A stretch of DNA of 64,000 bases from Ignavibacteriota bacterium. Lineage in GTDB: Bacteria; Bacteroidota; Ignavibacteria; UBA10030; UBA6906. Below, piece by piece: positions 1 through 64,000 of the stretch. The notes under the pieces are model-generated. The model had not been told where the DNA came from. It saw nothing but the letters and a program-made list of their open reading frames with translations, and did not search any database. The translations under genes and the position numbers were made by a program. The DNA is taken from NCBI GenBank assembly GCA_963801355.1, contig CAWDEM010000008.1, forward strand, positions 608,001 through 672,000, read 5' to 3'. Position 1 is the first letter of the stretch; each line of letters starts with the position of its first letter.

Positions 1-703
1 GGTTGGTAGTAGGTTTACTGTCGTAAGTGATGCGGCAGCTTCAAATGGAAAATACATAACTGTTCAGGCTGGTGTACAATCACTTTCCGCAGCTCCAACC
101 GATAGTGCTGGGTTACTCACCATCCCTTTTACGGTGACCAAGGATTCAACCTACTACGTATTTGGCCGCGTAAACTGTCCAACGTATGATGACGATTCGT
201 TTTGGGCAAAAGTGGACGATAGTACGTTTGTGAATTGTAATGGATTGAAAACAACCGGATGGGCGTGGATGAACTTGACCAGTTATCCACTGACAAAGGG
301 TAGTCACACCCTCATTATTGGCTATCGCGAGGATGGAGCCTGTCTTGATAAATTATGCATTACCAATGATATGATTGCTCCAACAGGAATGGGCGAAGCT
401 GATCCTACATTGGTTGGAGTAAATTCTATAGAGGCAATTGATGGCTATGAATTGGGACAGAATTATCCAAATCCGTTCAATCCTATCTCAACAATACGCT
501 ACGACATACCTCATGCAGGTATTGTTTCGTTGAATGTTTACGATGTCATTGGCAGAGAGGTGGGGAATCTTGTGAATGAGGTGCAAGAACCGGGAACATA
601 TTCTGTCTGCTTCGACGCCTCCACATTCTCGAGCGGAATGTATCTGTACAAGCTTGCATCAGGGAAGTTCAGTCAAACGAAAAAGATGATCGTGGTAAGA
701 TAG
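1..703 (+). CDS. C-terminal part of a T9SS-secreted protein, probably carbohydrate-active; 5' end lies outside the window
   Basis: The frame of ORF 134..703 stays open back to base 2. It ends in a T9SS type A sorting domain (LGQNYPNPFNP...SGMYLYKL...KKMIVVR). Confidence 0.85.
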   Translation, partial: VGSRFTVVSDAAASNGKYITVQAGVQSLSAAPTDSAGLLTIPFTVTKDSTYYVFGRVNCPTYDDDSFWAKVDDSTFVNCNGLKTTGWAWMNLTSYPLTKGSHTLIIGYREDGACLDKLCITNDMIAPTGMGEADPTLVGVNSIEAIDGYELGQNYPNPFNPISTIRYDIPHAGIVSLNVYDVIGREVGNLVNEVQEPGTYSVCFDASTFSSGMYLYKLASGKFSQTKKMIVVR

Positions 704-704
704 C

Positions 705-801
705 CGAACGCTCTCGTCATTGTCAAATGCGTTCGCAGCTCCTGCAATCGGTGTTGAATCGGTGCGGACAACGAGCGACTGCGTAACTTCACAATGACGA
801 G
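705..801. repeat. ~80-bp island-end repeat, copy A
   Basis: cgaacgctctcgtcattgt...ctgcaatcggtgttgaatcggtgcggacaacgagcgactgcg matches 4456, 4820 and 6198. Perfect 11-bp inverted repeat at 713-723/791-801. Confidence 0.9.
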
Positions 802-826
802 TTGTAGTCAGTAGAAGTAGCTGGCA

Positions 827-1327
827 CTACTGCTTGTCAGCCTTCGCTGTCACCGGTATGCCAGAATCGTGGCTGTAGATTACTTTCCATTGACCCGCGA
901 GATTCTTGAAGACCATCGTATAGGCGTGCGGGTTGAATGTAATCTTGTCTCCGGACTTCAGGATGGTGTCATCCTTGCCATCCCAGGCGCAGATGACGAT
1001 GTCCTTAGCGATGAAGATGAAGTCCTGGCGAGTGGTGGTCCATTTGCAGGCGGCTACAGACTTGGCCCAATCAGGGACAAACTTCTTGAAGGTTTGATAG
1101 TCCCACCGTGAACCGTCAGCATTGACCATTCCCCAATCACGCGAATCGGCATAGTAGTCTAACCACCCCGCGTCTACCCTCGCAAGTTTTGATATGATGC
1201 TGTCGCATACCGCCTTGATTTCGCTCTTTGTTTGGTCCTTTTGTTGCTGGGTCAATTGATCGCTTGGTGGCGAAGTGCACCCAAGAAACGAGAGCAGCAG
1301 GGCTCCAACAAAGATTTTCGCTTTCAT
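827..1327 (-). CDS. NTF2/SnoaL-like (DUF4440-like) lipoprotein
   Basis: Lipobox-like LLSFLGC, C-terminal YTMVFKNLAGQWKVIYSHDS typical of the NTF2-like fold, GGAGG RBS. Confidence 0.75.
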   Translation of the reverse strand: MKAKIFVGALLLSFLGCTSPPSDQLTQQQKDQTKSEIKAVCDSIISKLARVDAGWLDYYADSRDWGMVNADGSRWDYQTFKKFVPDWAKSVAACKWTTTRQDFIFIAKDIVICAWDGKDDTILKSGDKITFNPHAYTMVFKNLAGQWKVIYSHDSGIPVTAKADKQ

Positions 1328-1399
1328 CGTGACCTCCGTTTGGTGGACCTGCCTAGATTACCAGCGCGCGACTCCGTTAACAACGTGTCGTCACGAGAA

Positions 1400-1786
1400 T
1401 TAGGTCGAGTCCTTCTTCTTTAAAGTCAAAACAGTGTCCACAACCAAGGCAAGCAGTACTCCGACTGCATTCGCAACAAGGTCCATGCTGTCGTATACGT
1501 TGGTCATGATTCCGAACCCATCGAAGACTTCGAACAGCTCTACCGCCGCAAGGGCAAGACCCGCCGCCCAGAGCCGCTTGTATCTAGACTGGACCGGAAC
1601 GAAAAGTGCATTGAAATATACTGCGAAAGATACCGCTACGTTGGCCGCGTAGGCATCAATAACCGCCTCAAACGGTCCCGAATAATGTCTCTTGAACACA
1701 AGCACAGCCACGCCAAGCATGACAAAAACAATGTTGCGCATGCTGGTCATGCCGTCAGAACTGAAGCCCTGTCCTTTCACCGGCAT
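1400..1786 (-). CDS. Small membrane protein (VanZ/DUF2809-like)
   Basis: About 4 hydrophobic segments, VELFE and YDSMDLVANAVG motifs, GGAGG RBS. True start may be 1742. Confidence 0.65.
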   Translation of the reverse strand: MPVKGQGFSSDGMTSMRNIVFVMLGVAVLVFKRHYSGPFEAVIDAYAANVAVSFAVYFNALFVPVQSRYKRLWAAGLALAAVELFEVFDGFGIMTNVYDSMDLVANAVGVLLALVVDTVLTLKKKDST

Positions 1787-1833
1787 GGTACGTCCTCCGA
1801 GAGGCCTGACGCACAGTCACGTGTCCTGGGTCC

Positions 1834-3945
1834 TTATTTCAACAACATCATTCGCTTTGACTCGACATAGTTTCCAGCAGTCAATCGGCAAATGTACACG
1901 CCCGACGAGAGCTTCGCTCCATTGAATTCGATCTGATACTTGCCCGGAGCCTTCTGCCCATCAAGCATTACCGCAACCTCCCTGCCGAGCAGATCGTACA
2001 CAGCCAACCTCACATGACTGGTCGCTGACACCTGAATCCTAATTCCTGTTCTCGGATTGAAGGGATTCGGGTAGTTCTGATGCAAGACCATAGTTCGTGG
2101 AATGCCATTATCATACTCTTGCACCGATGTCATTTCCGAAACCAGCCTTCGCCAGACTCCATTGGAAGATGATCCAGCAAATAGATTTGCGCCCAAAACG
2201 GCAAGGGAGGAGCCACCAGAGCTCACCCAACCCGCGTTGACATGTTTCCAATTTGCGCCGCCATCGGTCGATAGAAACACGCCGCCAGACGTTGCGGCAA
2301 AGAGATTCTCTTCGCTAAGAATAAGAGCAGAGACATTCCGGTATGTCAAGCCGGAATTGTCGGCCGTCCAAGTGGCACCACTGTTGCTAGAACGGAAAAC
2401 ACCACCGGTGGTTCCAGCGAAGAGATTCGTGCCGATGACGGCCAGAGCTTGGACATTTAAGTTCGTCAGGCCCGAATTGACAGCAGTCCAACTGGCACCG
2501 TTATTCGTGGAAAGAAAGACACCATCGTAGTAGGTCCCGGCAAAAAGATACGCCCCGCTGATGGCCAGAGCTTGAACACGCAAGCTCGTCAAACCGGGAT
2601 TGACAGCAGTCCAATTGGTACCGTTGTTTGTGGAAAGAAAGACACCACCGCCGTAGGTTCCAGCAAAGAGATTCGTGCCGCCCTCCCCGTTGAGGCTGAT
2701 GGCAAGAGCTCTGACATCCCGGGTCGTCAAACCCGAACTGGCAGCAGTCCAACTCGTGCCTTGGTTAGTCGACAGAAAAACGCCGCCAGCGTTGGTTCCG
2801 GCCAGGAGATTCGTGGCATTGACGGCAAGAGCCTGGACATTCAAGTCCGTCAAGCCTGAATTGACGGCGGTCCAATTGGTGCCGTCATCCGTAGAAGAAT
2901 AGACGCCACCAACGGCAGTTCCGGCGAAGAGATATGGGCCGATGGCGGCCAGAGCTCCGACAAGCCCGCTCGCCAAACCCGAATTGACTTGTGTCCAACT
3001 GGAACCACCGTTGGTAGTACGAAAGGCGCCACGAAGGAGGGTTCCGACAAAGAGATCCGTGCCGCTGACGGCAAAAGCGTAGACCTTCGCCATGATGGGC
3101 AGATCCGATTGGACCGAAGTCCAAGTACCACCGTTGTTGGTTGAACGGTATACACCATTGCTTGTTCCAACAAAAATATCTGTGCCGCTGACGGCAAAAG
3201 CGATTACTGACGCCGAGATCGGCAGACCCGAATTGGCAGCAGTCCAACTGGTTCCGTCGTTGGTAGAGACGAAGACGCCCATATAGAATAATGTTCCGGC
3301 AAAGAGATTCGTGCCGCTGACGGCGAGAGTCCGTACGTCCGGGTTCGTCAAGCCGGAATTGACAGCAGTCCAAGTACCACCATTGTTTGTAGAACGGAAC
3401 ACGCCACTGTGGGTTCCAGCAAAAATAGTCGTACCCCTGACGGCGAGGGTCCAGACATCCGGGTCCGTCAAGCCGGAATTGACAGCAGTCCAACTAGTGC
3501 CATTGTTCGTGGAAAGGAAGACACCACCACCGTAGGTTCCGGCAAAGAGATACGTGCCGTTGATGGCAAGTGCTTGGACATCTAAGGTCGTCAGGCCTGA
3601 ATTGACGGCAGTCCAACTGGAACCGTTGTTGCTGGAGAGAAAGACGCCACCGTCGGTTCCGGCAAAGAGATTCGTGCCGCTGACGGCAAGCGCCCAGACT
3701 GTCCCACTCCCCAAACCCGAATTGACAGCAGTCCAACTGGCACCGTTGTTGGTCGAGAGATAGACGCCACCATCTGTAGTTCCGGCAAAGAGATTTGCGT
3801 CACTCACGGCAAAACACCGGATGGTTTCCCCTGCGGGCAATGTGGTACGCACCCATTGGGCATCCATTCGTGAGAGACATACAAGCACGCCAAAGAACAG
3901 AAGACTGTGACTCGAAGTTTTCACGTTACACCTCCGCGGAAGCAT
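1834..3945 (-). CDS. T9SS-secreted beta-propeller repeat protein (BNR/Asp-box-like repeats)
   Basis: Signal peptide, about 13 repeats of GVFLSTNNGxSWTAVNSGL and a T9SS CTD (HQNYPNPFNP...KRMMLLK). Start is probably the GTG near 3924 after a GGAGG RBS. Confidence 0.9.
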   Translation of the reverse strand: MLPRRCNVKTSSHSLLFFGVLVCLSRMDAQWVRTTLPAGETIRCFAVSDANLFAGTTDGGVYLSTNNGASWTAVNSGLGSGTVWALAVSGTNLFAGTDGGVFLSSNNGSSWTAVNSGLTTLDVQALAINGTYLFAGTYGGGVFLSTNNGTSWTAVNSGLTDPDVWTLAVRGTTIFAGTHSGVFRSTNNGGTWTAVNSGLTNPDVRTLAVSGTNLFAGTLFYMGVFVSTNDGTSWTAANSGLPISASVIAFAVSGTDIFVGTSNGVYRSTNNGGTWTSVQSDLPIMAKVYAFAVSGTDLFVGTLLRGAFRTTNGGSSWTQVNSGLASGLVGALAAIGPYLFAGTAVGGVYSSTDDGTNWTAVNSGLTDLNVQALAVNATNLLAGTNAGGVFLSTNQGTSWTAASSGLTTRDVRALAISLNGEGGTNLFAGTYGGGVFLSTNNGTNWTAVNPGLTSLRVQALAISGAYLFAGTYYDGVFLSTNNGASWTAVNSGLTNLNVQALAVIGTNLFAGTTGGVFRSSNSGATWTADNSGLTYRNVSALILSEENLFAATSGGVFLSTDGGANWKHVNAGWVSSGGSSLAVLGANLFAGSSSNGVWRRLVSEMTSVQEYDNGIPRTMVLHQNYPNPFNPRTGIRIQVSATSHVRLAVYDLLGREVAVMLDGQKAPGKYQIEFNGAKLSSGVYICRLTAGNYVESKRMMLLK

Positions 3946-4305
3946 CCATCACCGAACTACTTGAGCCGCACCAACAATGAGTCCAGTTCTCAACGTTCTA
4001 GTGCCTCGGGGCCAGAAACGGATAGGGATCACTTGCATTGGCAGACCCCGATGGGGCGAGAGTGCTCGTTAGGGATTCGGGACTGGATGTCTGCCCAGAA
4101 TACCCCCTAAGCACGCTTCCCTCCGAGGACGCACTATCCACGAACAAGATACTCCGGTGTGTGCGAATTGTCAAGGAATGGGAACAGGCTGGATGGATCC
4201 CAAGAATTGGAACCCATGAATCGAAAAAAAGGAGGCGGAGGAAAAACAAATGGCGGATCGAATATCGAAAATCGAGGATCGAGGATGCTGATAGTAGTAT
4301 GACGC

Positions 4306-4460
4306 ATTGCCTCAGAGCTCCTGCGAAGCGGGACCTCGCCTGCTCCGAACTACGCAGAAGTCCGTGGCGCCGAGAGCGACAAAGACTCTGTGCACAAACT
4401 CAAGGTCGTGCTCAAGGAACTCAATGAGTCGCTGGTCTGGCTTGCGATAATTCAGAGAGA
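4306..4460 (+). pseudogene. Fragment of a four-helix-bundle protein (23S rRNA IVP / TIGR02436-like)
   Basis: Manual translation IASELLRSGTSPAPNYAEVRGAESDKDSVHKLKVVLKELNESLVWLAIIQ. Preceded by short GAGGATC-type repeats (4254-4286) and cut off by repeat copy B. Confidence 0.8.
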
Positions 4461-4535
4461 GTCGAATGCGCTCGTCATTGTGAGTGGGGGCAAACTGTTA
4501 CTGCAATCGCTGTTGAATCGGGTGCGAACAACGAG
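4456..4535. repeat. ~80-bp island-end repeat, copy B
   Basis: agagagtcgaatgcgctcgtcattgtgagt...gggtgcgaacaacgag matches 6198-6275. Confidence 0.9.
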
Positions 4536-4595
4536 GGAGAATCCGGCTGTGCCGTCCACTCTTCTTTAAGAGATATTCCTGTTCACATCGTGCGA

Positions 4596-4772
4596 CTATT
4601 TCAACTTCTCCACAACCATTAGGAAGTCAACTTGTACCCCGTAGAATAGGAAAAATGGACGGACATTCGGCATCACCGCAACAACATCTCCATCCAGCCC
4701 GTTCAACAACTGTTCAAGCTTTTCCTGCATATTGTCTTTGTTGACTTCCACACGATGCACTCTGTATTTCAT
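4596..4772 (-). CDS. Small hypothetical protein (58 aa, MKYRVHRVEV...)
   Basis: GAGGG RBS before the ATG at 4772 and plausible globular composition. Confidence 0.6.
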   Translation of the reverse strand: MKYRVHRVEVNKDNMQEKLEQLLNGLDGDVVAVMPNVRPFFLFYGVQVDFLMVVEKLK

Positions 4773-4819
4773 ATCGTCCCTCTGCGTTCTTGTGGTGTCT
4801 TCTGGACTATCACTTTGCC

Positions 4820-4905
4820 ACGCTCTTGTCATTGTGAGTTGGGTTCAACTGCCCCTGCAATTGCTGTTGAATCGGGTGCGGACAAGGAGCAATCGCGTCA
4901 CTTCA
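4820..4905. repeat. ~80-bp island-end repeat, copy C
   Basis: acgctcttgtcattgtgagttggg...gggtgcggacaaggagcaatcgcgtcacttca matches the other copies. Confidence 0.9.
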
Positions 4906-4995
4906 CAAGAGAACAGTTGGATAAAATGTCCCGCTTTCAGACGATAGACATACACACCACTCGCAAGATTAGAACTATCAAATTCGGCCTCGTGG
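4898..4995 (-). pseudogene. Orphan T9SS C-terminal-domain stub
   Basis: Reverse strand reads HEAEFDSSNLASGVYVYRLKAGHFIQ, closely like the end of 6285..7517 (HEVKFDGSNLASGAYVYRLTAGDFVQ). Confidence 0.85.
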
Positions 4996-5008
4996 GCTCC
5001 GACTCTCT

Positions 5009-5599
5009 TCACTCGTTCCCCAACGTAGACACCCCACGGCTGAGCAACGGGTGAGAACGCGCTAGCCAGACAAGGCCAAGACCAGTCACAATACCGTACA
5101 CCAGAGAATCCAACCCATCACCAGCACGGAAACTAATCCAGGCCAGCCCGGTCAGCATCCATCCTGTCACGCTAAACAAGACCCACAGGCTTGCGAGTTT
5201 CATGTGCCGACGGAAAATCCACCATTGTGGCACACCCAGAAACAACCCAAATGTAACAACGGCCGACCAATATCCCGTCAGGTGCAAGCTCCAATGGAAC
5301 GCAATGTTGGCTTGGATGGTCTGTCCAAGTGGATAACCTGCCGCAAAGCCGACGGCGCTTGCTACAAGGAACCGTACAGGGAGCACACCAACGGTTCGAA
5401 CGATGGGCCATTGCAGGCCACCTATAACTGCACCCCAGACCAACCCCTTACCAATACGAGCCCATATCAATGGCTCGCCCCCCAACAGTCTGGCTGTCTC
5501 ACTGCCCAGTTCATAACCCAGGAACATCCCAGCCGAGGAGAGCAGAACGCCGATAAGCCCTGGTTTAATGTTAGTCCAAGTAAACAGTCGCGTTGTCAT
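5009..5599 (-). CDS. Hypothetical multi-pass membrane protein
   Basis: About 6 hydrophobic helices with repeated G..QW motifs. GGAGA RBS downstream of the promoter at 5680-5708. Confidence 0.75.
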   Translation of the reverse strand: MTTRLFTWTNIKPGLIGVLLSSAGMFLGYELGSETARLLGGEPLIWARIGKGLVWGAVIGGLQWPIVRTVGVLPVRFLVASAVGFAAGYPLGQTIQANIAFHWSLHLTGYWSAVVTFGLFLGVPQWWIFRRHMKLASLWVLFSVTGWMLTGLAWISFRAGDGLDSLVYGIVTGLGLVWLARSHPLLSRGVSTLGNE

Positions 5600-5636
5600 T
5601 ATTTTCGATTCTCCAAGGCGGGTTCAATGCAACGCA

Positions 5637-5897
5637 CCGACTCCTACACCGAGTCAGAGCGCGCAATGTGTGTGGCGGAAATGTACCTCCCCCCTTCTCC
5701 AAAGTCAACTTCAATAAGGAATCGCAAGGATTTTCGGCGGTCTATGAGAACACCTACCGATGGAGATGAGCCACGACCAAGCATCACCGTCAGCAGTTGA
5801 CCAAGCACCTATCGGGAATGTGTTGCCCCTCACTTCCCGACCCCTCCAGACGATTCCCCACTGATTCCAGTTGTAGCTCGACTGGAGGGCTGATACC
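5637..5897. repeat. Diverged copy of the integrase-upstream region 8342-8589
   Basis: Shares the blocks gactcctaca(c/t)cgagtc, aatgtgtgtg(g/a)cggaaatgtac, tccaaagtcaa and tgtgttgcccctcact...ccccactgattccagttgt(a/g)gctcgactgga. Confidence 0.9.
5680..5708 (-). promoter_or_regulatory. Sigma70-type promoter TTGACT-N17-TACATT facing the cargo gene
   Basis: Near-consensus hexamers and 17-nt spacer, conserved in the second copy at 8385-8413. Confidence 0.7.
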
Positions 5898-6066
5898 TTG
5901 AGAAAGGCAGGAAGAATAACTGCTGACAGAATTGTTGACAAACAGGCTTGGGAACGGGTATGAGGATTGGGAAAAAGAACAACCCCGACGTGATGCCGGG
6001 GTTGAGGGAAAAGCTGGAAACTCAATCGACAATAGTCGATAGTCCATCGACTATTGTCCATCGTTT

Positions 6067-6203
6067 GTGCACCCACCAGGACTCGAATCCCGTCCCGACC
6101 GAAGTTAGCTAGGCGAAGCCGCAGCTAACTTCGTTGTCGGGACGCGGATCCTCGTCCCGCGCTGCGCGCGGGGCGGGACCTGGAACCCACTGATTAAGAG
6201 AGT
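6067..6203 (-). mobile_element. Displaced tRNA-Lys 3' half (att core) interrupted by a 91-bp hairpin insert
   Basis: gtgcacccaccaggactcgaa[6088-6178]cctggaacccactgattaagag is identical to 28509-28551 apart from the insert. Confidence 0.95.
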
Positions 6204-6292
6204 CGAACGCTCTCGTCATTGTGAGTTGGGGCAAACTGCTTCTGCAATCGCTGTTGAATCGGGTGCGGACAACGAGCGACTGCGTTACTTCA
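6198..6292. repeat. ~80-bp island-end repeat, copy D, abutting the att core
   Basis: Lies between the tRNA fragment and the stop codon of 6285..7517. Confidence 0.9.
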
Positions 6293-7517
6293 ACAGAATG
6301 AGTTTTTTCGATTGAACGAAATCCCCCGCTGTCAGACGGTAGACGTACGCACCACTCGCAAGATTCGAACCATCGAACTTGACCTCGTGAACGCCAGCAT
6401 CTCTCCTCTCATTCACCAACGGGGATACCTCACGACCAAGCATGTCATGGAGACTCAGGCTGACATGCGATGTCTTGGACAAATCGAACTTGATGGTCGT
6501 TGTCGGATTGAATGGGTTTGGATAATTTTGTGAAAGCGAAGACTCTCCGGGCATTTCGTCGGTCTGCCCTGCATTGACAGACGTTGTTCCCCCGTTTGTG
6601 GTTCTGACGATTCTGCCGTTTTCAGCAACAGCGGTCCCGTTATTTGCATCGGTAAAGGAGATGTCAATCAAATGCTTTGTTGTTCCACTTGTTTGTTGTG
6701 TCCAGGTTATACCTCCGTCTGTAGTTCTGCGGATTCTGCCGTTCTCACCGACGGCAGTGCCGTTATTTGCATCGGTGAAGGAGACACTATATAGCTTGTT
6801 TGTTGCTCCACTTGTCTGTTGCGTCCAGGTTATTCCTCTGTCCGTGGTTCTGAGGATTATGCCGTTGTCACCAACAACAGTTCCGGTGTTTACATCGGTG
6901 AAGGAGACATCATACAAATCGTTTGCCGTTCCGCTTGATTGTGAAGTCCAGGTTGTTCCTCCGTCCGTGGTTCTCAGAATCGTACCCTCATAACCGACAG
7001 CCGTCCCGTTGTTCAAGTCAATAAAAGAGACTCCCTCCAGATATCGTGTTGTTCCGCTTGATTGTGAAGTCCATGTCGTTCCGCCGTTTGTGGTTCCGAC
7101 AATTCTGCCGTTTTCACCGACAGCCGTCCCATTGTCTGCATCGATGAAGGAGACGTCATACAGGTCGTTTGTTGTTCCACCCGATTGTCGAGTCCAGGTT
7201 GTTCCTCCGTTTGTGGTTCGGAGGATTCTGCCGTTCTCACCGACAGCCGTTCCGATGTTTACATCTCTAAAGGATACAGCCAGCAAAAAGTCTGATGTTC
7301 CGCTTGTCTGCTGTACCCAGGTTGTCCCCCCGTTTGTCGTCCTGAGGATTCTGCCGTTTTCACCGACAGCTGTTCCGTTGTTTACATCTGTAAAGGAGAC
7401 ACCGCCCAAATCTTCTGTTGTGCCGCTTGTTTGCTGATACCACTGCCCAAATGACGGGCATACGGAGAACACGAGCGGAACCACGACGAGGAATACACGC
7501 TTGAAGTTCCTTTTCAT
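6285..7517 (-). CDS. T9SS-secreted YCF48-like beta-propeller protein
   Basis: Signal peptide, 7 repeats of L..VSFTD.N.GTAVGENGRILRTTNGGTTW and a T9SS CTD. Confidence 0.9.
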   Translation of the reverse strand: MKRNFKRVFLVVVPLVFSVCPSFGQWYQQTSGTTEDLGGVSFTDVNNGTAVGENGRILRTTNGGTTWVQQTSGTSDFLLAVSFRDVNIGTAVGENGRILRTTNGGTTWTRQSGGTTNDLYDVSFIDADNGTAVGENGRIVGTTNGGTTWTSQSSGTTRYLEGVSFIDLNNGTAVGYEGTILRTTDGGTTWTSQSSGTANDLYDVSFTDVNTGTVVGDNGIILRTTDRGITWTQQTSGATNKLYSVSFTDANNGTAVGENGRIRRTTDGGITWTQQTSGTTKHLIDISFTDANNGTAVAENGRIVRTTNGGTTSVNAGQTDEMPGESSLSQNYPNPFNPTTTIKFDLSKTSHVSLSLHDMLGREVSPLVNERRDAGVHEVKFDGSNLASGAYVYRLTAGDFVQSKKLILLK

Positions 7518-7738
7518 GAGATGTCCCTTTCACCTATATACAGAGAAAAGCGACGCACGAGGGGACGTCGGCAGGTCGTCGGGTACAACGCAGGACGGAA
7601 CATTCGGCGGCACGCTGAGTCCCACTTTTGCTTGTTTCGGAAACCAAACGACTGGTTGTAGGTTGAGCATTGTAGTCCATCGTAGCTATGCCCGTGCCTT
7701 CGCGAGCACAGGCCTCACAACCAATGAACTACACTTGC

Positions 7739-8125
7739 TCAGAGAGCTTGCACACCAGGAGGACTTCGCTCGTGAACAAGCGAAAGAATACAGTTCGAAG
7801 GGAGTGAAACAACGTGGGGAATGTGAAAAGCACATAAACAGGTTCGAATGTCTAACGCAGGCTTGCAGGGGCACGCGGTCTCAACGGAAATCTTGCGCAC
7901 TCGGATGCGCTGGCAGAGGAAACTCTTCTTGCGTGGAGTGATCTGCTTCTGTTTGTGCGGGGGGCTCTTTTGCCTGGCGTGACTGTGGGGCTTCGATTCA
8001 CCGGCCAGCGTTACCGTGTGTGGGGGGGCTATCCGCGTTTGAGCATACAGACTCACACGCGGTGCAGAAAAGCCCAATGAAAACAGAAACACCAAAGGTA
8101 TGGAGAAGACTCTCTTCATGACCAA
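7739..8125 (-). CDS. Small exported protein with a Cys/His cluster and C-terminal RSPP
   Basis: N-terminal signal-like segment, CPC...CLCAFHIPH and HERSPPG. Confidence 0.5.
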   Translation of the reverse strand: MVMKRVFSIPLVFLFSLGFSAPRVSLYAQTRIAPPHTVTLAGESKPHSHARQKSPPHKQKQITPRKKSFLCQRIRVRKISVETACPCKPALDIRTCLCAFHIPHVVSLPSNCILSLVHERSPPGVQAL

Positions 8126-8384
8126 AATACTATCCTCGTACCTTTAGGAAGCGGCCACCACTAATGGATATCAACCCCATGTCATCCCCTGCTACAACAC
8201 CAACCGTCTCGAGGACCTCGCTGACGATACTTCAGCGCGAGCTGAACACAATGAACTTGAATCTTCTTGAGACCGGTGCCTGACGAAAGATGTCGGCCGG
8301 TCGTCGGGTTAGACGGTATCTCATAAACACTCGGCGACTCGCTGACTCCTACATCGAGTCGGAGCTCGTAATGTGTGTGACGGA

Positions 8385-8413
8385 AATGTACTCCCCCCCC
8401 TTTCCAAAGTCAA
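8385..8413 (-). promoter_or_regulatory. Sigma70-type promoter TTGACT-N17-TACATT, divergent from the integrase
   Basis: Near-consensus hexamers, conserved at 5680-5708. Confidence 0.7.
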
Positions 8414-8564
8414 ATGCACTCAAGAATCCCAAGGGTTTTCGGGGGTCTTTAGGAAGTGAGACCCTCGGAACTGCGTCAAGTCGGCTATCGGACAAAAGTA
8501 CCCCTCGGGACTGTGTTGCCCCTCACTCCCCGACCCCTTCCAGACATTGCCCCACTGATTCCAG

Positions 8565-9662
8565 TTGTGGCTCGACTGGATAGCCGATATGTTGTTCTCA
8601 GTGAATCGAGAACAATCAAGGGTACATCCGATGTTGAACCACACCAAACTGTCTCTCTTCAAGCGTTCGAATGGAATATACTACCTGGGGTATGTCGAGG
8701 GGAATCGCAGACGGTGGAAGACAACCTCTTGCACCACCAAGTCGGATGCACTGCAGTTCCTGCGAACCTTCGAAGGAACCAAGAGAGAGATGGAACGCAC
8801 TCCCCTGCTCTCCGAACTCTTCACGCGGTTCGAGTCTACACGCGGTAACTCCATCCGTCCGTCAACGATGGACAATTACCGTCTTGCGGTCAACCGATTC
8901 AAAGAGGTCTGCGGAGACAAAGTCATTGACCAATACACCGTTTCAGATATCGAGACATTCAAGAACGCTCAGATTAGCCAGAAGGTGTCGAAGATATCCG
9001 TGAACATCTGGTTGCGTGGTGTCAAATCAGTTCTCGGTTTCGCAGTCAAGCACGAGTGGTTGACCAAGAACCCCGTGCAACGGTCACTTGAGTTTCCGAT
9101 TCCTCAACAGTCCCCAACCTATGTCACCAAAGAGGATTTCCAGAAACTCCTCGGTAAGGTACACGAATCCGTCCTCCGCGACCTCTTCCTTTTCGCCGCA
9201 CTCAGTGGTCTGCGTCTCTCAGAGATACTACACCTCAAGTGGAGTGCGGTGGACTTCGAGAAGAGACAGTTCACAGTATCCAACAGTGAGACCTTCACTA
9301 CGAAAACGGGAAGAGAACGGACGGTACCGATGCACGAGGAGGTGTACAAGGTTCTGTCACTGCGAAGGGGTAACAGTACGGAAGACGGTCTGGTGTTCTG
9401 CAAGAAAGGTGGATACCGCCTCGAACGGAACTATGTCTCGAAGAAGTTCAAGGGGTATGTTCGTGACGCGGAACTATCGGAGAAACTGCACTTCCACAGT
9501 TTGCGTCACAGTTGTGCGAGCTGGCTTGTTGATGCGGGCGTATCTCTGTATGTGGTGCAGAACATCCTGGGACACTCCAATATCAGTACGACCCAAATCT
9601 ACTCACACCTCTCACAGAACACACTGCACGAGAGTGTGAATCGGGTTGCACTCTGCGTTTGA
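8565..9662 (+). CDS. Tyrosine recombinase/integrase (phage/island type with N-terminal arm-binding region)
   Basis: Catalytic R (SGLRLSE), K (TKTGR), HSLRH, LGH and Y (TQIYSH). Start may be the ATG at 8631. Confidence 0.95.
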   Translation: MWLDWIADMLFSVNREQSRVHPMLNHTKLSLFKRSNGIYYLGYVEGNRRRWKTTSCTTKSDALQFLRTFEGTKREMERTPLLSELFTRFESTRGNSIRPSTMDNYRLAVNRFKEVCGDKVIDQYTVSDIETFKNAQISQKVSKISVNIWLRGVKSVLGFAVKHEWLTKNPVQRSLEFPIPQQSPTYVTKEDFQKLLGKVHESVLRDLFLFAALSGLRLSEILHLKWSAVDFEKRQFTVSNSETFTTKTGRERTVPMHEEVYKVLSLRRGNSTEDGLVFCKKGGYRLERNYVSKKFKGYVRDAELSEKLHFHSLRHSCASWLVDAGVSLYVVQNILGHSNISTTQIYSHLSQNTLHESVNRVALCV

Positions 9663-11103
9663 GCCTATTAGGGTAGGATTGGGAGGTATCGTTGTTGTTG
9701 GTGGGATTGGTGGTAAGGTGCCTCGTTCTGTTCGCTCCGTGTCTTCGACACTTCGCTCACCCCGACTGAGAAGCGTCGGGAATCACTCTCCGCTATTCTG
9801 AAGGATGAGGAAGTAGATTCAGAACGCTCTTTGTTCTGAGTCCGAAGGACAAATGCCTCAAGGAAGTCTTACCTCGCAAACAACGCTCGGTTGACCTCAC
9901 GAAGAACGTTCGGTCAATCTCTCTTCTTCCTTCTGTATGGAAATCACACTAAGTGAGGTAGTGAATACCGCGCTTTGTGCGGTGTGCGAACGTCTTCTGT
10001 TCGCACGATGTGTTCCTTACAAGACATAGTACGACTTGATGTCGTTTAGAAATCTGCGGTTGGTATGGTTAGCACTTTCGTTCTTACTAATGGACGCCTC
10101 GGACTCTCGTACCGAGGAACGTGTGTCTCTTCAGATTTGCCACACTTTGGTTTAGGACTTTTTCAAGGTCAATAGTGTGCGGACACAAGGACAGACTCCA
10201 CCAAGCGAGTTGCGACAATGGAGTGGTCGGTTGCGACAACTGGTTCCGTTCAACTTGTGTTCATCTCTTCAGTTCCTTTCCAAAACAAATCCCTCACTAC
10301 GAGTGTGTCTTCGCGGGCACTCATAATGAGGGAGTCAAACAAACCCTTCAGAGGGTTGTGTCGTACATTCATCTGTGCGAAGACATCTTCTCGTCTCTAC
10401 CTATACATATCATCGAGAAATCCCAAACGCTCACTTTTTCTGCACGACCGAGATAATATCTTCAATACGCCTATTGTGACACGGTCACAATCTGACCGCC
10501 TTAGGGGTGTCAAGGGTCGGATAAGTGGTCGGCTATCCACTTCCAGCAGTAAGCCTTGTCAACAGTGTCCGCTCGCCACTCTTGCCTTGCATCGCCTTGT
10601 CCGCTTCACTGGTGACTGTGAATCACTGGACGATTGCCGAGTGCATCCAGACCCTCGCTTGTCCGTCCCACGGAATCGGAGATGGACTCACACTTCCGTC
10701 CACCGCCTCCGTTCGCCCCTTGACCGTGGAGAGGTGTGCCGCAATTCTGGGGTGTCCGAGGATGGTCTGAATACGAGAACCTCTCATATCGCAATCCCGT
10801 TCGATTGCGGAGATTGGTGTCAGAAATCCACGGACGCTTGAGGTTCCTACCGCATTTTGACAGACAAGCAGTGCATCGGGAACACCACCCCGCGTGTCAA
10901 GGTGCACTCCCGTGGTGTTCATAATGCACCCTCCTCAACGCTTCGCCGACTGCCCCCATCCAGTTTGTCGTGAATGAAAAAACTGAACCTTCGTGCGATT
11001 GCTGAGGGAAGGTCTCTCGTATCGAGGTCGCCAGAATTGCCGCTGACGCATCTCCTCGGTTGCGAGATACTTATGGGAAACACACTCACCGTGAGGAACT
11101 GAA

Positions 11104-11418
11104 ATGCCGCAAGGAACGCAAGCCACATATGAGGAAATGCCATACGACCGACTCACACTCGTGGGGAAGGAATTGGGGGACTACAACTCGAAGGAATATA
11201 TCTATCGCGGTCAGTTGGGTGTGTACCGTCTGCGAGTGGGAGAATCCGTCACGGACGAAGGGAAGGTGTTCTACATCTACCAGAACAACAAGTTCTGGCT
11301 GAATCTGTATCCGTCAAACACCAAGAAGGTCTTCGTAGGAAGGGACGATGACGACTACTACATCTTCCGATTCGAGGGGAAGTATGTCTCGGTGTTCAAG
11401 CGGAAGTACGATATTTGA
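11104..11418 (+). CDS. Hypothetical protein
   Basis: 104-aa ORF with a GAGGA RBS and protein-like composition. No motif recognised. Confidence 0.55.
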   Translation: MPQGTQATYEEMPYDRLTLVGKELGDYNSKEYIYRGQLGVYRLRVGESVTDEGKVFYIYQNNKFWLNLYPSNTKKVFVGRDDDDYYIFRFEGKYVSVFKRKYDI

Positions 11419-11542
11419 CCGCTGACGATGGGGTGTCGAACTCAAAACAGAGTCCCGAAATTGTAGACAAGGCTGTTGACAAACTGGACGCAAAAGTAGG
11501 TCGGGATGTGGGGTGTGCGAGGGATGATAGCGAAGGGTCAAA

Positions 11543-11573
11543 AACACCGAACCCCTTCACACGGAAGGGGTTC
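11543..11573 (-). terminator. Intrinsic terminator behind the tRNA fragment
   Basis: Hairpin gaaccccttc-acacg-gaaggggttc followed by a T-rich tail on the minus strand. Confidence 0.6.
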
Positions 11574-11578
11574 TGAGA

Positions 11579-11623
11579 GTGCACCCACCAGGACTCGAAC
11601 CTGGAACCCACTGATTAAGAGTC
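11579..11623 (-). mobile_element. Displaced tRNA-Lys 3' half (uninterrupted 45-bp att core)
   Basis: Identical to 28509-28553. Confidence 0.95.
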
Positions 11624-11947
11624 CGGCAATGATCAGCCAAAACGTGCAAAATAGGGCACTTCTCGGCAGTTGGGTTGTCATAACTTGTCATAAACTGCCA
11701 TCGATTAGCATAAAGTCACTACACTTTCACTACACTCGTTGGGGACGGGGGCCGCCTTCGTCCATGAATATCTCAAGCTGTATTTGACATTGTCAAAAGA
11801 GCATTGTCATTGACGCTCACCGCACTCATCTGGGGCAGGCTTTAACCATGGTGGGATCCAGAATCGACCGCTCGCGGGGGAACAACCTGCGCCCGTTTGA
11901 TTCTGAGACTGCCCTGCGCTATCTTGTTGCATCAGAGAGGTTCACAC

Positions 11948-12253
11948 GTGACGCCAGCAATTCAAGTCAGCCGCAAACAAGTAGCCGAATTCTGTGCACG
12001 GCACAGGATCCGCCGGCTTGCGCTCTTTGGCTCCGTTCTGCGCGCGGATTTCCGCCCCGAGAGCGACGTCGATGTGCTTGTTGAGTTCGAACAGGGAGCT
12101 GCTGTTGGTTTTTTCGGGCTTGCCCGGCTTGAGCGTGAGCTATCCTCTCTTCTCGGAGGCCGGAGGGTCGACCTTCGCACACCGCAGGACCTCAGCAGAT
12201 ACTTCAGAGACTCCGTTGTCGATCAGTCCTACGTGATTCATGGACCAAGCTGA
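11948..12253 (+). CDS. Minimal nucleotidyltransferase antitoxin (MntA-like)
   Basis: [19 protein letters not shown] (GSX10DXD). GTG start after AGAGG, promoter TTGATT-N17-TATCTT at 11897-11925. Confidence 0.9.
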
Positions 12254-12593
12254 CCTGATCCGGCTCCGCCACATGCGAGACGCAGCGGCCGAGGCTCTCC
12301 AGTTTGCAGCGGGGAAGACGCGTGCCGATCTTGACCACGATCGCATGCTCATCCTGGCTATCCTGAAGGATCTCGAGATCATCGGAGAGGCGGCAGGCAG
12401 AGTAAGTCCCTCGGTCAAACAGGACAACCTGGCAGTTCCCTGGGAGGAGATCGTTGGGATGCGAAATCGACTCATCCACGGTTATTTCGATGTCAATCTG
12501 GACGTTGTGTGGGAAACAATCTCGCATGATCTTCCGCACCTCCTCATCGACATCGATACAATCCTGAGTCCACCGGAACAGTCTCAACAGTGA
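12240..12593 (+). CDS. HEPN ribonuclease toxin (HepT/DUF86-like)
   Basis: MRNRLIHGY (RX4HXY) and LEIIGEAA. Overlaps the antitoxin gene. Confidence 0.9.
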
Positions 12594-12658
12594 AGCCAAT
12601 GAGGTCCGGGGCATAGTTCGAGTTCGGACTTGGACAGTTGGGGCATCCTCCAATTGCG

Positions 12659-15526
12659 CTATTTCAAAAGAAGAAGCCGCCGCGTCTGTACAAAGTCCCC
12701 TGCCTGCATCCGGTAGAAGTACACTCCGCTTGCAAGCCCTGAACCGTCGAATTTCACTTCATGGTTCCCCGGTGCCATCTTCTCGTTCACCAGCACCGCC
12801 ACCTCTCGGCCCAGCAGATCATACACAACGAGTTTCACATTGCCGGCAGCTGGCAACTGATATCTGACGACTGTCGAAGGATTGAACGGGTTCGGGAAAT
12901 TTTGGCTAAGCCCATATACTTTGGGCACATCAGGGTTTTCGGTGACGCTCCCTGTCAGAGGAACGGCCAGAGCATTCTCGCACGCGCCAATATCCGGGTT
13001 TGAGCCCGCAGGGTTCGGACGCGCTGAGCCGTAGAAGCACGTGTTGGACGTTCGGTGCCACACGCCGCCAATCTTCAGAGAATCTATTCCGGCGCCAATG
13101 CAGGGGCTCCGTACGGAAAGGCGATAGGTGCTGTCTACGAACAGTGGTTCCTGTACAATATTTCCGGTGCCTGCGTATCCCCCTGCAACATCGCAATATT
13201 GAATGACCGGCGCCGCCCCGGTTGCATTGATCTCGGGCCCGGTCGTAGCAGTATCTCCCCAGAGAATATTGTTGAACGCAACAACGTTTGCAGCGTTAAC
13301 GATATCCAGCCCACCGCCAGTTGTTGCCTTGTTCCCCACAAAAGTATTGTTCGCGATCATCTGCTCCGTTCCCACATCAGGAGCATTCTGAACCTGCAGC
13401 CCTCCGCCAGATGTAGTCGACTGGTTTTCCGTTATGATGTTGTTTTCGATCTGGAATGAAGATCTGATCGCTTGAATCCCCCCTCCTCTCGCATCGTTTG
13501 AGCCCGCCGCAGTGTTTGCAGATATCAGATTCCCTGTAACCGTCGCCACTGTGTGGAACAGATCGATGGCACCTCCCCAGTTCTCCACGTTCTGACCTTG
13601 AACGTGGTTCCCGACGAACTGATTATGTGTGAGCCACTTGCGCCCAGGTCCCACGGCCTCTCTGTCGTCAATGCATATGCCTCCCCCTATGGCCCAACCA
13701 TTGAGCACTGCGGTCGCAATGTTTCCTTCGAAGGTGTTCTCGGTGAACACGACGGGTCCCGTCGAGTAGCAGAAAACCCCTGCACCAGTTGCAGCACCAT
13801 CTCCTCCTGAAGGTATTCCGTTCGCAATGTTGTTCCGGAAGATGTTCCCCTGAACAAATCCTTCGGGGAACGGCGCAGAGGTAGTCAATCCATACAGATT
13901 CAACCCACCTCCAATCGCAATGGAGACTCCAATGGCAGTATCCCTTTCAATCACATTGCCAACAACCCGAAAGGACATGCCGTTGACATCAACTCCCCCA
14001 CCCGTTCCCCACGTATTGCCCGAAGTTCCCAGCACATAGTTGTCTGTGATTCGGTTATCTTCGAGCACGAGCCACAATGGCGTAGCGCCAAAGCTAACTG
14101 TTCCCACTCCTCCGCCGCCGGATGCCCCGCCAATTACTCTGTTGAGGACGATGTTGTTGCTTACGAGCTTGGCTCCCGCAGAATCGCAAAACACCCCTCC
14201 GCCCTCGCGCCACGTTGTACCATCCGGACCAAAATATGATGTTCCCGTTCCACCGGTAATTGTGAAACCGCACAGGACCGACGTTGTGTCTTCATTGTCG
14301 GCAAAGCAGACCACCGATCCCCCATTCGGATCTGTCGCGTGGCTCCCGTCGATAATTGTTTTCGCAATGTGCGATGTGTCGCCTGTTGTGAGATACGTGC
14401 TGGCGACAACGATGCTCTTCCCTTTGAATCGTATGTTCTCGTAGTAGGTGCCGTCAGAAACGAGCACAGTGTCGCCATTGTGGGCGGAGTCAATCGCGGC
14501 CTGGATTGTCGCATAGTTCTGTGGAACGAGACGACGGCTTCCGGCGACTGGCGACGTTGCATGGCCTATCCGGATGAGATATGTGCTTGCAGGTGACCTC
14601 CAACCATCGTACCAGAAATGGATCGCGTCTCCCCGCAAGAGTACGGCATCCACCATCGCAGCGGTGGCATCCCACCCTCCGGGGGTAGTGTTAAGTACAG
14701 GATTCGCAGGGTGTTTAACCCACGGGGAATTCCCGTCTAGGGAGGTGGCCAAACCAGACCTGGAGTTACCGCTCGAGTACCACATGTAGTACGAGTTTTT
14801 AATCAAGACGACTTTCGGGCCTGCAACTCCTCCTGCATCCCATTCCCCTGGTTTGCCAGCATCGAGCATCGGGTTGTTTGCTGCATCCCGCGTCCAGTGG
14901 ATTCCATCTGGAGATGTCGCAAGTCCGATCTTCGTAGCACTCAGGTCCGCATTGTAGCCATAGTACCACATCCTGTAGCCCGTCGGGCTGATCCGCATGA
15001 CGGTCCCAACGTCAGGGCCGCCAACTTCCCATGCCGCAGTTCCTTGTCCGAAGACGGGGTTGCCTGGATACTTTGTCCATTGAATGCCATCCGGTGAAGT
15101 AGCGTAGCCAAGATCTGCGGTATCTCCTTTCCATGAGCCATACCACATCTTGTAGGATCCATTCTCACGCAGGACTATGTGGGAAGAAATCGAGGCATCG
15201 TCCCAGCTGCCAGGGGTTCGTGACATGACCGGAGATGAATACGAGGTCCAATTCACTCCATCGGGTGATTTAGCGAACCCGACTTGCCAGGGGTGGCCGT
15301 AGTTTTCAAGGCTGGGCGTCGCCGCAAACCACATTTCATACCTCGAAGAGTCTTCATTGTAGATCACACATGCATTGAAAACATGTTTGTTCCACGTGCC
15401 CTCGCTTCCACCGGACAAGACCGGGTTTCGGGAATCCTTCGTTATCGTGAATTGCCCGAATGCGCTGCCATTTCCGAAGAACAGAATGGCCACAAGTGAA
15501 ATGCTGCAAACCATTGCGTTTCTCAT
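12659..15526 (-). CDS. T9SS-secreted protein: five-bladed beta-propeller glycosidase-like domain, parallel beta-helix domain, CTD
   Basis: Repeats of SPDG..W.K...NPV.....WD, then VPQNYATIQAAID and N/G-rich beta-helix repeats, then QNFPNPFNP CTD. ATG at 15526 follows GGAGG. Confidence 0.85.
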   Translation of the reverse strand: MRNAMVCSISLVAILFFGNGSAFGQFTITKDSRNPVLSGGSEGTWNKHVFNACVIYNEDSSRYEMWFAATPSLENYGHPWQVGFAKSPDGVNWTSYSSPVMSRTPGSWDDASISSHIVLRENGSYKMWYGSWKGDTADLGYATSPDGIQWTKYPGNPVFGQGTAAWEVGGPDVGTVMRISPTGYRMWYYGYNADLSATKIGLATSPDGIHWTRDAANNPMLDAGKPGEWDAGGVAGPKVVLIKNSYYMWYSSGNSRSGLATSLDGNSPWVKHPANPVLNTTPGGWDATAAMVDAVLLRGDAIHFWYDGWRSPASTYLIRIGHATSPVAGSRRLVPQNYATIQAAIDSAHNGDTVLVSDGTYYENIRFKGKSIVVASTYLTTGDTSHIAKTIIDGSHATDPNGGSVVCFADNEDTTSVLCGFTITGGTGTSYFGPDGTTWREGGGVFCDSAGAKLVSNNIVLNRVIGGASGGGGVGTVSFGATPLWLVLEDNRITDNYVLGTSGNTWGTGGGVDVNGMSFRVVGNVIERDTAIGVSIAIGGGLNLYGLTTSAPFPEGFVQGNIFRNNIANGIPSGGDGAATGAGVFCYSTGPVVFTENTFEGNIATAVLNGWAIGGGICIDDREAVGPGRKWLTHNQFVGNHVQGQNVENWGGAIDLFHTVATVTGNLISANTAAGSNDARGGGIQAIRSSFQIENNIITENQSTTSGGGLQVQNAPDVGTEQMIANNTFVGNKATTGGGLDIVNAANVVAFNNILWGDTATTGPEINATGAAPVIQYCDVAGGYAGTGNIVQEPLFVDSTYRLSVRSPCIGAGIDSLKIGGVWHRTSNTCFYGSARPNPAGSNPDIGACENALAVPLTGSVTENPDVPKVYGLSQNFPNPFNPSTVVRYQLPAAGNVKLVVYDLLGREVAVLVNEKMAPGNHEVKFDGSGLASGVYFYRMQAGDFVQTRRLLLLK

Positions 15527-15669
15527 GGGTCCCTCCATTGTTGGTTGTTCGCCGGAATATAGAAAGGCTGGAGGGGGATGTGGTAGGAATGCTTAGACAA
15601 AGAATGCGAGAATCTGGACATCAGACAGGAATACGCTCGTTCGTCCCGAGAGAGGCCATAGTAGGCTCT

Positions 15670-18600
15670 TCAGAGGGCGATCTGGTGGACCTCGGAGGGC
15701 AAAATCCCGAACCGTTCGTGGAAACAAGAACTGAAGTACGAGGGATCGCCAAAGCCGACCTGAAAAGCGATCTCAGCCACAGTCGCGGCATTCTTCTCAA
15801 GAAGCTCGCGCGCACGCTGGAGACGTAAGTACTTGATCAGTTCGGCAGTCGAGAGATTGGTCAGCCCCATCAGCTTGCGGTCGAGATGTCTGCGGCTGAG
15901 GGCAACCTCGCGGGCGATCTCTGCGGCACCGAGGGTTTCGTCACTCATCCGTTCCTCTATCGCAGTCATGACTCGCTTCAGCAACGCGTCATCGAGAGAG
16001 GAGACCACCACTTCTCCAGGCTTCAGGACAACACCCGCCGAGAATTTCGCCCGAAGCTGCCGCCGTTGCTCGATCAGGTTCCGCACACGAGCCAGCAATT
16101 CCTTTGAGTCAAACGGCTTTGTCACATAGTCATCGGCGCCAATATCCAGCCCTTCTATCTTGCTGTCGGTGCCCGCCCGCGCGGTGAGTAGGATCACCGG
16201 GACGTGGCTGGTGCGCACATCCTTCTTCAAGGCACGGCAGAGTTCCATACCATCCATTTCGGGCATCATCACGTCGCTGATCACAATGTCCGGCACGATC
16301 TCCAATGCCCGATCATATCCTTCCTTGCCGTTTCCTCCTTCCTGCACTTCATAGTCGGATTGCAGAAATTCGCGAATATATGTCCTGAGGTCGGCATTGT
16401 CCTCCACAACGAGCACGATCGGTTTCCCATCGGTTGGTGGTATGGGTGGAACAGGACTGGACGCAACCGCAGAGACTCCAAATCCTACGCGTTCTCTTAT
16501 CTCGACTTCAGGCGGAGACGCGGCAGTCTCCTCAGGCTTGTATGCTGACCTGTCAGTGGAAAGGGTCACCGTGAATACCGATCCCTTCCCGGGTGTACTC
16601 TCGACTGCGATCGTCCCGTGGTGAAGGTCGACAAGCTCCTTTGTCAGCGCCAAGCCGATCCCCGTGCCTTCGGTTGTGTGTGTCTCGTCGGCACGGTAGA
16701 AGCGTTCGAAGATGTGGGGAAGATGCTTTGGCGAAATGCCGGGACCGGTGTCGGAAACCCTCAACCCCCATGCCCCTCTCCCATTTGGGGAGAGGGGGAG
16801 CGAGGGGGTGAGGGTAACCGTCACGCTTCCTCCTTCCCCCGTAAACTTCACCGCATTCGACATCAGGTTGTTCAGAATCTTCTCCAGTTTGTCCCCGTCG
16901 AAGAAGCCAACGGCAGTGTTGGCACCAGGGTGGAACTCCAGCGAGATCTTCTTCCTCTCCGCCCACGACTCAAATGACATCACCGTACGGCGGACGAACT
17001 GCACAATATCGGACTTCGACACCTGCAGCTTCATCATCCCGGATTCAATACGAGAGAAGTCCAGCAACTGACCGACCAACGTAAGGAGCTTCTTGGCGTT
17101 GTCCCGTATGAGTTTGAACTTCTCTGGTGTGGACGGATCTCCGTTCGCCTCAATACCCTGTTCTGCCGGTCCCAGAATGAGCGTCAGTGGCGTTCGAAAC
17201 TCGTGTGAGATATTGGCAAAAAAACGAGACTTGAGGCGATCCACTTCTGCGAGGCGTTCTCTCTGGAAGTGCTCCATCTTCGCCGTCTGCTGCAAGCGTA
17301 TCTGGCGAATCCGGAGCCGATATGCTCCAAGGAGTGCTCCAACAAAGAGTGATGCATACATGGCATATGCCCACATCGTCTGCCACCACGGGGGTGAAAT
17401 GACTATAGCGACTGACGTGCCGGTTTCATTCCATAGCCCTTCGTTGTTCGATCCCTTCACCTTAAAGACATAGTCACCCGGGTTCAGATTGGGATACGAA
17501 GCATAACGCCGTGTCCCGGAATAGACCCAATCTTCATCCACTCCCTCCATCTTGTAGGCATACTGGTTCCTTTCCCCGTTCAGGTAGCTCAACGCGGCAA
17601 ACTCGAAGGATATGAAGTTGTCATCATGAGCCAGACGAACCTCATTGGACAACGGACAAGGTTTGTCGAACTTCCTAAAGGAGGTTACTACGACAGGAGG
17701 GACGTACAGATTGTCTTCTATGCTGTCGGGATGAAAACGCGTCAGGCCGTTTGCACCCGCGAAAAATATCTCGCCGTCTCCGGTTTTGCACCCCGAACTG
17801 TTTACTTTGTCTGACGGCAAGTCCAAACCATACGAGACATCATAAAACCTGAAGCGACCTGTTTCGGGATCGTATTTTGCCATCCCCTTACTCGTGTTGA
17901 GCCACAGAGAGCCGTGATTATCCTCCTGTATGCCGCGCATGCTGCTACTCGGCAGGCCACACCTTTCGGTGATGTCACTGAAATCTTCTGTCGATCGCTC
18001 ATATCTGAAGAGACCGGCCCAGGATGCAAACCACAATCTGCCCTTGTTGTCCTCACGCATCTGATAGACCGTATTCGAATTATTGCGTCCTGGGCTTTGG
18101 TGTTTCTTGTCGGTAACATGTTCGGAAAGAGTACCTTTTGCATGATCATAGCAGAACAGTCCACCCCAGCCAGGGGCAACCCAGAGGAGGCCGAAGCTAT
18201 CTTCGAACATATACATAATTTCTTTTCTCAGGTTCGCAACTTCCGTAACCCGTTGTGTCGTTGGGTCAAGCAGATAGAGACCGCCTGTGGCGGTTCCGGC
18301 GTAGTAACCTCTGTCGGTCTTCTGGACACAGGAGAGAGAGTGATTGAAGGCCTTCCAGGAGGGACCGAGGGAAAACGTTCTGTTGCCAAGTGTATCTCGG
18401 ATGTAAAAGCTCCCATCTATTGTTCGAAATGCCAAATCGCCTTCCGGGCAAACGAAGCACAGGAGGTCGGTTCCAGAGGAGTATGGAACAAACTGCCCTA
18501 TCCGCGGGTCAAATTGAAGCCATCCTCGTTCGTTGAAGGCATACACCCATATCTTCCCCTCGTTCCCTTTCACAAGGTTAAGGGCGACTCCCCCCATGGG

Positions 18601-19689
18601 GTAGGTTTTGAACGGCGGTTTCGTTCGGTTGAGCTTTTTGAGTTCAGTATCTGTTCCGACCCATAGTGTTCCGGATCGCTCCCGATAGACAGAGAGTATT
18701 CCCTCATCAAGCAGGCTGCTGAATTTCTTAGATCTCGTGTCAAACGATAGAAGCCCCTTGGGGGATCCGATCCAAAGAATACCGGATACAACATCCTGGC
18801 AAACTGAGGTGAGCAGATTCTCTGGATGCTGCAAATTCAAGGGATCTCCTGATTGATAGCGGTAGACTTTGGACGTACCTTTCCTAGTGTTGCACTCAAC
18901 CAATCCCCCGTTCGTCCCCAGCCAGAGTATGCCGGCGTCATCACCACAGATTGTGTTGACAAAGCATTCTGAAGTGTTGACGAAGTGTACTTCAGGGCTT
19001 GTCGGCATCGAAGTGTGCCTGGTGCCCGGTTCACTCCAGTAGCGTCTGAACTTACCAGTCTCGAAATCATATTTCGTCAATCCTGTCGCAGTGCCGATCC
19101 AGAGCGATCCCTCCTTGTCTTCATACATTGCCTCGATCGGAACACTGCCAAGATCAGTGCTATCAAGTCCCAGGTACGTGTATTCTTCTCTCACCCTGTC
19201 AAACCTGCGAAGGCCAGCGGCTGTGCCAATCCATAGGGCGCCGTCTTTGCCCTCACAGATGTGGTAGACGCGGTTGCATACGTCAACTACTGCATAGGCG
19301 GATGGATTCGGAGGGTAGTGTTTGAATGTGACGGATGCCCGGTCGAATCTCTCAAGTCCCATCGTGATACCAACCCAAAGAACGCCGGATTCATCTTCAA
19401 AGAGCGTGAGCACTGTGTTGCAATTGATGCTGGATGTATCGGCAAGGTCATTCTTGTACGAAATGAAACCGTACCCATCGTACCTGTAGAGCCCATCCGC
19501 AGTGCCTATCCATAGGAAGCCCGTTCTGTCCTGAAGAATACATGAAGCTTGCGCGAGGACACTTTGATCAGGCGAGAGAGTTACGAAAGCAGCCTTCTGT
19601 GGCTGAGAGCGAAGAGAAGCCGGGAGACCAACAACAAATACCAAGAGGAATAGGAAGAGTCTTTTCACTGCAGAAACGGGACCAGGCAT
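15670..19689 (-). CDS. Hybrid two-component system (propeller sensor, Y_Y_Y, HisKA, HATPase, REC, AraC HTH)
   Basis: FFANISHEFRTPL, G-boxes DTGPGI/GTGIGL, VISDVMMP and IAFQVGF.DPSYFS. Likely start is the ATG at 19689 rather than 20016. Confidence 0.93.
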   Translation of the reverse strand: MPGPVSAVKRLFLFLLVFVVGLPASLRSQPQKAAFVTLSPDQSVLAQASCILQDRTGFLWIGTADGLYRYDGYGFISYKNDLADTSSINCNTVLTLFEDESGVLWVGITMGLERFDRASVTFKHYPPNPSAYAVVDVCNRVYHICEGKDGALWIGTAAGLRRFDRVREEYTYLGLDSTDLGSVPIEAMYEDKEGSLWIGTATGLTKYDFETGKFRRYWSEPGTRHTSMPTSPEVHFVNTSECFVNTICGDDAGILWLGTNGGLVECNTRKGTSKVYRYQSGDPLNLQHPENLLTSVCQDVVSGILWIGSPKGLLSFDTRSKKFSSLLDEGILSVYRERSGTLWVGTDTELKKLNRTKPPFKTYPMGGVALNLVKGNEGKIWVYAFNERGWLQFDPRIGQFVPYSSGTDLLCFVCPEGDLAFRTIDGSFYIRDTLGNRTFSLGPSWKAFNHSLSCVQKTDRGYYAGTATGGLYLLDPTTQRVTEVANLRKEIMYMFEDSFGLLWVAPGWGGLFCYDHAKGTLSEHVTDKKHQSPGRNNSNTVYQMREDNKGRLWFASWAGLFRYERSTEDFSDITERCGLPSSSMRGIQEDNHGSLWLNTSKGMAKYDPETGRFRFYDVSYGLDLPSDKVNSSGCKTGDGEIFFAGANGLTRFHPDSIEDNLYVPPVVVTSFRKFDKPCPLSNEVRLAHDDNFISFEFAALSYLNGERNQYAYKMEGVDEDWVYSGTRRYASYPNLNPGDYVFKVKGSNNEGLWNETGTSVAIVISPPWWQTMWAYAMYASLFVGALLGAYRLRIRQIRLQQTAKMEHFQRERLAEVDRLKSRFFANISHEFRTPLTLILGPAEQGIEANGDPSTPEKFKLIRDNAKKLLTLVGQLLDFSRIESGMMKLQVSKSDIVQFVRRTVMSFESWAERKKISLEFHPGANTAVGFFDGDKLEKILNNLMSNAVKFTGEGGSVTVTLTPSLPLSPNGRGAWGLRVSDTGPGISPKHLPHIFERFYRADETHTTEGTGIGLALTKELVDLHHGTIAVESTPGKGSVFTVTLSTDRSAYKPEETAASPPEVEIRERVGFGVSAVASSPVPPIPPTDGKPIVLVVEDNADLRTYIREFLQSDYEVQEGGNGKEGYDRALEIVPDIVISDVMMPEMDGMELCRALKKDVRTSHVPVILLTARAGTDSKIEGLDIGADDYVTKPFDSKELLARVRNLIEQRRQLRAKFSAGVVLKPGEVVVSSLDDALLKRVMTAIEERMSDETLGAAEIAREVALSRRHLDRKLMGLTNLSTAELIKYLRLQRARELLEKNAATVAEIAFQVGFGDPSYFSSCFHERFGILPSEVHQIAL

Positions 19690-20167
19690 GAGTTCAGTCT
19701 CCTCTTTGCGCGCATCGGCGAACAGTCTGGCGGCTATTGGCCTCAGAGGTCTTGTTCCGGAGAATCCTGGGGAGTCAGATCTTGCGTTCGACGGGAGAGT
19801 GCGAATGCAATCAAAGTTCAGGTGCGCTTCCAGATCTGACGCGGGGACCCCGACCACCGCATTCGACCTATGTAAGCTCACTGCGAATATACAAACTGGA
19901 TCGTCGAAAGTCTGTAGGAAGAATGCTGATTCTTCGTGTAGGAAAACTCTTACGCACAGGAATTCTTGCGGCGCCTTCGGGCGGGAATTGCGTGAGGTTT
20001 CGAACCTCCGAACCACTGATTATTTTTGCTGCAATGCGGGCTGAAAACGCCGCGTGGATACATCTTTGGGGGTGGAAAGTGGCCGAACCAAACTGCAATC
20101 GCAAATCACAGATTACTACACTTTCACTACACTCGATCAAAAACCGGTTATCACCCCTCCCCCACAA

Positions 20168-20204
20168 CAAAAAAACCCCGAATGCGCTTCACATTCAGGG
20201 TTTT
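20168..20204 (-). terminator. Intrinsic terminator behind the tRNA fragment
   Basis: Minus strand aaaaccctgaatgtgaagcgcattcggggttttttt. Confidence 0.75.
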
Positions 20205-20205
20205 C

Positions 20206-20344
20206 GTGCACCCACCAGGACTCGAATCCCGTCCCGACCGAAGTTAGCTAGGCGAAGCCGCAGCTAACTTCGGTGTCGGGACGCGGATCCTCGTCCCGCG
20301 CTGCGCGCGGGGCGGGACCTGGAACCCACTGATTAAGAGTCAGT
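20206..20344 (-). mobile_element. Displaced tRNA-Lys 3' half with the same 91-bp hairpin insert
   Basis: Insert 20227-20317 differs from 6088-6178 at one base. Confidence 0.95.
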
Positions 20345-20586
20345 CCATAACGACTCAATACGCACAAAACAGGATCCTTTTCTTCAGTCGAGTTGCTATA
20401 AACTGCCATAGATTGTCACAGATTACCATAGTTTCACTACAATTTCACTACACTCCTTCGGGGCGTTCATCCCCGCTTTTGTAAGTATCCACGGAACGGC
20501 GGCTCGTTATGTCTCGGTCACACCGCGCTAGAAAGAGAGGGCGGACGGCCCTGTCTGCCCTTGCGCAAGCAGGACACCTCGCGAGT

Positions 20587-22671
20587 TTATTTCAAAAGCA
20601 AGAGTCGGCGCGTCTGCACAAAGTCTCCTGCCTGCATTTGGTAGAGGTATACGCCACTCGACAGCCCTGAACCGTCGAACCTTACTTCATAGTTCCCCGG
20701 TTCCTTCTTCTCTTTCACGAGCAGGGCCACCTCGCGGCCAAGCATATCATGGACAACGAGCCTTACCGGACTCGTCACTGGCAACTGGTAACTGATCGTC
20801 GTGACTGGATTGAAAGGATTTGGATAATTCTGTTCGAGAACAAATGCACCTGGTTGCGCTGCCGGCTGGCCGTCGACACTCACTGTTGGATCATATGTTA
20901 CACTACCCACCTTGCAGAGCAACCATCCCTTCGGATCCACAGCGATCGAGTCTACGATTCTTGAAGTTGCGATCCGAAATGTGTCGGTCAGACTACTCTG
21001 GAACACCCGGACAGTAGTATCTGCGCCTGCATATGTCAGCTTGAACTCCAGAGAGGTCTGAAAGAGCGGCGTTACCAACGGCATCGAGGGGGACTGCGTT
21101 GATACGATCTTCACCCCTCCTGATTCTCTGGTCCAACGGAGGGTGAAGGTGGGATATCCTTCCCCATAATACCACTGGGAGAAGAACGCAGTGAAATCTC
21201 TTCCTGTTTGCCGTTGAAGAAAATCTTTGAATATCTCTCCGGTGACGGCGCGACCAGCAAACTCCGCGAGGTACTCTTTCAAGAGCCGGAAGAATAGTGA
21301 ATCGCTCCCCAGTTCAAACCGGAGCATGTGGAGAATTGTGGCTCCCTTATAATACGTCAGACGATTATCCAAAACCCGCGCTTCGTTGTACCTGTCAGCG
21401 GGGGGAATGTAGACGCTTCCACCCGGAAGCGACATCACCAACGCTCTGCTCAACGTCATATTGCGTCGGCCTACCGACTCAGGAAGAAAATGCTCCATCG
21501 CAATCTGCTCTGCATAGGTCGCGAACCCTTCCGCGAGCCATAGATCGCATTCTGTCAATGGACCAACTGTTGAGCCGAACCATGAATGACTCAACTCATG
21601 GGGAACGAAGTATGCAAGATAGCGTCCCCCGTAGTCCACCACTGCGGTGTCGAGCCGGAGTTCAGAAAAGAGTGAGAGCCCAAGGACGTACATTGCGCCG
21701 CCGGTCCAATCGGTGGTCACGAAATGGTGCTCATTTCGCCAGAAGGGGATGACGCCAAAGTGAGAAGTGAAATATGCAAGATATTCCTTCGATTTCTCCA
21801 TGACGGCGATCTGCTTGCTCAAGTACGGGCTTGCCGGGAAAAAGAAGCCACGGATGACCATCGAATCGCTGACGGCGGGTTGATAGAAACTGGTTCTGTA
21901 TTCCGCGTACGGTCCCACCACAAACGTGATGTCAGTCGGAGGGAGGGGCCACCGGCTGGAGAATTCCCATCGGGTTTTTCCGGCATCCGCAGGCAAGGTC
22001 CGGATCAACGCTCCTGTCGCCACGACCTTGTTCGCCGGATCGGTCGTGATGGCGATATCCACAGAATCTGCCCAATCTTCAAGCATATCCTTGCAGGGGA
22101 ACAAGTAGGATGCGTAAATTGGCCATATATAGGAGTATATGAATGTCATGCCGTACTTATATCCACGAACCAATCCTACCCCTGCGTTGGCATCGTCACC
22201 ATGATAAAAGACCCGTGAAGCAAATGAGCTGCCACCCGGAATCGGAGGATTCAATGGGATCTGAATGAGGTTGTTTTGATGGACGAAAGATCGCCAGGTT
22301 CCATCGACAATGACTGAATCAGTGATCATGGTTGCGCCGCCGGCCGTGTTGATCAGTGCGATGACGAGAGTGTCAATTGGTGTGCCACCCACCGAAGCTC
22401 TCATCGTTGTGTTCCCTCCGAACGCTGTAGCGGCGGTGGAGATGTTGAGATCCAACCCATAATATTTCACATCGTAGAGCAAGAGTTTATCGCGCATTGC
22501 AGAGGTGGTGGCATTGAGGGAAGCGGCCGAACTGGCAACAACACTTTTCGGTATCGCTCTCTCTTCATATATATTTCTTTGGCCAAAAGCACACGCCGAA
22601 TTGATCAGGAGCATTGCAGGAACAAATCCGAGAATGCTCAGCATACGTTGGCCCCGTTTCATAGACCACAC
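20587..22671 (-). CDS. T9SS-secreted M1-family zinc metallopeptidase
   Basis: HELSH-X18-E (WLAEGFATY), YYKGA..LHMLR and a T9SS CTD. Confidence 0.9.
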   Translation of the reverse strand: MWSMKRGQRMLSILGFVPAMLLINSACAFGQRNIYEERAIPKSVVASSAASLNATTSAMRDKLLLYDVKYYGLDLNISTAATAFGGNTTMRASVGGTPIDTLVIALINTAGGATMITDSVIVDGTWRSFVHQNNLIQIPLNPPIPGGSSFASRVFYHGDDANAGVGLVRGYKYGMTFIYSYIWPIYASYLFPCKDMLEDWADSVDIAITTDPANKVVATGALIRTLPADAGKTRWEFSSRWPLPPTDITFVVGPYAEYRTSFYQPAVSDSMVIRGFFFPASPYLSKQIAVMEKSKEYLAYFTSHFGVIPFWRNEHHFVTTDWTGGAMYVLGLSLFSELRLDTAVVDYGGRYLAYFVPHELSHSWFGSTVGPLTECDLWLAEGFATYAEQIAMEHFLPESVGRRNMTLSRALVMSLPGGSVYIPPADRYNEARVLDNRLTYYKGATILHMLRFELGSDSLFFRLLKEYLAEFAGRAVTGEIFKDFLQRQTGRDFTAFFSQWYYGEGYPTFTLRWTRESGGVKIVSTQSPSMPLVTPLFQTSLEFKLTYAGADTTVRVFQSSLTDTFRIATSRIVDSIAVDPKGWLLCKVGSVTYDPTVSVDGQPAAQPGAFVLEQNYPNPFNPVTTISYQLPVTSPVRLVVHDMLGREVALLVKEKKEPGNYEVRFDGSGLSSGVYLYQMQAGDFVQTRRLLLLK

Positions 22672-22955
22672 TCCTTTCTGCGCGTTGTTACTGTAACAAT
22701 GGGAAGAATGCCACGGGGAGCCAACCTGGTGATTGGGCAGAGGTCAAGAACCTTGAATACTATCTGTAAGGGAGAAACGGTTTGCATTGGATCTCCTTTC
22801 GTGGTGGGGGGATTCACCTTCGGTCAGGGAATAAGATACCACTTATGGGAGGGGGGCAAATAGGATGTATGTTGCAGTGTTGGGCCACTACGTTGCATCC
22901 ATTCAAAAAAACCCTCTGTGGGGCGATAAATGCAGATTTTCAGCTTGCGGGCAGG

Positions 22956-25900
22956 CTAGGCCGAGTTCTTGGATCCTCCGGTGGCCTCGGAGCCTTTGAG
23001 GAACTCGCTTGGTGTGACGCCAAATTGCCGATGGAAACTCCTCGAGAAATGTGATGGGTCGGCGAAGCCTACCCCATAAGCGATCTCCGAAATAGTCCCG
23101 GTCCCATTCTTGAGCAAATCCACTGCTCGATGGAGCCGTAAGTACCGGATGAAATCACTTGCCGCAAGGTTTGTGAGGGCGGTGAGCTTGCGGTGAAGCT
23201 GCGAACGACTCATGCAAAGCTCTGTGGCAAACTCCTCGACATTGAACTTCTCATCTGCCATTCGCCCTTCGGCTACTGCCTTTGCGCGCTGGAGAAATGC
23301 ATCATCCATTGAAGCGACAGCAATCTCCCCAGGCTTCAGCGGAACCGAAACTCTGAACCGTTCCCTTAGCTTTCGGCGAAGATCGATCAGGTTCTTCACC
23401 CTGGCAAGAAGCTCCTTTGGTTCGAATGGCTTGATGAGGTAGTCGTCAGCGCCAATCTCCAATCCTTCAATTTTGTTTTCACTGGCCGCTTTTGCGGTGA
23501 GCAGGATTATGGGAATGTGACTCGTTTTCTCGTCAAGCTTCAATGCTCTGCAGACTTCATATCCATCCTTTTTCGGCATCATCACGTCGCTGATGATGAT
23601 GTCCGGTATGATCTCCAGGGCCTTTTCAATGCCTTCCTCACCATCCCGTGCTTCTGCCACTTGATAAGCTGAAACAAGATAGTCCTTGATGTATGCACGC
23701 ACATCTGCATTGTCCTCGACGATGAGGACGATCGACTTCTCACCCTTGGCCTTTTCGAATCCTGGTTCTTCCGCTAGCTCTTGAAAAGGCTTGTCGGCAT
23801 CAAGAACGTACACTTTATGAAGCGGAGGCTCGTCGCTGGCAGGTGCTTCGATGATCTCATCGTCCTTCAGGTGGCTTCGCCCCAAGGGAAGTCGAACCGT
23901 GAACGACGTTCCTCGTCCGACTTCACTGTGCACCTGGATTGTCCCATGGTGTAAGTCAACCAGCTCCTTCACAAGCGCAAGTCCGATGCCGGAGCCTTCA
24001 TGCTCACGGGTTTGCGAAGCATCGACCTGGAAAAAGCGATCAAAGACCTTGTCGAGCTGATCTGGTGGTATGCCGATGCCCGTGTCGGAGACGGAGAGCT
24101 CAAACCATCCCCCCCCTCCCCCACTCACCCCCTCCCGAAGATTTGCAGTTGCGTCAACGGGTGAGGAGGAGAGTTGCACTTCGACCCTCCCTCCCTCCGG
24201 CGTGAACTTGAACGCGTTCGAAAGCAGGTTCGTCAGAATCTTCTCCACCATATCTCTGTCACAATAGACCTCAATCTCTTCCCGGTCGTTTACGACCTCA
24301 ACTGAAATACCTCGTAAACCCGCGGACGATTCGAATGAGTTCGCAATGCCTTTTACAAAAGGAACGATGTTCATTCGAGTAGCGTGTAATTCAATCGCCC
24401 CCGCCTCGAGCTTTGAAAGGTCGAGCAGCTGGTTGATGAGCCTGAGGAGGCGCTGACTGTTTCGCTGCATCATGCTCAGGCTCTGTCTTTTCTTCTCTTC
24501 CTTCTCCTCAGCCAGCATCCCATTGAGCGGACCGCTAATAAGTGTCAGAGGGGTGCGGAATTCGTGCGAGATATTGGCAAAGAACCGGGATTTAAGACGG
24601 TCGACCTCAGCGAGATGCTCCGCTTTGAAGTGATCCATCTCGGCCTGCTGCTTCAGTTGAACCCCTCTCAATCGAAGTCGGTACCCCACAAAGAGCAGTC
24701 CAATGAGGATGCCAGCGTACGCAGCATATGCCCATTTCGATTGCCACCAGGAGGGGGCAATACTAATAGCAAGTGAAATCTCCTGGTCAGGCCATTCATT
24801 GCGCATCGAGCCGGCTCTCACTTTGAAGAGGTAGTCACCCGGACGCAAGCCGGGGTATCGTACGAAGCGACGGTCCTCCGGCTTCACCCACCCCTTCTCT
24901 AATCCTTCAAGTTTGTACATGTACTGGACCAGGTGTGGAGCGTCAATATCGATTACAGCAAAGTCGAACTCGATCACATTCTGGTAATGATCCAATTGCA
25001 TGGAGCCAGTACCACCCGTAAGAGCCGGTGCGAAAGTTGGGTTGTCATTAACTGACAGTTTTGTGATGAGCAACGCTGGTGGAGGACGTCGTGGTTGAAT
25101 ACTCTCGGGGTCCACGATGTTTATGCCCGTTCCTGCGAGTAGCACCATCCCGTTGTCCAGGGTTTCCATTGCACGCACCGCGCCACAGACGCCGTCAGAC
25201 GGATCAAAGTCTGAGAATATCCCGGTCGTAGGATCGAGAATCTCAAGCCCGTGGGGAATGTTCCGCACCCACAGGCGACCCTTTCTGTCGGCACCTAGCG
25301 GGAAGACATGCTTCGTACCTTTCAGAGCAGGATTGGAGAATCGTGAGAATGATCTGGTCGCGGGATCCCAGAGGTTGATGACAGAAGTTGCGCAGATCCA
25401 GATTCGTCCCGACGCGTCCTCGTAGGTCAAGCGCGTACGGTCACCGCTCAACGAGCGTGGGTTAGAGGGATCGTGAACATACCGGTCCGTATTTCCGGTG
25501 ACCGGATCGATCACCAGAAGTCCGTCATGCTCCGTCGTGACCCACATCTTCCCGTCACGAGCCCTCATAATGGTGTTGGTCCTGGTAGTGCCGAGGCTCT
25601 GGAACTGCCCGGAGGCAGGAGAGAACTTCATCAAGCCGCATTCCCCGCCGGACACCCAGAGTGTATCCCCTGGGCCCTGTGCGATACTCATGACCTCGGG
25701 TCGATTGCCCAACTGACTTGCGTAGCGATAGTTTTTGACCAGTCCTGTAGCAAGGTTGACCCGATAGAGGCCCAGCCCATTGGTGCCATACCAGAAGTCG
25801 CCATGTGCGTCAATCAGCGAGATGGTGCGATCTGGCCACGTGAGGTCTGGACTTCTTCCCTTGAAGAGATCAATTGTTCTGAGAACCGTCAGATTCGCGA

Positions 25901-27140
25901 TGTCGATGCGAGAGAGCTTTCCCGCCCATGACATGAACCAGTAGTTCCCCTCCCGGTCGACATCGACAGTGGCATAGCCGGTCAACCATCCGTTCCCTTC
26001 CGGAACCTCATAGTGCGGAAACCGTCGGGACTTTGGACTCACAAAGAATATTCCGCCTGCGTTCGCCCCTGCCCAGAGCGTACCAGTGCTGTCAACGGAC
26101 AGAGCTATTGCCTGTCCTTGCGGGGTCTGACCCCACGCCAGGTAGGGATCGCAACGTCCCTCCTCGGGAGAAAACCGATCAAGTCCCTCCGGGGTCGCGA
26201 TCCAAAGAGTCGCTTGTCGATCGCGTACGATATCCGAGACCTGGTCAGATCTGATCGACCCACTGTCGTGTTTGTTGTGTCTGTAGTTCAGGGCGGCAGC
26301 ACCTCCCCTGGAAACTCGGAACAGTCCCTCCGCGAACGTCCCCAACCAGAGGGTCCCATCGGGATCCTGGTACATGCAAGCAATGGCCAGCGAATCAAGG
26401 CGACGTCCGGCGGCACCGGCAAAGTTTGGGCGTGAAACTGAGAGAGTTGCCGGATCCAACACGAACAATCCGCCGAGAGAAGAGACAAGAAGCTTCCCGT
26501 CCGCACGTTCGCAAATATCGCTCACTTCGATGTCTCTGGGGCCCAGAGGCACTGAAGTAAAGCGGATATAGCGGGCAATTGAATCAATGCCATATGGTTC
26601 GGCGCTACTTGGGATGTCAATCCGCACCACACCTGTCGACGTCCCCACCCACAGAGTGCCCCGCCGATCTTCCAGGATTGCATAGACCGACTTTGCCTGA
26701 AGCCAGGAAGAATCTCCCTGACGGGGAGTGAAGTTGACAAATCGTTCACGCGAGACATCCAAGACACTTATGCCCGTCTCCCAGGATCCCACCCAGAGAC
26801 GCTTCCTGCTGTCGAATCTAACCACGGATGTTACGTTTGAGGAAATCGAAGTCGGATCGTCCGGGACGTTTCGATAGACCTTGCAGCCATATCCGTCATA
26901 CTTCTCGAGTCCGTTCGCAGACGAGATCCAAAGCGTGCCATCCTGGTCCCGGATCAGACGGTGCATGCTGTTTTCATCGGGGAGACCCTGGATTCGCTGG
27001 AAGTGGAAGACGGGGAGGAGTCGCTCTTGGGCGGAAAGAGGAAAGCAGAAGGAAAGCATGAGAAACAGCCCCAGCAATCCAGTCCTGACCTGATGGATTC
27101 GCCCAAAAAGAGTGAGGAAACAGATGGTCAAGCTGCCCAC
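22956..27140 (-). CDS. Hybrid two-component system
   Basis: Same domain order as 15670..19689 (SHEFRTPL, DTGIGI, SDVMMP, AraC HTH). Confidence 0.93.
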   Translation of the reverse strand: MGSLTICFLTLFGRIHQVRTGLLGLFLMLSFCFPLSAQERLLPVFHFQRIQGLPDENSMHRLIRDQDGTLWISSANGLEKYDGYGCKVYRNVPDDPTSISSNVTSVVRFDSRKRLWVGSWETGISVLDVSRERFVNFTPRQGDSSWLQAKSVYAILEDRRGTLWVGTSTGVVRIDIPSSAEPYGIDSIARYIRFTSVPLGPRDIEVSDICERADGKLLVSSLGGLFVLDPATLSVSRPNFAGAAGRRLDSLAIACMYQDPDGTLWLGTFAEGLFRVSRGGAAALNYRHNKHDSGSIRSDQVSDIVRDRQATLWIATPEGLDRFSPEEGRCDPYLAWGQTPQGQAIALSVDSTGTLWAGANAGGIFFVSPKSRRFPHYEVPEGNGWLTGYATVDVDREGNYWFMSWAGKLSRIDIANLTVLRTIDLFKGRSPDLTWPDRTISLIDAHGDFWYGTNGLGLYRVNLATGLVKNYRYASQLGNRPEVMSIAQGPGDTLWVSGGECGLMKFSPASGQFQSLGTTRTNTIMRARDGKMWVTTEHDGLLVIDPVTGNTDRYVHDPSNPRSLSGDRTRLTYEDASGRIWICATSVINLWDPATRSFSRFSNPALKGTKHVFPLGADRKGRLWVRNIPHGLEILDPTTGIFSDFDPSDGVCGAVRAMETLDNGMVLLAGTGINIVDPESIQPRRPPPALLITKLSVNDNPTFAPALTGGTGSMQLDHYQNVIEFDFAVIDIDAPHLVQYMYKLEGLEKGWVKPEDRRFVRYPGLRPGDYLFKVRAGSMRNEWPDQEISLAISIAPSWWQSKWAYAAYAGILIGLLFVGYRLRLRGVQLKQQAEMDHFKAEHLAEVDRLKSRFFANISHEFRTPLTLISGPLNGMLAEEKEEKKRQSLSMMQRNSQRLLRLINQLLDLSKLEAGAIELHATRMNIVPFVKGIANSFESSAGLRGISVEVVNDREEIEVYCDRDMVEKILTNLLSNAFKFTPEGGRVEVQLSSSPVDATANLREGVSGGGGGWFELSVSDTGIGIPPDQLDKVFDRFFQVDASQTREHEGSGIGLALVKELVDLHHGTIQVHSEVGRGTSFTVRLPLGRSHLKDDEIIEAPASDEPPLHKVYVLDADKPFQELAEEPGFEKAKGEKSIVLIVEDNADVRAYIKDYLVSAYQVAEARDGEEGIEKALEIIPDIIISDVMMPKKDGYEVCRALKLDEKTSHIPIILLTAKAASENKIEGLEIGADDYLIKPFEPKELLARVKNLIDLRRKLRERFRVSVPLKPGEIAVASMDDAFLQRAKAVAEGRMADEKFNVEEFATELCMSRSQLHRKLTALTNLAASDFIRYLRLHRAVDLLKNGTGTISEIAYGVGFADPSHFSRSFHRQFGVTPSEFLKGSEATGGSKNSA

Positions 27141-27390
27141 GAGACCCCCCTCCTTTTGCTCAAGGGTGATGAAAGACTGGATGAGTGGAGATGCCCTTCG
27201 GGGAGAAAATCGAGAATGGTTCGGAGAGTGTCAAGATTCGGCCATGTGTCACTCGCCAGATTGTGTCAATCACCAGATCACAAACCTAACGGATCGGTGT
27301 TCGAACCAACGGACTATTCGAATGATTCTTGACCGAATCCTACAGGAGCGGAGTTTCGAATATGGATGGAGCGTTTGCGGTTCCATGGAA

Positions 27391-27729
27391 TCAAGCAGGT
27401 GAGGATAGGTCCCGGACGGCCTCATACAACGAAGACAGGTCCTTGCCAAGTATTGCCCACACCCTTATCACATTGATTCCAAAATACTCATGCACCAGCA
27501 CGTCACGCATCCCGGCAATGTTCCGCCAAGGGATGTACGGGTGCTTGGCACGCTCCTCTGGTGGAATGTGTTTCACTGCCTCGCCGATGATTTCAAGCCG
27601 ATGTATCACCGCGTCCTGCAACTGAGGATTTGACTGGAACTGATCGAGAGTATAACCAGCCGTGTATTGACGGATCTTGTCTATGCTCTGGAGGACGTCC
27701 TCGTAGTAGAGTTGTAGATCTCTCGTCAT
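27391..27729 (-). CDS. HEPN ribonuclease toxin (HepT/DUF86-like)
   Basis: MRDVLVHEY (RX4HXY) and LEIIGEAVK. Confidence 0.9.
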   Translation of the reverse strand: MTRDLQLYYEDVLQSIDKIRQYTAGYTLDQFQSNPQLQDAVIHRLEIIGEAVKHIPPEERAKHPYIPWRNIAGMRDVLVHEYFGINVIRVWAILGKDLSSLYEAVRDLSSPA

Positions 27730-28022
27730 AGAATTGGGACCTGTTCTGCGAGGATCCGGTCCCGAAGCAGTGGCTTCACGCTATCGTATTCGACAAGGTC
27801 CACATTCCTTGAAAGAGCATCTTCCAAGTCAAGCTTCAGAGCCACATAATCAAGCAGAGACGTTTTCGGGTCAAGCTCAACCAGAACATCCACGTCGCTC
27901 TCGAAGGATGCTTCGCCACGGGCAAATGAACCAAACAACCCGGCACGGGAAACGCGATGCCGTGAAAGAACCGATCGAATGATTTCAAGGGTATGGGGAT
28001 TCATATCAATACCATCATGCAT
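27726..28022 (-). CDS. Minimal nucleotidyltransferase antitoxin (MntA-like)
   Basis: [19 protein letters not shown], with an ATGA overlap with the toxin gene. Confidence 0.9.
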   Translation of the reverse strand: MHDGIDMNPHTLEIIRSVLSRHRVSRAGLFGSFARGEASFESDVDVLVELDPKTSLLDYVALKLDLEDALSRNVDLVEYDSVKPLLRDRILAEQVPIL

Positions 28023-28509
28023 CTCAAGTTACGGAGCACGCAGAACAAACACAACCGTCCGGTATTCTGTCACTCATGATATCTATCTATCCATGATGCG
28101 GTCTCCGGAAGAGGTCGGAGAACTCCGGACAGTCGAGTGGGCACCCGCCATGCTCGACATGAATACGATCCATGCGACAGAAGCGCAGGACCAAGCTCGC
28201 AAGTTCATTCATGGCAAAGAGCAACGACGGACGCCCGACAGAGTCGAACCTTCTAACCACTGATTTTTGGTCAAGCCAGCTCAGTCAACAGGCAATAAAA
28301 TGGGTCATTGGGAGGACTTTGAGCGTCGAATCATCGCGCCGAAATGAAAAATCACTACACTTTCAATACACTCGATTCAACTTCGGTTATCAGCCGGTAC
28401 ACCCAACAATAGTGAAGCCCGACGTTGGTCGGGCTCGGCTGTAACTCATTGTCTTATCCACATTTGATTGACTATAGTCCATGGACAATCGACTATTGTC
28501 AATCGGTCG

Positions 28510-28582
28510 TGCACCCACCAGGACTCGAACCTGGAACCCACTGATTAAGAGTCAGTTGCTCTACCAATTGAGCCATGGGTGC
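28510..28582 (-). tRNA. tRNA-Lys (anticodon CTT), CCA not encoded
   Basis: GCACCCA/TGGGTGC acceptor stem, ACTGA-CTCTTAA-TCAGT anticodon arm and GGTTCGAGTCC T arm. Confidence 0.97.
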
Positions 28583-28589
28583 ATTGTTG

Positions 28590-28922
28590 CTACGGCGCAC
28601 TCACCGGCGACTGCGCCGGAGGCAGCTGTGGAGTTGTCGCAGCAGGCTGGTTTGTATTGTTCTGCAACACACTGTTGCCCTCAGTCACACCCCGCGGCAG
28701 GAAAAATATGTTGATGACAAGCGCCAGCACCAGAAATGAGGCCGCAAGGATCTGCGTCGCTCGCATCAAGAAATCAGTTGTGCGGCGAACGCCAAATACC
28801 ACGCCTACCGAACCGCCGCCAAATGTGCCCGCCAATCCACCGCCTTTGCTCGACTGCATCAAGACGACAAGTATTAACAGGACACTTATAATCAGCTCAA
28901 ATACCATCAGGAACGTGAACAT
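28590..28922 (-). CDS. secG: Preprotein translocase subunit SecG
   Basis: LILVVLMQSSKGGGLAGTFGG...FLMRAT. Confidence 0.95.
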   Translation of the reverse strand: MFTFLMVFELIISVLLILVVLMQSSKGGGLAGTFGGGSVGVVFGVRRTTDFLMRATQILAASFLVLALVINIFFLPRGVTEGNSVLQNNTNQPAATTPQLPPAQSPVSAP

Positions 28923-28953
28923 GGATTTCCGTCTTTAGGTTTATAGAGAATTA

Positions 28954-28982
28954 AGTATACGAAACACCCCTGGAAAAATCAA
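28954..28982 (-). promoter_or_regulatory. Sigma70 promoter for secG-tRNA-Lys
   Basis: TTGATT-N17-TATACT. Confidence 0.65.
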
Positions 28983-29632
28983 GTACCAATGCCCCAACGG
29001 GCGAGTTTTTCAGCGGTTATCCCCTCCTTCGCAGAGCCCTCCTTCCCTTCAGTCACTATCCTTTCGATGTACTTCCCCACCAGGTCAAATTCGAGGTTTA
29101 CGCGAGTACCCTCGCGGGCCTTCCCCAACGTCGTGTGCTCCAGCGTGTGGGGAATCACTGATACCGTAAACGTACCCCCCTCCAGCCGGGCAACAGTCAG
29201 ACTGATGCCATCAACCGCAATGGACCCGACCGGGATCAGGTACTTTGAAAACTCCAGGGGATAGGATATTGAGATGAGGTGGCTGCTTAATTGCACTTCA
29301 ATTTGCTTGATGACACCGACGCTATCCACGTGCCCCGCAACAAGATGCCCTCCAAGACGATCACTAAAACGAAGGGGTAGCTCAAGATTCACAAACGACC
29401 CGGTCGCCAGTTCACCCAGGGTCGTCTTGCGGAGGGTCTCCTCCACTGCCTCGACGTGAAACGTTGTGCGATCCTTGAATATCACGGTCTGACAAACCCC
29501 ACTCACTGCCACGCTGTCGTTCACGTGCAGCTCTCCTGCGCATTGCGGGGCGTGAATGGTCAGTCCTATGCCCCCTCCCCTGCGTTCTATGCTCCGGACC
29601 GACCCGATTTCTGTAATGATTCCCGTAAACAC
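28979..29632 (-). CDS. ribE: Riboflavin synthase (alpha chain)
   Basis: (M)FTGII N-terminus, GVCQTV, GGHLVAGHVD and GSIAVDGISLTV. Confidence 0.95.
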   Translation of the reverse strand: MFTGIITEIGSVRSIERRGGGIGLTIHAPQCAGELHVNDSVAVSGVCQTVIFKDRTTFHVEAVEETLRKTTLGELATGSFVNLELPLRFSDRLGGHLVAGHVDSVGVIKQIEVQLSSHLISISYPLEFSKYLIPVGSIAVDGISLTVARLEGGTFTVSVIPHTLEHTTLGKAREGTRVNLEFDLVGKYIERIVTEGKEGSAKEGITAEKLARWGIGT

Positions 29633-29634
29633 TC

Positions 29635-30738
29635 TCACTCCTCCATCCTGAGCCATTTCACCATGATGTCCCTGCCGATCATTCCGGTGCTGAGGTTGTC
29701 AAACCCGGCAGGCCGCGCAGTCGACTTGCCGGGAGCATACACCGGCACCCCATCACCGATGATGGTGGGCGCTATGAAGACCGTCAATTCGTCGACAAGA
29801 TGCGAGCGAAGAAACTGGCCGAACACATCCCCGCCACCCTCCACCAGAACTGATCCCAGGTTGCGGGAGTAGAGAGACTTCAACAACGCTGCCAAGGAAA
29901 TCCTTGAGCGGGACGGAAATGGCAGCAGCACGACGCCGGCTTTTTCCAGTCTCGATACCACACGTCTCCTGCGCTCAAGCGCCGCGCGGGTCGTGGCGAC
30001 AAACACACGGCGGCGCCGCAGGTTCCGAAACAGTCGCGCATCCGCGGGGACAGAGAGGTTCCCATCGACGACGACCACAGCCGGGTTCCTCCCCCCCTCA
30101 ATCCTGGCGGTCAGCCGGGGGTCATCCTCGCGCACGGTCCCCGCTCCGACGAGCACAGCATCATACACCGAACGCCAACGGTGTACGAGCTCACGTGCTT
30201 GCGGCCCGCTAATCCACCGGCGCCTTAAATGCGAGGAGGCAATCATGCCGTCCAGAGACTGTGCGATCTTTACGTGAACGTACGGACGCCCGTGCGTGAT
30301 CCCCATGACAAAATGTCTGTTCAATGCGCGTGCTTCGTCCGCCAGGACCCCGACATCCACCTGTTTCCCGGAGGCGCGCAGATGCGCGATTCCCCTTCCG
30401 CTCACGAGCGGATTCGGGTCAGCCATCGCGATAACAATGCGCGGGATAGGTGTGGCGGCCAGCAGATCGGCACAGGGGGGAGTCTTGCCGTAGTGAGTGC
30501 AGGGTTCAAGATTGACATACAGCGTCGTGCCGTCAAAGCTGCCGCGGTATGCCGCAAGGCACTCGACTTCCGCATGGGGACCGCCGTATGCCTTGTGGAA
30601 CCCTCTGGCCACGATACGGCCGTTCCTGGCCAGCACGGCCCCGACCATAGGATTGGGACTCACCGAGCCTTCGCCGTTCCGCGCAAGGCGGATGCACTCC
30701 AGCATTGCGGTGCGATCCTGGTTCATAGGCCGGTTCAT
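29635..30738 (-). CDS. ribD: Riboflavin biosynthesis deaminase/reductase
   Basis: SPNPMVG, HAEV, LEPCTHYGKTPPC, AQSLDG and VEGG. Confidence 0.95.
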   Translation of the reverse strand: MNRPMNQDRTAMLECIRLARNGEGSVSPNPMVGAVLARNGRIVARGFHKAYGGPHAEVECLAAYRGSFDGTTLYVNLEPCTHYGKTPPCADLLAATPIPRIVIAMADPNPLVSGRGIAHLRASGKQVDVGVLADEARALNRHFVMGITHGRPYVHVKIAQSLDGMIASSHLRRRWISGPQARELVHRWRSVYDAVLVGAGTVREDDPRLTARIEGGRNPAVVVVDGNLSVPADARLFRNLRRRRVFVATTRAALERRRRVVSRLEKAGVVLLPFPSRSRISLAALLKSLYSRNLGSVLVEGGGDVFGQFLRSHLVDELTVFIAPTIIGDGVPVYAPGKSTARPAGFDNLSTGMIGRDIMVKWLRMEE

Positions 30739-32174
30739 CGCTTGAGCGTGAAGAAGAACGTGCTCCCCACACCCACTTTGCTGCTGACGCCGACGGTCCC
30801 GCCGTGCGCTTCGACGATGTGCTTTACGATCGCCAAGCCGAGTCCGGTGCCTCCGACGTCGCGGGAGCGCCCCTTGTCGACCCGGTAGAAGCGCTCGAAG
30901 ATCCGTTCCAGGTGCTCGGCGGGAATGCCGCATCCGGTGTCCTGCACCTCCACCCTGCAGCGGTTCTCCGCAATCACACCCCGCAAAATCACCGATCCGC
31001 CGGGCTCCGTATACTTGACCGCGTTGTTGACAAGATTGGTAATTACCTGGCGGAGGCGGTCACGGTCACCCATGGCCATGACATCGCCGGTGAGTTCCGA
31101 TTCCAGGGTGAATCTCAAGTCATAGGCTTCAGCATGCGGCCGCATCTCCTCTGCCATCTGTTCAAGAAACTCCCGCAGATTGAAATACCGGAAGCTCATT
31201 TTCATCTCTCCCGATTCGATCTGCGAGATCTCAATAAGATCATTCAGCAGCGTGTTGAGGCGCAGGGCCTGGGCGTGTGCCCTATCGAGGAACTGGCGGT
31301 TCACCTGGGGATCGTCCACCGCTCCGTCGCGAAGGGTCTCCAAAAAGCCCTGAATAGAAAAAATGGGTGTGCGCAATTCATGGGACACATTCCCGAGGAA
31401 CTGACTGCGAACCTTCTCCAGTTTGGTGAGCCGTTCGATATCGCTGCTGAGCCTTTCCGCCATTTCGTTGACGGACGTCGCGAGCGAGGCAATCTCGTCG
31501 TTTGTCGAGACCGTGACGCGCTGACGCAGATCCCCATCTCTGATCGCCTGTGCGGTCGTTGCGATATCCAGTATCGGCTTGGTGATGCGGCGCGCGACCC
31601 GGAGACTCAGCAGCAGAATCAGCGCGGTGATGGCAAGTCCGATTGCCCAGATGGTGAGTCTGACGTACGTCGCCACGGCACGCAGCTCCGCCAGGTTCAT
31701 GGCCACACGGACATAGCCGTTCGTCATTGAGGGGTCCGCTGTGCGGTTGAGTACCCGGGCTGCGTAACGATATTCTTCTCCTGTGGTTGCGCTCTTCCGC
31801 GTTGCCATGCCCACCCCTCCCTGCCGCGCGGACAGCACCTCCGCCCTGTCTGCGTGGTTACTCACCCTGGCGAGAGAATCCCGTGGCATGCTTGAGTCGA
31901 ACAGCAAACGACCATCGCTCCCGATAATGCTCAGACGCACCCGGAGGGCATGTGCAGCTCCGCGCAGTGTTGCGTCGCTGGTACCGGAGGGATCAATGGA
32001 CAGATTTCCGCCCTCCAGCAGCCGTGCGAAGAGATCTGTGGCGTCGGCAAGTTCCCGCGCGTTGGTCTCGTCAAGATAGTTGGTCACCTGCCAGGAGGAG
32101 AGAGCGCTGACGAGCACTACACCCGCGAGGAGGAGGATGGTGAACACAGACGCGATGCGTTTGCGAAGTTTCAT
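30735..32174 (-). CDS. phoR: HAMP sensor histidine kinase, PhoR-like
   Basis: NVSHELRTP and FERFYRVDKGRSRDVGGTGLGLAIVKH. Confidence 0.8.
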   Translation of the reverse strand: MKLRKRIASVFTILLLAGVVLVSALSSWQVTNYLDETNARELADATDLFARLLEGGNLSIDPSGTSDATLRGAAHALRVRLSIIGSDGRLLFDSSMPRDSLARVSNHADRAEVLSARQGGVGMATRKSATTGEEYRYAARVLNRTADPSMTNGYVRVAMNLAELRAVATYVRLTIWAIGLAITALILLLSLRVARRITKPILDIATTAQAIRDGDLRQRVTVSTNDEIASLATSVNEMAERLSSDIERLTKLEKVRSQFLGNVSHELRTPIFSIQGFLETLRDGAVDDPQVNRQFLDRAHAQALRLNTLLNDLIEISQIESGEMKMSFRYFNLREFLEQMAEEMRPHAEAYDLRFTLESELTGDVMAMGDRDRLRQVITNLVNNAVKYTEPGGSVILRGVIAENRCRVEVQDTGCGIPAEHLERIFERFYRVDKGRSRDVGGTGLGLAIVKHIVEAHGGTVGVSSKVGVGSTFFFTLKR

Positions 32175-32217
32175 GATATGCCGGCCTGAAGAAAATGCGG
32201 TATCCGGTGTCCGGAGT

Positions 32218-32925
32218 TCAGCCCTGTGGTTTTTGGAACCTGTACCCGACCCCCTTTACCGTCTCGATCACGTCCGCATCTCTGCCGAGTTTCTCGCGGA
32301 TTTTGCGGATGTGCACATCCACCGTACGATCGATGACCACGACGTCGGTACCCCAGAGGGTGTTAAGCAATGACTCGCGTGTGAAGACCCGCCCGGCGTG
32401 GCTGGCGAGCAGTGTCAAAATCTCGAACTCCTTCTTCGGGAAGAACACCTCTTTCTTCCCGATTTTCACCTTGTACGTGGAACGATTGATCTCCAGGTTC
32501 CCGACCGCAATGATCTCCTGTTGAGCGGCGGCATCCCGGACCGGCTGGGCAGTACGGCGGAGCACCGACTTCACGCGAGCCACCAGGGTCCGGGGGCTGA
32601 TCGGCTTCTGGATGTAATCGTCAGCTCCGAGTTCCAACCCCACCACCTCGTCAACTTCGTTCGAGCTTGCCGTAAGAAAAACGACGGGGATCCTTGCGCT
32701 GGCGGGCTGTGCTTTCAGGCGCCGGCAAGTCTCGAAACCGTCCATGACAGGCATCATGATGTCGAGTATGATAAGATCAGGTGCAGGAGAGATTTTGGCG
32801 AGCGCTTCTTTGCCGTTGCGTGCGCCGAGTACTTCGAACCCATCTTTGGTGAGGTTATAGCGGATGAGTTCGACGATATCCTCTTCGTCATCGACGACCA
32901 GGATGCGCTTCTTTTCCGGAGCCAT
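32218..32925 (-). CDS. phoB: OmpR/PhoB-family response regulator
   Basis: REC domain plus winged helix (RTVDVHIRKIREKL, TVKGVGY). Confidence 0.8.
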   Translation of the reverse strand: MAPEKKRILVVDDEEDIVELIRYNLTKDGFEVLGARNGKEALAKISPAPDLIILDIMMPVMDGFETCRRLKAQPASARIPVVFLTASSNEVDEVVGLELGADDYIQKPISPRTLVARVKSVLRRTAQPVRDAAAQQEIIAVGNLEINRSTYKVKIGKKEVFFPKKEFEILTLLASHAGRVFTRESLLNTLWGTDVVVIDRTVDVHIRKIREKLGRDADVIETVKGVGYRFQKPQG

Positions 32926-32932
32926 GAGACCC

Positions 32933-33937
32933 TCAGGAAAGCGTCACTTCTTTCCCGCGTTTTGCCGATCGGTATACCGCATCGACCACCCTCATGCGCT
33001 GTACCGCTTCTTCGCCGGTAGAGATCACCGGATGGATGTTTTTGACGGCGCCGAAAAAATGCCGCAGTTCGTTTTCGTAGGAGCGTTTGAAGAGTGCCGG
33101 CGTGGGTGCGAGCTTGGCGGGAGCAAGGTTTACGAGGTTTCCGTGCAGCTGCTTGTAGATCTTGAGCGGGTTCAGGCTCGCACTGCCGTCGCTGCCGTGC
33201 ACGTAGCAGTAGGAAGTATCCTGTTCAAGGCACATCGACCAGCTCACCTCAATGTTCACGGTCGCGCCGTGCTTCAGCGTCAGCAGGACGATCGAGGTAT
33301 CTTCCACGTTTTTTGTTCTCTGGTGGTAGTGAGCGGCCTTCACACGGCTGACTTCGTCATAGCTCATCATCCAGAGAGCAAGATCCAGCATGATGATCCC
33401 CTGGTCGATGAACACCCCCCCGCCCGACTTCTCCTTCTGGGTGATCCAGGCGGTGTCAAATGTCCGCTTGCGCAGCCACCCGGTGCGTGTGTAGTGGACC
33501 TTGCCGAGTTCCTTGCCGTCAATGAGGCTCTTGAGGATCATTGTATCGGGCCGGAACCGGTGATTCATTCCTACCATGAGCTTGCGTTTGTGTTCCTTCG
33601 CGGCGGCGGCCATCGCTTCGGCTTCGACGTACCTGCGGGCAATAGGCTTTTCGACAAGCACGTCCTTTCCCGCACGGAGGACAGACAGCGTGACATCCCG
33701 GTGAGCGTCGGTGGAGGTACAGACAATCACCGCATCGATTTCTTCCCTTGCGAGCATGTCATCCAGATCGGTATACTGCCTTGCTATCCCGTACTTTTCC
33801 CCGACCAACTGGAGCCGCGCCCTGTCACGGTCGCACAGCGCAACAACTTGAGCTTCGGGCATCTTCATAAGGAGAGGAAGATGGATGACCTGCGCCACCC
33901 ATCCTGCACCAACGACAGCCGTCTTCACGCGTTCCAT
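32933..33937 (-). CDS. Gfo/Idh/MocA-family oxidoreductase
   Basis: VVGAGW, VLVEKP and GGGVFID. Confidence 0.9.
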   Translation of the reverse strand: MERVKTAVVGAGWVAQVIHLPLLMKMPEAQVVALCDRDRARLQLVGEKYGIARQYTDLDDMLAREEIDAVIVCTSTDAHRDVTLSVLRAGKDVLVEKPIARRYVEAEAMAAAAKEHKRKLMVGMNHRFRPDTMILKSLIDGKELGKVHYTRTGWLRKRTFDTAWITQKEKSGGGVFIDQGIIMLDLALWMMSYDEVSRVKAAHYHQRTKNVEDTSIVLLTLKHGATVNIEVSWSMCLEQDTSYCYVHGSDGSASLNPLKIYKQLHGNLVNLAPAKLAPTPALFKRSYENELRHFFGAVKNIHPVISTGEEAVQRMRVVDAVYRSAKRGKEVTLS

Positions 33938-33949
33938 GGTTCAGGAGGA

Positions 33950-35854
33950 TTAGGTAGTGGGTAACGGAATAGTTGTTTTGACGAATGACACGATGCCGTC
34001 AACATCGAGCCGGAGCTCGGCCGCCAGTTCGTCGGGTGCGCCGTGGTCGACGAAGCGGTCGGGGAGGCCGTGCAGATACACCTCGGGTCCCGGAGCGTGG
34101 CGTGACGCATAATACTCCGCCACAGCGCTGCCAAAGCCGCCGATGATCGAGTTGTTTTCGAGGGTAATCACGTGTGCACAGCGATGCCCGATGTCGTCGA
34201 GCAGTTCCCCGTCAAGCGGTTTGATGAACCGCATATTGACGACCTCGCACTGAATGCCATCGCCCTCGAGTACGGCCGCGGCCCGGAGTGCAGGCTGCAC
34301 CATGTCGCCCACAGCGAGGAGGGCTACGTCAGTTCCGCTGCGGAGGATTTCAGCCTTTCCGATCGGGAGAGCGTCGAAACTTTGTTTCAGCGGCACGCCC
34401 ACGCCGTTGCCGCGGGGATAGCGGAGCGCGATGGGGCCATCCTGGTACATGACCGCGGTATAGAGCATATCGCGGAGCTCGTTCTCGTCCTTGGGAGCCA
34501 TGACCACCATCCCGGGGATCAGGCGAAGGTAGCTGAGGTCGAATGCACCGTGATGGGTGGGACCGTCTGCGCCGACAATGCCGCCGCGATCGATGGCAAA
34601 CACGACATGCAGGTGTTGCAGGGCGACATCGTGAATAATCTGGTCGAACGCCCGCTGCAGGAACGTGGAATAGATCGCCACGATAGGGATACAGCCTTCG
34701 GTAGCAAGGCCGGCGGCAAACGTCACGCCGTGTTGTTCGGCAATGCCCACATCGTAGAAACGTTGCGGCAGTTCGCTCTGGAGTTGATCCAGGCCGGTGC
34801 CGTCAGGCATCGCCGCCGTGATGCCAACCACGTTCGGCATCATCCGGGCAAGTTCCACCACCGCGGCGCCGAATACCTTTGTGTATGCGGGAGGGCCGCC
34901 CGTTTTCTTCGCCATAGGTCCGGTGACCTTGTCGAAAGGCGTGACCCCGTGCAAACGCTGCGAATCCTCCTCCGCCGGTTTATAGCCCTTCCCTTTCTGG
35001 GTGATGGTATGAACCAGAATCGGGCCGTTGAAGCTCTTCACTTCCTGAAAGATGCGCACCAGCTGCGTCAGATTATGCCCGTTGATCGGCCCGAAGTAAC
35101 GGAAGCCGAGGGCTTCGAAGAGCATTCCCGGCGTGACGATCACCTTCAAGCCGCCTTCCACCCGGGCGGCCGCTTTGCGAATCCGGTCTCCCCACTGATC
35201 GAGTTTGCCGGTCAGCTCATAGACGTTTCGCTTCACCCTATTGTACTGAGGACTTGCAATCACCTCGGTGAAGTAGTTGGAGATCGCCCAGACATTCGGG
35301 GCGATGGACATGTTGTTATCGTTCAGAACGACGATGAGATTTTTCTTCAGGAGACCGGCATTGTTCATTCCCTCGTAGACCATCCCTCCGGTCATGGATC
35401 CGTCGCCGATCACGGCTATCACGTCGTACTTCGCCCCGGTAAGGTCACGTGCGGCGACCATGCCGAGTGCAGCGGAGATGGAGGTACTTGCGTGGCCCGC
35501 CCCGAATGCGTCGTAGGCGCTCTCGGAGCGCTTGAGGAAACCGCTGAGGCCGTGGTATTGCCGGATCGTGTTGAACCTGTCCTTACGGCCCGTGAGGATC
35601 TTGTGGGGGTACGCCTGGTGCCCGACGTCCCAGATCAGCTTGTCCTGCGGCGTATTGAACACATAGTGCAGCGCGATGGCGAGTTCGACGGCGCCGAGCC
35701 CTGCGCCGAGATGCCCTCCGGTGCTCGCGACAATTTCAATCAGGAATTGCCGGACATCGCTGGCAAGCCCTTTCAATTCCTGCACAGACATGCTCCGCAT
35801 ATCGGCTGGAACGTCAACACGATCAAGATACGGATAGCGGGTGTCGGTACTCAT
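33950..35854 (-). CDS. dxs: 1-deoxy-D-xylulose-5-phosphate synthase
   Basis: WDVGHQAYPHK, GDGSMTGG, DVGIAEQH and GADGPTHHG. Confidence 0.98.
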   Translation of the reverse strand: MSTDTRYPYLDRVDVPADMRSMSVQELKGLASDVRQFLIEIVASTGGHLGAGLGAVELAIALHYVFNTPQDKLIWDVGHQAYPHKILTGRKDRFNTIRQYHGLSGFLKRSESAYDAFGAGHASTSISAALGMVAARDLTGAKYDVIAVIGDGSMTGGMVYEGMNNAGLLKKNLIVVLNDNNMSIAPNVWAISNYFTEVIASPQYNRVKRNVYELTGKLDQWGDRIRKAAARVEGGLKVIVTPGMLFEALGFRYFGPINGHNLTQLVRIFQEVKSFNGPILVHTITQKGKGYKPAEEDSQRLHGVTPFDKVTGPMAKKTGGPPAYTKVFGAAVVELARMMPNVVGITAAMPDGTGLDQLQSELPQRFYDVGIAEQHGVTFAAGLATEGCIPIVAIYSTFLQRAFDQIIHDVALQHLHVVFAIDRGGIVGADGPTHHGAFDLSYLRLIPGMVVMAPKDENELRDMLYTAVMYQDGPIALRYPRGNGVGVPLKQSFDALPIGKAEILRSGTDVALLAVGDMVQPALRAAAVLEGDGIQCEVVNMRFIKPLDGELLDDIGHRCAHVITLENNSIIGGFGSAVAEYYASRHAPGPEVYLHGLPDRFVDHGAPDELAAELRLDVDGIVSFVKTTIPLPTT

Positions 35855-36099
35855 TCCTTTTCTTCTTCGTCAAGTTCTTCAAACGCCCCGTCCGCCTTTT
35901 TGCTCAGCCGTTTCAGGATGAGCTCCGCCTGCGCCAGGCGTTCGCTGCAGGCTTTGGACAGCAGGAGGCCTTCCTCGTACAGGCGCAGGGATTCCTCGAG
36001 CGGAACGTCGCCGCGCTCGAGCCGTTCGACGATGTCCTCCAGACGCTTCAGCGACTCCTCGAACGTCGGGGGGTCCTGCTCACGTTTCTTCGGGGCCAT
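35851..36099 (-). CDS. xseB: Exodeoxyribonuclease VII small subunit
   Basis: FEESLKRLEDIVERLE...LEESLRLYEEG. Confidence 0.95.
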   Translation of the reverse strand: MAPKKREQDPPTFEESLKRLEDIVERLERGDVPLEESLRLYEEGLLLSKACSERLAQAELILKRLSKKADGAFEELDEEEKE

Positions 36100-36104
36100 G
36101 GAGA

Positions 36105-37295
36105 TTACACTATCGTTGATGGAACGTCACCATCATGAAATGAAATCGTTACGTCATCGTGCGCGTGCAAATGCGACGCAGTGCTGATAATTCTGCCATT
36201 CTTCCGGATCATCGTGTATCCCCGTTTCAGCGTACGGCCGGGGTCAAGTGCCTCTAGGCGTTGTCCGGCGCCCTTCATCTGTGACGCCGCAAGTGCGAAC
36301 CGATGTGAAGCGGACGCCCCCATCGAACGCGTCAGCTCATCAATATGCTGACTGTGGTTATGGAGCAGGTCAACAGGCCTATTGAAGGCGTGACTTTTGA
36401 GTAGGTAGCCGATGTGTTCTCTGTGCTGTGCGACCCTGGAGACGAGCGATTCGTGCATAGTATAGGCAAAATCGCGCAAAATCTCAAGGACGGCGACGCG
36501 GTCCTTCACAATGATTTCCGCAGCAGCGCTGGGAGTCGGCGCACGCACATCGGCCACAAAATCCGCGATGGTGAAATCCACCTCATGGCCTACCGCGCTC
36601 ACAACGGGGATGCGCGAGGAGACGATCGAGCGGGCAACCACCTCTTCATTAAACGCCCAGAGGTCTTCCAGTGACCCGCCTCCCCGGGCGACAACGATGA
36701 CATCCACTGTGCCGCAGAAATTCAGGTCGCGCACCGCCTGCGCGATCTCTTCCGCTGCGCCCGCACCCTGCACGCGCACGGGAACCAGCACGAGGGTCAG
36801 CGCAGGGAAACGGCGCCGGAACACGTTCACCATATCATGCAGCACGGCCCCGGTCCGGGAAGTCACGATGCCGATCCGTTCGGGATATTCCGGGAGCGGC
36901 TTCTTACGGCTTCGCTCGAACAAACCCTCCGCGGCGAGTTTCTCTTTCAACCGTTCGAATGCCAGCTGCAGCTCTCCGGCACCGAGGGGATTGACGGATG
37001 CCACATCAATCTGGTACGTCCCGCGGACCTCGTAGACGGTGATACGGCCCGACACAATGACTTTCATGCCGTCGCGCGGCATCACGGTGATGTGCTGCAC
37101 ACGGCTGCGCCAGAGGACTGCGGAAAGCTGGGAGTTTTCATCCTTGAGGGTGAAGTAGACGTGCCCCGAGGAGTGATGTTTGAGGTTGGAGATTTCGCCG
37201 ACCACGACAACGGAGGTGAAGCCGGTTTCGAGCACCTGCTTGATACGGCGCGTCAGCTCGGTGACAGTATATTGCCGGGGTGTATCCGGGTTCAT
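36105..37295 (-). CDS. xseA: Exodeoxyribonuclease VII large subunit
   Basis: GEISN...SGHVYFTLKD, ARGGGSLEDLWAFN and SAVGHE. Confidence 0.97.
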   Translation of the reverse strand: MNPDTPRQYTVTELTRRIKQVLETGFTSVVVVGEISNLKHHSSGHVYFTLKDENSQLSAVLWRSRVQHITVMPRDGMKVIVSGRITVYEVRGTYQIDVASVNPLGAGELQLAFERLKEKLAAEGLFERSRKKPLPEYPERIGIVTSRTGAVLHDMVNVFRRRFPALTLVLVPVRVQGAGAAEEIAQAVRDLNFCGTVDVIVVARGGGSLEDLWAFNEEVVARSIVSSRIPVVSAVGHEVDFTIADFVADVRAPTPSAAAEIIVKDRVAVLEILRDFAYTMHESLVSRVAQHREHIGYLLKSHAFNRPVDLLHNHSQHIDELTRSMGASASHRFALAASQMKGAGQRLEALDPGRTLKRGYTMIRKNGRIISTASHLHAHDDVTISFHDGDVPSTIV

Positions 37296-37406
37296 GGGGG
37301 TGTCACTATTGTGTGCGTTCCTCCCGCCAAAGCACTTGAAGATAGCGAATTTTCCACTTGCAACCACCGTTGAAAGGAAGAAAAAAGAGTCCTATATTGA
37401 TCAACG

Positions 37407-38126
37407 ATGAAACTCGACGTGCTGGCCATAGGCGCGCATCCGGATGACGTGGAGCTTTCCTGCGGGGGAACCGTAGCGAAGCTGGTCCACCAGGGTCACC
37501 GTGTCGGCCTGGTGGACCTCACCGAGGGGGAGATGGGCACGCGCGGTTCCCGAGAAATTCGCTCGGCGGAAGCAGCGGAAGCCGGACGTATACTCGGGAT
37601 AGCGGGCCGCGACACGCTGCGGATTCCGGACGCCGGCATCGAGATCACGCGGGACAACATCCTCGCGCTCGTCCGCCTCATTCGTCATCATCAGCCCGAC
37701 GTGCTGCTTATCCCTCACTCCGTCGACCGGCATCCGGACCACGAACATGCGCACATCCTTGCCCGGGAAGCATGGTTCTATGCCGGCCTCCGGAAGATCG
37801 AAACGGAGTTCGAAGGCAAACCCCAGGAATCGCACCGTCCCCGCTCCTACTACCACTTCATGCAATGGTTTGAGTTCGTCCCCTCGTTCATCGTCGACAT
37901 CACCGAAACATTTGATGTGCGCATCGAAGCCATGCGGGCGTTCCGATCGCAGTTCTACGATCCCTTCAGCAACGAGCCGGGAACGATCCTCAGCACTCCG
38001 GAGTTCCTGGAGTCAATCCGCACAAGGGCGGAGTATTACGGCGACAAGATAGGCGTGAAGTACGCTGAGGCATTTTTCTCGCCGGCGCAGATACCCGTTC
38101 CCGATCTTTTCACCCTGCACCGATAA
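37407..38126 (+). CDS. bshB1: Bacillithiol biosynthesis deacetylase (PIG-L family)
   Basis: AHPDDVEL, DLTEGEMGTRG and DRHPDH. Upstream TTGAAA-N17-TATATT at 37370-37398. Confidence 0.85.
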   Translation: MKLDVLAIGAHPDDVELSCGGTVAKLVHQGHRVGLVDLTEGEMGTRGSREIRSAEAAEAGRILGIAGRDTLRIPDAGIEITRDNILALVRLIRHHQPDVLLIPHSVDRHPDHEHAHILAREAWFYAGLRKIETEFEGKPQESHRPRSYYHFMQWFEFVPSFIVDITETFDVRIEAMRAFRSQFYDPFSNEPGTILSTPEFLESIRTRAEYYGDKIGVKYAEAFFSPAQIPVPDLFTLHR

Positions 38127-38127
38127 C

Positions 38128-38562
38128 ATGCACTTACTCCATCCCGTCCTGGTACATTTTCCCATCGCTTTGCTGGTGATCAGCGTCGTCTTTGAACTGG
38201 CAGCATGGTTCACGCGGAAGTCTCACCTCTCCCTGGTTGGTTGGTGGCTGCAGCTGATCGGCACTGTAGGAGTGATCGCGGCGACACTCAGCGGTGTGGT
38301 CGCGGAAGCTGCAGTGGGAGTCGCCCTGTTGCGGGCAGCGGACACGTTTGCATTGCACGAGCAGCTGGCGTTCGTGACCTGCATCGTGTTCGCCGTGTTG
38401 CTGTTCTTCCGGCTGTCATCACACCGGGCCCTTCCGGCGGGTTGGCCACGTCTCTATCTTGCCGCCCTCACCGGCGGTGTCGTCCTGCTGTTGCTCACCG
38501 GCTGGTTCGGCGGCGAACTCGTGTTCTCGTACGGCATCGGCGTCTCTTTTCCTTCGCGCTGA
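38128..38562 (+). CDS. DUF2231-like membrane protein
   Basis: HPVLVHFPIAL and TGWFGGELVF. Confidence 0.8.
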   Translation: MHLLHPVLVHFPIALLVISVVFELAAWFTRKSHLSLVGWWLQLIGTVGVIAATLSGVVAEAAVGVALLRAADTFALHEQLAFVTCIVFAVLLFFRLSSHRALPAGWPRLYLAALTGGVVLLLLTGWFGGELVFSYGIGVSFPSR

Positions 38563-40547
38563 TCCTCCGGTCCGGCTTGCCTCAGCGCGCCTTCGGGCGC
38601 GCGCCGGATGATCGTCATCAGGAAACCCAGCAGCAGAATGATGACGCCCGACCAGACGAGATTGATCAGAGGCTTAATGCTGGCCTCCACCACGAGCACA
38701 TCCGCTTTTGCCGGGGCGGTCGTTCCATTTCCCTTCAGAAGTGCCGGCTGCCCCGTCGCGTTCGCCTGATCAAGCGACAGCGGAGCGATATACAGATCGC
38801 GCAGGAGGAGATGAGCGATGTCAGGGTTACGCATCACGCCCTCGCTGTACCTGCTGAAGAACATCACGGGCTTGAGCATGATCGCCAGATTTTCCCGCTC
38901 GACGCGGACATCGAAGGCATACCGTTCTTTTTCGAATTCGTGGTACCCCTGATATGTCATCCGGAGGCCCAGCGCGTCCACGCTCTTTCCCAGCGGCAGC
39001 GCAACGGTTTGCTCCCGGTCGTACTCGGATGAGACGACAAACCCGAGGAGCATCATGCCGATGCCGATGTGCGCAACCGCTCCTCCCGCCAGCCGCAGGT
39101 TGGTCCGTGCGATTCTCCACCCCACCTGAACATTTGCCACGAGGCCGAACATGGCGGCGCCGAGGAGGACCAGCGTGAGCGGTTCCGTGGCCCCGAGGGC
39201 AACGGCAGCAGCGGCCGTCAGCAGGCCGCCGAGTGCCGGAGGCACAAGGGCCTGCAACAGTGAGCGTCTGTCGGATTTTGTCCACCAGAGAAGCTGTCCG
39301 AAACCTGTGAGGAGACCGATCGCTACGCCCAGCGGCATGACCGTCTGCACATAGTAGGAGATGTCCACCGCGCTCTTGCTGCCGTAGAAGATGCCGGTGA
39401 TCAACGGTGACGAGGTGCCAATGATCACCAGGACCGCGATGATGACCAGGGTTGCCGCTCCGAGGAACAGTGCGAATTCGCGCGACAGGTAGTGGTGCCG
39501 CGCCGGACGCCGCGGGAATTCCTTCCAACGGCGGGCGAAGAGGAACGCCGGCAGCCCGGTGGCAAGGATCAGCACGCCCACGAGCAGCCCGTATACCCAC
39601 ATCCCGGGGTCAACGAATGAGTGCACCGACGTGTCGCCGAGCACGCCGCTTCTCGTGAGGAAGGTGGAATACACGACGAGGATGAAGCAGAGGATGCCCA
39701 GGGCCAGGTTGGTGCGGACGAATGCGCCGCGCTTTCGCTGTGAGAGCGTCGTGTGGATCGCGGCGACGCCCACCAGCCAGGGGACCAGGGAAGAATTCTC
39801 CACGGGATCCCAGCCCCAGTAGCCGCCCCATCCGAGCGTTTCATAGGCCCAGACTCCGCCCATCATGATGCCGGTTCCGAGCACAAAGGTTCCGAACACC
39901 AGCCACGGCGTCGCCGCCTTGAACCACGAGTCGTAGTCGCGTTTCAACATTGCGGCGATCGCATACGCATACGGCACGCCCATGGCAGCAAAGCCGCTGA
40001 AAAGCACCTGGGGATGGATGACCATCCAGTAGTTCTGCAGTAGGGGGTTCAGTCCCCTGCCATCGGCCGGCATGAAACCCGCCCTGACATCTCCCGGGAA
40101 CGATTCCCAGACATAAAGAAACGGATTCTTCACAAGCAGCATGAGGAGAAGCATGAGCTCGATGCCGCCGAAGATGCTCATGACCTGAGCTTCGTACCCA
40201 TGGCGGGCCGCATGCCTGAGAAGCACCACGCCGATGATCGCGGTGTAGAACGCCCAGAGCAAGAAGCTTCCTTCCTGGCCGGCGTAGAAAGTGGAGATCA
40301 GGAGCGGCGTGGGGAGATCGCGGGAGCTGTAGCTCCAGATGTACGTGTACTGGAATTGATGCGTGAGGATGAGATACAGGAGGGTTGCAGCGGTCAGCAC
40401 CACTGCGGCGAGTGCAGTGACAAAGCCGAGGCGGCCGAGAGTGAGAGAAAGCGGTGTGCCCCGCAGGTGGTGGCGCACGTAGGCGAGGACACTGACAGCG
40501 CAGGCAACGAACGCCAGCTTGACCAGCAACCCGCCAATCATAAGCAC
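38454..40547 (-). CDS. ccmF: Cytochrome c heme lyase
   Basis: GQEGS, GLNPLLQN, WGGYWGWDPVEN, TFLTRSG and SVHSF. Confidence 0.93.
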   Translation of the reverse strand: MLMIGGLLVKLAFVACAVSVLAYVRHHLRGTPLSLTLGRLGFVTALAAVVLTAATLLYLILTHQFQYTYIWSYSSRDLPTPLLISTFYAGQEGSFLLWAFYTAIIGVVLLRHAARHGYEAQVMSIFGGIELMLLLMLLVKNPFLYVWESFPGDVRAGFMPADGRGLNPLLQNYWMVIHPQVLFSGFAAMGVPYAYAIAAMLKRDYDSWFKAATPWLVFGTFVLGTGIMMGGVWAYETLGWGGYWGWDPVENSSLVPWLVGVAAIHTTLSQRKRGAFVRTNLALGILCFILVVYSTFLTRSGVLGDTSVHSFVDPGMWVYGLLVGVLILATGLPAFLFARRWKEFPRRPARHHYLSREFALFLGAATLVIIAVLVIIGTSSPLITGIFYGSKSAVDISYYVQTVMPLGVAIGLLTGFGQLLWWTKSDRRSLLQALVPPALGGLLTAAAAVALGATEPLTLVLLGAAMFGLVANVQVGWRIARTNLRLAGGAVAHIGIGMMLLGFVVSSEYDREQTVALPLGKSVDALGLRMTYQGYHEFEKERYAFDVRVERENLAIMLKPVMFFSRYSEGVMRNPDIAHLLLRDLYIAPLSLDQANATGQPALLKGNGTTAPAKADVLVVEASIKPLINLVWSGVIILLLGFLMTIIRRAPEGALRQAGPEDQREGKETPMPYENTSSPPNQPVSNSRTTPPVRAAR

Positions 40548-40582
40548 TCCTGTGGTGGAAAGAACAGTAGATCACTTCGACG

Positions 40583-40629
40583 CGGAGATTGCTTCGCTCG
40601 CTCCTCACGGAGCTCGCTCGCAATGACAG
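40583..40629. repeat. REP-like palindrome
   Basis: gagattgcttcgctcgctcctcacggagctcgctcgcaatgac, an intergenic nested hairpin. Confidence 0.6.
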
Positions 40630-40639
40630 CTGCCTGCCC

Positions 40640-41035
40640 CTACGACTGTGGCTTGACTACTTCGCTTCCTTTTGCCTCGTACTTGGACGGGCACTTCGTG
40701 AGCAGTTCGTTTGCGTGGAAGTAGCCTTCCTTGGTGAACTTCCCTTTGGCAACCACACTCGTGGCGAGTTCAAAATTGTTCGGGGCGGCGCCTTCGAGGA
40801 TTACCTGGCACTCCTTCCCGTTATCATCCACGAGGTAGAACGAAAACTGGCCAGTGGTTGGATTGAACGAGGATTCACGTTGTCTGTTCCAGGTTCCTTT
40901 CAGCTGCACCTTCTTCCCTTTGGCCATGGCGCCGGCGATATCCGTGTATTCCACGTTGGTGTCGAGGAACGAATAGGCGCCGAAGACGATAAAGACCAGT
41001 ATAATAATTGCGCCGACGATGGTTTTTGCGTTCAT
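40640..41035 (-). CDS. ccmE: Heme chaperone, CxxxY variant
   Basis: LLTKCPSKY motif and N-terminal membrane anchor. Confidence 0.93.
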   Translation of the reverse strand: MNAKTIVGAIIILVFIVFGAYSFLDTNVEYTDIAGAMAKGKKVQLKGTWNRQRESSFNPTTGQFSFYLVDDNGKECQVILEGAAPNNFELATSVVAKGKFTKEGYFHANELLTKCPSKYEAKGSEVVKPQS

Positions 41036-41051
41036 GTCCGGGTCTCTCCCT

Positions 41052-41192
41052 TCACTTCCCTTCCTGGTGCATATCGCGTTCCAGTTTTTTTAATCGCCCG
41101 TCGAGCCGGAACAGATAAAGATAGACGCCGAGCCAGATGCCGACCGCAATGATCAGCACGATGTAGAGTTGGTTCTGGGCCAGAAAATCCAC
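41052..41192 (-). CDS. ccmD: CcmD-family small membrane protein (46 aa, not in the ORF track)
   Basis: Manual translation MDFLAQNQLYIVLIIAVGIWLGVYLYLFRLDGRLKKLERDMHQEGK, located between ccmC and ccmE. Confidence 0.85.
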   Translation of the reverse strand: MDFLAQNQLYIVLIIAVGIWLGVYLYLFRLDGRLKKLERDMHQEGK

Positions 41193-41194
41193 TG

Positions 41195-41893
41195 CTATCC
41201 TTTCGACTGGTGGTGATACTCGAGCCGCGCCGTCCGCACGCGTAACGACAGCATCCAGATAAAGAGAAGTGTAAACGCGATGAGGGACGAGAAAAAGACG
41301 ACGCGCATATTCGGCGACATCTTGAATTCAATCACCGGACCGGCGCCGTCGGGATCTCCCGCAGCGCCCGGGTGGAGGCCGGTCATGATACGGGGCATAA
41401 TAAAGATGAAGAACGGGACGGTGACGGCCGCGAGAATGGAGTAGACGGATGAGAGCGTGGCTCTCTTTTCCTCGATTTCCACCGCAGAGCGAAGCGAGAA
41501 GTACGCGCCGTAAATAAGGAGGAGCACAAAGATCGACGTTTCCCGGGGATCCCAATTCCAGAAGGAGCCCCAGTTGAATTTCGCCCACACGGCCCCGGTC
41601 ACCGTCGCGAGCACGCAGAAGAGCAATCCGAGTCCGGCGGCCGACGCAGACGTCAGGTCATCCACCGGATCCTTCCGGCGCAGGTAGCGGATACCGAACA
41701 CCATGCTGGTGAGAAACGCCACGACGCTGAGCCAGGCAGTCGGCACGTGGAAGAAGATGATCCTGGCCTTTTCTTCGAGGCCCGGGATCGAGGGAAACTC
41801 GTACCAGTGCTGCGGCTGCTGCACGATGGGCAGTCCGAGCGCGGCGACAATCACCAGGGTCAGCAGAATACCGAGCACGATCCGCATGGTCAT
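41195..41893 (-). CDS. ccmC: Heme exporter protein C
   Basis: FFHVP and WWD motif WGSFWNWDPRET. Confidence 0.93.
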   Translation of the reverse strand: MTMRIVLGILLTLVIVAALGLPIVQQPQHWYEFPSIPGLEEKARIIFFHVPTAWLSVVAFLTSMVFGIRYLRRKDPVDDLTSASAAGLGLLFCVLATVTGAVWAKFNWGSFWNWDPRETSIFVLLLIYGAYFSLRSAVEIEEKRATLSSVYSILAAVTVPFFIFIMPRIMTGLHPGAAGDPDGAGPVIEFKMSPNMRVVFFSSLIAFTLLFIWMLSLRVRTARLEYHHQSKG

Positions 41894-41897
41894 GCGG

Positions 41898-42593
41898 TCA
41901 GTCTTTCCATATGTAGTCAAAAAGCATCGTCGATGCGGTAATAACGACCACAATATACGAAATCAGGACCTGAAATTCACCCGCCGCTTCGCCGAACGGA
42001 GCACCATCGGCGGCGAGCCGCGTGGCGTTGATAACGGTCAGCAACAGGGGCAGCAGAATAGGAAACGATAAAACGGGGTACAACGTTCCCTTGGTATTGG
42101 CGCGCGCAATGATGGCGGCGATGATCGTCGACGCGGCGGCCAGGCCGATGCTCCCGAGGGCGATCGTGACAAGAAAGATGCTCAGTGTGCGGACGACGAA
42201 TCCATTGATGAAAAGCGCATAGAGCGCGACGGTCAGGAGGGTCAGGCCAGCGCCGAGTGCAAGATTAAAAAGCAGTTTGCCTGCAAAGACCGCGCCCGGC
42301 GGTGTCATCAATTGCAGCGTCATGCCTGTGCCCCGCTCTTCCTCCATGACAAATGTTCTGGAAAGTCCGGACATCGCCGCGAAGAAAATCACCACCCAGA
42401 GCATACCCGCGAGCACTTCAGGAGAGGCACCTTCCCCTCCCAGCGAGAAGAGGATGATCGCGATGGTGGTCACCACAAACATCACAAGCGCGCTCATCGC
42501 ATAACGCGTGCGCAACTCCGAGCGCCAGTCCTTGAGGAACACGGCAAGTGCGGCACGGATCCAGCGGGCGGCCACCGGTTCACGGGCGCTCAT
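41898..42593 (-). CDS. ccmB: Heme exporter protein B
   Basis: KDWRSELR, EEERGT and L.FPILLPLL. Confidence 0.9.
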   Translation of the reverse strand: MSAREPVAARWIRAALAVFLKDWRSELRTRYAMSALVMFVVTTIAIILFSLGGEGASPEVLAGMLWVVIFFAAMSGLSRTFVMEEERGTGMTLQLMTPPGAVFAGKLLFNLALGAGLTLLTVALYALFINGFVVRTLSIFLVTIALGSIGLAAASTIIAAIIARANTKGTLYPVLSFPILLPLLLTVINATRLAADGAPFGEAAGEFQVLISYIVVVITASTMLFDYIWKD

Positions 42594-43203
42594 TGAGATC
42601 CACCTTTCGCTCATGGATATCGATGTCTGCCGGATCATTCGTTGCGACGACCAGGATGCCGCGTGAGCGCTGCTCGCTCATGATGGTCCGGACGATTGCC
42701 GTACCGTCCGCATCCAGGTTGGCCATGGGTTCGTCCAGGATGAGGATGCGCGGTTGATGCGCCAGGGCGAGTGCATACTTCAATCGTTGCTTCATGCCCG
42801 ATGAAAACCCGTGCACCGGGTCCGTGCGCTTCGGTTCAAGGACGACACGAGCGAGCAGCTGTGCGTAGGCGGCCCGGTCTCCGCGCTGGCCGCGCAATGA
42901 CGCGGCAAGCAGCATGTTCTCCATGGCGGAGAACTCATCGTAGACCTGCAGGTATGGAGCGACCAGGCCGAAGAGCGCCCTCCGGGAGAACTCGTCGAGC
43001 TTACCGGCACCGTCGACGACAACATGCCCCTTGGCTGGACTCAGCACGCCGCACAGGATCTTCACGAGTGTAGACTTCCCCGCCCCGTTCCTGCCTGTGA
43101 TCAGGAGCGTTTCTCCCTCGCCGACGTGGGTTTCGACATTGCGGAAAACAATCCTGCGGTTGAAGGACTTGCCCAGTCCGTGTGTGGAAAGTTCGAGGGC
43201 CAT
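42580..43203 (-). CDS. ccmA: Heme ABC exporter ATPase
   Basis: GRNGAGKST, FSSGMKQR and LDEP, plus operon context. Confidence 0.88.
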   Translation of the reverse strand: MALELSTHGLGKSFNRRIVFRNVETHVGEGETLLITGRNGAGKSTLVKILCGVLSPAKGHVVVDGAGKLDEFSRRALFGLVAPYLQVYDEFSAMENMLLAASLRGQRGDRAAYAQLLARVVLEPKRTDPVHGFSSGMKQRLKYALALAHQPRILILDEPMANLDADGTAIVRTIMSEQRSRGILVVATNDPADIDIHERKVDLNERP

Positions 43204-43206
43204 GGG

Positions 43207-44916
43207 TTACTCGCGGACCACCGGGATCTTGCCTGTGACTCTTCCCCCGGGCAGCTCGATCACAAACAGATAGACGCCTGTGGGGGCAAACGTCCCGTCG
43301 TTGGTGCGCCCATTCCAGGTAAACATTTGCCGGTCAAGGTGGGTGGTTGAAGAAATATCCGTCATGGAAGTCACCAGATCGGCAGATGCACTGAAGACGT
43401 ATAGCGAGCCCTTTTGCCGGTCCACTCCTTCCACCGGGATGTAGACGTAGGGCATGCGGCCCGGGTGAAATGGCACGGGGAAAGGGCGCTCGCTGGAGAA
43501 CGAGGATGGATCGTTATATGGCCGGACTGTGTCACCCAGGTAATACGTTGTCCAGAGGCTCATGTCCGCAACGTCCAGTTTGCTGTAGATACCGATGGGC
43601 GTGCTCTTATATGAATCGTCAACCCGCGTGGAGCGAAGGCGCAACGTGTAAGGGAGCAGCGGAATGGAAGCGAGGGTAGTTCCGCCGAGGTAGACGTTAC
43701 ACACCATCACCGTCATCGTGTCCGTGCCCCGTTCGACCTGCGCATAATGGGTGCCCAGGCTCCGTAACGATCCGGGCACATCGCGCGAGGCTCCAGTGAA
43801 TTCGAGAGGCGATTGGATGATCCGTGGGTAGTCGGCTGCGTCGGCATAATACGACCCGGATTTCGCGCGGGAGCCCGTGAAGTAGTTCCAGATTGACCAC
43901 TCGGCATATGCGCCGGCGAAATCCATGCCGTGTTCACGGAGTGCCTGGTCGATCGCCAGTTGGGGACGGAGGAGCCTTGTCTTTTCCCAGATTTCACGCA
44001 TCACATCAATGCCGAATCGTGCGCTGACATAGTGACCCCAGATGGCCCGGCTATACATGATCATGTCGCCCGAAGTGAAGGGGGTTTCGGGAGAGCGAAA
44101 GTGGCTCCAGACCGCGCTCAGGTAATTGTAGTAGTCATTCACTTCGGTGTAGACAACATCCTCCATCCACGTCGAGGTGATTTCATAGAAAAACGGGTCT
44201 TGGTCCCAGTAGCCGTAGTTCCCGATCTGGATTGCATGATGCAACTCATGGGCGATCGTCACTTTGAGTCCGGGTATGCCCCGGTTCTTGTCGGGCCGTA
44301 CGAACACAAAATCATTGTCGATGGTCATCGATGAGGCCGTGCGTCCGCCGGGAACGATCGATTCATCGGGGGTAGTATAGCCGTACATGGCACCGAGCTC
44401 CATCACATAGATATCGTACTCCGGGCCGCCTCCCAGAGAGCCGTCGCTGATCGGGGGTGGGTAGTGCAGGGTTCCGGTTTCCACCGGCACGACGTAGGAA
44501 AGGATCGCGATGATGGAGTCGACGCAGGCGCGGGCCGTTCCGGGTATGCGGTTGCCGCCGGGATCGAGGAGTGCGGGCGTATTGTTGCCGACGGTATCGT
44601 AGTGCACACGGAAAGAGCCGGCGAGCACGGAGGTCTGCAATTCGGGCCGGGCGAGGATGCGCGCCAGTGAGGTCCGATCCATCAGATTGCCTTGCGCATC
44701 CGGAGTCTGACTCCGCTGCATCGCCTCGTGGAGGGCATGGAGGATGATCGGGAAGCCACACTTGATCGGTTCTCCCTCGGGAGGGACCAGGTGTGCGGGG
44801 ATCGGAAGAGACGTCACGGGCATGAAGCGGGAAGGTTGTTCCTGGGCTGCACTCTGCACGCAGAGGGCCGACGCCGCGATGGCCATGGTGAGCATGGATT
44901 TCATGGGAGGAAGCAC
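43207..44916 (-). CDS. Secreted putative zinc metalloprotease with C-terminal FlgD/T9SS-like Ig domain
   Basis: Signal peptide, AHELHHAIQ...E and WNGRTNDGTFAPTGVYLF. Confidence 0.75.
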   Translation of the reverse strand: MLPPMKSMLTMAIAASALCVQSAAQEQPSRFMPVTSLPIPAHLVPPEGEPIKCGFPIILHALHEAMQRSQTPDAQGNLMDRTSLARILARPELQTSVLAGSFRVHYDTVGNNTPALLDPGGNRIPGTARACVDSIIAILSYVVPVETGTLHYPPPISDGSLGGGPEYDIYVMELGAMYGYTTPDESIVPGGRTASSMTIDNDFVFVRPDKNRGIPGLKVTIAHELHHAIQIGNYGYWDQDPFFYEITSTWMEDVVYTEVNDYYNYLSAVWSHFRSPETPFTSGDMIMYSRAIWGHYVSARFGIDVMREIWEKTRLLRPQLAIDQALREHGMDFAGAYAEWSIWNYFTGSRAKSGSYYADAADYPRIIQSPLEFTGASRDVPGSLRSLGTHYAQVERGTDTMTVMVCNVYLGGTTLASIPLLPYTLRLRSTRVDDSYKSTPIGIYSKLDVADMSLWTTYYLGDTVRPYNDPSSFSSERPFPVPFHPGRMPYVYIPVEGVDRQKGSLYVFSASADLVTSMTDISSTTHLDRQMFTWNGRTNDGTFAPTGVYLFVIELPGGRVTGKIPVVRE

Positions 44917-44931
44917 GGGCCGGGATTGGTG

Positions 44932-45408
44932 TTAGTGTGCCTGCCGGCGTCGCTTCAGTCGGATCGTGCGTCGCCGCAATGCTTCGGCAAACCGGCGCCG
45001 CTCATCCTTGGTCTCCGGTTCAACAGCCGGAACCTGTTGGGGAGTCCCGTCATTGTCAATAGCCACGAAGGTGAGATACGCGCTGTTGGCGCGGCGTTCG
45101 GGAAGCCCTGCCTTGCCGTGCGCGGTGACCTGGACGCCGACTTCCATGGAGGTGCGGAACGCACGGTTCACTGAAGCCAGCAGGGTCACCACCTCGCCGA
45201 GTTTCACCGGGTGATGGAAGCTCAACTCGTCCACCGACGCCGTGACGCACACCATGCCGCAGTGGCGCTGGGCGGCAATGGCGGCGACAACATCAATCCA
45301 GTGCATCAGCGTTCCGCCGAGCAGGTTTCCCAGCTGATTCGTGTCGTTAGGCAGAACGAGTTGCGTCGTTGTCACCTGCGACGCGCTGACCGGCTTTGCG
45401 CGGTTCAC
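44932..45408 (-). CDS. Acyl-CoA thioesterase (hotdog fold)
   Basis: PNDTNQLGNLLGG, VTASVD and TSMEVGV. Confidence 0.92.
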   Translation of the reverse strand: MNRAKPVSASQVTTTQLVLPNDTNQLGNLLGGTLMHWIDVVAAIAAQRHCGMVCVTASVDELSFHHPVKLGEVVTLLASVNRAFRTSMEVGVQVTAHGKAGLPERRANSAYLTFVAIDNDGTPQQVPAVEPETKDERRRFAEALRRRTIRLKRRRQAH

Positions 45409-46214
45409 ATTCCCATCCCCTTTCCTCCCTTCGCGGTGTCGCTCTTGACCGGGGGAGACGGCAGGTTCCGGTCAATCTCCGCTTTCAGCTCATCCATACG
45501 TCCGCGTAAAACGCTGTTCGGGTATTTATCGATGAACTTTGCGACTTCCGCAGATGCTTCTGTGTATTTGTTCCTACTCATCAGGAGCTCCACTTTGCCG
45601 ATGTACGCCAGCGGTGCATACTCGGTATCGTGGTATTTTTCGATCACGTCGTCGTAATAGAACATGGCCGACCGGTAATACTCCATCGTGTTATACAGGC
45701 GGGCGGTATCATATTGCTTCTTTGCCAGCCGGTTCGTCAGCTCATGGATCTTCGCATCGGCATCCGCTGCGTTCGGGTTTGCAGGGTAGTACTCCACAAA
45801 ACTCTGGAACTCATCAATGGCGTTGCGTGTATATTTCTGGTCCAGGGCAGCTTTCGGCGAGAGTTTGTAGTAACACAACGCGCTCTTGTACGTCGCGTCG
45901 GCGACACGCGTACTTGCGGGATAGTTGCGTTTTACGATGGAATACTCGAAGGCGGCAAGGAGGTACTCCCCCCTTTCGAAGCGGCACTCGCCGAGATAGT
46001 ACTGCGCATCGGGTGCAAGTGAGCTTCCCTGATACTGCAGCGTGATCACGGTAAACTCATTGATCGCCGGGAGATAGTCGCCGTTATCGAAGAGCGCCTT
46101 CGCATGGCTGAAACGGTCCTCCATGGACATGACCGTGGTGACATCGGCCGAGCCGCATCCACCGAGCACGAGAGCCGTAATGAGTATGAACCCCGAGACT
46201 ATTGACTTCGCCAT
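45405..46214 (-). CDS. bamD: Outer membrane protein assembly factor BamD
   Basis: Lipobox LGGC, TPR repeats and LDQKYT..AI.EFQ.FVEYYP. Confidence 0.9.
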   Translation of the reverse strand: MAKSIVSGFILITALVLGGCGSADVTTVMSMEDRFSHAKALFDNGDYLPAINEFTVITLQYQGSSLAPDAQYYLGECRFERGEYLLAAFEYSIVKRNYPASTRVADATYKSALCYYKLSPKAALDQKYTRNAIDEFQSFVEYYPANPNAADADAKIHELTNRLAKKQYDTARLYNTMEYYRSAMFYYDDVIEKYHDTEYAPLAYIGKVELLMSRNKYTEASAEVAKFIDKYPNSVLRGRMDELKAEIDRNLPSPPVKSDTAKGGKGMGM

Positions 46215-47251
46215 GAAAACCACTCCTCTGCTGCTCCCGTCGAAAGGTGCCTGACCCGTTCAAGGACGCGCGTGGCATTTGCGCCGGAAGGGAGAATCTC
46301 CGGCTGGTATCCGCAGCGCACCGGCAAGCACCGCAACACTTCAAGATGTCGGCCCGTCCCATCCTTCACCAGGCGGACTGCGAGGGCGAGTCCGTGGCGG
46401 GTCCAGAACTGGGATGGTTGTTCAAACACACAATTGCCCAGCGAATGGGCGATGACGGCACCATTCTCGCGCACAATACCGTGCGGAACGTGTGGATGAT
46501 GTCCCAATACCAGGTCAACTCCCGTCCTGACCGCCGCACGCGAAAAAGCAATTGTCCCCGCCGTCGGGCGGTCGGTGTATTCATCTCCACCGTGATAGCT
46601 CAGGATAAGGAAATCCACCGAATCCCGCCAGGCCCTGATGCGCGGGAAGAGACGGGCCGTGTCGGATGACACAACCAGCGTATCCCAGCGCGAGGGACGG
46701 ATGTTCATCAGACCCGAGCATGCAAAGAGCGCGAGCGTGATGCCGTTGACGGACAACCTGGCAGGTTCGTATGTCTCGCGGGCAGTTCTTCCGCTTCCCG
46801 CATGGAGGACACCTGCGGCATCCAGGTTTTCGAGTGTTTCGCGGACGGCTCGCGCGCCGTAGTCCAGCGCGTGATTGTTCGCCGTGGCAACAACAGTCAC
46901 GCCGCCCTTCCGGAGCGACCATGCACCCGATGGGGGGCCCGTGAAGACATAGTTACTGCCCGGACTCTCCGTCTCTCCGTTCTGGTCGGAAAGCGGAGAC
47001 TCCAGATTCGCGAAGACGACATCGTACGACGCGATGGTATCCGCCAGCTTCCGGAACGGGTGCAGCGTGTCCCCTCCCAGCAACTTCCGGCCGAGTGTGC
47101 GGCCGAGGTTCACGTCCCCGAAAGCAATCAGCTGTACTTCATTGCGATGCACGTCACGCGGAATTGGCGGGGCTGGTTCCTGGGACCCCGAAGCCGCGGG
47201 AAAAAGCGCCGCCGTCACAAGTATCCACCGCACCACCCCGGGCGTCTTCAC
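46199..47251 (-). CDS. CapA-family metallophosphoesterase
   Basis: GDV, NLESP, ANNHALDYG, GHHPHV and SLGN. Confidence 0.9.
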   Translation of the reverse strand: MKTPGVVRWILVTAALFPAASGSQEPAPPIPRDVHRNEVQLIAFGDVNLGRTLGRKLLGGDTLHPFRKLADTIASYDVVFANLESPLSDQNGETESPGSNYVFTGPPSGAWSLRKGGVTVVATANNHALDYGARAVRETLENLDAAGVLHAGSGRTARETYEPARLSVNGITLALFACSGLMNIRPSRWDTLVVSSDTARLFPRIRAWRDSVDFLILSYHGGDEYTDRPTAGTIAFSRAAVRTGVDLVLGHHPHVPHGIVRENGAVIAHSLGNCVFEQPSQFWTRHGLALAVRLVKDGTGRHLEVLRCLPVRCGYQPEILPSGANATRVLERVRHLSTGAAEEWFSWRSQ

Positions 47252-47254
47252 CTG

Positions 47255-47926
47255 TCAGCTCCGCGTGGTGAAGAGCATGAACACCGCCACGCCGATTGCA
47301 CCGACGAGGATCAGGGGTTCAAGCCATGAGGAGAAGAACCCTTCGGAAGGCACGGTGCCGTGCGTTGCGGCAACGCCCGGATGCTCGACGCGCACGACGT
47401 CACTGAGTGCGATCGTATCCGTGCGCTGCGATTGCCACTCCTCATCATAGAGATAACGTGCACTCCCGGTGTCGCTGACCCGCAACCAGAGCGTCAGCGC
47501 AGTAGTGCGGTCAAGGGCGCGTCCGCCGAAGAGCCCATCACGCCGCAGATTCGCATAGTCCACGCGTGCGCTCTTGACCGCGCACTGGATTCGCCATTCT
47601 CCGCCGGCGGGAACCGGCACGAGGTTTCGATCCCGCAACGCTCGCGCTATCGCTTCCTCGATGTACCAGTACGAACCCGCGGGTTCAACCGACACGTCCG
47701 TCTTGAGTGTATCGCGGGGATGGAGCTGTGCGCACATGCCGGCCACGGCCTCGGTTGCGAGTGACTGGTAGACGTCAAGAGTGGTTGGCGCCTGCGCGGT
47801 GTCCGGCTGTGCGAGGACATCCGCGATGCAGGCGCAGCAAAGTGCCGCGAGAATTGTGACGGGACGGGCGTTCCTCCGCACGTTACACCCTGGCGGTGTT
47901 TGGGGCGTTTTGCTGCTCAGGAGCAA
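47255..47926 (-). CDS. Hypothetical exported protein with C-terminal membrane anchor
   Basis: Signal-like segment and C-terminal LEPLILVGAIGVAVFMLFTTRS. Start uncertain. Confidence 0.7.
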   Translation of the reverse strand: MLLSSKTPQTPPGCNVRRNARPVTILAALCCACIADVLAQPDTAQAPTTLDVYQSLATEAVAGMCAQLHPRDTLKTDVSVEPAGSYWYIEEAIARALRDRNLVPVPAGGEWRIQCAVKSARVDYANLRRDGLFGGRALDRTTALTLWLRVSDTGSARYLYDEEWQSQRTDTIALSDVVRVEHPGVAATHGTVPSEGFFSSWLEPLILVGAIGVAVFMLFTTRS

Positions 47927-48170
47927 CCTTGCGCTTGCGATAGAGAATACCCACGGGTATGATCACGCAGTAGCCCAGCACAAGGAGGACCGGAGAAACG
48001 ACGAGAGGAAAGAATCCCTCGATCGAGCCTTCGAGCATCGCGGCATACCCGGCGATGATGCTGAGGAGACCGATTCCGATGATAATGAAGTTCTGTCGGT
48101 CGAGTGGAAGAGCAGTTTCCCGGTTGGGTTTCCGGACTTTATTTTTGATCGGCTTGGCCACGGCACGCAA
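47883..48170 (-). CDS. DUF3098-like small membrane protein
   Basis: NFIIIGIGLL.II.GY and P.LLVLGY. Confidence 0.75.
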   Translation of the reverse strand: MRAVAKPIKNKVRKPNRETALPLDRQNFIIIGIGLLSIIAGYAAMLEGSIEGFFPLVVSPVLLVLGYCVIIPVGILYRKRKVAPEQQNAPNTARV

Positions 48171-48195
48171 CTCCGCTAATGTTTACGAACCCCTT

Positions 48196-48282
48196 AAAAT
48201 AAAAGCCCAGCGTTGGGGGGAACGCCGGGCTCGACCATGTACCGTACAACAGTCAGGGGAGTAACTGTCGTATAGGTCGCCC
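48196..48282 (-). ncRNA. Candidate sRNA or attenuator leader with two C-rich-loop hairpins
   Basis: TTGACA-N16-TATATT promoter (48286-48313), an 11-bp hairpin, and a terminator hairpin with T tract. Confidence 0.5.
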
Positions 48283-48345
48283 ATAAATATACAAAAAGAA
48301 CCACGATTGTCAATAGCCACAGGGGTGTATTTTGGCTAATATTCT

Positions 48346-49059
48346 TCATGAGGCCGGATTTGGGCCATTTTCTTGAATAACGCCATCCACGATGCGAAGC
48401 ACCCGGTCGGCCAATCTGGCGAGATTCTCGTTATGAGTTACCACGACAAACGTCTGCCCCATTCGCCGGCTGAGGTCTTTAATCAGTTCATGGAGGCGTT
48501 CGGCGTTGGTACTATCCAGATTGCCGGATGGCTCATCCGCAAGGACAACCCTGGGGTTGTTCATGAGCGCTCTGGCGACGGCGACCCGTTGTTGTTCCCC
48601 TCCGGAGAGGTGCGTCGGTTTCTGCTCCGCGCGGTCTTCGACGCCGACCTCGCGCAGGAGGCGGAGTGCCTGCTCCCGGATATCCTGGAACTTCGCGCCG
48701 TTGATAAGGCCCGGCATAGCGACATTTTCCAGAGCGGAAAATTCCGGAAGGAGGTGGTGAAATTGGAACACGAAGCCGGTGGAGCGATTTCTGAAGCGCG
48801 CAAGGTCGTCGTCGTTGAGTGCGAACACATCCACATCGTCATAGTGCACGTTGCCTGATGTCGGCCGGTCGAGTGTGCCCAGGATATGCAGTAGTGTACT
48901 CTTCCCCGCTCCCGAGGCGCCCACGATGGCGATAATTTCGCCCGGTTCAATGCGCAGTGTTATGCCCCGCAACACGCGCAGCTCGCCGCCGTTGGAAGTT
49001 CCGGCCTGGAACGTCTTCGTCACGGCTGTCGCGGTAATGATGCCTGTGGTGGATGTCAT
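48346..49059 (-). CDS. lolD: Lipoprotein-releasing ABC ATPase
   Basis: GASGAGKST, GFVFQFHHLLPEF and LSGGEQQR. Confidence 0.9.
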   Translation of the reverse strand: MTSTTGIITATAVTKTFQAGTSNGGELRVLRGITLRIEPGEIIAIVGASGAGKSTLLHILGTLDRPTSGNVHYDDVDVFALNDDDLARFRNRSTGFVFQFHHLLPEFSALENVAMPGLINGAKFQDIREQALRLLREVGVEDRAEQKPTHLSGGEQQRVAVARALMNNPRVVLADEPSGNLDSTNAERLHELIKDLSRRMGQTFVVVTHNENLARLADRVLRIVDGVIQENGPNPAS

Positions 49060-49066
49060 GGTATCG

Positions 49067-50296
49067 TTACTCCCACCGGATAGCCTGCACCGGGAGCATA
49101 CTTGCCGCCCTGCGGGCCGGATAGAGTGAAGCAAGGATACTCAACAGCATGGTGGCAACGGACACCGCCACAAAATCGGTCCAGCGCACCTCGACGGGAA
49201 TGGCCGGAATAATATAGACTGTCGGATCGAGCGGGAACAACTGGTAGTGAATCTGGAGATAGCACACCAGGAGGCCGATCCCTGTGCCGAGCAGTGTTCC
49301 GATAGTGCCCACGAGGACGCCCTCGAACATGAACACCCGCATGATGCTTGTCGACGTTGCGCCGAGGGCCTTCAGGATGCCGATATCCCTGCGCTTCTCG
49401 ATGACTCCCATAGTCAATGAGCCGAGCACGTTGAACGTCGCGACGCCCACGATCATGCAGAGGATGATATAGGCGGTCCAGCGCTCCACCTTCATCACGG
49501 AATAGAGATCTCTGTGGAGATCGTACCATGTCGACACACGGTAGTTGTCGCCGAGCTTGCGCTGGAGATCTGCCTTGACGCCGTCGGAGTCGTCGATATT
49601 CCGGAGGCGCATTTCTACACCGGTGACCGCGTTGCCCATGTCGAAGAGTTCGCGTGCCGTAGCGAGCGAGACGTAGGCATAGTGCGAGTCGTAGTCCTTG
49701 TTGTTGGAGTCGTAGATGCCGACGACCGAGCACTCGCGCGTTACCGGTTGGCCGAACTGCACGAGCATTTCATCGACTCCCACGGGGCTGAGGATGGAGA
49801 TGTCCGCGCCGACGGTTGTTCCCAGCCGGTCTGCCAGTCCCAGGCCGAGCACGATGCCCGAGTGTTCCCGGGTGTCGGAGAATGCAAACGTGCCCAACAC
49901 GGTGCTTTGTTTTACCCCCGAGACGCGGTCCACGAGCGAATCCTCAACCCCCTTGACGAGAACCACGCGGTTCATGCGCCCTGCAACGAGCAGTGCTTTG
50001 TTGGCGACGAACGGGGCCGACGCAGCAATCCTCCGGTCCGCGGCGATTGCCTGCATCAGTGTGTCCGTGAGTTCCAGCCGTGCGCCCCGTGCGGGTTCCA
50101 CACGAACGTGCGGGTCGAAGCCTACGAGCACCTTTGTGACCACGCTATTGAATCCGTTGAAGACCGAGAGCACGATGATCAGCGCGGCGACTCCCACCGT
50201 GATGCCGATGACGGAGACGAGCATGATGATATTGATGAAGCGCATCTGGCGCTTGGATCGCACGTACCGGCGCGCTATGAATCGCTCGAAGCCCAT
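49067..50296 (-). CDS. LolC/E-family ABC permease
   Basis: GITVGVAALIIVLSVFNGF and EKRRDIGILKALGA. Confidence 0.88.
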   Translation of the reverse strand: MGFERFIARRYVRSKRQMRFINIIMLVSVIGITVGVAALIIVLSVFNGFNSVVTKVLVGFDPHVRVEPARGARLELTDTLMQAIAADRRIAASAPFVANKALLVAGRMNRVVLVKGVEDSLVDRVSGVKQSTVLGTFAFSDTREHSGIVLGLGLADRLGTTVGADISILSPVGVDEMLVQFGQPVTRECSVVGIYDSNNKDYDSHYAYVSLATARELFDMGNAVTGVEMRLRNIDDSDGVKADLQRKLGDNYRVSTWYDLHRDLYSVMKVERWTAYIILCMIVGVATFNVLGSLTMGVIEKRRDIGILKALGATSTSIMRVFMFEGVLVGTIGTLLGTGIGLLVCYLQIHYQLFPLDPTVYIIPAIPVEVRWTDFVAVSVATMLLSILASLYPARRAASMLPVQAIRWE

Positions 50297-51513
50297 CAAG
50301 AAAACCTGATTGCTGTGACGGGATCCAGTCGCGACGCAAGACGGGCGGGTACGAGTGAACTCAGCAGGCACAGGCCGATGGTAATGGCGGAGACGATCGC
50401 GAAATCCCCCCATCGCATGAGAATCGGGACCGACGTCATGAAATAGATGTCGCTGGGCAACGACAGAAAGCCGAATCGCAGCTGTGCATAGCACAGCGTG
50501 AACGCGAGGAGGTTTCCCAGCCCCGTGCCGATCAACGCAATCGTCAAGCCCTGTCTGAGGAAAATCCTCGTGATCCCCCAGCGCGTTGCTCCCATGGAAG
50601 CCAGGACGCCGATTTCTCGTGTCTTGTCAAGGACCATCATCAGGAGTGTGCCGATGATATTCACGGTGGCCACAACGATAATCAAGCCGAGGATAATGGG
50701 GATCGGCTTCTTCTGCAGTTCAATCCAGCTGAACAGATTGCGGTAGCTTTCGAACACGGTGCGGGAATAGTGTGGATAGCCGAGCAAATTGGAAACGCGC
50801 TCGGAGATCGCGTCGGCGCTGTCCACGCGGCTGAGCTGCACATCATACCCGGTGACCGCATCCTTGATCTGGAAGAGCGATTGGGCATCACGAAGGTCGG
50901 TAAAGCCGTAGATGTCGTCATACTCTGCCATGCCGCTCTCATAGATTCCTGTCACGTGGAATTGCATCGCCCTGGCCTGTTTGCCTTCGAGCATCCTCCC
51001 GACACTGAAGATCACCGCCCGGTCACCGATATCCAGCGCCAGCCGGCCGGCAAGCTTGCGGCCGATGACCAGCTTGGCGCCGACGCCCTCCGTATGAGCG
51101 ATGTCGTAGCTGCCGGCCACCATATACTTGAGTGCAATGGTGTTCTCGATTGAGGGGTCGACCCCTTTCACAAAGATCCCGTCCACGCCTTCCCGGGACC
51201 GCACGAGCGCTTCCCGGGCGACATACGGAGACACCGACGTGATCACCGGGGAGAGCGCAGCGATACGCAGCCTGTTTTCCCGGAAGTTCCTGAGAGGCAG
51301 ATTCTGGTAGCCCACGATCTGCACGTGGCTGGTAAACCCCACGACTTTCTCGGTGATTTCCTTTTCGAAGCCGCCCAGGACGGAGAGTGCGATGATGAGC
51401 GTGGCGGTGCCCAGCATGACGCCCAGCACGGAGATTGCGGCAATGAATGAAAAGAAACCCGCATTCCGCTGGGAGCGCAGGTACCGCCGGGCTATCATGT
51501 CGCTATACGACAT
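50296..51513 (-). CDS. LolC/E-family ABC permease
   Basis: GVMLGTATLIIALSVLGGF and DKTREIGVL. Confidence 0.88.
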   Translation of the reverse strand: MSYSDMIARRYLRSQRNAGFFSFIAAISVLGVMLGTATLIIALSVLGGFEKEITEKVVGFTSHVQIVGYQNLPLRNFRENRLRIAALSPVITSVSPYVAREALVRSREGVDGIFVKGVDPSIENTIALKYMVAGSYDIAHTEGVGAKLVIGRKLAGRLALDIGDRAVIFSVGRMLEGKQARAMQFHVTGIYESGMAEYDDIYGFTDLRDAQSLFQIKDAVTGYDVQLSRVDSADAISERVSNLLGYPHYSRTVFESYRNLFSWIELQKKPIPIILGLIIVVATVNIIGTLLMMVLDKTREIGVLASMGATRWGITRIFLRQGLTIALIGTGLGNLLAFTLCYAQLRFGFLSLPSDIYFMTSVPILMRWGDFAIVSAITIGLCLLSSLVPARLASRLDPVTAIRFS

Positions 51514-51515
51514 GG

Positions 51516-52626
51516 TTACGCCGGGCTCCCCGGGCCATTGGCAAGAAGGAAACCCTTGATAAAATCGTCAAGGTCCCCGTCCATGACTCCCTGCACGTTA
51601 CTTGTTTCGACATTTGTACGGTGATCTTTCACCAGATTGTAGGGCTGGAACACGTAAGAGCGGATCTGGCTCCCCCACTCAATTTTCTTCTTTGAGCTCT
51701 CGATTGCGTCCCGCTTGGCTTCTTCCTCTTCTTTGCGCCTTTGGTAGAGCTGCGATTTCAGCATTTTCATTGCCCGTTCGCGGTTCTGGAACTGCGAGCG
51801 TTCCTGCTGGCAGGCCACGATAATGCCACTGGGGACGTGTGTGATACGGACCGCGGTTTCCACTTTGTTGACATTCTGTCCCCCCTTGCCGCCCGAGCGG
51901 TAGGTGTCGATCTTGAGATCCACCGAGTTCACCTCGATCTCCACGTCGTCTTCGATCTCGGGATAGACGTAGACGGAGGCGAACGATGTGTGGCGCCGGG
52001 CGTTGGAATCGAACGGCGAAATTCGCACGAGCCGGTGCACACCGTTCTCCGCTTTGAGATACCCATACGCGAATTTGCCGGTTACTTCCACCGTGGCGCT
52101 CTTGATTCCGGCTGAATCGCCGTCGAGACGATCGACGAGGGCGACGTTGAAGCCTTTCCGTTCGCACCAGCGAAGGTACATGCGGAGGAGCATTTCGCCC
52201 CAATCCTGGGCTTCCGTTCCTCCTGCCCCGGCGTGGATCGTGAGAATGGCATTGCGCCCGTCATCCTCACCGCTGAGCATATTGCGGAATTCCAGGTCAG
52301 CCAGACCCGTGGTCACTGCCTTCAATTCCGCGGCGATGTCAGTGGCGAGCGATTCGTCGTTTGACTCTTCCGCGATTTCCACAAACGTACGGGCATCCCC
52401 GAGGCGCTTGGCTAGGTTGTTCCAGGCATCCACCCACTCTTTGCGTCCGCTGATCTCCTGCATCACCTTTTGCGCGGTGGCGTTGTCATCCCAGAAGTGG
52501 GGTGCGTGGCTCTTTTCCTGAAGTTCTGCTACCGATTTTTCTTTTCCGTCGATGTCAAAGATACCTCCGGAGCGCCGTCAGCCGCTCGGTAAGTTCTTTG
52601 ATTTCTGCCTTTTGTTCGTCGAACAT
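51516..52626 (-). CDS. prfB: Peptide chain release factor 2 with programmed +1 frameshift
   Basis: SPF and GGQ motifs. The short first frame [23 protein letters not shown] ends in GGAGG-TAT-CTT-TGA-C (52554-52568). Confidence 0.97.
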
Positions 52627-52704
52627 GAACCCTTCCGCTTTGAAAATTCCGTTTGCTGAATTAGGTGAATTGTGCAGGCTGACCGGCGGACAGGACCGGG
52701 AGCG

Positions 52705-54471
52705 TCACACAATCCTGATGTGGAGTTCACGCAACTGCTTCTCATCGACCGCACTTGGGGCCTCGTCCATGAGCGACACCGCATTTGCGGTTTTCGGGAA
52801 CGCCATCACGTCACGAATCGATTTCATCCCCGTCAGGATCATCACCAGACGGTCGAGCCCGAACGCAATGCCTCCATGAGGGGGAGCACCATAACGGAAT
52901 GCATTCAGGAGGAATCCAAATTTGTGCTCCGCCTCTTCCTGCCCAATACCCAGCAGCTCGAACATGCGGCTTTGCAGTGCCCGGTCATGGATCCTGATGC
53001 TTCCTCCCGCCACCTCCGTGCCATTCAACACGAGGTCATAGGCACGCGCACGCGCCTTGCCGGGGTCCGTCTCAAGCAATGGCGTGTCGTCGGGATTCGG
53101 CGATGTGAAGGGATGATGTACTGCTACAAATCGCTTCTCTTCCTCGCTGTATTCGACAAGGGGGAAATCGGTTACCCAGAGCAACTCAAGTTTATCCTCG
53201 GGCACAAGCTTAAGCCGGCGTCCCATCTCCAGGCGGAGGGTGCCGAGAATCGTGTAGGCTTTCGCCCACGCGTCCGACACAAGCAGCGCCAGGTCACCTT
53301 GCTTCCCACCCATCCCTTCCACAATACGCTGCAGCAGCTCCTTCCCCAGGAACTTTTCAATCGGGCACTCAATGCCGTTCCCGGTCCATTTGATGTACAC
53401 CAGACCGCCTGCTCCCAGGGTCTTGGTGTAGTCCACCAGGCCGTCGAGCTGGTTCCGTGACATGCCCGCTTCGCCCGGAACAATAAACCCGCTTACTACC
53501 CCGCCCTTCTTCACGACGTCCGAGAATACCCTGAAGCCCGATTCTCTCACCAGCTCATTCACGCAGGCGAGCTTGAGGCCGAATCTGGTGTCCGGTTTGT
53601 CGGTCCCGTACATCTCCATTGCCTCATGGAATGTAAGGCGTTGCAGCGGCAACTGCAGGCCGACACCCTGCAATTCCTTGAAAATCCGTTGCATGAGGCC
53701 TTCGGTGATGCTCCTGATATCCTCCTCGTCCACAAACGACATTTCCGCATCGATCTGTGTGAACTCGGGCTGGCGGTCGGCGCGCAGGTCTTCGTCTCGA
53801 AAGCACTTCACGATCTGCACATACCGGTCCATCCCGGAAACCATCAGAAGCTGTTTATATGTTTGCGGCGACTGAGGTAATGCGTAGAAGCGACCGCGGT
53901 GAACCCTGCTTGGAACCAGGTAATCGCGTGCTCCTTCGGGTGTGCTCTTCATCAGGATGGGGGTCTCGATCTCGATGAAGCCGTTTTCGTCGAAATATTT
54001 ATGCACAAGCTGATACAAACGGTGCCGGAACATCAAGTTTGCCTGGAGCATCGGGCGGCGCAGGTCGAGGTAGCGGTACTTCAACCGGAGATCCTCACCG
54101 GCCTCTACATCGCCGTCAATGGGAAACGGAGGAGTGTCCGCGCGACTCAGGATGGTCAGCGTCCCGGCCATCACATCGATTTCGCCGGTCGACATGTCCG
54201 GGTTGGTTGTGCCTTCGGGGCGGGTCTCCACGGTGCCCGTGACGGAGAGAACGAACTCGCTGCGGAGTTCCTTGGCGAGTTGATGCGCCTCTTCGTTGTG
54301 ACGGGGATTGAACACCACCTGGGTCTTGCCGTAGCGGTCACGGAGGTCGATAAAAATCACGCCGCCGAGGTCTCTGCGGACATCCACCCAACCGTTCAGG
54401 GTCACTGTTTTCCCGATGCTGTCAGCGCGGAGTTCACCGCACGTATGCGTACGTTTCGCAAAAGACGGCAC
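52705..54471 (-). CDS. aspS: Aspartate--tRNA ligase
   Basis: RTHTCG, LPQSPQ.YKQ, FRDEDLRADRQPEF and GAPPHGG. GTG start after GGAGG. Confidence 0.97.
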   Translation of the reverse strand: MPSFAKRTHTCGELRADSIGKTVTLNGWVDVRRDLGGVIFIDLRDRYGKTQVVFNPRHNEEAHQLAKELRSEFVLSVTGTVETRPEGTTNPDMSTGEIDVMAGTLTILSRADTPPFPIDGDVEAGEDLRLKYRYLDLRRPMLQANLMFRHRLYQLVHKYFDENGFIEIETPILMKSTPEGARDYLVPSRVHRGRFYALPQSPQTYKQLLMVSGMDRYVQIVKCFRDEDLRADRQPEFTQIDAEMSFVDEEDIRSITEGLMQRIFKELQGVGLQLPLQRLTFHEAMEMYGTDKPDTRFGLKLACVNELVRESGFRVFSDVVKKGGVVSGFIVPGEAGMSRNQLDGLVDYTKTLGAGGLVYIKWTGNGIECPIEKFLGKELLQRIVEGMGGKQGDLALLVSDAWAKAYTILGTLRLEMGRRLKLVPEDKLELLWVTDFPLVEYSEEEKRFVAVHHPFTSPNPDDTPLLETDPGKARARAYDLVLNGTEVAGGSIRIHDRALQSRMFELLGIGQEEAEHKFGFLLNAFRYGAPPHGGIAFGLDRLVMILTGMKSIRDVMAFPKTANAVSLMDEAPSAVDEKQLRELHIRIV

Positions 54472-54613
54472 TGCAACCTCCATGGATTCCAAACCATTAA
54501 TATACCCAAAAGGCATCTGAGTATCAAACCACCCTCATGATAGTCATCGGGTTTCGTTGTGCTTCTCAGGGCTTTTCCCTACTTTATTTCATACCCCATT
54601 CATGCCGGCTTAC

Positions 54614-56689
54614 ATGCACAAGATTCTCATTCTCCTCCTCTTCGCCGCGGTCCACGGTATTGCGCAGGACGATACCGCGGAACAAGCCCGCCGCCGCACC
54701 GAAAACATCGAGATAATTCTCCGGATTCAGGACCGCCGTACCGTCCACGACGGTAAACTCATCGCGCTCCTTTCCGATGACCAACCTGCTGTGCGTCGCC
54801 GTGCGTATTTAGCTTTTGCGAGCATTCAGGATACCACCGCCCTCCCCATGCTCATCCGGGGCCTCATCGACCCCGAACCAGGCGTGCAGGAGGCTGCAGC
54901 CGTGGCGATCGGTCAGACCGGGGTTCTTTTGTCGGTCCCTCACCGCGCGGAGCTGGAGCATGACCTTATCTGGAACCGTCTTCACATGACACAGGTCCCT
55001 GACCGGTTAATCGAAGAGATCGGTAAATTCGGGACTGTTGACGGTCTGAAAGATCTCGTCATCCGCATCGGCAACGCGTATCCCCGCCGGTATGAGGGGG
55101 GCATGATCATGGGGATTGCCCGGTTTGCGATCCGCGGCATCATTGACCCGGGCGCGGTGCGGTATCTTCTGGTCAGTGCAAAAACAGACGAGCCGGTTCC
55201 CTGGGAGGCACTTTACGCATTGCAGCGCATCGGTGACGATCCCGAATCCAGGGCGGAGATGGAATATCTCGTGCAGCTCCGGAACGATCGGGACCCTCTC
55301 GTGCGGTTGAATCTTGCAGTGTTGCTGGGAAAGCTTCGCGATGTCCGGGTTGCCAGAGACCCTCTCATCCGCCTGGCCTCGTCCGACGATGACTGGCGCG
55401 TGCGCGTCTCTGCTCTCCGTTCTCTGGCCTTGTACCCGCTTGCCGCTGACCCGCAGGCGCTGGACATTTTCCGGAGGGCATTTTTCGACGGCAACATGCA
55501 TATCGTTCTCGCCGCGATTGCAGCGCTCCGGTCGTCGGATCTCACACCGGCCGACACCAGCGGTGCTGCGCGGGAGCTGCTGGATGAGCTGGTAGCCGTT
55601 GCCGCAAACGACGGGAATGCATTCCCCTGGCAACATCAGGCGGAAGCAGCTGCAACGCTCGCCTCACTGTTGCGATCCACGGCATTTCCCCACCTCGTTT
55701 ATTCCTCCTGGCCGAATGCGCATCTTCAAGCGGACGTCCTTCGTGCTCTCGGTGCAACCGGAGTCGAGGAATCTGCGATGCCTCTCCTCGCCGCGCTGGA
55801 TGATGACCGTGCAATCGTCCGTTGCGGGGCACTCGATGGGCTTGCCACGCTTGCGCGCTTGCGAACGGATGACCGTGCGCTCCGCAGAACCATTCGTTCA
55901 ATGCTTCCCGGGCTTTGTTCTTCCGGAGACGTAGCGGTGATTGCCACGGCGGCTGGGATGATGGCCGATTCGATTTTTGCCGATCCGAAGAGCACTCCGG
56001 ATCTCTTGCGTCTGGTGCCCGGGCTGCGGGGGCCGGACAATATCGAGGCTCTCCTCGAGGTGATCTCCGCCCTGGGTGAGCTGGGTGACAACCAGGCGGT
56101 TCCGCAACTCATTGACCTTCTGCAGGAATCGGAACGTCCTGTCGCCACGGAAGCGGCTGCTGCACTCCGGCGCTTGACGGGGACGGACTACTCCGCGAGA
56201 ATCAGTCAGCGCGAGCCCCTGTACACCGATTTTGATTTCGCCTACCTGCGTGCGCTTCCCGAGACCATTCGTGTGGTCATATCCACAGCGCGCGGCGATA
56301 TCACCGCGGAGTTGTACAAAGACCTCGCGCCGTTCACTATCATGAGCATGCTCAAGCTCTCCTCCCAGCGCGGCTTCTTTCGCGGCCTGACGTTTCACCG
56401 TGTTGTGCCGAATTTCGTCATCCAGGGAGGATGCCCGCGCGGCGACGGTTGGGGCGGTCCCGGTTACACGCTTCGCTCGGAGTTCTCAACGGTGCGCTTC
56501 CGTACCGGCACTATCGGCATTGCATCGGCGGGCAAGGATACCGAAGGTTCGCAGTTCTTCATCACGCACTCTCCCCAGCCGCACCTTGACGGACGCTACA
56601 CGATCATCGGGAACGTCATCGACGGTCAGCACGTTGTGGATGCACTCGAACGCGACGATCGTCTCTTTGATTTCCGGATTCAACCATAA
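54614..56689 (+). CDS. HEAT-repeat protein fused to a cyclophilin-type PPIase
   Basis: Signal peptide, HEAT-like helices, FHRVVPNFVIQGG and GSQFFITH. Confidence 0.9.
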   Translation: MHKILILLLFAAVHGIAQDDTAEQARRRTENIEIILRIQDRRTVHDGKLIALLSDDQPAVRRRAYLAFASIQDTTALPMLIRGLIDPEPGVQEAAAVAIGQTGVLLSVPHRAELEHDLIWNRLHMTQVPDRLIEEIGKFGTVDGLKDLVIRIGNAYPRRYEGGMIMGIARFAIRGIIDPGAVRYLLVSAKTDEPVPWEALYALQRIGDDPESRAEMEYLVQLRNDRDPLVRLNLAVLLGKLRDVRVARDPLIRLASSDDDWRVRVSALRSLALYPLAADPQALDIFRRAFFDGNMHIVLAAIAALRSSDLTPADTSGAARELLDELVAVAANDGNAFPWQHQAEAAATLASLLRSTAFPHLVYSSWPNAHLQADVLRALGATGVEESAMPLLAALDDDRAIVRCGALDGLATLARLRTDDRALRRTIRSMLPGLCSSGDVAVIATAAGMMADSIFADPKSTPDLLRLVPGLRGPDNIEALLEVISALGELGDNQAVPQLIDLLQESERPVATEAAAALRRLTGTDYSARISQREPLYTDFDFAYLRALPETIRVVISTARGDITAELYKDLAPFTIMSMLKLSSQRGFFRGLTFHRVVPNFVIQGGCPRGDGWGGPGYTLRSEFSTVRFRTGTIGIASAGKDTEGSQFFITHSPQPHLDGRYTIIGNVIDGQHVVDALERDDRLFDFRIQP

Positions 56690-56697
56690 GGCATCTC

Positions 56698-59160
56698 ATG
56701 CGACATCAGCTCTTCACGGTTGTGGTGACGGCGGCGGCATGGCTCTTCTGGGGTTGTGGCGGCGGCCCGCAGTCACTCCTTCCCGGCAGACTCGATGACG
56801 GCACAATACTGCTCCCAAACGGCTGGCGCCTCTCTCCGGCGGGCACCCATGTCGATATCGGAGAATTACCGCTCAACACCGACCTCTCGCCCGACGGACG
56901 TACTGCCATCATCACCAACGACGGCACCTCCCGGCACTCGATATCTGTGGTCGATCTGGACCGTTGGGAAGTCACCGACACGATGACCATTCCCAAGGCC
57001 TGGCTGGGCATCAAGTTTGTCGATGACGGAAAGAAGTTTATCGTTTCGGGAGGAAACGACAACTGCGTGCGCATGTACCGGCTTCAGAGTGGGAAAGCGG
57101 TGAAGGACGACACGATATCCGTGGGGCTTCCGTGGCCAAAGGAGAAGATCTGGCTGGGCGGACTCGATGTAGATCCAGCCTCCTCCTTCGCATACGTCGC
57201 CGGAAAAGAAAACTGCCGTCTCTACGAGCTGGATCTCAACCTCAAAACCGTGCGGCGGAGCGTTCTCCTGCCCTCGATACCTTACGGTGTTCTCTTCGAC
57301 CGGCATGCGCGCGGCATCTGGGTCTCCCTCTGGGGAGGGAGCAGTGTTGTCCGCGTCGATGCGGCAACTCTCACAATTGCCGATTCCTTCAGAGTCGGCG
57401 ACCATCCATCGGCAATGGAACTCTCCTTGGACGGCTCACGGCTCTGGGTCACCAATTCGAATCACAACACGGTGTCGGTGATCGACATTGCCGGACGGAA
57501 AGTGGTGGAAACGCTCACGACTGCTCTTTCGCCCCAGGCGCCTCCGGGCAGCACTCCGAATGCCCTGGCGGTGGACAACGCCCGTCAGCGGCTCTACGTT
57601 GCGAATGCCGACAACAACTGTCTTGCCGTCTTCGATATATCAGTGCCCGGCCGTTCCCGCTCGATCGGCTTCATCCCTGTCGGGTGGTATCCGACATCGG
57701 TCAGTGTGCGGCCAGGCACAGGAGAACTACTCGTCACCAACGGCAAGGGGTTCACTTCCAGGGCGAATCCGCGCGGACCCAATCCCACCGTCCGGACGAA
57801 GGAGGAACAGTACATCGGGTCCATGTTCAGGGGTTCCCTTTCGCGCATTCCTCCGCCCGATGACACCGCACTCGCTGCGTATAGCGCCAGGGTTTATCAG
57901 AACAGCCGCTACACTGACAAGCGCAGCCAGCAGCCGGGAAACGATCCGACGAATCCGATCCCGGCGGCGACGGGGCCGGCAGTGCCGGGGGGCTCCTCCC
58001 CCATCAAGTATGTGTTTTACGTTATCAAAGAGAACCGGACGTACGATCAGGTCTTCGGAGATTTGCCGCAGGGGAATGGCGATCCAAAGCTCTGCCTGTT
58101 CCCTGAACAGGTCACACCGAATCTGCACGCCCTGGTGAAGGAGTACGTTCTGCTCGATAATTTCTATGCCGATGCCGAAGTGAGTGCGGACGGGCATAAC
58201 TGGTCGATGGGTGCTTATGCCACCGACTACACGGAGAAGACCTGGCCGACCCAGTACGGGGGGCGGGGGGGCGAGTACGTCTATGAGGGCGGTGCGCCGA
58301 TCGTCTTTCCGTCATCCGGCTACCTGTGGGACAATTGCCAGCGGAACGGAAAATCCTACCGGACGTACGGTGAATTTATGTTCAATCCGGTGACACCGGG
58401 CGACTCTGGACAGCCCGCGATGCCGTCGCTTGCCGGACACGTTGCGCCCTTCTACCGGGGGTGGGATCTCGCGTATTCCGACGTAGACCGCGTGAAGTCA
58501 TGGATGAAAGAGTTTGAAGAGTACGAGCGGACCGGGGACCTGCCGCAGTTCCAGATCGTTAAACTCCCCAATGACCACACTGAAGGGACGCGCTCCGGCT
58601 CCCTGACGCCTCGGGCTTTCGTAGCGCAGAATGATCTGGCCGTGGGCATGCTCATCGAGAGGATCAGCCACAGCAGGTTCTGGAAAGAGTCGGCGATCTT
58701 CATTGTCGAAGACGACGCGCAGAACGGCCCCGACCATGTGGATGCGCACCGCACGGAGGCGCTGGTGATCAGCCCCTACGCGCGTCGCGGAGCGGTTGAC
58801 AGCGAGCTCTACTCCACTTCCTCCATGGTGCGCACCATGGAGTTGATCCTCGGTATGCCGCCCCTCACACAGTATGACGCGGCTGCGACGCCCATGTATG
58901 CTTCGTTCATGGCCACGCCCGATTTGACTCCGTATACATGTCGTCCGGCGCGCCATGATCTCTTCGAACGAAATCCGGACAAAGCGGTCGGACAACTCCG
59001 CAGCAACGAACTGGACTTCAGCATTCAGGATGCGATTCCGGATGTGGAGTTGAACGAGATCATCTGGAAGTCATTGCACGGCGAGCACTCGGAAATGCCG
59101 GCGCCGGTGCGAAGTGCGTTCGTGCAGGTGCACGGAGGCGAAGAGGAGGAAGAAGACTGA
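56698..59160 (+). CDS. YncE beta-propeller plus phosphoesterase (alkaline phosphatase superfamily) lipoprotein
   Basis: Lipobox FWGC, YVTN-like repeats, IKENRTYDQ and EDDAQNGPDHVD. Confidence 0.88.
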   Translation: MRHQLFTVVVTAAAWLFWGCGGGPQSLLPGRLDDGTILLPNGWRLSPAGTHVDIGELPLNTDLSPDGRTAIITNDGTSRHSISVVDLDRWEVTDTMTIPKAWLGIKFVDDGKKFIVSGGNDNCVRMYRLQSGKAVKDDTISVGLPWPKEKIWLGGLDVDPASSFAYVAGKENCRLYELDLNLKTVRRSVLLPSIPYGVLFDRHARGIWVSLWGGSSVVRVDAATLTIADSFRVGDHPSAMELSLDGSRLWVTNSNHNTVSVIDIAGRKVVETLTTALSPQAPPGSTPNALAVDNARQRLYVANADNNCLAVFDISVPGRSRSIGFIPVGWYPTSVSVRPGTGELLVTNGKGFTSRANPRGPNPTVRTKEEQYIGSMFRGSLSRIPPPDDTALAAYSARVYQNSRYTDKRSQQPGNDPTNPIPAATGPAVPGGSSPIKYVFYVIKENRTYDQVFGDLPQGNGDPKLCLFPEQVTPNLHALVKEYVLLDNFYADAEVSADGHNWSMGAYATDYTEKTWPTQYGGRGGEYVYEGGAPIVFPSSGYLWDNCQRNGKSYRTYGEFMFNPVTPGDSGQPAMPSLAGHVAPFYRGWDLAYSDVDRVKSWMKEFEEYERTGDLPQFQIVKLPNDHTEGTRSGSLTPRAFVAQNDLAVGMLIERISHSRFWKESAIFIVEDDAQNGPDHVDAHRTEALVISPYARRGAVDSELYSTSSMVRTMELILGMPPLTQYDAAATPMYASFMATPDLTPYTCRPARHDLFERNPDKAVGQLRSNELDFSIQDAIPDVELNEIIWKSLHGEHSEMPAPVRSAFVQVHGGEEEEED

Positions 59161-59178
59161 GGGCGGGATGTCCCGCCC
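59161..59178. terminator. GC-rich hairpin between convergent genes
   Basis: gggcggga-tg-tcccgccc, without a T tract. Confidence 0.4.
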
Positions 59179-59191
59179 CCGGGGGAAACCA

Positions 59192-60028
59192 CTAGTGCGG
59201 CTGTTGTGCCGCGTCCATGGCCCGGTAGTCCAGCTCCGAGCCAAGCACGCTGTGCGGGATCAGGAACACAGCAAGAACAACGAGAGCCGCACCCAGAGCC
59301 CAGCGGCCGGGGTACTTTGACTTGCGCATTGCGAACGCCGCAATGATCCAGGCGAGGACTGCAACGAAAGTTTTGTTGTCCGTGAGGTCGTGACCAAACG
59401 GCCAGCCCGTCCAATACGCATCGAAGGCATATTTCTGCACGATGGGACCGAGGATCAACCCGCCGACGGCAAGTACGCCGATGGTCCAGCCGACAAGCCG
59501 GCTGTAGCGCGGGGCGGGAGCAAACGCCTCCAGTCCCGCACGGGTGGACAACAGCATGCCGCCAAACATGGCGAGCACGTGGGGGATGAGCACAAAGAGC
59601 GGCACGTCGCCCTTGAAGCGGATGACGACTCCTCCTTCTTCAGGGACGAGTGCGGTTGACGTTCCCGACGTCAGCCGCACGCGATAATCCAGCTTCCCTG
59701 AGGGCGGCTGGTGCGGGAGCGTAGCGCGCACATTTCCGTCGCTGAAGGTCATCGGTGCTGCGTTCCAGGCATCTTCCGTGTTGTGGCGCTTCCATTCCAG
59801 CACGCCGCTCACATCCGGGTTCCCGGTTCTGACGATCACCTCATGATCCCCCTCTCCGCCGTGTGATCGATCGAAGCGATAGGCAACGTGTTGCCCGCCG
59901 ACGGTGAGACTTCCCGTCAGAGGGTACGTAGGTCCAGTCATGCGCTGGTACATGGCGATGGATGCGGTGAGAAGGAAAGCAATGACCCAGAGGACGGCGC
60001 TGCGGTTCACCGATGCTCCTTTGCGCAA
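59192..60028 (-). CDS. Conserved hypothetical membrane protein
   Basis: TGPTYP, WTGWPFGHDLTDNKT and IPHS, with several TM helices. Confidence 0.8.
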   Translation of the reverse strand: MRKGASVNRSAVLWVIAFLLTASIAMYQRMTGPTYPLTGSLTVGGQHVAYRFDRSHGGEGDHEVIVRTGNPDVSGVLEWKRHNTEDAWNAAPMTFSDGNVRATLPHQPPSGKLDYRVRLTSGTSTALVPEEGGVVIRFKGDVPLFVLIPHVLAMFGGMLLSTRAGLEAFAPAPRYSRLVGWTIGVLAVGGLILGPIVQKYAFDAYWTGWPFGHDLTDNKTFVAVLAWIIAAFAMRKSKYPGRWALGAALVVLAVFLIPHSVLGSELDYRAMDAAQQPH

Positions 60029-60172
60029 AGTGTCTGGAGATTGAGGTAGAGTGCGTATCAGTTCCCTGCCAATATAGCAAAAAACCCGGTTTCTTGCTTT
60101 CTTGGAGTCATTATGTTAGTATTTACTTTTACCTGTTCACTCCCCAACGCGCGTCAGGAGGCGCACTCCTTC

Positions 60173-61390
60173 ATGGGTATCAGTCAACTGGCACGTTCAA
60201 TCGCCGAATCCCCCACGCTGGCAATGAACGAGCAGGCACGTCTGCTCCGGGAGCGGGGTGAAGCCGTGATCCATCTTGGCGCCGGTGAGCCGAAAAACAG
60301 AGCGCCGATCAACGCCATTCTCTCCTCCGCGGCCAAACTCAACACGGGTGACATCAAGTACACGCCGACCGAGGGCATTCCGTCGCTCCGGAAGGCCATC
60401 ATTCGCTATACCGAGGAAAACTACGATCGGATTGTGGCACCGGAAAACGTTCTTGTCTCCGCCGGGGCGAAGCAGATTCTCTTCCAATTGCTGTTCACGT
60501 TGTTGAATCCCCAGGAAGAGGTCATCGTGCTGGCTCCCTACTGGGTGAGCTATCCCGAAATGATCAAGATGGTCTATGCGGTGCCGGTGATCGTGACGCC
60601 GGAAGACGGATCGTTCCATCCACGGATGGAAGACATCCAAAAGGCAGTCAGTTCCTACACGAAGGCCATCATCGTCAACAGTCCCAACAATCCCTCCGGC
60701 GTCATGTACAGTGCGGAGTTCATCGCGAGCATTGTCGAGTTCTGCGAGCGCAAAGGGATTTATCTGATCATGGACGATATCTACCACAAGCTGGTGTTCG
60801 ACGGGAAGGTCCCCGTGTCGCCGTACAAATACACCAGCAAGGATATCGAGAACACACATGTCATCAGCATCAACGGGATCTCCAAACTGTACGGCATGAC
60901 GGGCTTCCGCATCGGCTGGGTCGTCGCGCCGCGGAAGATCGTGCAGGTCATGACCAACGTGCAGGCGCAAACATCGTCCTGCACCTCGGTGATCCTGCAG
61001 GCGGCTGCAGAGGGGGCACTGACCGGATTGCAGAGCGTTGTCGAGACGCTCCGGTTGACGCTCGAGAACAACCGCAACGTCATGATGCAGGAACTGCATG
61101 CATTTTCCGGCATATCGATCACCAAACCTGACGGCACGTATTACTGTCTGCCCGACTTCCGCGCGTACAGCAAGGATTCCGTGAAACTCTCCAACTTCCT
61201 GCTGCAGAAAGCCCTCGTCGTGACGGTGCCGGGCAAGGAATTCGGCATGGAGGGACATCTCCGGCTGAGCTATGCGACGACCGTGAAGGACATCAAGCAA
61301 GGCCTTGAACGCATCAAGTGGGCCCTGGATCCCAATGCACCCAATGACATCTACATCGGCGAACGAAAACTGATCAGGGACTGGCTATGA
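60173..61390 (+). CDS. PLP-dependent class I/II (aspartate) aminotransferase
   Basis: NSPNNPSG, DDIY and SKLYGMTGFRIG. Confidence 0.93.
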   Translation: MGISQLARSIAESPTLAMNEQARLLRERGEAVIHLGAGEPKNRAPINAILSSAAKLNTGDIKYTPTEGIPSLRKAIIRYTEENYDRIVAPENVLVSAGAKQILFQLLFTLLNPQEEVIVLAPYWVSYPEMIKMVYAVPVIVTPEDGSFHPRMEDIQKAVSSYTKAIIVNSPNNPSGVMYSAEFIASIVEFCERKGIYLIMDDIYHKLVFDGKVPVSPYKYTSKDIENTHVISINGISKLYGMTGFRIGWVVAPRKIVQVMTNVQAQTSSCTSVILQAAAEGALTGLQSVVETLRLTLENNRNVMMQELHAFSGISITKPDGTYYCLPDFRAYSKDSVKLSNFLLQKALVVTVPGKEFGMEGHLRLSYATTVKDIKQGLERIKWALDPNAPNDIYIGERKLIRDWL

Positions 61391-63027
61391 ACAATCTGCT
61401 CGACATCAAGACACCGGCACAAGGCGAAGCGCAGGCCCTGAAGAGCGATTACGGCTTGGACAATCTGGGTCTCACCAATTTGCGGATGGCGTACTGGAAC
61501 CTTCCCACCGAGGCGCTGTACGAAGAAATCGCTTTCCGGCGCGAAGCGCGGATTGCACGCAACGGGCCCATCGTTGTCCACACCGGTAAACACACCGGCC
61601 GCTCCGCCAATGACAAATTCGTCGTCAAGGAAGGAAGCACCGACGAGCACATCTGGTGGGGCGAGTACAACCGTCCGTTCAGCACCGAGAAATTCAACGA
61701 TCTCTACAACCGTGTGCAGGGGTATTTGCAGGGACGCGACGTGTTCGTACAGGATTGCTATGCCGGCGCCGACCCGAGCTACCAGCTTCCCATCCGTATC
61801 ATCACGGAAACCGCCTGGCACTCGCATTTTGCGAGGAACATGTTCCTCCTCCCGCGCACAAACGAAGAGCTCCGTCGGCACGTGCCGGAATTCACTGTCC
61901 TCGCGGTCCCCGGATTCAAGGGCATCCCGCAGATCGACAGCACGGCCACGAACACCTTCATCGTGCTCAATTTTGCCCAGAAGCTCTGCCTCATCGGCAA
62001 CACGGGCTACGGCGGAGAGATCAAGAAATCGATTTTCACGATTCTCAACTATCTCCTGCCGCTGCAGAATGTCATGCCCATGCATTGCTCCGCGAACATA
62101 GGTGCGCAGGGGGATACCGCGCTCTTTTTCGGACTCTCGGGCACGGGGAAAACCACGCTCTCCGCCGATCCGTTGCGCCGTTTGATCGGCGATGATGAGC
62201 ACGGCTGGAGCGATGAGGGCATTTTCAATTTCGAGGGTGGCTGCTACGCCAAGGTCATCCAGCTCTCCCCCTCCGCCGAACCGCAGATCTACGCCTGCAC
62301 CCGCAGGTTCGGGACCATTCTCGAGAACGTACCGTATGACCCGGTCACCCGGGTGGTCGACCTGGACGATGAGTCCATCACCGAGAACACGCGTGCCTCC
62401 TATCCGCTCGACTACATCGAAAACGCCGTGCCGGAGAAGATGGGCGGTCACCCGAAAAACATCATTCTCCTGACGTGCGATGCGTCCGGTGTCATGCCTC
62501 CCATTGCGCGGCTCTCGGCGGACCAGGCGCTCTACCAATTCATCTCGGGTTACACGTCGAAAATTGCCGGCACCGAGGCCGGTCTGGGCCAGGAGCCCGA
62601 GATGACATTCAGCACCTGTTTTGGTGCACCGTTCATGGTGCACAGGCCATCGTTCTACGCGGACCTCCTGAAACGGAAAATCGTGAAGTACGGAGCCAAC
62701 TGCTGGCTGGTGAATACGGGATGGATCGGCGGGCCGTACGGCGTGGGCAAGCGCATCAGCATACGCTACACGCGCGCGTTGTTGAACGCTGCGCTTGACG
62801 GAAAGCTCTTACGCGTGGCTTACAAGAAAGACCCGGTATTCGGCTTTGAAGTGCCGCAGGAGTGCGAGGGGGTGCCGGAGCAGGTGCTTGAACCGTCAGG
62901 TTCCTGGAGCGACAAGGCCTACTACAAACAGAAATATCGCGAGCTCGCGACGCGGTTCGTGGAGAACTTCAAGAAATACGAAGAGGGCTGCACGCCGGAC
63001 GTGAAGCAGGCGGGCCCAAGAATTTGA
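61387..63027 (+). CDS. pckA: Phosphoenolpyruvate carboxykinase (ATP)
   Basis: GLSGTGKTTLS, IGDDEHGW and NFEGGCYAK. Confidence 0.97.
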   Translation: MNNLLDIKTPAQGEAQALKSDYGLDNLGLTNLRMAYWNLPTEALYEEIAFRREARIARNGPIVVHTGKHTGRSANDKFVVKEGSTDEHIWWGEYNRPFSTEKFNDLYNRVQGYLQGRDVFVQDCYAGADPSYQLPIRIITETAWHSHFARNMFLLPRTNEELRRHVPEFTVLAVPGFKGIPQIDSTATNTFIVLNFAQKLCLIGNTGYGGEIKKSIFTILNYLLPLQNVMPMHCSANIGAQGDTALFFGLSGTGKTTLSADPLRRLIGDDEHGWSDEGIFNFEGGCYAKVIQLSPSAEPQIYACTRRFGTILENVPYDPVTRVVDLDDESITENTRASYPLDYIENAVPEKMGGHPKNIILLTCDASGVMPPIARLSADQALYQFISGYTSKIAGTEAGLGQEPEMTFSTCFGAPFMVHRPSFYADLLKRKIVKYGANCWLVNTGWIGGPYGVGKRISIRYTRALLNAALDGKLLRVAYKKDPVFGFEVPQECEGVPEQVLEPSGSWSDKAYYKQKYRELATRFVENFKKYEEGCTPDVKQAGPRI

Positions 63028-63032
63028 CGTAG

Positions 63033-64000
63033 TTATTTTCTCCCGCCGAAAATCGATCCGAGCACGCCCCGGATAATCTGACGTCCGATCTGCGTGCCGG
63101 CGGCGCGCATTGCGCTCTGAGCCATCGCGGAAATCATCTTCCCTGTTTCGCTCTTCTTCTCTTTGGGTTCGCGTGTTTGCCCGGCCGGCGTCCGGGTGGT
63201 GTCTTCCGCGCGGGCGCGGAGATTCTCATACGCCGACTCCCTGTCCACGGTCGCCTCATAGTGCCCTGCAAGTGCTGACGCCTGCATGATGGTCTGCCGC
63301 TGCTCGGGCGTAATCGGCCCGATCTGACCATGGGGCGGGAGCACGAATGCGCGTTCCACGATGGCGGGAGTCCCCTTCACCTCGAGAAATGATACCAGCG
63401 CCTCGCCGACGGCGAGTTCTGTGATCGCTTTTTCCACTTTGAAGGCCGGGTTCAACCGGAATGTCTTCGCTGCCGCCAGGACCGCCTCCTGGTCGCGTGG
63501 GGTGAATGCGCGCAAAGCATGTTGCACACGATTGCCAAGCTGGCCAAGAACGATATTCGGGACATCGAGGGGATTTTGCGTGATGAAGTAGACCCCTACT
63601 CCTTTCGAGCGTACCAGTCGGACGACCTGTTCGATCTTTTCGAGCAGCGGCTTGGGTGCGTCTGCGAAGAGGAGGTGGGCCTCGTCAAAAAAGAACACGA
63701 GCTTGGGTTTTTCCGGATCCCCCACCTCGGGGAGGCGCTCGAACAATTCGGCGAGCATCCAGAGCAGGAACGTCGCGTAGATTTTCGGTTTCAGAAGGAG
63801 TCTGTCGGCGGCAAGGATGTTCACCATCCCGCGACCTTCGCTGTCAGTCTGCATCATATCATCCAGGTCAAGCGCGGGTTCGCCGAAGAACTGCGTTCCC
63901 CCCTGCTCTTCCAGCGTCAGGAGGCCCCGTTGTATCGCCCCCACGCTCGCCGCGGAAATGTTCCCGTACTGAGTTTTGTACTGCGCAGCATTGTCTCCCA
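63033..64000 (-). CDS. HerA-like ATPase (DUF853/YjgR family); 5' end lies outside the window
   Basis: FFFDEAHLLF, RSKGVGVYFITQNP and QLGNRVQHALRAF. Confidence 0.9.
   Translation of the reverse strand, partial: GDNAAQYKTQYGNISAASVGAIQRGLLTLEEQGGTQFFGEPALDLDDMMQTDSEGRGMVNILAADRLLLKPKIYATFLLWMLAELFERLPEVGDPEKPKLVFFFDEAHLLFADAPKPLLEKIEQVVRLVRSKGVGVYFITQNPLDVPNIVLGQLGNRVQHALRAFTPRDQEAVLAAAKTFRLNPAFKVEKAITELAVGEALVSFLEVKGTPAIVERAFVLPPHGQIGPITPEQRQTIMQASALAGHYEATVDRESAYENLRARAEDTTRTPAGQTREPKEKKSETGKMISAMAQSAMRAAGTQIGRQIIRGVLGSIFGGRK

Follow-up and report, generated by a model that had tools for sequence, protein, structure and literature searches.

Tandem arrays of att-bounded units, some of them without an integrase, are already known, and the locus described here is a variant of them. 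Streptococcal ICESt1-type elements and IMEs build site-specific accretion arrays with CIMEs; in the sections of that account that deal with accretion, an incoming element enters a resident att, the tandem units carry att repeats of the target gene's 3' end, some units have att sites but no integrase, and tRNA-Lys is a recorded target (PMC5704250). The ssrA islands of Dehalococcoides, in the portion of the source that describes them, are ~12 kb long, with a 20-bp repeat and a serine recombinase module of six genes, and lie in tandem downstream of one small RNA gene, whose 3' end recurs as direct repeats that delimit them; the integration module is present in about half of the islands, and the authors suggest that the others, again about half, may be CIMEs, while the cargo comes from one functional class (PMC3146451). 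Integrons were the comparison drawn in the preliminary description of this locus. Their integrase, IntI, has a family-specific insertion in the catalytic domain, and integron integrases lack an arm-binding domain, according to the passages on these enzymes in PMC8138268.

The window analysed here is a stretch of 64,000 nucleotides from an Ignavibacteriales genome of 4.8 Mb (GCA_963801355.1, contig CAWDEM010000008.1, positions 608,001 to 672,000). The repeats at this locus are best read as the common ends of several small mobile elements inserted serially into a lysine tRNA gene, and the locus is therefore not an integron. As in the streptococcal arrays, tandem units end in repeats of the target gene's 3' end and some have att sites without an integrase; as in Dehalococcoides, the units follow a single small RNA gene with direct repeats of its 3' end and draw their cargo from one functional class. 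Unlike the streptococcal CIMEs, the integrase-less mini-units are only ~1.2-1.5 kb long, follow a fixed plan in which two arms enclose a single cargo gene and, after it, the promoter block, and are commoner than the complete form, the block occurring in 12 of 68 family genomes and the complete element in two; conjugation and mobilization genes are missing here. The locus differs from the Dehalococcoides islands in its single tyrosine integrase, in the length of its repeat (45 bp) and of its units (1.2-8.6 kb), and in a common promoter block that faces the cargo. What is unusual, then, is that some units are very small, integrase-less and single-gene, each with its own promoter-like block.

The preliminary description had proposed a tRNA-integrating element, and the target can now be named: a complete tRNA-Lys(CTT) gene on the minus strand at 28509-28582, which that description did not mention. 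Three copies of the last 45 bp of this gene lie upstream of it in the same orientation. Copy 2 (11579-11623) is identical to the tRNA 3' half; copies 1 (6067-6200) and 3 (20206-20341) are split by the same 89-bp double-hairpin insertion (6089-6177 and 20228-20316, 99% identical to each other), which may disable these two sites. All three copies are additions to the earlier account. On the strength of the tRNA gene and its 3'-half copies we therefore read window positions ~696-28582 as att-bounded units that stand in tandem over ~28 kb and are accompanied by one integrase only, small integrative units that would have accumulated by site-specific recombination at tRNA-Lys(CTT), and we hold this reading to be rather probable. 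An intact tRNA gene and direct repeats of its 3' part flank the element, as expected of tRNA-targeting islands, and att-bounded integrase-less units stand in tandem with an integrase-bearing unit and have att in common with it, as in CIME accretion.

The integrase-bearing unit, U4 (6201-11623), lies between two copies of the 45-bp tRNA 3' end and holds, from left to right, a ~100-bp repeat, minus-strand cargo, a ~260-bp block, int, a 1.4-kb non-coding region, orf104 and a terminator-bearing left arm. Its cargo consists of a BNR-repeat protein of 410 aa that ends in a C-terminal T9SS sorting domain (6285-7517, minus strand) and a 128-aa ORF without a family match, first downstream of the block promoter (7739-8125, minus strand), whose N-terminus looks signal-peptide-like by eye. 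The conserved non-coding region (9663-11100), devoid of codon-phase bias, is 86-94% identical over 9840-10480 to its copies in G018, a genome of a different genus; orf104 (11104-11418, plus strand) is a coding ORF, conserved but of no known family, with mismatches concentrated in one codon phase; and the left arm (11419-11578) carries a minus-strand terminator-like hairpin at 11573-11549. That int lies mid-unit, not beside att as in many islands, counts against the array reading. A relative of the integrase at 51% identity directly adjoins a tRNA-Arg.

The integrase itself is a 343-aa tyrosine integrase on the plus strand (8631-9662). Its strand had been assigned correctly, its start probably not: homologues align from 8631, and the ATG there is most likely the initiation codon, not the TTG at 8565. 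The protein matches Pfam Phage_integrase (3.7e-39), and its catalytic set (R, K, H-x-x-R-H, Y) is conserved, R195, K225, H289, R292, H293 and Y324 being invariant in 14 aligned homologues. We reject its assignment as IntI, in agreement with the preliminary description, because it fails the integron-integrase models, with 81.5 bits against a cutoff of 265 for TIGR02249, split over two separate stretches, and 45.5 against 435 for NF011946, and because its N-terminus is predicted to be of the arm-binding type that had been suspected. The best-scoring models are XerC/XerA-like, likewise below cutoff. A fold search ranked the Tn1549 and lambda integrases first and the Vibrio integron integrase (2a3v) 23rd, full-length lambda integrase (1z1b) aligning over 365 columns. 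No Pfam arm-binding family matched the integrase; the AlphaFold2 model (mean pLDDT 81.6, N-terminal blocks 60-78) has strands at 8-11, 17-23 and 26-31 and a helix at 37-46, which predicts a lambda-type arm-binding domain of a three-stranded sheet and a helix ahead of the core-binding domain.

The neighbouring unit, U3, which contains block copy 1, is integrase-less and ends at att copy 1. Its cargo is a 196-aa ORF without a family match (5009-5599, minus strand) that by eye looks like a polytopic membrane protein, and its left arm (5901-6066, the 'E3tail' type), with minus-strand terminator-like hairpins at 6004-5980 and 6058-6028, is conserved beside att or tRNA-Lys in L122, G206, G218, G031 and G034. 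Both kinds of left arm place minus-strand terminator-like hairpins where the tRNA transcript would end. The left arms of the integrase-bearing and integrase-less unit types are unrelated, so that one integrase serving both is an assumption. Further left, three minus-strand genes make up the cargo of U1. The one at 827-1327 encodes a SnoaL-like lipoprotein and the one at 1400-1786 a membrane protein of 128 aa, and both of these families are block-adjacent cargo in other genomes too; the third (1834-3945) encodes a BNR/sortilin-type protein of 703 aa that ends in a C-terminal T9SS sorting domain. A 78-aa minus-strand ORF of no known family (4596-4832) has its start against repeat copy 3, an arrangement that recurs in three other genomes. 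Our ORF calls thus agree with the seven co-oriented minus-strand ORFs, divergent from the integrase, that were first reported. To the right of U4 lie U5 (11624-20205) and U6 (20342-28508), neither of which contains an integrase domain. Each encodes a hybrid two-component regulator (1448 aa in U5, 1394 aa in U6), to which U5 adds an MNT/HepT toxin-antitoxin pair and a T9SS protein of 959 aa, and U6 a HepT/MNT pair and a T9SS M1 peptidase. The arms of U5 have CACTACAYTTT-type repeats instead of the 100-bp repeat, and U6 is common to a same-genus genome at 86-91% identity. U5 and U6 may be old and fixed, since their arms are wholly different and they are common to a genome of the same genus, a further point against the array reading.

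The repeat, first put at ~80 bp, does occur four times, but its length is nearer 100 bp; these are its only matches in the genome. Copy 1 (696-803) abuts the stop of a plus-strand T9SS gene (2-703) and has no recognisable att on its left. Copy 2 (4454-4556) follows a weak, degenerate att-like stretch at ~4390-4463, which is only suggestive because 24 of 500 shuffles scored as well. Copy 3 (4820-4917) runs into the remnant of a T9SS C-terminal domain (4917-5012, minus strand), and copy 4 (6203-6300) immediately adjoins att copy 1 and extends over the stop codon of the gene for the 410-aa cargo protein. Copies 1-3 have no clear att, which counts against the array reading. The repeat directly abuts an att copy in nine of 22 aligned repeat copies (win_rep4 in the window, L122_1, L126_1, L126_2, G206_1, G031_a, G031_b, G18_1 and G18_2). 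We read the repeat as the right arm of attP, its invariant ~30-bp core probably a protein-binding site.

The distribution of these modules in related genomes is patchy. Of the 277 genomes that represent the order, eight have the repeat; they fall in a single family and in six of 110 genera, and the four genomes of the same genus lack it. The non-coding region of the integrase-bearing element is found in two of 68 family genomes. Integrase-less units lie beside att or tRNA-Lys in L122, G206, G218, G031 (two places), G024 and G034; each runs from att through repeat, a single cargo gene and block to a short terminator-bearing arm and a second att. In L122 such a unit is followed by an integrase-bearing one. 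G206 and G020, sister species of one genus, provide an occupied and an empty site: a 1,218-bp segment of G206 is absent from G020 exactly at the tRNA 3' half, between flanks that are 89-95% identical. The segment consists of att, repeat, a gene for a 165-aa cargo protein, block and short arm, and is flanked by a 43/45 repeat and the tRNA; the comparison concerns an integrase-less unit of other genomes, not U4. In G018, two complete integrase-bearing units, each bounded by the 45-bp repeat, stand in tandem beside tRNA-Lys, with backbones ~90% alike, different cargo and uninterrupted att sites. In the sequencing runs examined, which contain less than a tenth of the sampled words and yield short contigs of relatives only, neither circles nor vacant sites nor excision junctions were seen, which counts against the array reading.

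The alternative that survives best, though we consider it unlikely, is that the units are old site-specific arrivals, now fixed, whose modules have been kept by descent, local duplication and homologous recombination, the integrase being a relic or active at most on its own unit. The three repeat copies without a clear att and the two interrupted att copies out of three fit such a history, as does the occurrence of U5 and U6 at 86-94% identity in a same-genus genome without a close integrase at the locus. A close integrase is missing from most genomes with integrase-less units, and from all five other repeat-bearing genomes checked, which also counts against the array reading; the best matches are at 33% identity in G206 (with a stop codon), 29% in G020, 26% in G218, 30% in G034 and 39% in G205. 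Complete integrase-bearing elements are as rare as their non-coding region. Against long fixation, the integrase ORF is intact with all catalytic residues present, and the element backbone is better conserved between genera (79-94% identity) than the flanking chromosomal DNA (63-72%). The repeat occurs in five other genera yet is missing from the four same-genus genomes, the difference between the sister species at the tRNA is exactly one unit, and the tandem elements of G018 retain their att sites whole.

The preliminary description had instead read the locus as an integron-like platform, with one integrase, one promoter and one slot, in which promoterless cargo is captured at a palindrome, at the repeat or at both. 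We now regard this as highly improbable, even though all the sequence features that it listed are present and non-random. The promoter-like TTGACT-N17-TACATT lies on the minus strand at 8413-8385, with a second copy at 5708-5680; the palindrome GACTC-N7-GAGTC lies at 8344-8360, with a second copy at 5639-5655; and the block, given as ~250 bp, recurs as 5629-5900 and 8334-8600 at ~75-80% identity, with conserved int-proximal parts at ~5803-5900 and, highly conserved, at ~8495-8595. For this pair, homology does begin within a few bases of the palindrome, as capture there would suggest. The locus also resembles integrons in that its mostly single, co-oriented genes lie beside one divergent tyrosine recombinase gene and each have a short conserved element at their 3' end. 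A single integrase stands beside at least six units, and in 11 of 11 units with both modules the variable cargo has the repeat on one side and the block on the other, its direction of transcription leading away from the latter. When cargo breakpoints were mapped in relatives, the edge of the repeat facing the cargo varied within only ~20 bp over 22 copies next to many different cargos, as had been expected. No such clustering was seen at the palindrome.

In integrons, the platform promoter Pc serves mostly promoterless cassettes inserted at attI. A single Pc of this type is rejected here: the promoter-like block is repeated with the units, twice in the window and with integrase-less units in other genomes, and because each unit has its own promoter block there is no one shared promoter. 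No attI-like junction was identified at the locus. Of 15 block copies just six have the palindrome intact, compensatory changes numbering one at most, and the block-side cargo junctions vary by unit (~8293, 8325-8338, 8405 and 8503-8520), falling at four or more positions across ~230 bp, with the promoter half of the block absent from three units. The preliminary description had itself named scattered cargo junctions as grounds against capture, and the model is weakened accordingly. On the repeat side, the T9SS tail remnant at 4917-5012 points to cargo replacement that was imprecise. The units are bounded by tRNA-derived 45-bp repeats, the putative recombination sites, and G206 and G020 differ at the tRNA, not at the palindrome. 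The enzyme, too, departs from the integron type in its model scores and its predicted arm-binding domain. Integron attC sites, which lie at the 3' ends of cassettes, are imperfect palindromes that fold in single-stranded form. The repeat is rejected as an attC-like site: its four copies (plus strand) give single-strand folding z-scores of -2.3, -0.4, +0.1 and -1.2, and across the 22 copies its candidate stem has a near-invariant left half and a right half that varies without compensatory change.

Slightly more improbable still is a non-mobile origin, with repeat and block as paralogous 3' and 5' untranslated regions of duplicated secreted-protein genes and the tRNA fragments as coincidental remnants; several cargo genes do encode a T9SS C-terminal domain into which homology runs from the repeat, and the block's promoter half precedes small envelope-protein genes in G013, G007 and G215 with no att in the 3-kb loci examined, but the repeat also lies beside cargo without that domain, the block has only two full copies in the genome besides two 25-30-base matches (E 0.004-0.008), which like the repeat confines it to this locus, and neither the nine repeats that abut a 45-bp tRNA copy nor the precise unit-sized difference at the tRNA of sister species would be expected.

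Under serial integration at tRNA-Lys, the attP of the circular element would comprise the left arm, the 45-bp core and the 100-bp repeat, the repeat acting as right arm. The arm-binding-type integrase would recombine attP with the tRNA gene or with any resident att copy of the array, crossing over within the 45-bp identity, whose end lies in the anticodon stem-loop, so that an incoming element rebuilds the tRNA 3' half and adds a terminator behind the tRNA. From its sequence the block appears to be a promoter/leader module upstream of int, kept in integrase-less mini-units too. It would act as a divergent regulatory module, its near half directly upstream of int and its far half a sigma-70-like promoter with a conserved leader driving the cargo. 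Each of the two promoter hexamers is preserved in 13 of 15 block copies, and the spacer between them is ungapped; the match covers nine of 12 positions of a sigma-70-like consensus that may not be this phylum's, and a scan for such sites gave six overall, not above the 4.8 +/- 2.0 of shuffles. The unit ending at 6200 is a miniature relative of U4 that has repeat and block in common with it but a short terminator-bearing arm where int would be, and any mobility it has today would depend on an integrase supplied in trans, like that of a cis-mobilizable element.

It is tempting to go further, and to regard the mini-units as non-autonomous gene cassettes that form a genuine class, share a pool of envelope cargo and enter tRNA-Lys one after another through an arm-binding integrase supplied in trans. 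We offer this tentatively, as a possibility that we lean against for now. Around a tRNA-derived core, each cassette would join a single envelope-protein gene to a promoter/leader block of ~260 bp, with an arm of ~100 bp and a terminator arm of ~165 bp, its gene drawn from a common pool of small membrane, lipoprotein and T9SS genes. MITEs outnumber transposons, and the mini-units would likewise outnumber their autonomous partner. If this is true, mini-units would be a functional analogue of the integron that works by attP-by-attB chemistry and in which every cassette brings its own promoter.

The locus is an accretion array at a tRNA-Lys gene. tRNA-Lys(CTT), the sole tRNA that ARAGORN finds in the window, lies on the minus strand at 28509-28582. 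Three further copies of its 3'-terminal 45 bp, all oriented like the gene, are found at 6067-6200, 11579-11623 (identical) and 20206-20341. The identity of these att copies with the gene stops in the anticodon stem-loop, two bases inside the 5' strand of the stem, and two of them, at 6067-6200 and 20206-20341, are interrupted at the same point by 89-bp inserts that are 99% alike. From left to right, the array comprises three segments headed by a conserved repeat (696-4453, 4454-4819 and 4820-6066), an att copy, the integrase-bearing unit (6201-11578), a second att copy, a large integrase-less unit (U5), a third att copy, another such unit (U6) and the tRNA gene. The repeat at 6203 begins immediately past the first att copy; the other three of the four repeats in the window have no clear att copy. 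No transfer genes are present among the array elements. The left boundary lies at or beyond 696 and is not defined by synteny: a tblastx comparison with G018, a genome of another genus, matched only repeat domains, and the 10 kb left of the window are spread across four contigs of the same-genus genome G004. An Rfam search of positions 1-30000 (E up to 0.1) returned the tRNA and two chance-level matches, leaving the promoter block, the repeat and the non-coding region described below unmatched.

The preliminary description proposed a single platform that captures genes at a palindrome and a repeat. All the features that it named are in the sequence, so that its observation is confirmed; its interpretation is only partly supported, since each unit has its own promoter block and it is whole att-bounded units that differ between genomes. 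Comparative evidence instead suggests that what moves is probably the whole unit between two tRNA-derived att sites. The clearest case is a pair of genomes of one genus, G206 and G020, which are 89-95% identical on either side of tRNA-Lys. G020 has a left arm followed by the tRNA, and G206 has a left arm, a 43-of-45 att copy, a repeat, a gene for a 165-aa membrane protein, a block, a short terminator-bearing arm and the tRNA. The difference amounts to 1,218 bp, located exactly at the tRNA 3' half, and is, at the level of sequence comparison, the strongest evidence for an integrase-less unit as a discrete att-bounded insertion. Units with a block and a short arm also adjoin tRNA-Lys in G031 (at two places), G218, G024 and G034. 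On one metagenome contig (L122), an integrase-less unit of repeat, 229-aa gene, block, short arm and att precedes an integrase-bearing unit, and another (L126) has two att-plus-repeat junctions before its integrase. The left arm of these miniature units is unrelated to that of the integrase-bearing unit (11419-11578).

Integrase-bearing units can also stand in tandem. G018 has two integrases, 76-78% identical to that of the window, 3.7 kb apart. Its locus runs att, repeat, cargo, block end, integrase, non-coding region, a small ORF (orf104), left arm and att, and the same unit order is then repeated a second time before tRNA-Lys. The two units are about 90% alike and differ from about position 69 of the repeat to the integrase-proximal part of the block, a segment that holds a 194-aa gene in one and a 290-aa gene in the other. 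Between G018 and the genome under study, the element backbone is 79-94% identical and the chromosomal flank right of the tRNA 63-72%.

Within units, the proposed order holds regularly: a promoter block, then cargo, then a conserved 3' element. The divergent layout, in which seven minus-strand ORFs (827-8125) face the plus-strand integrase ORF, is likewise present. Cargo is transcribed away from the block in each of the 11 units where repeat and block occur together. Nine further copies of the promoter half were found: in seven a minus-strand ORF starts 79-252 bases away, and in two minus-strand ORFs overlap the block. Three repeat-bearing segments without a block have their longest ORFs on the other strand. 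With few exceptions, the encoded proteins have a signal peptide or a T9SS tail, or are lipoproteins or membrane proteins, and three cargo families recur across different genomes and contexts. The families of the 128-aa membrane protein (1400-1786) and the SnoaL-like lipoprotein (827-1327) each form the single block-downstream cargo in other genomes (occurrences in L122, G206, G031, G034 and G013); in the window both stand behind a 703-aa BNR gene, with no block. A fragment of a T9SS tail (4917-5012) left between the third repeat and a 196-aa gene indicates that cargo has been replaced by imprecise events.

The two block copies, at 8334-8600 and 5629-5900, are about 75-80% identical and are the only full ones in the genome. 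Both carry TTGACT-N17-TACATT on the minus strand. A promoter scan overall performs at chance level (6 sites against 4.8 +/- 2.0). Across 15 aligned copies of the far half, which contains the palindrome and these promoter-like hexamers, each hexamer is kept in 13 and the spacer is ungapped. The most conserved stretch of this half runs from the -10 hexamer to the palindrome. For the two blocks in the window, homology does start at the GACTC-N7-GAGTC palindrome, as had been described, but elsewhere the block-side junctions scatter: units with at least four different cargos share one at about 8293, other units have theirs at about 8325-8338, two units near 8405, and three units without the promoter half at 8503-8520. 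Of the 15 copies, 6 retain an intact palindrome, with at most one compensatory change. Judged from these alignments, the palindrome is a poorly conserved feature of what is probably the 5' leader and does not fix where junctions fall.

The near half of the block, about 85 bp just upstream of the integrase, is conserved in all 13 copies, integrase-less ones included. Its most conserved piece (8555-8580 and 5861-5886), CCCACTGATT followed by CAGTTG, is kept in 13/13 and reproduces the anticodon stem region of tRNA-Lys, both strands, with a shortened loop. The block and the att core share 10 bases, a match that by itself is not significant, as shuffled sequences reach its local-alignment score in 58 and 34 cases out of 500, and that serves only as a lead. 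CCCACTGATT-CAGTTG may be a core-type binding site of the integrase with a regulatory use. A pseudo-tRNA or small RNA in this half was dropped as a candidate, as the stem of one copy is absent in the other 12.

On the opposite side of the cargo, the junctions are tighter. The repeat was correctly described as having four copies (696-803, 4454-4556, 4820-4917 and 6203-6300, the sole matches in the 4.8-Mb genome), although it measures about 100 bp and not about 80. In 22 aligned copies a core of about 30 bp is invariant or nearly so, and homology on the cargo side stops within about 20 bp past it whatever the cargo; breakpoints thus cluster at the repeat edge as predicted, but not at the palindrome. 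On its other side, nine of the 22 copies pass directly into the 45-bp att, four lead into the beginning of a conserved ORF of 78 aa, and several start only from position 42-47. The start of that ORF (4596-4832 in the window) coincides with the left edge of the repeat (in the window the copy at 4820-4917) in four genomes, including G034 (L205), G205 (L218) and G218 (L220), so that ORF and repeat form a second recurrent junction type, separate from att-plus-repeat. We rejected a hairpin in the repeat core because compensatory change is absent, and a folding site does not fit the behaviour of the repeat. From its position and conservation, we infer that the repeat is a putative attP arm adjoining the core.

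ATG 8631, the point from which homologues align, is the most likely start of the integrase. The enzyme has Phage_integrase and SAM-like core-binding Pfam domains, and its catalytic residues are invariant across 14 aligned homologues. The best NCBIfam models are XerC/XerA-like, under cutoff, and the integron-integrase models score 81.5 (cutoff 265) and 45.5 (cutoff 435). In the AlphaFold2 model (mean pLDDT 81.6), residues 8-46 form three strands and a helix before the core-binding helices, and Foldseek ranks the Tn1549 integrase first (1.9e-12), full-length lambda integrase second and a Vibrio integron integrase 23rd. Model scores, fold and ranks all agree with the earlier assignment of a non-IntI enzyme with an arm-binding N-terminus, and the enzyme is consistent with the arm-binding tyrosine recombinases, a group described in PMC8138268. 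A prophage origin is without support, as IMG/VR holds no close relative (best match 36% identical, of full-length type). Matches at E 1e-20 or better occur in 26 of 61 genomes; those above 70% identity occur in G018 only, with one at 54% in G001. In five other repeat-bearing genomes the best match is only 26-39% identical, and that of G206 has a stop codon. Most of the genomes with miniature units have no close integrase. In another Ignavibacteriales MAG, an integrase with 51% identity (L043, 7813-9020) lies 113 bp downstream of tRNA-Arg(TCT), indicating that relatives use other tRNA targets and the commoner layout of integrase beside att.

Between the integrase and orf104 lie 1.4 kb (9663-11100) in which codon-phase bias is absent. 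The part at 9840-10480 is 86-94% identical to G018 at the DNA level, where the integrase gene is only about 74% identical; one of the G018 copies is without about 9890-10300. Some 100 bases (10697-10804) are about 80% conserved in L124 and L125, whose integrases are only 58-59% identical. The element may use this region as a cis-acting site or as an RNA gene. By the codon phase of its mismatches with G018 (13:5:2, 15:3:1 and 9:2:1), orf104 (11104-11418) is clearly coding. It is conserved and adjoins the left arm in all complete elements, a position that makes it a candidate accessory (directionality) factor. Searches of Pfam, NCBIfam and ESM Atlas gave no match for orf104 or for the 78-aa, 196-aa and 128-aa ORFs.

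U5 and U6 (11624-28508) have an identical gene plan. Each carries a T9SS enzyme (GH130-like in one, an M1 peptidase in the other), a hybrid two-component regulator and an MNT/HepT pair, and neither carries an integrase. Their arms have short CACTACA-type direct repeats in place of the 100-bp repeat. Both are shared with G004 at 86-94% identity, also at tRNA-Lys, where that genome has four att copies and the array carrying them has no integrase.

The inserts in the att copies (6089-6177 and 20228-20316) are GC-rich double hairpins that occupy the same T-loop point of att copies with different arms. Their folding z score is -8.5, and none of 200 shuffles was equally stable. A third copy, 79% identical, lies within tRNA-like T-arm sequence elsewhere in the genome (G000:C8:1515724-1515796; L232 about 1500-1600) and, by eye, adjoins an apparent tRNA 3' part. 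The corresponding att in G004 is without the insert, which looks like a small palindromic insertion element targeting the T-loop DNA of tRNA fragments. One low-depth contig connects 6085 to 6178, an att without the hairpin, with a shorter side of only 20 bases.

The components differ in their spread. Among 277 genomes of the order, 8 have the repeat; they belong to a single family and represent 6 of 110 genera, and none of the four same-genus genomes has it. The block occurs in 12 of 68 family genomes (9 of 29 genera), and the 1.4-kb non-coding region and the complete integrase-bearing element in 2 of 68 each. All 14 sequencing runs screened contained 0.05-0.09 of the sampled words, and contigs from four of them (three DNA, one RNA) are short pieces of relatives, mostly 88-95% alike, none spanning a unit. 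Pieces related to the integrase and non-coding region were present in the RNA library, a presence that does not demonstrate transcription.

Arrays that grow in tandem at tRNA genes are well known, as are att-bounded remnants without an integrase, and the basic mechanism here is therefore not new. As described in passages of PMC5704250, site-specific accretion with CIMEs is the closest known system, together with the Dehalococcoides ssrA islands, which stand in tandem and about half of which are without an integration module according to passages of PMC3146451. Among the papers listed in literature searches, none on integrases, genomic islands or tRNA-Lys contains the name of this taxon, and none describes a comparable integron-like array at a tRNA. 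Within this known type, the integrase-less units, miniature and each with its own promoter block, are an unusual variant. They are regular, with one gene and a promoter/leader block between conserved arms in 1.2-1.5 kb, and their spread is unusual as well, the block being found in 12 of 68 family genomes versus 2 of 68 for the complete integrase-bearing element. Should the units prove to be fossils, the locus still illustrates clearly how a tRNA hotspot builds up in layers. If they are mobilized in trans, they would represent a second route to integron-like gene arrays and would supply an understudied phylum with a tractable integrase and att site, together with a portable promoter module. That the cargo consists almost entirely of cell-envelope and secreted proteins suggests that the system diversifies the cell surface.

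What the first reader, a model, noticed from the sequence alone, without database searches (positions are those of the whole stretch)
6088..6178. Same 91-bp nested hairpin inserted at the T-loop of two displaced tRNA halves: possible excision lock
Inserts 6088-6178 and 20227-20317 differ by one base and sit at the same position (G53/T54). The functional tRNA and the copy at 11579 are clean. The insert is two hairpins, the first nested (gtcccgac-gaagttagct-ggc GAA gcc-agctaacttc-gtcgggac), and has terminal tcccgtccc/ggggcggga inverted repeats. Inference: it is a T-arm-targeting non-autonomous palindromic element, or it spread by gene conversion. Shared homology ends in the anticodon arm, so excision would hand the interrupted 3' half back to the chromosomal tRNA-Lys(CTT) and penalise island loss.
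Basis: partly seen in the sequence, partly recalled or inferred. Interest (0 to 1): 0.75.

Follow-up and report, generated by a model that had tools for sequence, protein, structure and literature searches.

The report
Hairpin element that invades tRNA-gene loops
The 91-base insert is a real member of a small double-hairpin DNA element family, seen in the Ignavibacteria genomes searched, that lands precisely in the loops of spare tRNA-gene pieces and often sits beside a tiny nuclease gene at tRNA genes.

Summary
Two 91-nt inserts (6088-6178, 20227-20317; one mismatch, in an unpaired bulge) sit exactly between G53 and T54 of displaced tRNA-Lys(CTT) 3' halves. The working tRNA and the copy at 11579 are clean.

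The insert ("EL") belongs to a family. All 4 copies in this genome lie at 53|54 of tRNA 3' fragments (Lys twice, fMet-like, Pro-like). Relatives hold many more, in at least 8 tRNA types, with no target duplication. Filled and empty versions of the same site exist. Hairpin 1 shows strong covariation. No Rfam family matches it.

Related double-hairpin elements lie at the junctions of small cassettes that encode an 88-aa UPF0213/Slx1-like GIY-YIG nuclease. These cassettes sit beside tRNA genes, are flanked by partial copies of that tRNA, and form tandem arrays of up to 14 units.

My best reading is a non-autonomous, tRNA-arm-targeting palindromic element that survives only in redundant tRNA pieces. 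It probably spreads by nuclease-induced copy repair; that step is inferred.

The "excision lock" is a logically possible side effect for some excisions. Nothing shows it was selected, and the family also occurs where there is no island.

The parts
6088..6178 (+). EL copy 1: a 91-nt double-hairpin palindromic element. It has terminal inverted repeats TCCCGTCCC/GGGGCGGGA, hairpin 1 with GTTAGC/GCTAAC, a central GCGGATCCTCG and hairpin 3.
   Evidence: covariance model R1 scores it 112.3 bits.
20227..20317 (+). EL copy 2, with one mismatch to copy 1 (position 47, in the bulge).
   Evidence: R1 111.5 bits.
6067..6087 (-). S1, outer part: tRNA-Lys positions 54-73 plus one base (T-loop, 3' strand of the T-stem, 3' strand of the acceptor).
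6179..6200 (-). S1, inner part: tRNA-Lys positions 32-53; identity ends in the anticodon loop.
11579..11623 (-). S2: an uninterrupted displaced tRNA-Lys 3' half (positions 30-73), that is, an empty site. The site with the most similar right flank in a congener (84% over 195 nt) carries an EL.
20206..20226 (-). S3, outer part: tRNA-Lys positions 54-73 plus one base.
20318..20344 (-). S3, inner part: tRNA-Lys positions 27-53 (the whole anticodon arm).
28509..28582 (-). Intact tRNA-Lys(CTT), the only copy in the genome.
8565..9662 (+). Tyrosine recombinase/integrase in segment C (6201-11578). It is the only integrase found between the tRNA halves.
   Evidence: Pfam PF00589, 134.6 bits; NCBIfam Xer-like matches below their cut-offs.
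11624..20205 (.). Segment B: a hybrid two-component sensor (15670-20016, minus strand) plus a T9SS-secreted protein (12659-15538, minus strand). No integrase.
20345..28508 (.). Segment A: a hybrid two-component sensor (22956-27140, minus strand), a T9SS-secreted M1 peptidase (20587-22671, minus strand) and HepT (27391-27729, minus strand). No integrase. Its end next to S3 is 74% similar to the end of B next to S2.
   Evidence: (repeat families D8, D10, D13).

Best explanation
The insert is one member ('EL') of a lineage-restricted family of small, non-coding double-hairpin DNA elements. These elements are inserted precisely, with no target-site duplication, into the loop regions of tRNA-gene arms. 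This subfamily always lies between G53 and T54 of the T-arm. Copies are seen almost only in redundant tRNA sequence: displaced 3' halves at island junctions, partial copies next to an intact gene, a second tandem gene copy, and hairpin loops of integron attC repeats. The likely reason is that an insertion in the working gene would be lost. The two window copies are ORF-less passengers in displaced tRNA-Lys halves S1 and S3.

Mechanism (inferred): related double-hairpin elements form the junction of small cassettes with the layout [outer tRNA piece | hairpin element | short inner tRNA piece - 88-aa GIY-YIG gene - replacement tRNA piece | rest of intact tRNA]. A structure-specific UPF0213/Slx1-like GIY-YIG nuclease probably cuts the tRNA-gene arm. 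The break is then repaired by copying from an element-bearing homologous piece, which is homing, i.e. nuclease-induced gene conversion. ELs would be carried or mobilised in trans.

Putting an EL into the tRNA when an island excises is a by-product, not a demonstrated function.
For: Shown:
(1) All 4 copies in this genome are at 53|54 of tRNA 3' fragments: Lys twice, an fMet-like fragment 70 nt downstream of tRNA-fMet, and a degenerate Pro(TGG) half.
(2) In 101 relatives (G000 included), 45 have an R1 match at E<=0.1. Matches of 60 bits or more occur only in family f1. In a phylum sample of 151 genomes, only G000 and 1 other, both f1, match at E<=1e-6.
(3) Of 35 copies whose flanks I read, 14 sit in an intact T-arm by a strict test and 9 more sit in degenerate T-arm contexts. 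Four are in D-arms, 5 in attC repeats and 3 are unassigned. T-stems differ between copies (CCAGG, GGGTG, GGCAG, GGGGG, ACGGG, GCGCG and others), and the tRNAs include Lys, Arg(CCT), Arg(TCT), Ser, Pro and fMet-like.
(4) Filled and empty sites: S2 here is empty while the G001 site with an 84%-similar flank is filled. At least 3 attC-type repeats beside intI in G032 are empty, while 6 on another contig are filled at the same point. Removing the EL in silico restores a full tRNA-Val(CAC) in 1 of 31 loci.
(5) Covariation on 29 copies: helix 1 is 96.8% paired, 18 of 25 pairs change on both sides, and 0 of 500 shuffles reach the observed values. G:T 14 against A:C 7 fits a DNA-level palindrome.
(6) Link to GIY-YIG: in G043, R1-type ELs (49.8-53.9 bits) alternate with GIY-YIG ORFs in a 412-nt array of 6 units that ends at intact tRNA-Pro(CGG). 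The same is seen in G048. G013 has 3 units of 347 nt with a 62-nt relative. G000 has that relative at G15|C16 in partial copies upstream of both tRNA-Pro genes, once with its only small GIY-YIG gene.
(7) GIY-YIG homologues occur in 68 of 101 genomes. 25 of 30 fetched loci hold a tRNA gene. All 25 of those hold partial copies of that tRNA, and 15 of the 25 show a collinear 22-88-nt insertion, most with ends like TCCG...CGGA, mostly in D-, anticodon- or T-loops.
(8) The nuclease is most similar to the solved UPF0213 proteins 1ZG2 and 1YWL and to SLX1.
Against: No GIY-YIG or other candidate enzyme lies next to either window copy or next to any T-loop (53|54) copy that I examined. Genomes with the strongest T-loop ELs lack the P0001-type nuclease at E<=1e-8: G001, G003, G004, G020 and G024. 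Nine of the 45 EL-positive genomes lack it. G000's only small GIY-YIG belongs to the tRNA-Pro D-loop type.

The hairpin elements could be independent parasites of displaced tRNA pieces rather than part of the cassettes. Tandem arrays could arise by unequal crossing-over rather than by repeated insertion. The 36-of-45 against 32-of-56 co-occurrence is modest, and the genomes are related to each other.

Compensatory changes among the 4 orthologous fMet-locus copies suggest that the structure is maintained in place. That hints at a host-level role, or at templated correction within palindromes. No cleavage, excision or transcription was tested.
Confidence: 0.6

Rival explanations
1. Excision lock: the insert is kept in displaced halves because excision would hand an interrupted 3' half back to tRNA-Lys(CTT) and so penalise loss of the island.
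For: tRNA identity ends in the anticodon arm at all three copies, which is the pattern expected for anticodon-loop crossover (recalled: Williams 2002 classification). Under that crossover, excision of A, or of A+B+C, would join the tRNA 5' half to an EL-bearing 3' half. tRNA-Lys(CTT) is single-copy. AAG is the commoner Lys codon: 31366 against 20409 AAA in long open frames.
Against: The family occurs where no island is present: the fMet locus behind a terminator, partial tRNA copies 6-42 nt from the intact gene, a tandem tRNA-Val, and attC repeats. A+B excision would give a clean tRNA. A and B have no integrase. tRNA-Lys(TTT) is present. Of the roughly 14 displaced tRNA 3' fragments found in G000, only 2 carry an R1-type EL; the other two EL-bearing fragments (Pro-like, fMet-like) were too degenerate to appear in that search.
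Confidence: 0.08
2. The EL is part of the attP/arm region of tyrosine-integrase islands and moves only together with them.
For: The window copies lie at island junctions next to arm-like repeats. The 53|54 boundary coincides with the top-strand edge of a T-loop overlap region (recalled). In the copies where it can be judged, the side of the EL that faces the cargo and the intact gene is always the same.
Against: An island end that is homologous between genomes is with EL in G001 and without it in G000. ELs occur in D-arms, in attC repeats and beside tRNAs with no island or integrase nearby. The junctions share no 6-8-nt overlap repeat.
Confidence: 0.08
3. The EL is a REP/BIME-like host-serving structure, for example a stabiliser of the 3' end of mRNA or a protein-binding or terminator-like hairpin, maintained by selection.
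For: Covariation is strong. The four orthologous fMet-locus copies in two genera keep hairpin 1 through double changes. The window copies lie 107 and 270 nt downstream of minus-strand genes.
Against: There are few G:U-type pairs and no strand bias of note. No T-run follows the element. There are only 4 copies in the genome, and all are in tRNA fragments. This reading does not explain the exact 53|54 placement.
Confidence: 0.12
4. The two window copies arose from one insertion followed by plain homologous gene conversion between tRNA-Lys halves, with no dedicated enzyme.
For: There is one mismatch in 91 nt, and the flanks are identical for 21 and 22 nt.
Against: The flanks are short for RecA-type conversion (recalled). 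S2, which has the same flanks, is not converted. Insertions into many unrelated tRNA types need another mechanism.
Confidence: 0.1
5. One copy is an assembly artefact.
For: None. The two 137-nt blocks are near-identical (repeat family D7).
Against: The flanks are unique on both sides, the copies differ by one base, and the same architecture is seen in independent genomes.
Confidence: 0.02

Closest known systems
REP/BIME and MITE-type palindromic repeats (GTAG- and CGTC-tagged REPs, Correia elements, RPEs)
   Same: They are small, non-coding, GC-rich hairpin repeats, often paired as dimers. They are multi-copy and show presence/absence polymorphism. RPE and REP copies can lie inside genes (PMC3733652: abstract, section 6 and 'find' passages read).
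   Different: The EL has no unpaired GTAG or CGTC tag followed by an 8-9-bp stem with AT in the first positions. It makes no target-site duplication. No RAYT is linked to it: the one Y1 gene in G000 is flanked by unrelated GTCTGACTTTTTT repeats. The EL has an exact position in tRNA-gene arms and a low copy number.
Free-standing GIY-YIG homing endonuclease genes, such as phage T4 SegB in the tRNA gene cluster
   Same: A GIY-YIG nuclease gene sits among or next to tRNA genes and promotes inheritance of itself and its flanks by cleaving recipient DNA (PMC2330249: search listing and abstract only).
   Different: Here the protein is an 88-aa catalytic domain alone, of the UPF0213/Slx1 type, and is chromosomal in bacteria. 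The cassette sits between a partial and an intact copy of the tRNA, has a hairpin element at the junction, and forms tandem arrays. Activity is untested.
tRNA-targeting genomic islands with tyrosine integrases
   Same: Insertion into a tRNA gene is combined with a replacement piece that keeps the gene intact, leaving displaced partial copies. The window itself has such an array.
   Different: The EL lies inside the displaced piece rather than at a shared core. It has no 6-8-nt overlap repeat. It also occurs in cassettes of 150-420 nt that have no integrase.
Elements that target DNA hairpins (IS1111-attC, group IIC-attC introns) and integron attC sites
   Same: The targets are loops of hairpin-forming DNA. 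In G032 the EL sits inside attC-type repeats of a true integron.
   Different: The EL has no transposase or reverse transcriptase, its ends are not R''/R' cores (GTTRRRY), and G000 has no integron integrase above the cut-off.
Non-canonical archaeal tRNA introns (bulge-helix-bulge), some of which lie in the T-arm
   Same: An insert in the T-arm of a tRNA sequence.
   Different: The organism is a bacterium with type IX secretion (T9SS). Copies lie in fragments, not in the working gene. I did not look for a bulge-helix-bulge motif. Only 1 of 31 loci restores a full tRNA when the EL is removed, and an intact twin gene lies beside it.

Membership tests
MITE (non-autonomous DDE-type transposon) | Terminal inverted repeats | tested here: met
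   The ends are TCCCGTCCC / GGGGCGGGA, and they are conserved across 29 aligned copies.
MITE (non-autonomous DDE-type transposon) | Target-site duplication flanking the element | tested here: not met
   The junctions read GAA|EL|CC and are identical to the empty site GAACC. There is no direct repeat and only a 1-nt ambiguity.
MITE (non-autonomous DDE-type transposon) | An autonomous partner that has the same ends and a transposase | tested here: not met
   A scan of G000 for pairs of end motifs up to 6 kb apart was noisy and gave no convincing pair with T-loop flanks. The IS110 genes found are not linked.
REP/BIME with RAYT | An unpaired GTAG or CGTC tag beside a short stem, and a RAYT gene flanked by the same repeats | tested here: not met
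   The Y1 gene at G000 C8:1730724 is flanked by unrelated repeats. The family description was read in PMC3733652, section 6.
IS200/IS605-derived palindrome-associated element (PATE) | Similar subterminal hairpins at both ends, insertion 3' of a fixed tetra- or pentanucleotide, and a Y1 TnpA in the genome with matching ends | tested here: not met
   Hairpins 1 and 3 are unlike each other. The left-flank words vary (CGAA, TGAA, TCAG, TTAG, CTCA). No linked Y1 gene was found.
Integron attC site or gene cassette | R''(RYYYAAC)...R'(GTTRRRY) cores at the ends, with the crossover at G|TT so that the inserted unit starts TT and ends G | tested here: not met
   The EL starts TCCCG and ends CGGGA. In G032 it lies inside longer attC-type repeats that exist both with and without it.
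Integron attC site or gene cassette | An integron integrase in the same genome | tested here: not met
   For TIGR02249 the best G000 match scores 88 bits against a cut-off of 265. Only G032 passes, with 436 bits.
Rfam RNA families | A match to any curated covariance model | tested here: not met
   cmscan at E<=1 on window 5500-29000 and on 11 loci returned only tRNA matches and chance hits; no match fell on an EL.
Homing-endonuclease-driven element (GIY-YIG) | A nuclease gene physically linked to the inserted sequence | tested here: inconclusive
   The feature is met for relatives of the EL in G043, G048, G013 and at G000's tRNA-Pro. It is not met for the two window copies or for other 53|54 copies.
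Homing-endonuclease-driven element (GIY-YIG) | The nuclease cleaves the empty target, and the element is copied by repair | not testable with these tools
   This needs biochemistry or genetics.
tRNA intron (group I or archaeal bulge-helix-bulge) | Lies in a full-length, expressed tRNA gene and is removed from the RNA | tested here: not met
   In silico removal of the EL restores a full tRNA in 1 of 31 loci, and an intact twin gene lies beside that one. The window copies are in 3' halves only.

The most novel reading that the evidence does not exclude
The EL is the non-autonomous form of an undescribed kind of bacterial mobile cassette. In this reading, an 88-aa stand-alone Slx1/UPF0213-type GIY-YIG nuclease cuts the extruded arm (loop) of a tRNA gene. 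The cassette is then copied in together with a replacement piece of the tRNA, so the gene stays intact and the target is regenerated, which would explain tandem arrays of 3, 6 and 14 units. The old piece is left interrupted by a double-hairpin module, which makes it uncuttable and breaks up the direct repeats that could otherwise delete the cassette. This would give the widespread UPF0213/YhbQ family a first biological role.
Probability: 0.3. Interest if true: 0.85.

Novelty: new variant of a known kind. Interest (0 to 1): 0.72.

Why it matters
tRNA genes are the classic landing sites for islands and phages. Here a much smaller class of element appears to use the same 'insert but keep the gene working' trick, with single-nucleotide precision in the T-, D- and anticodon loops.

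If the link to the small GIY-YIG nuclease is causal, it gives a testable function to the UPF0213/YhbQ family of stand-alone GIY-YIG domains. It would also offer a structure-specific, tRNA-arm-directed nuclease and explain the tandem micro-arrays beside tRNA genes in Ignavibacteria.

In practice, these elements create interrupted tRNA look-alikes that can confuse the calling of att sites, islands and tRNA genes.

Tried and rejected
- Rfam at E<=1 on the window segment and 11 loci: no match fell on an EL.
- Pattern scan of viral contigs: 0 hits.
- Pattern scan of genome contigs: 7 stretches, all titled Ignavibacteria-type or 'Bacteroidota' MAGs.
- RAYT/Y1 and IS110 transposases: present but not linked.
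- Integron integrase: a true intI only in G032. There the EL proved to be a secondary insert in attC-type repeats.
- Scan of G000 for end-motif pairs up to 6 kb apart, looking for an autonomous copy: too noisy, and no convincing pair.
- ARAGORN with introns or lowered thresholds: only noise.
- Public sequencing runs: no RNA holder is listed, and no run holds more than 0.15 of the sampled words.
- Laying 4 metagenome runs: only short pieces from other organisms. The 'skips 91' joints have sides of 20-23 nt and are ordinary tRNA-Lys genes, so they neither confirm nor refute the assembly or any polymorphism.
- Tyrosine, serine and IS110-type recombination as the insertion chemistry: considered from the junction sequences and set aside, because no shared 2-nt or 6-8-nt core flanks the element. 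This is reasoning, not a test.
- RT-stop or retro-copy origin: set aside because the boundary is 53|54, not 58|59 (recalled knowledge).
- Literature searches for a T-loop-targeting MITE, for Ignavibacteria repeats and for UPF0213/COG2827 with tRNA found nothing relevant. Supplementary files were not consulted.

Full report
**1. Observation**

The window holds one intact tRNA-Lys(CTT), at 28509-28582 on the minus strand. It also holds three further copies of the tRNA's 3' part, starting at 6067, 11579 and 20206; the 21-mer occurs 4 times against 0 expected.

The copies at 6067 and 20206 are each split by a 91-nt insert, at 6088-6178 and 20227-20317. On the tRNA strand the split is exactly between G53 and T54. 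The two inserts differ by one base. That base lies in a 2-nt bulge, so pairing is unaffected.

The copy at 11579 and the tRNA itself are uninterrupted. To the right of the insert point, identity to the tRNA runs 22, 24 and 27 nt, so it ends in the anticodon arm.

The insert folds far better than shuffled sequence. As DNA it gives -40.5 kcal/mol with z -8.7. As RNA of the other strand it gives -63.2 kcal/mol with z -7.2.

**2. Setting**

The window is G000:C8:608001-672000, in a 4.8-Mb genome of 8 contigs. Type IX secretion tails and the titles of the contigs that carry the element place it among Ignavibacteria-type bacteria.

The tRNA halves delimit three segments:
- Segment C (6201-11578) has a tyrosine integrase at 8565-9662.
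- Segments B and A each carry a hybrid two-component sensor and a T9SS-secreted enzyme, and have no integrase.
- A and B are related at their ends and in their sensor genes.

This is a tandem accretion at tRNA-Lys. Elsewhere the genome has similar arrays; for example, tRNA-Pro(TGG) has four further clean 3' halves spread over 85 kb.

**3. The insert is a family with an exact target**

A DNA search and a covariance model (R1, built from 3 copies) find four copies in G000. Besides the two in the window:
- One lies 70 nt downstream of initiator tRNA-fMet, behind its terminator, inside a decayed T-arm-like copy.
- One lies in a degenerate tRNA-Pro(TGG) 3' half.

All four sit at 53|54 and have the same orientation relative to the tRNA piece.

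Across 101 relatives (G000 included), 45 genomes have an R1 match at E<=0.1. Matches of 60 bits or more occur only in family f1; the weak matches include other repeats. In a sample of 151 genomes drawn across the phylum, only G000 and one other f1 genome match at E<=1e-6.

I read the flanks of 35 copies:
- 14 lie in an intact T-arm by a strict test (loop ending T-Y-R-A-A and at least 4 of 5 stem pairs).
- 9 lie in decayed or partly replaced T-arm contexts.
- 4 lie in D-arms: G10|C11 of tRNA-Val and of tRNA-Arg(TCT), and G15|C16 of tRNA-Pro(CGG) twice.
- 5 lie in attC-type repeats.
- 3 are unassigned.

The T-stems differ from copy to copy and match the neighbouring tRNA: Lys, Arg(CCT), Arg(TCT), Ser(TGA) or Pro(TGG). 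In six cases the interrupted piece lies 6-42 nt from the 3' end of the intact gene. No Rfam family matches an EL.

**4. It is a discrete, movable unit**

Four observations show this.
- Site S2 (11579) is empty here. In a congener, the site whose right flank is 84% identical over 195 nt is filled by a diverged EL, with the junctions in the same place and no duplication.
- In G032, at least three attC-type repeats next to a true integron integrase (436 bits) are empty at ...GGCTCA|CCCGCG.... Six repeats on another contig carry an EL at that very point.
- In one MAG, removing the EL in silico restores a complete second tRNA-Val(CAC) next to an intact twin. This happened in 1 of 31 loci tested.
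- The two window copies are nearly identical although their outer flanks differ.

**5. Structure**

On 29 aligned copies, hairpin 1 is 96.8% paired. Eighteen of 25 pairs change on both sides, and 0 of 500 shuffles reach the observed values. Sliding the 3' partners destroys the signal.

G:T pairs (14) barely exceed A:C (7) among 606 cells. That fits a DNA palindrome better than an RNA read from one strand.

The element is built of two units, each of the form TCC(C/T)CG-hairpin-CG(A/G)GGA. As a result, both its centre (CGAGGA|TCCTCG) and its joined ends (CGGGA|TCCCG) are palindromes. Smaller one- or two-unit relatives are nested in T-loops in G013.

**6. A linked gene**

None of the transposases I tested is linked to the element.

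In G000, both tRNA-Pro genes are preceded by a partial 5' copy that is split at G15|C16 by a 62-nt element with the same two-unit build. At tRNA-Pro(TGG), an 88-aa GIY-YIG ORF lies between that piece and the intact gene and reads into it. At tRNA-Pro(CGG) the ORF is missing.

In G013, three identical 347-nt units of the form [tRNA 1-15 | element | 16-~42 | GIY-YIG] precede the intact tRNA-Pro(CGG).

In G043, six 412-nt units do the same, with a bona fide R1-type EL (49.8-53.9 bits) at G22|C23. G048 has two such pairs on each of two contigs.

Homologues of the nuclease occur in 68 of 101 genomes, with up to 14 tandem copies. Of 30 fetched loci:
- 25 hold a tRNA gene: Pro, Asp, Ala, Ser or Asn.
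- 13 have an R1 match at E<=0.05.
- All 25 tRNA-bearing loci hold partial copies of that tRNA.
- 15 of those 25 show a collinear 22-88-nt insertion, most with ends like TCCG...CGGA, mostly in D-, anticodon- or T-loops. Matches of only 10-11 nt in that script could be chance.

The 3'-side layout is also seen, at tRNA-Asp: intact tRNA, terminator, GIY-YIG gene, then a 3' piece of the tRNA split by hairpin units.

The protein is most similar to the solved UPF0213 proteins 1ZG2 and 1YWL, and next to the structure-specific nuclease SLX1. NCBIfam gives only a weak match to group I intron endonucleases.

**7. Reading**

Shown: the EL is a lineage-restricted, precisely inserted double-hairpin element of tRNA-gene arms. 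Its relatives are junction modules of GIY-YIG cassettes at tRNA genes.

Inferred: the nuclease cuts the arm of the tRNA gene, and the break is repaired by copying from a homologous piece that carries the element. ORF-less ELs such as the two in the window would be passengers or be mobilised in trans. They survive only where the tRNA piece is redundant.

In the copies where it can be judged, one rule holds in both T- and D-arm contexts. The 5' end of the EL (in model orientation) abuts the outer displaced piece, and its 3' end faces the cargo and the intact gene. This favours the EL being a fixed end of an insertion unit, but strand-specific target recognition would also explain it.

**8. Against this reading**

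- No nuclease gene lies beside any 53|54 copy.
- Nine of the 45 EL-positive genomes lack the nuclease at the threshold used, and these include those with the best T-loop copies.
- Arrays can grow by unequal crossing-over rather than repeated insertion.
- The four orthologous fMet-locus copies keep their stems by double changes. This may point to a local function or to templated correction within palindromes.

**9. The 'excision lock'**

If crossover lies in the anticodon loop, excising A, or A+B+C, would put an EL into the only tRNA-Lys(CTT). AAG is the commoner Lys codon. However:
- A+B excision gives a clean gene.
- A and B lack an integrase.
- tRNA-Lys(TTT) exists.
- The family is found at sites with no island.

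I rate the lock as a possible by-product, not a function.

**10. Limits**

- No reads of this genome were available.
- R1 was built from three sequences, and its weak hits are unreliable.
- Genomes other than G000 were sampled by locus only.
- The literature searches cover the held library only, and supplementary files were not seen.

Noticed in passing
whole genome G000: Neither ARAGORN nor Rfam RF00005 finds a tRNA-Asn(GTT) among the 47 tRNA genes, although completeness is given as 100%. The gene may lie in a gap between contigs or be interrupted.
   Followed up: partly
window 761-803, 4466-4556, 4820-4910, 6207-6297: A repeated sequence of about 90 nt (85% identical between two copies) lies just downstream of minus-strand genes, including the one at 6285-7517. 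One copy directly abuts the inner tRNA-Lys piece of S1. Its function is unknown.
   Followed up: no
window 5803-5900 against 8496-8594: The stretch to the left of S1 is 83-88% identical to the start of the integrase region in segment C. It looks like the remnant of a further, decayed integrase element.
   Followed up: no
window 6025-6066 against 28467-28508: The 40 nt next to the tRNA 3' end at S1 and at the intact tRNA are 79% alike (compared over 78 nt that include the tRNA part) and are rich in GACTATTGTC-type repeats. They may be arm-type binding sites.
   Followed up: no
window 27391-27729 (minus strand): A HepT-like ribonuclease toxin gene (Pfam 100.9 bits) lies at the end of segment A nearest the tRNA.
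   Followed up: no
G000 C4:442721-527491: tRNA-Pro(TGG) is followed by four perfect 32-nt copies of its 3' end over 85 kb, plus degenerate copies. This is a large tandem island array.
   Followed up: partly
L065 3000-3600 (G024:C14): Next to an EL-bearing tRNA-Arg(TCT) piece lies a small ORF. From recall alone, with no family search run, it looks like a four-helix-bundle ('23S rRNA intervening sequence') protein. It is flanked by inverted ATTGCGGAATGCGG-type repeats and sits between tRNA-Arg and tRNA-Glu; G000 has no such insert between these two genes.
   Followed up: no
L051 and L053 (G013:C10): A second, smaller two-hairpin element of about 66 nt sits inside the same T-loop, a few bases from the EL. 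Displaced T-loops therefore collect nested palindromic units.
   Followed up: partly
L047 (G004:C5:21287-21426): The orthologue of the fMet-locus EL carries an extra 46-nt insert exactly at the central GGATCC palindrome. The insert ends in a TCCCGC...GCGGGA hairpin.
   Followed up: no
G097:C2:365015-369130: Fourteen tandem copies of the small GIY-YIG gene, with a period of about 299 nt, run to the end of the contig.
   Followed up: no
L074 179-445 (G000 C4:442478-442744): The GIY-YIG reading frame runs 22 nt into the tRNA-Pro(TGG) gene and stops at the TAG of the D-arm, so the gene and the tRNA overlap.
   Followed up: partly
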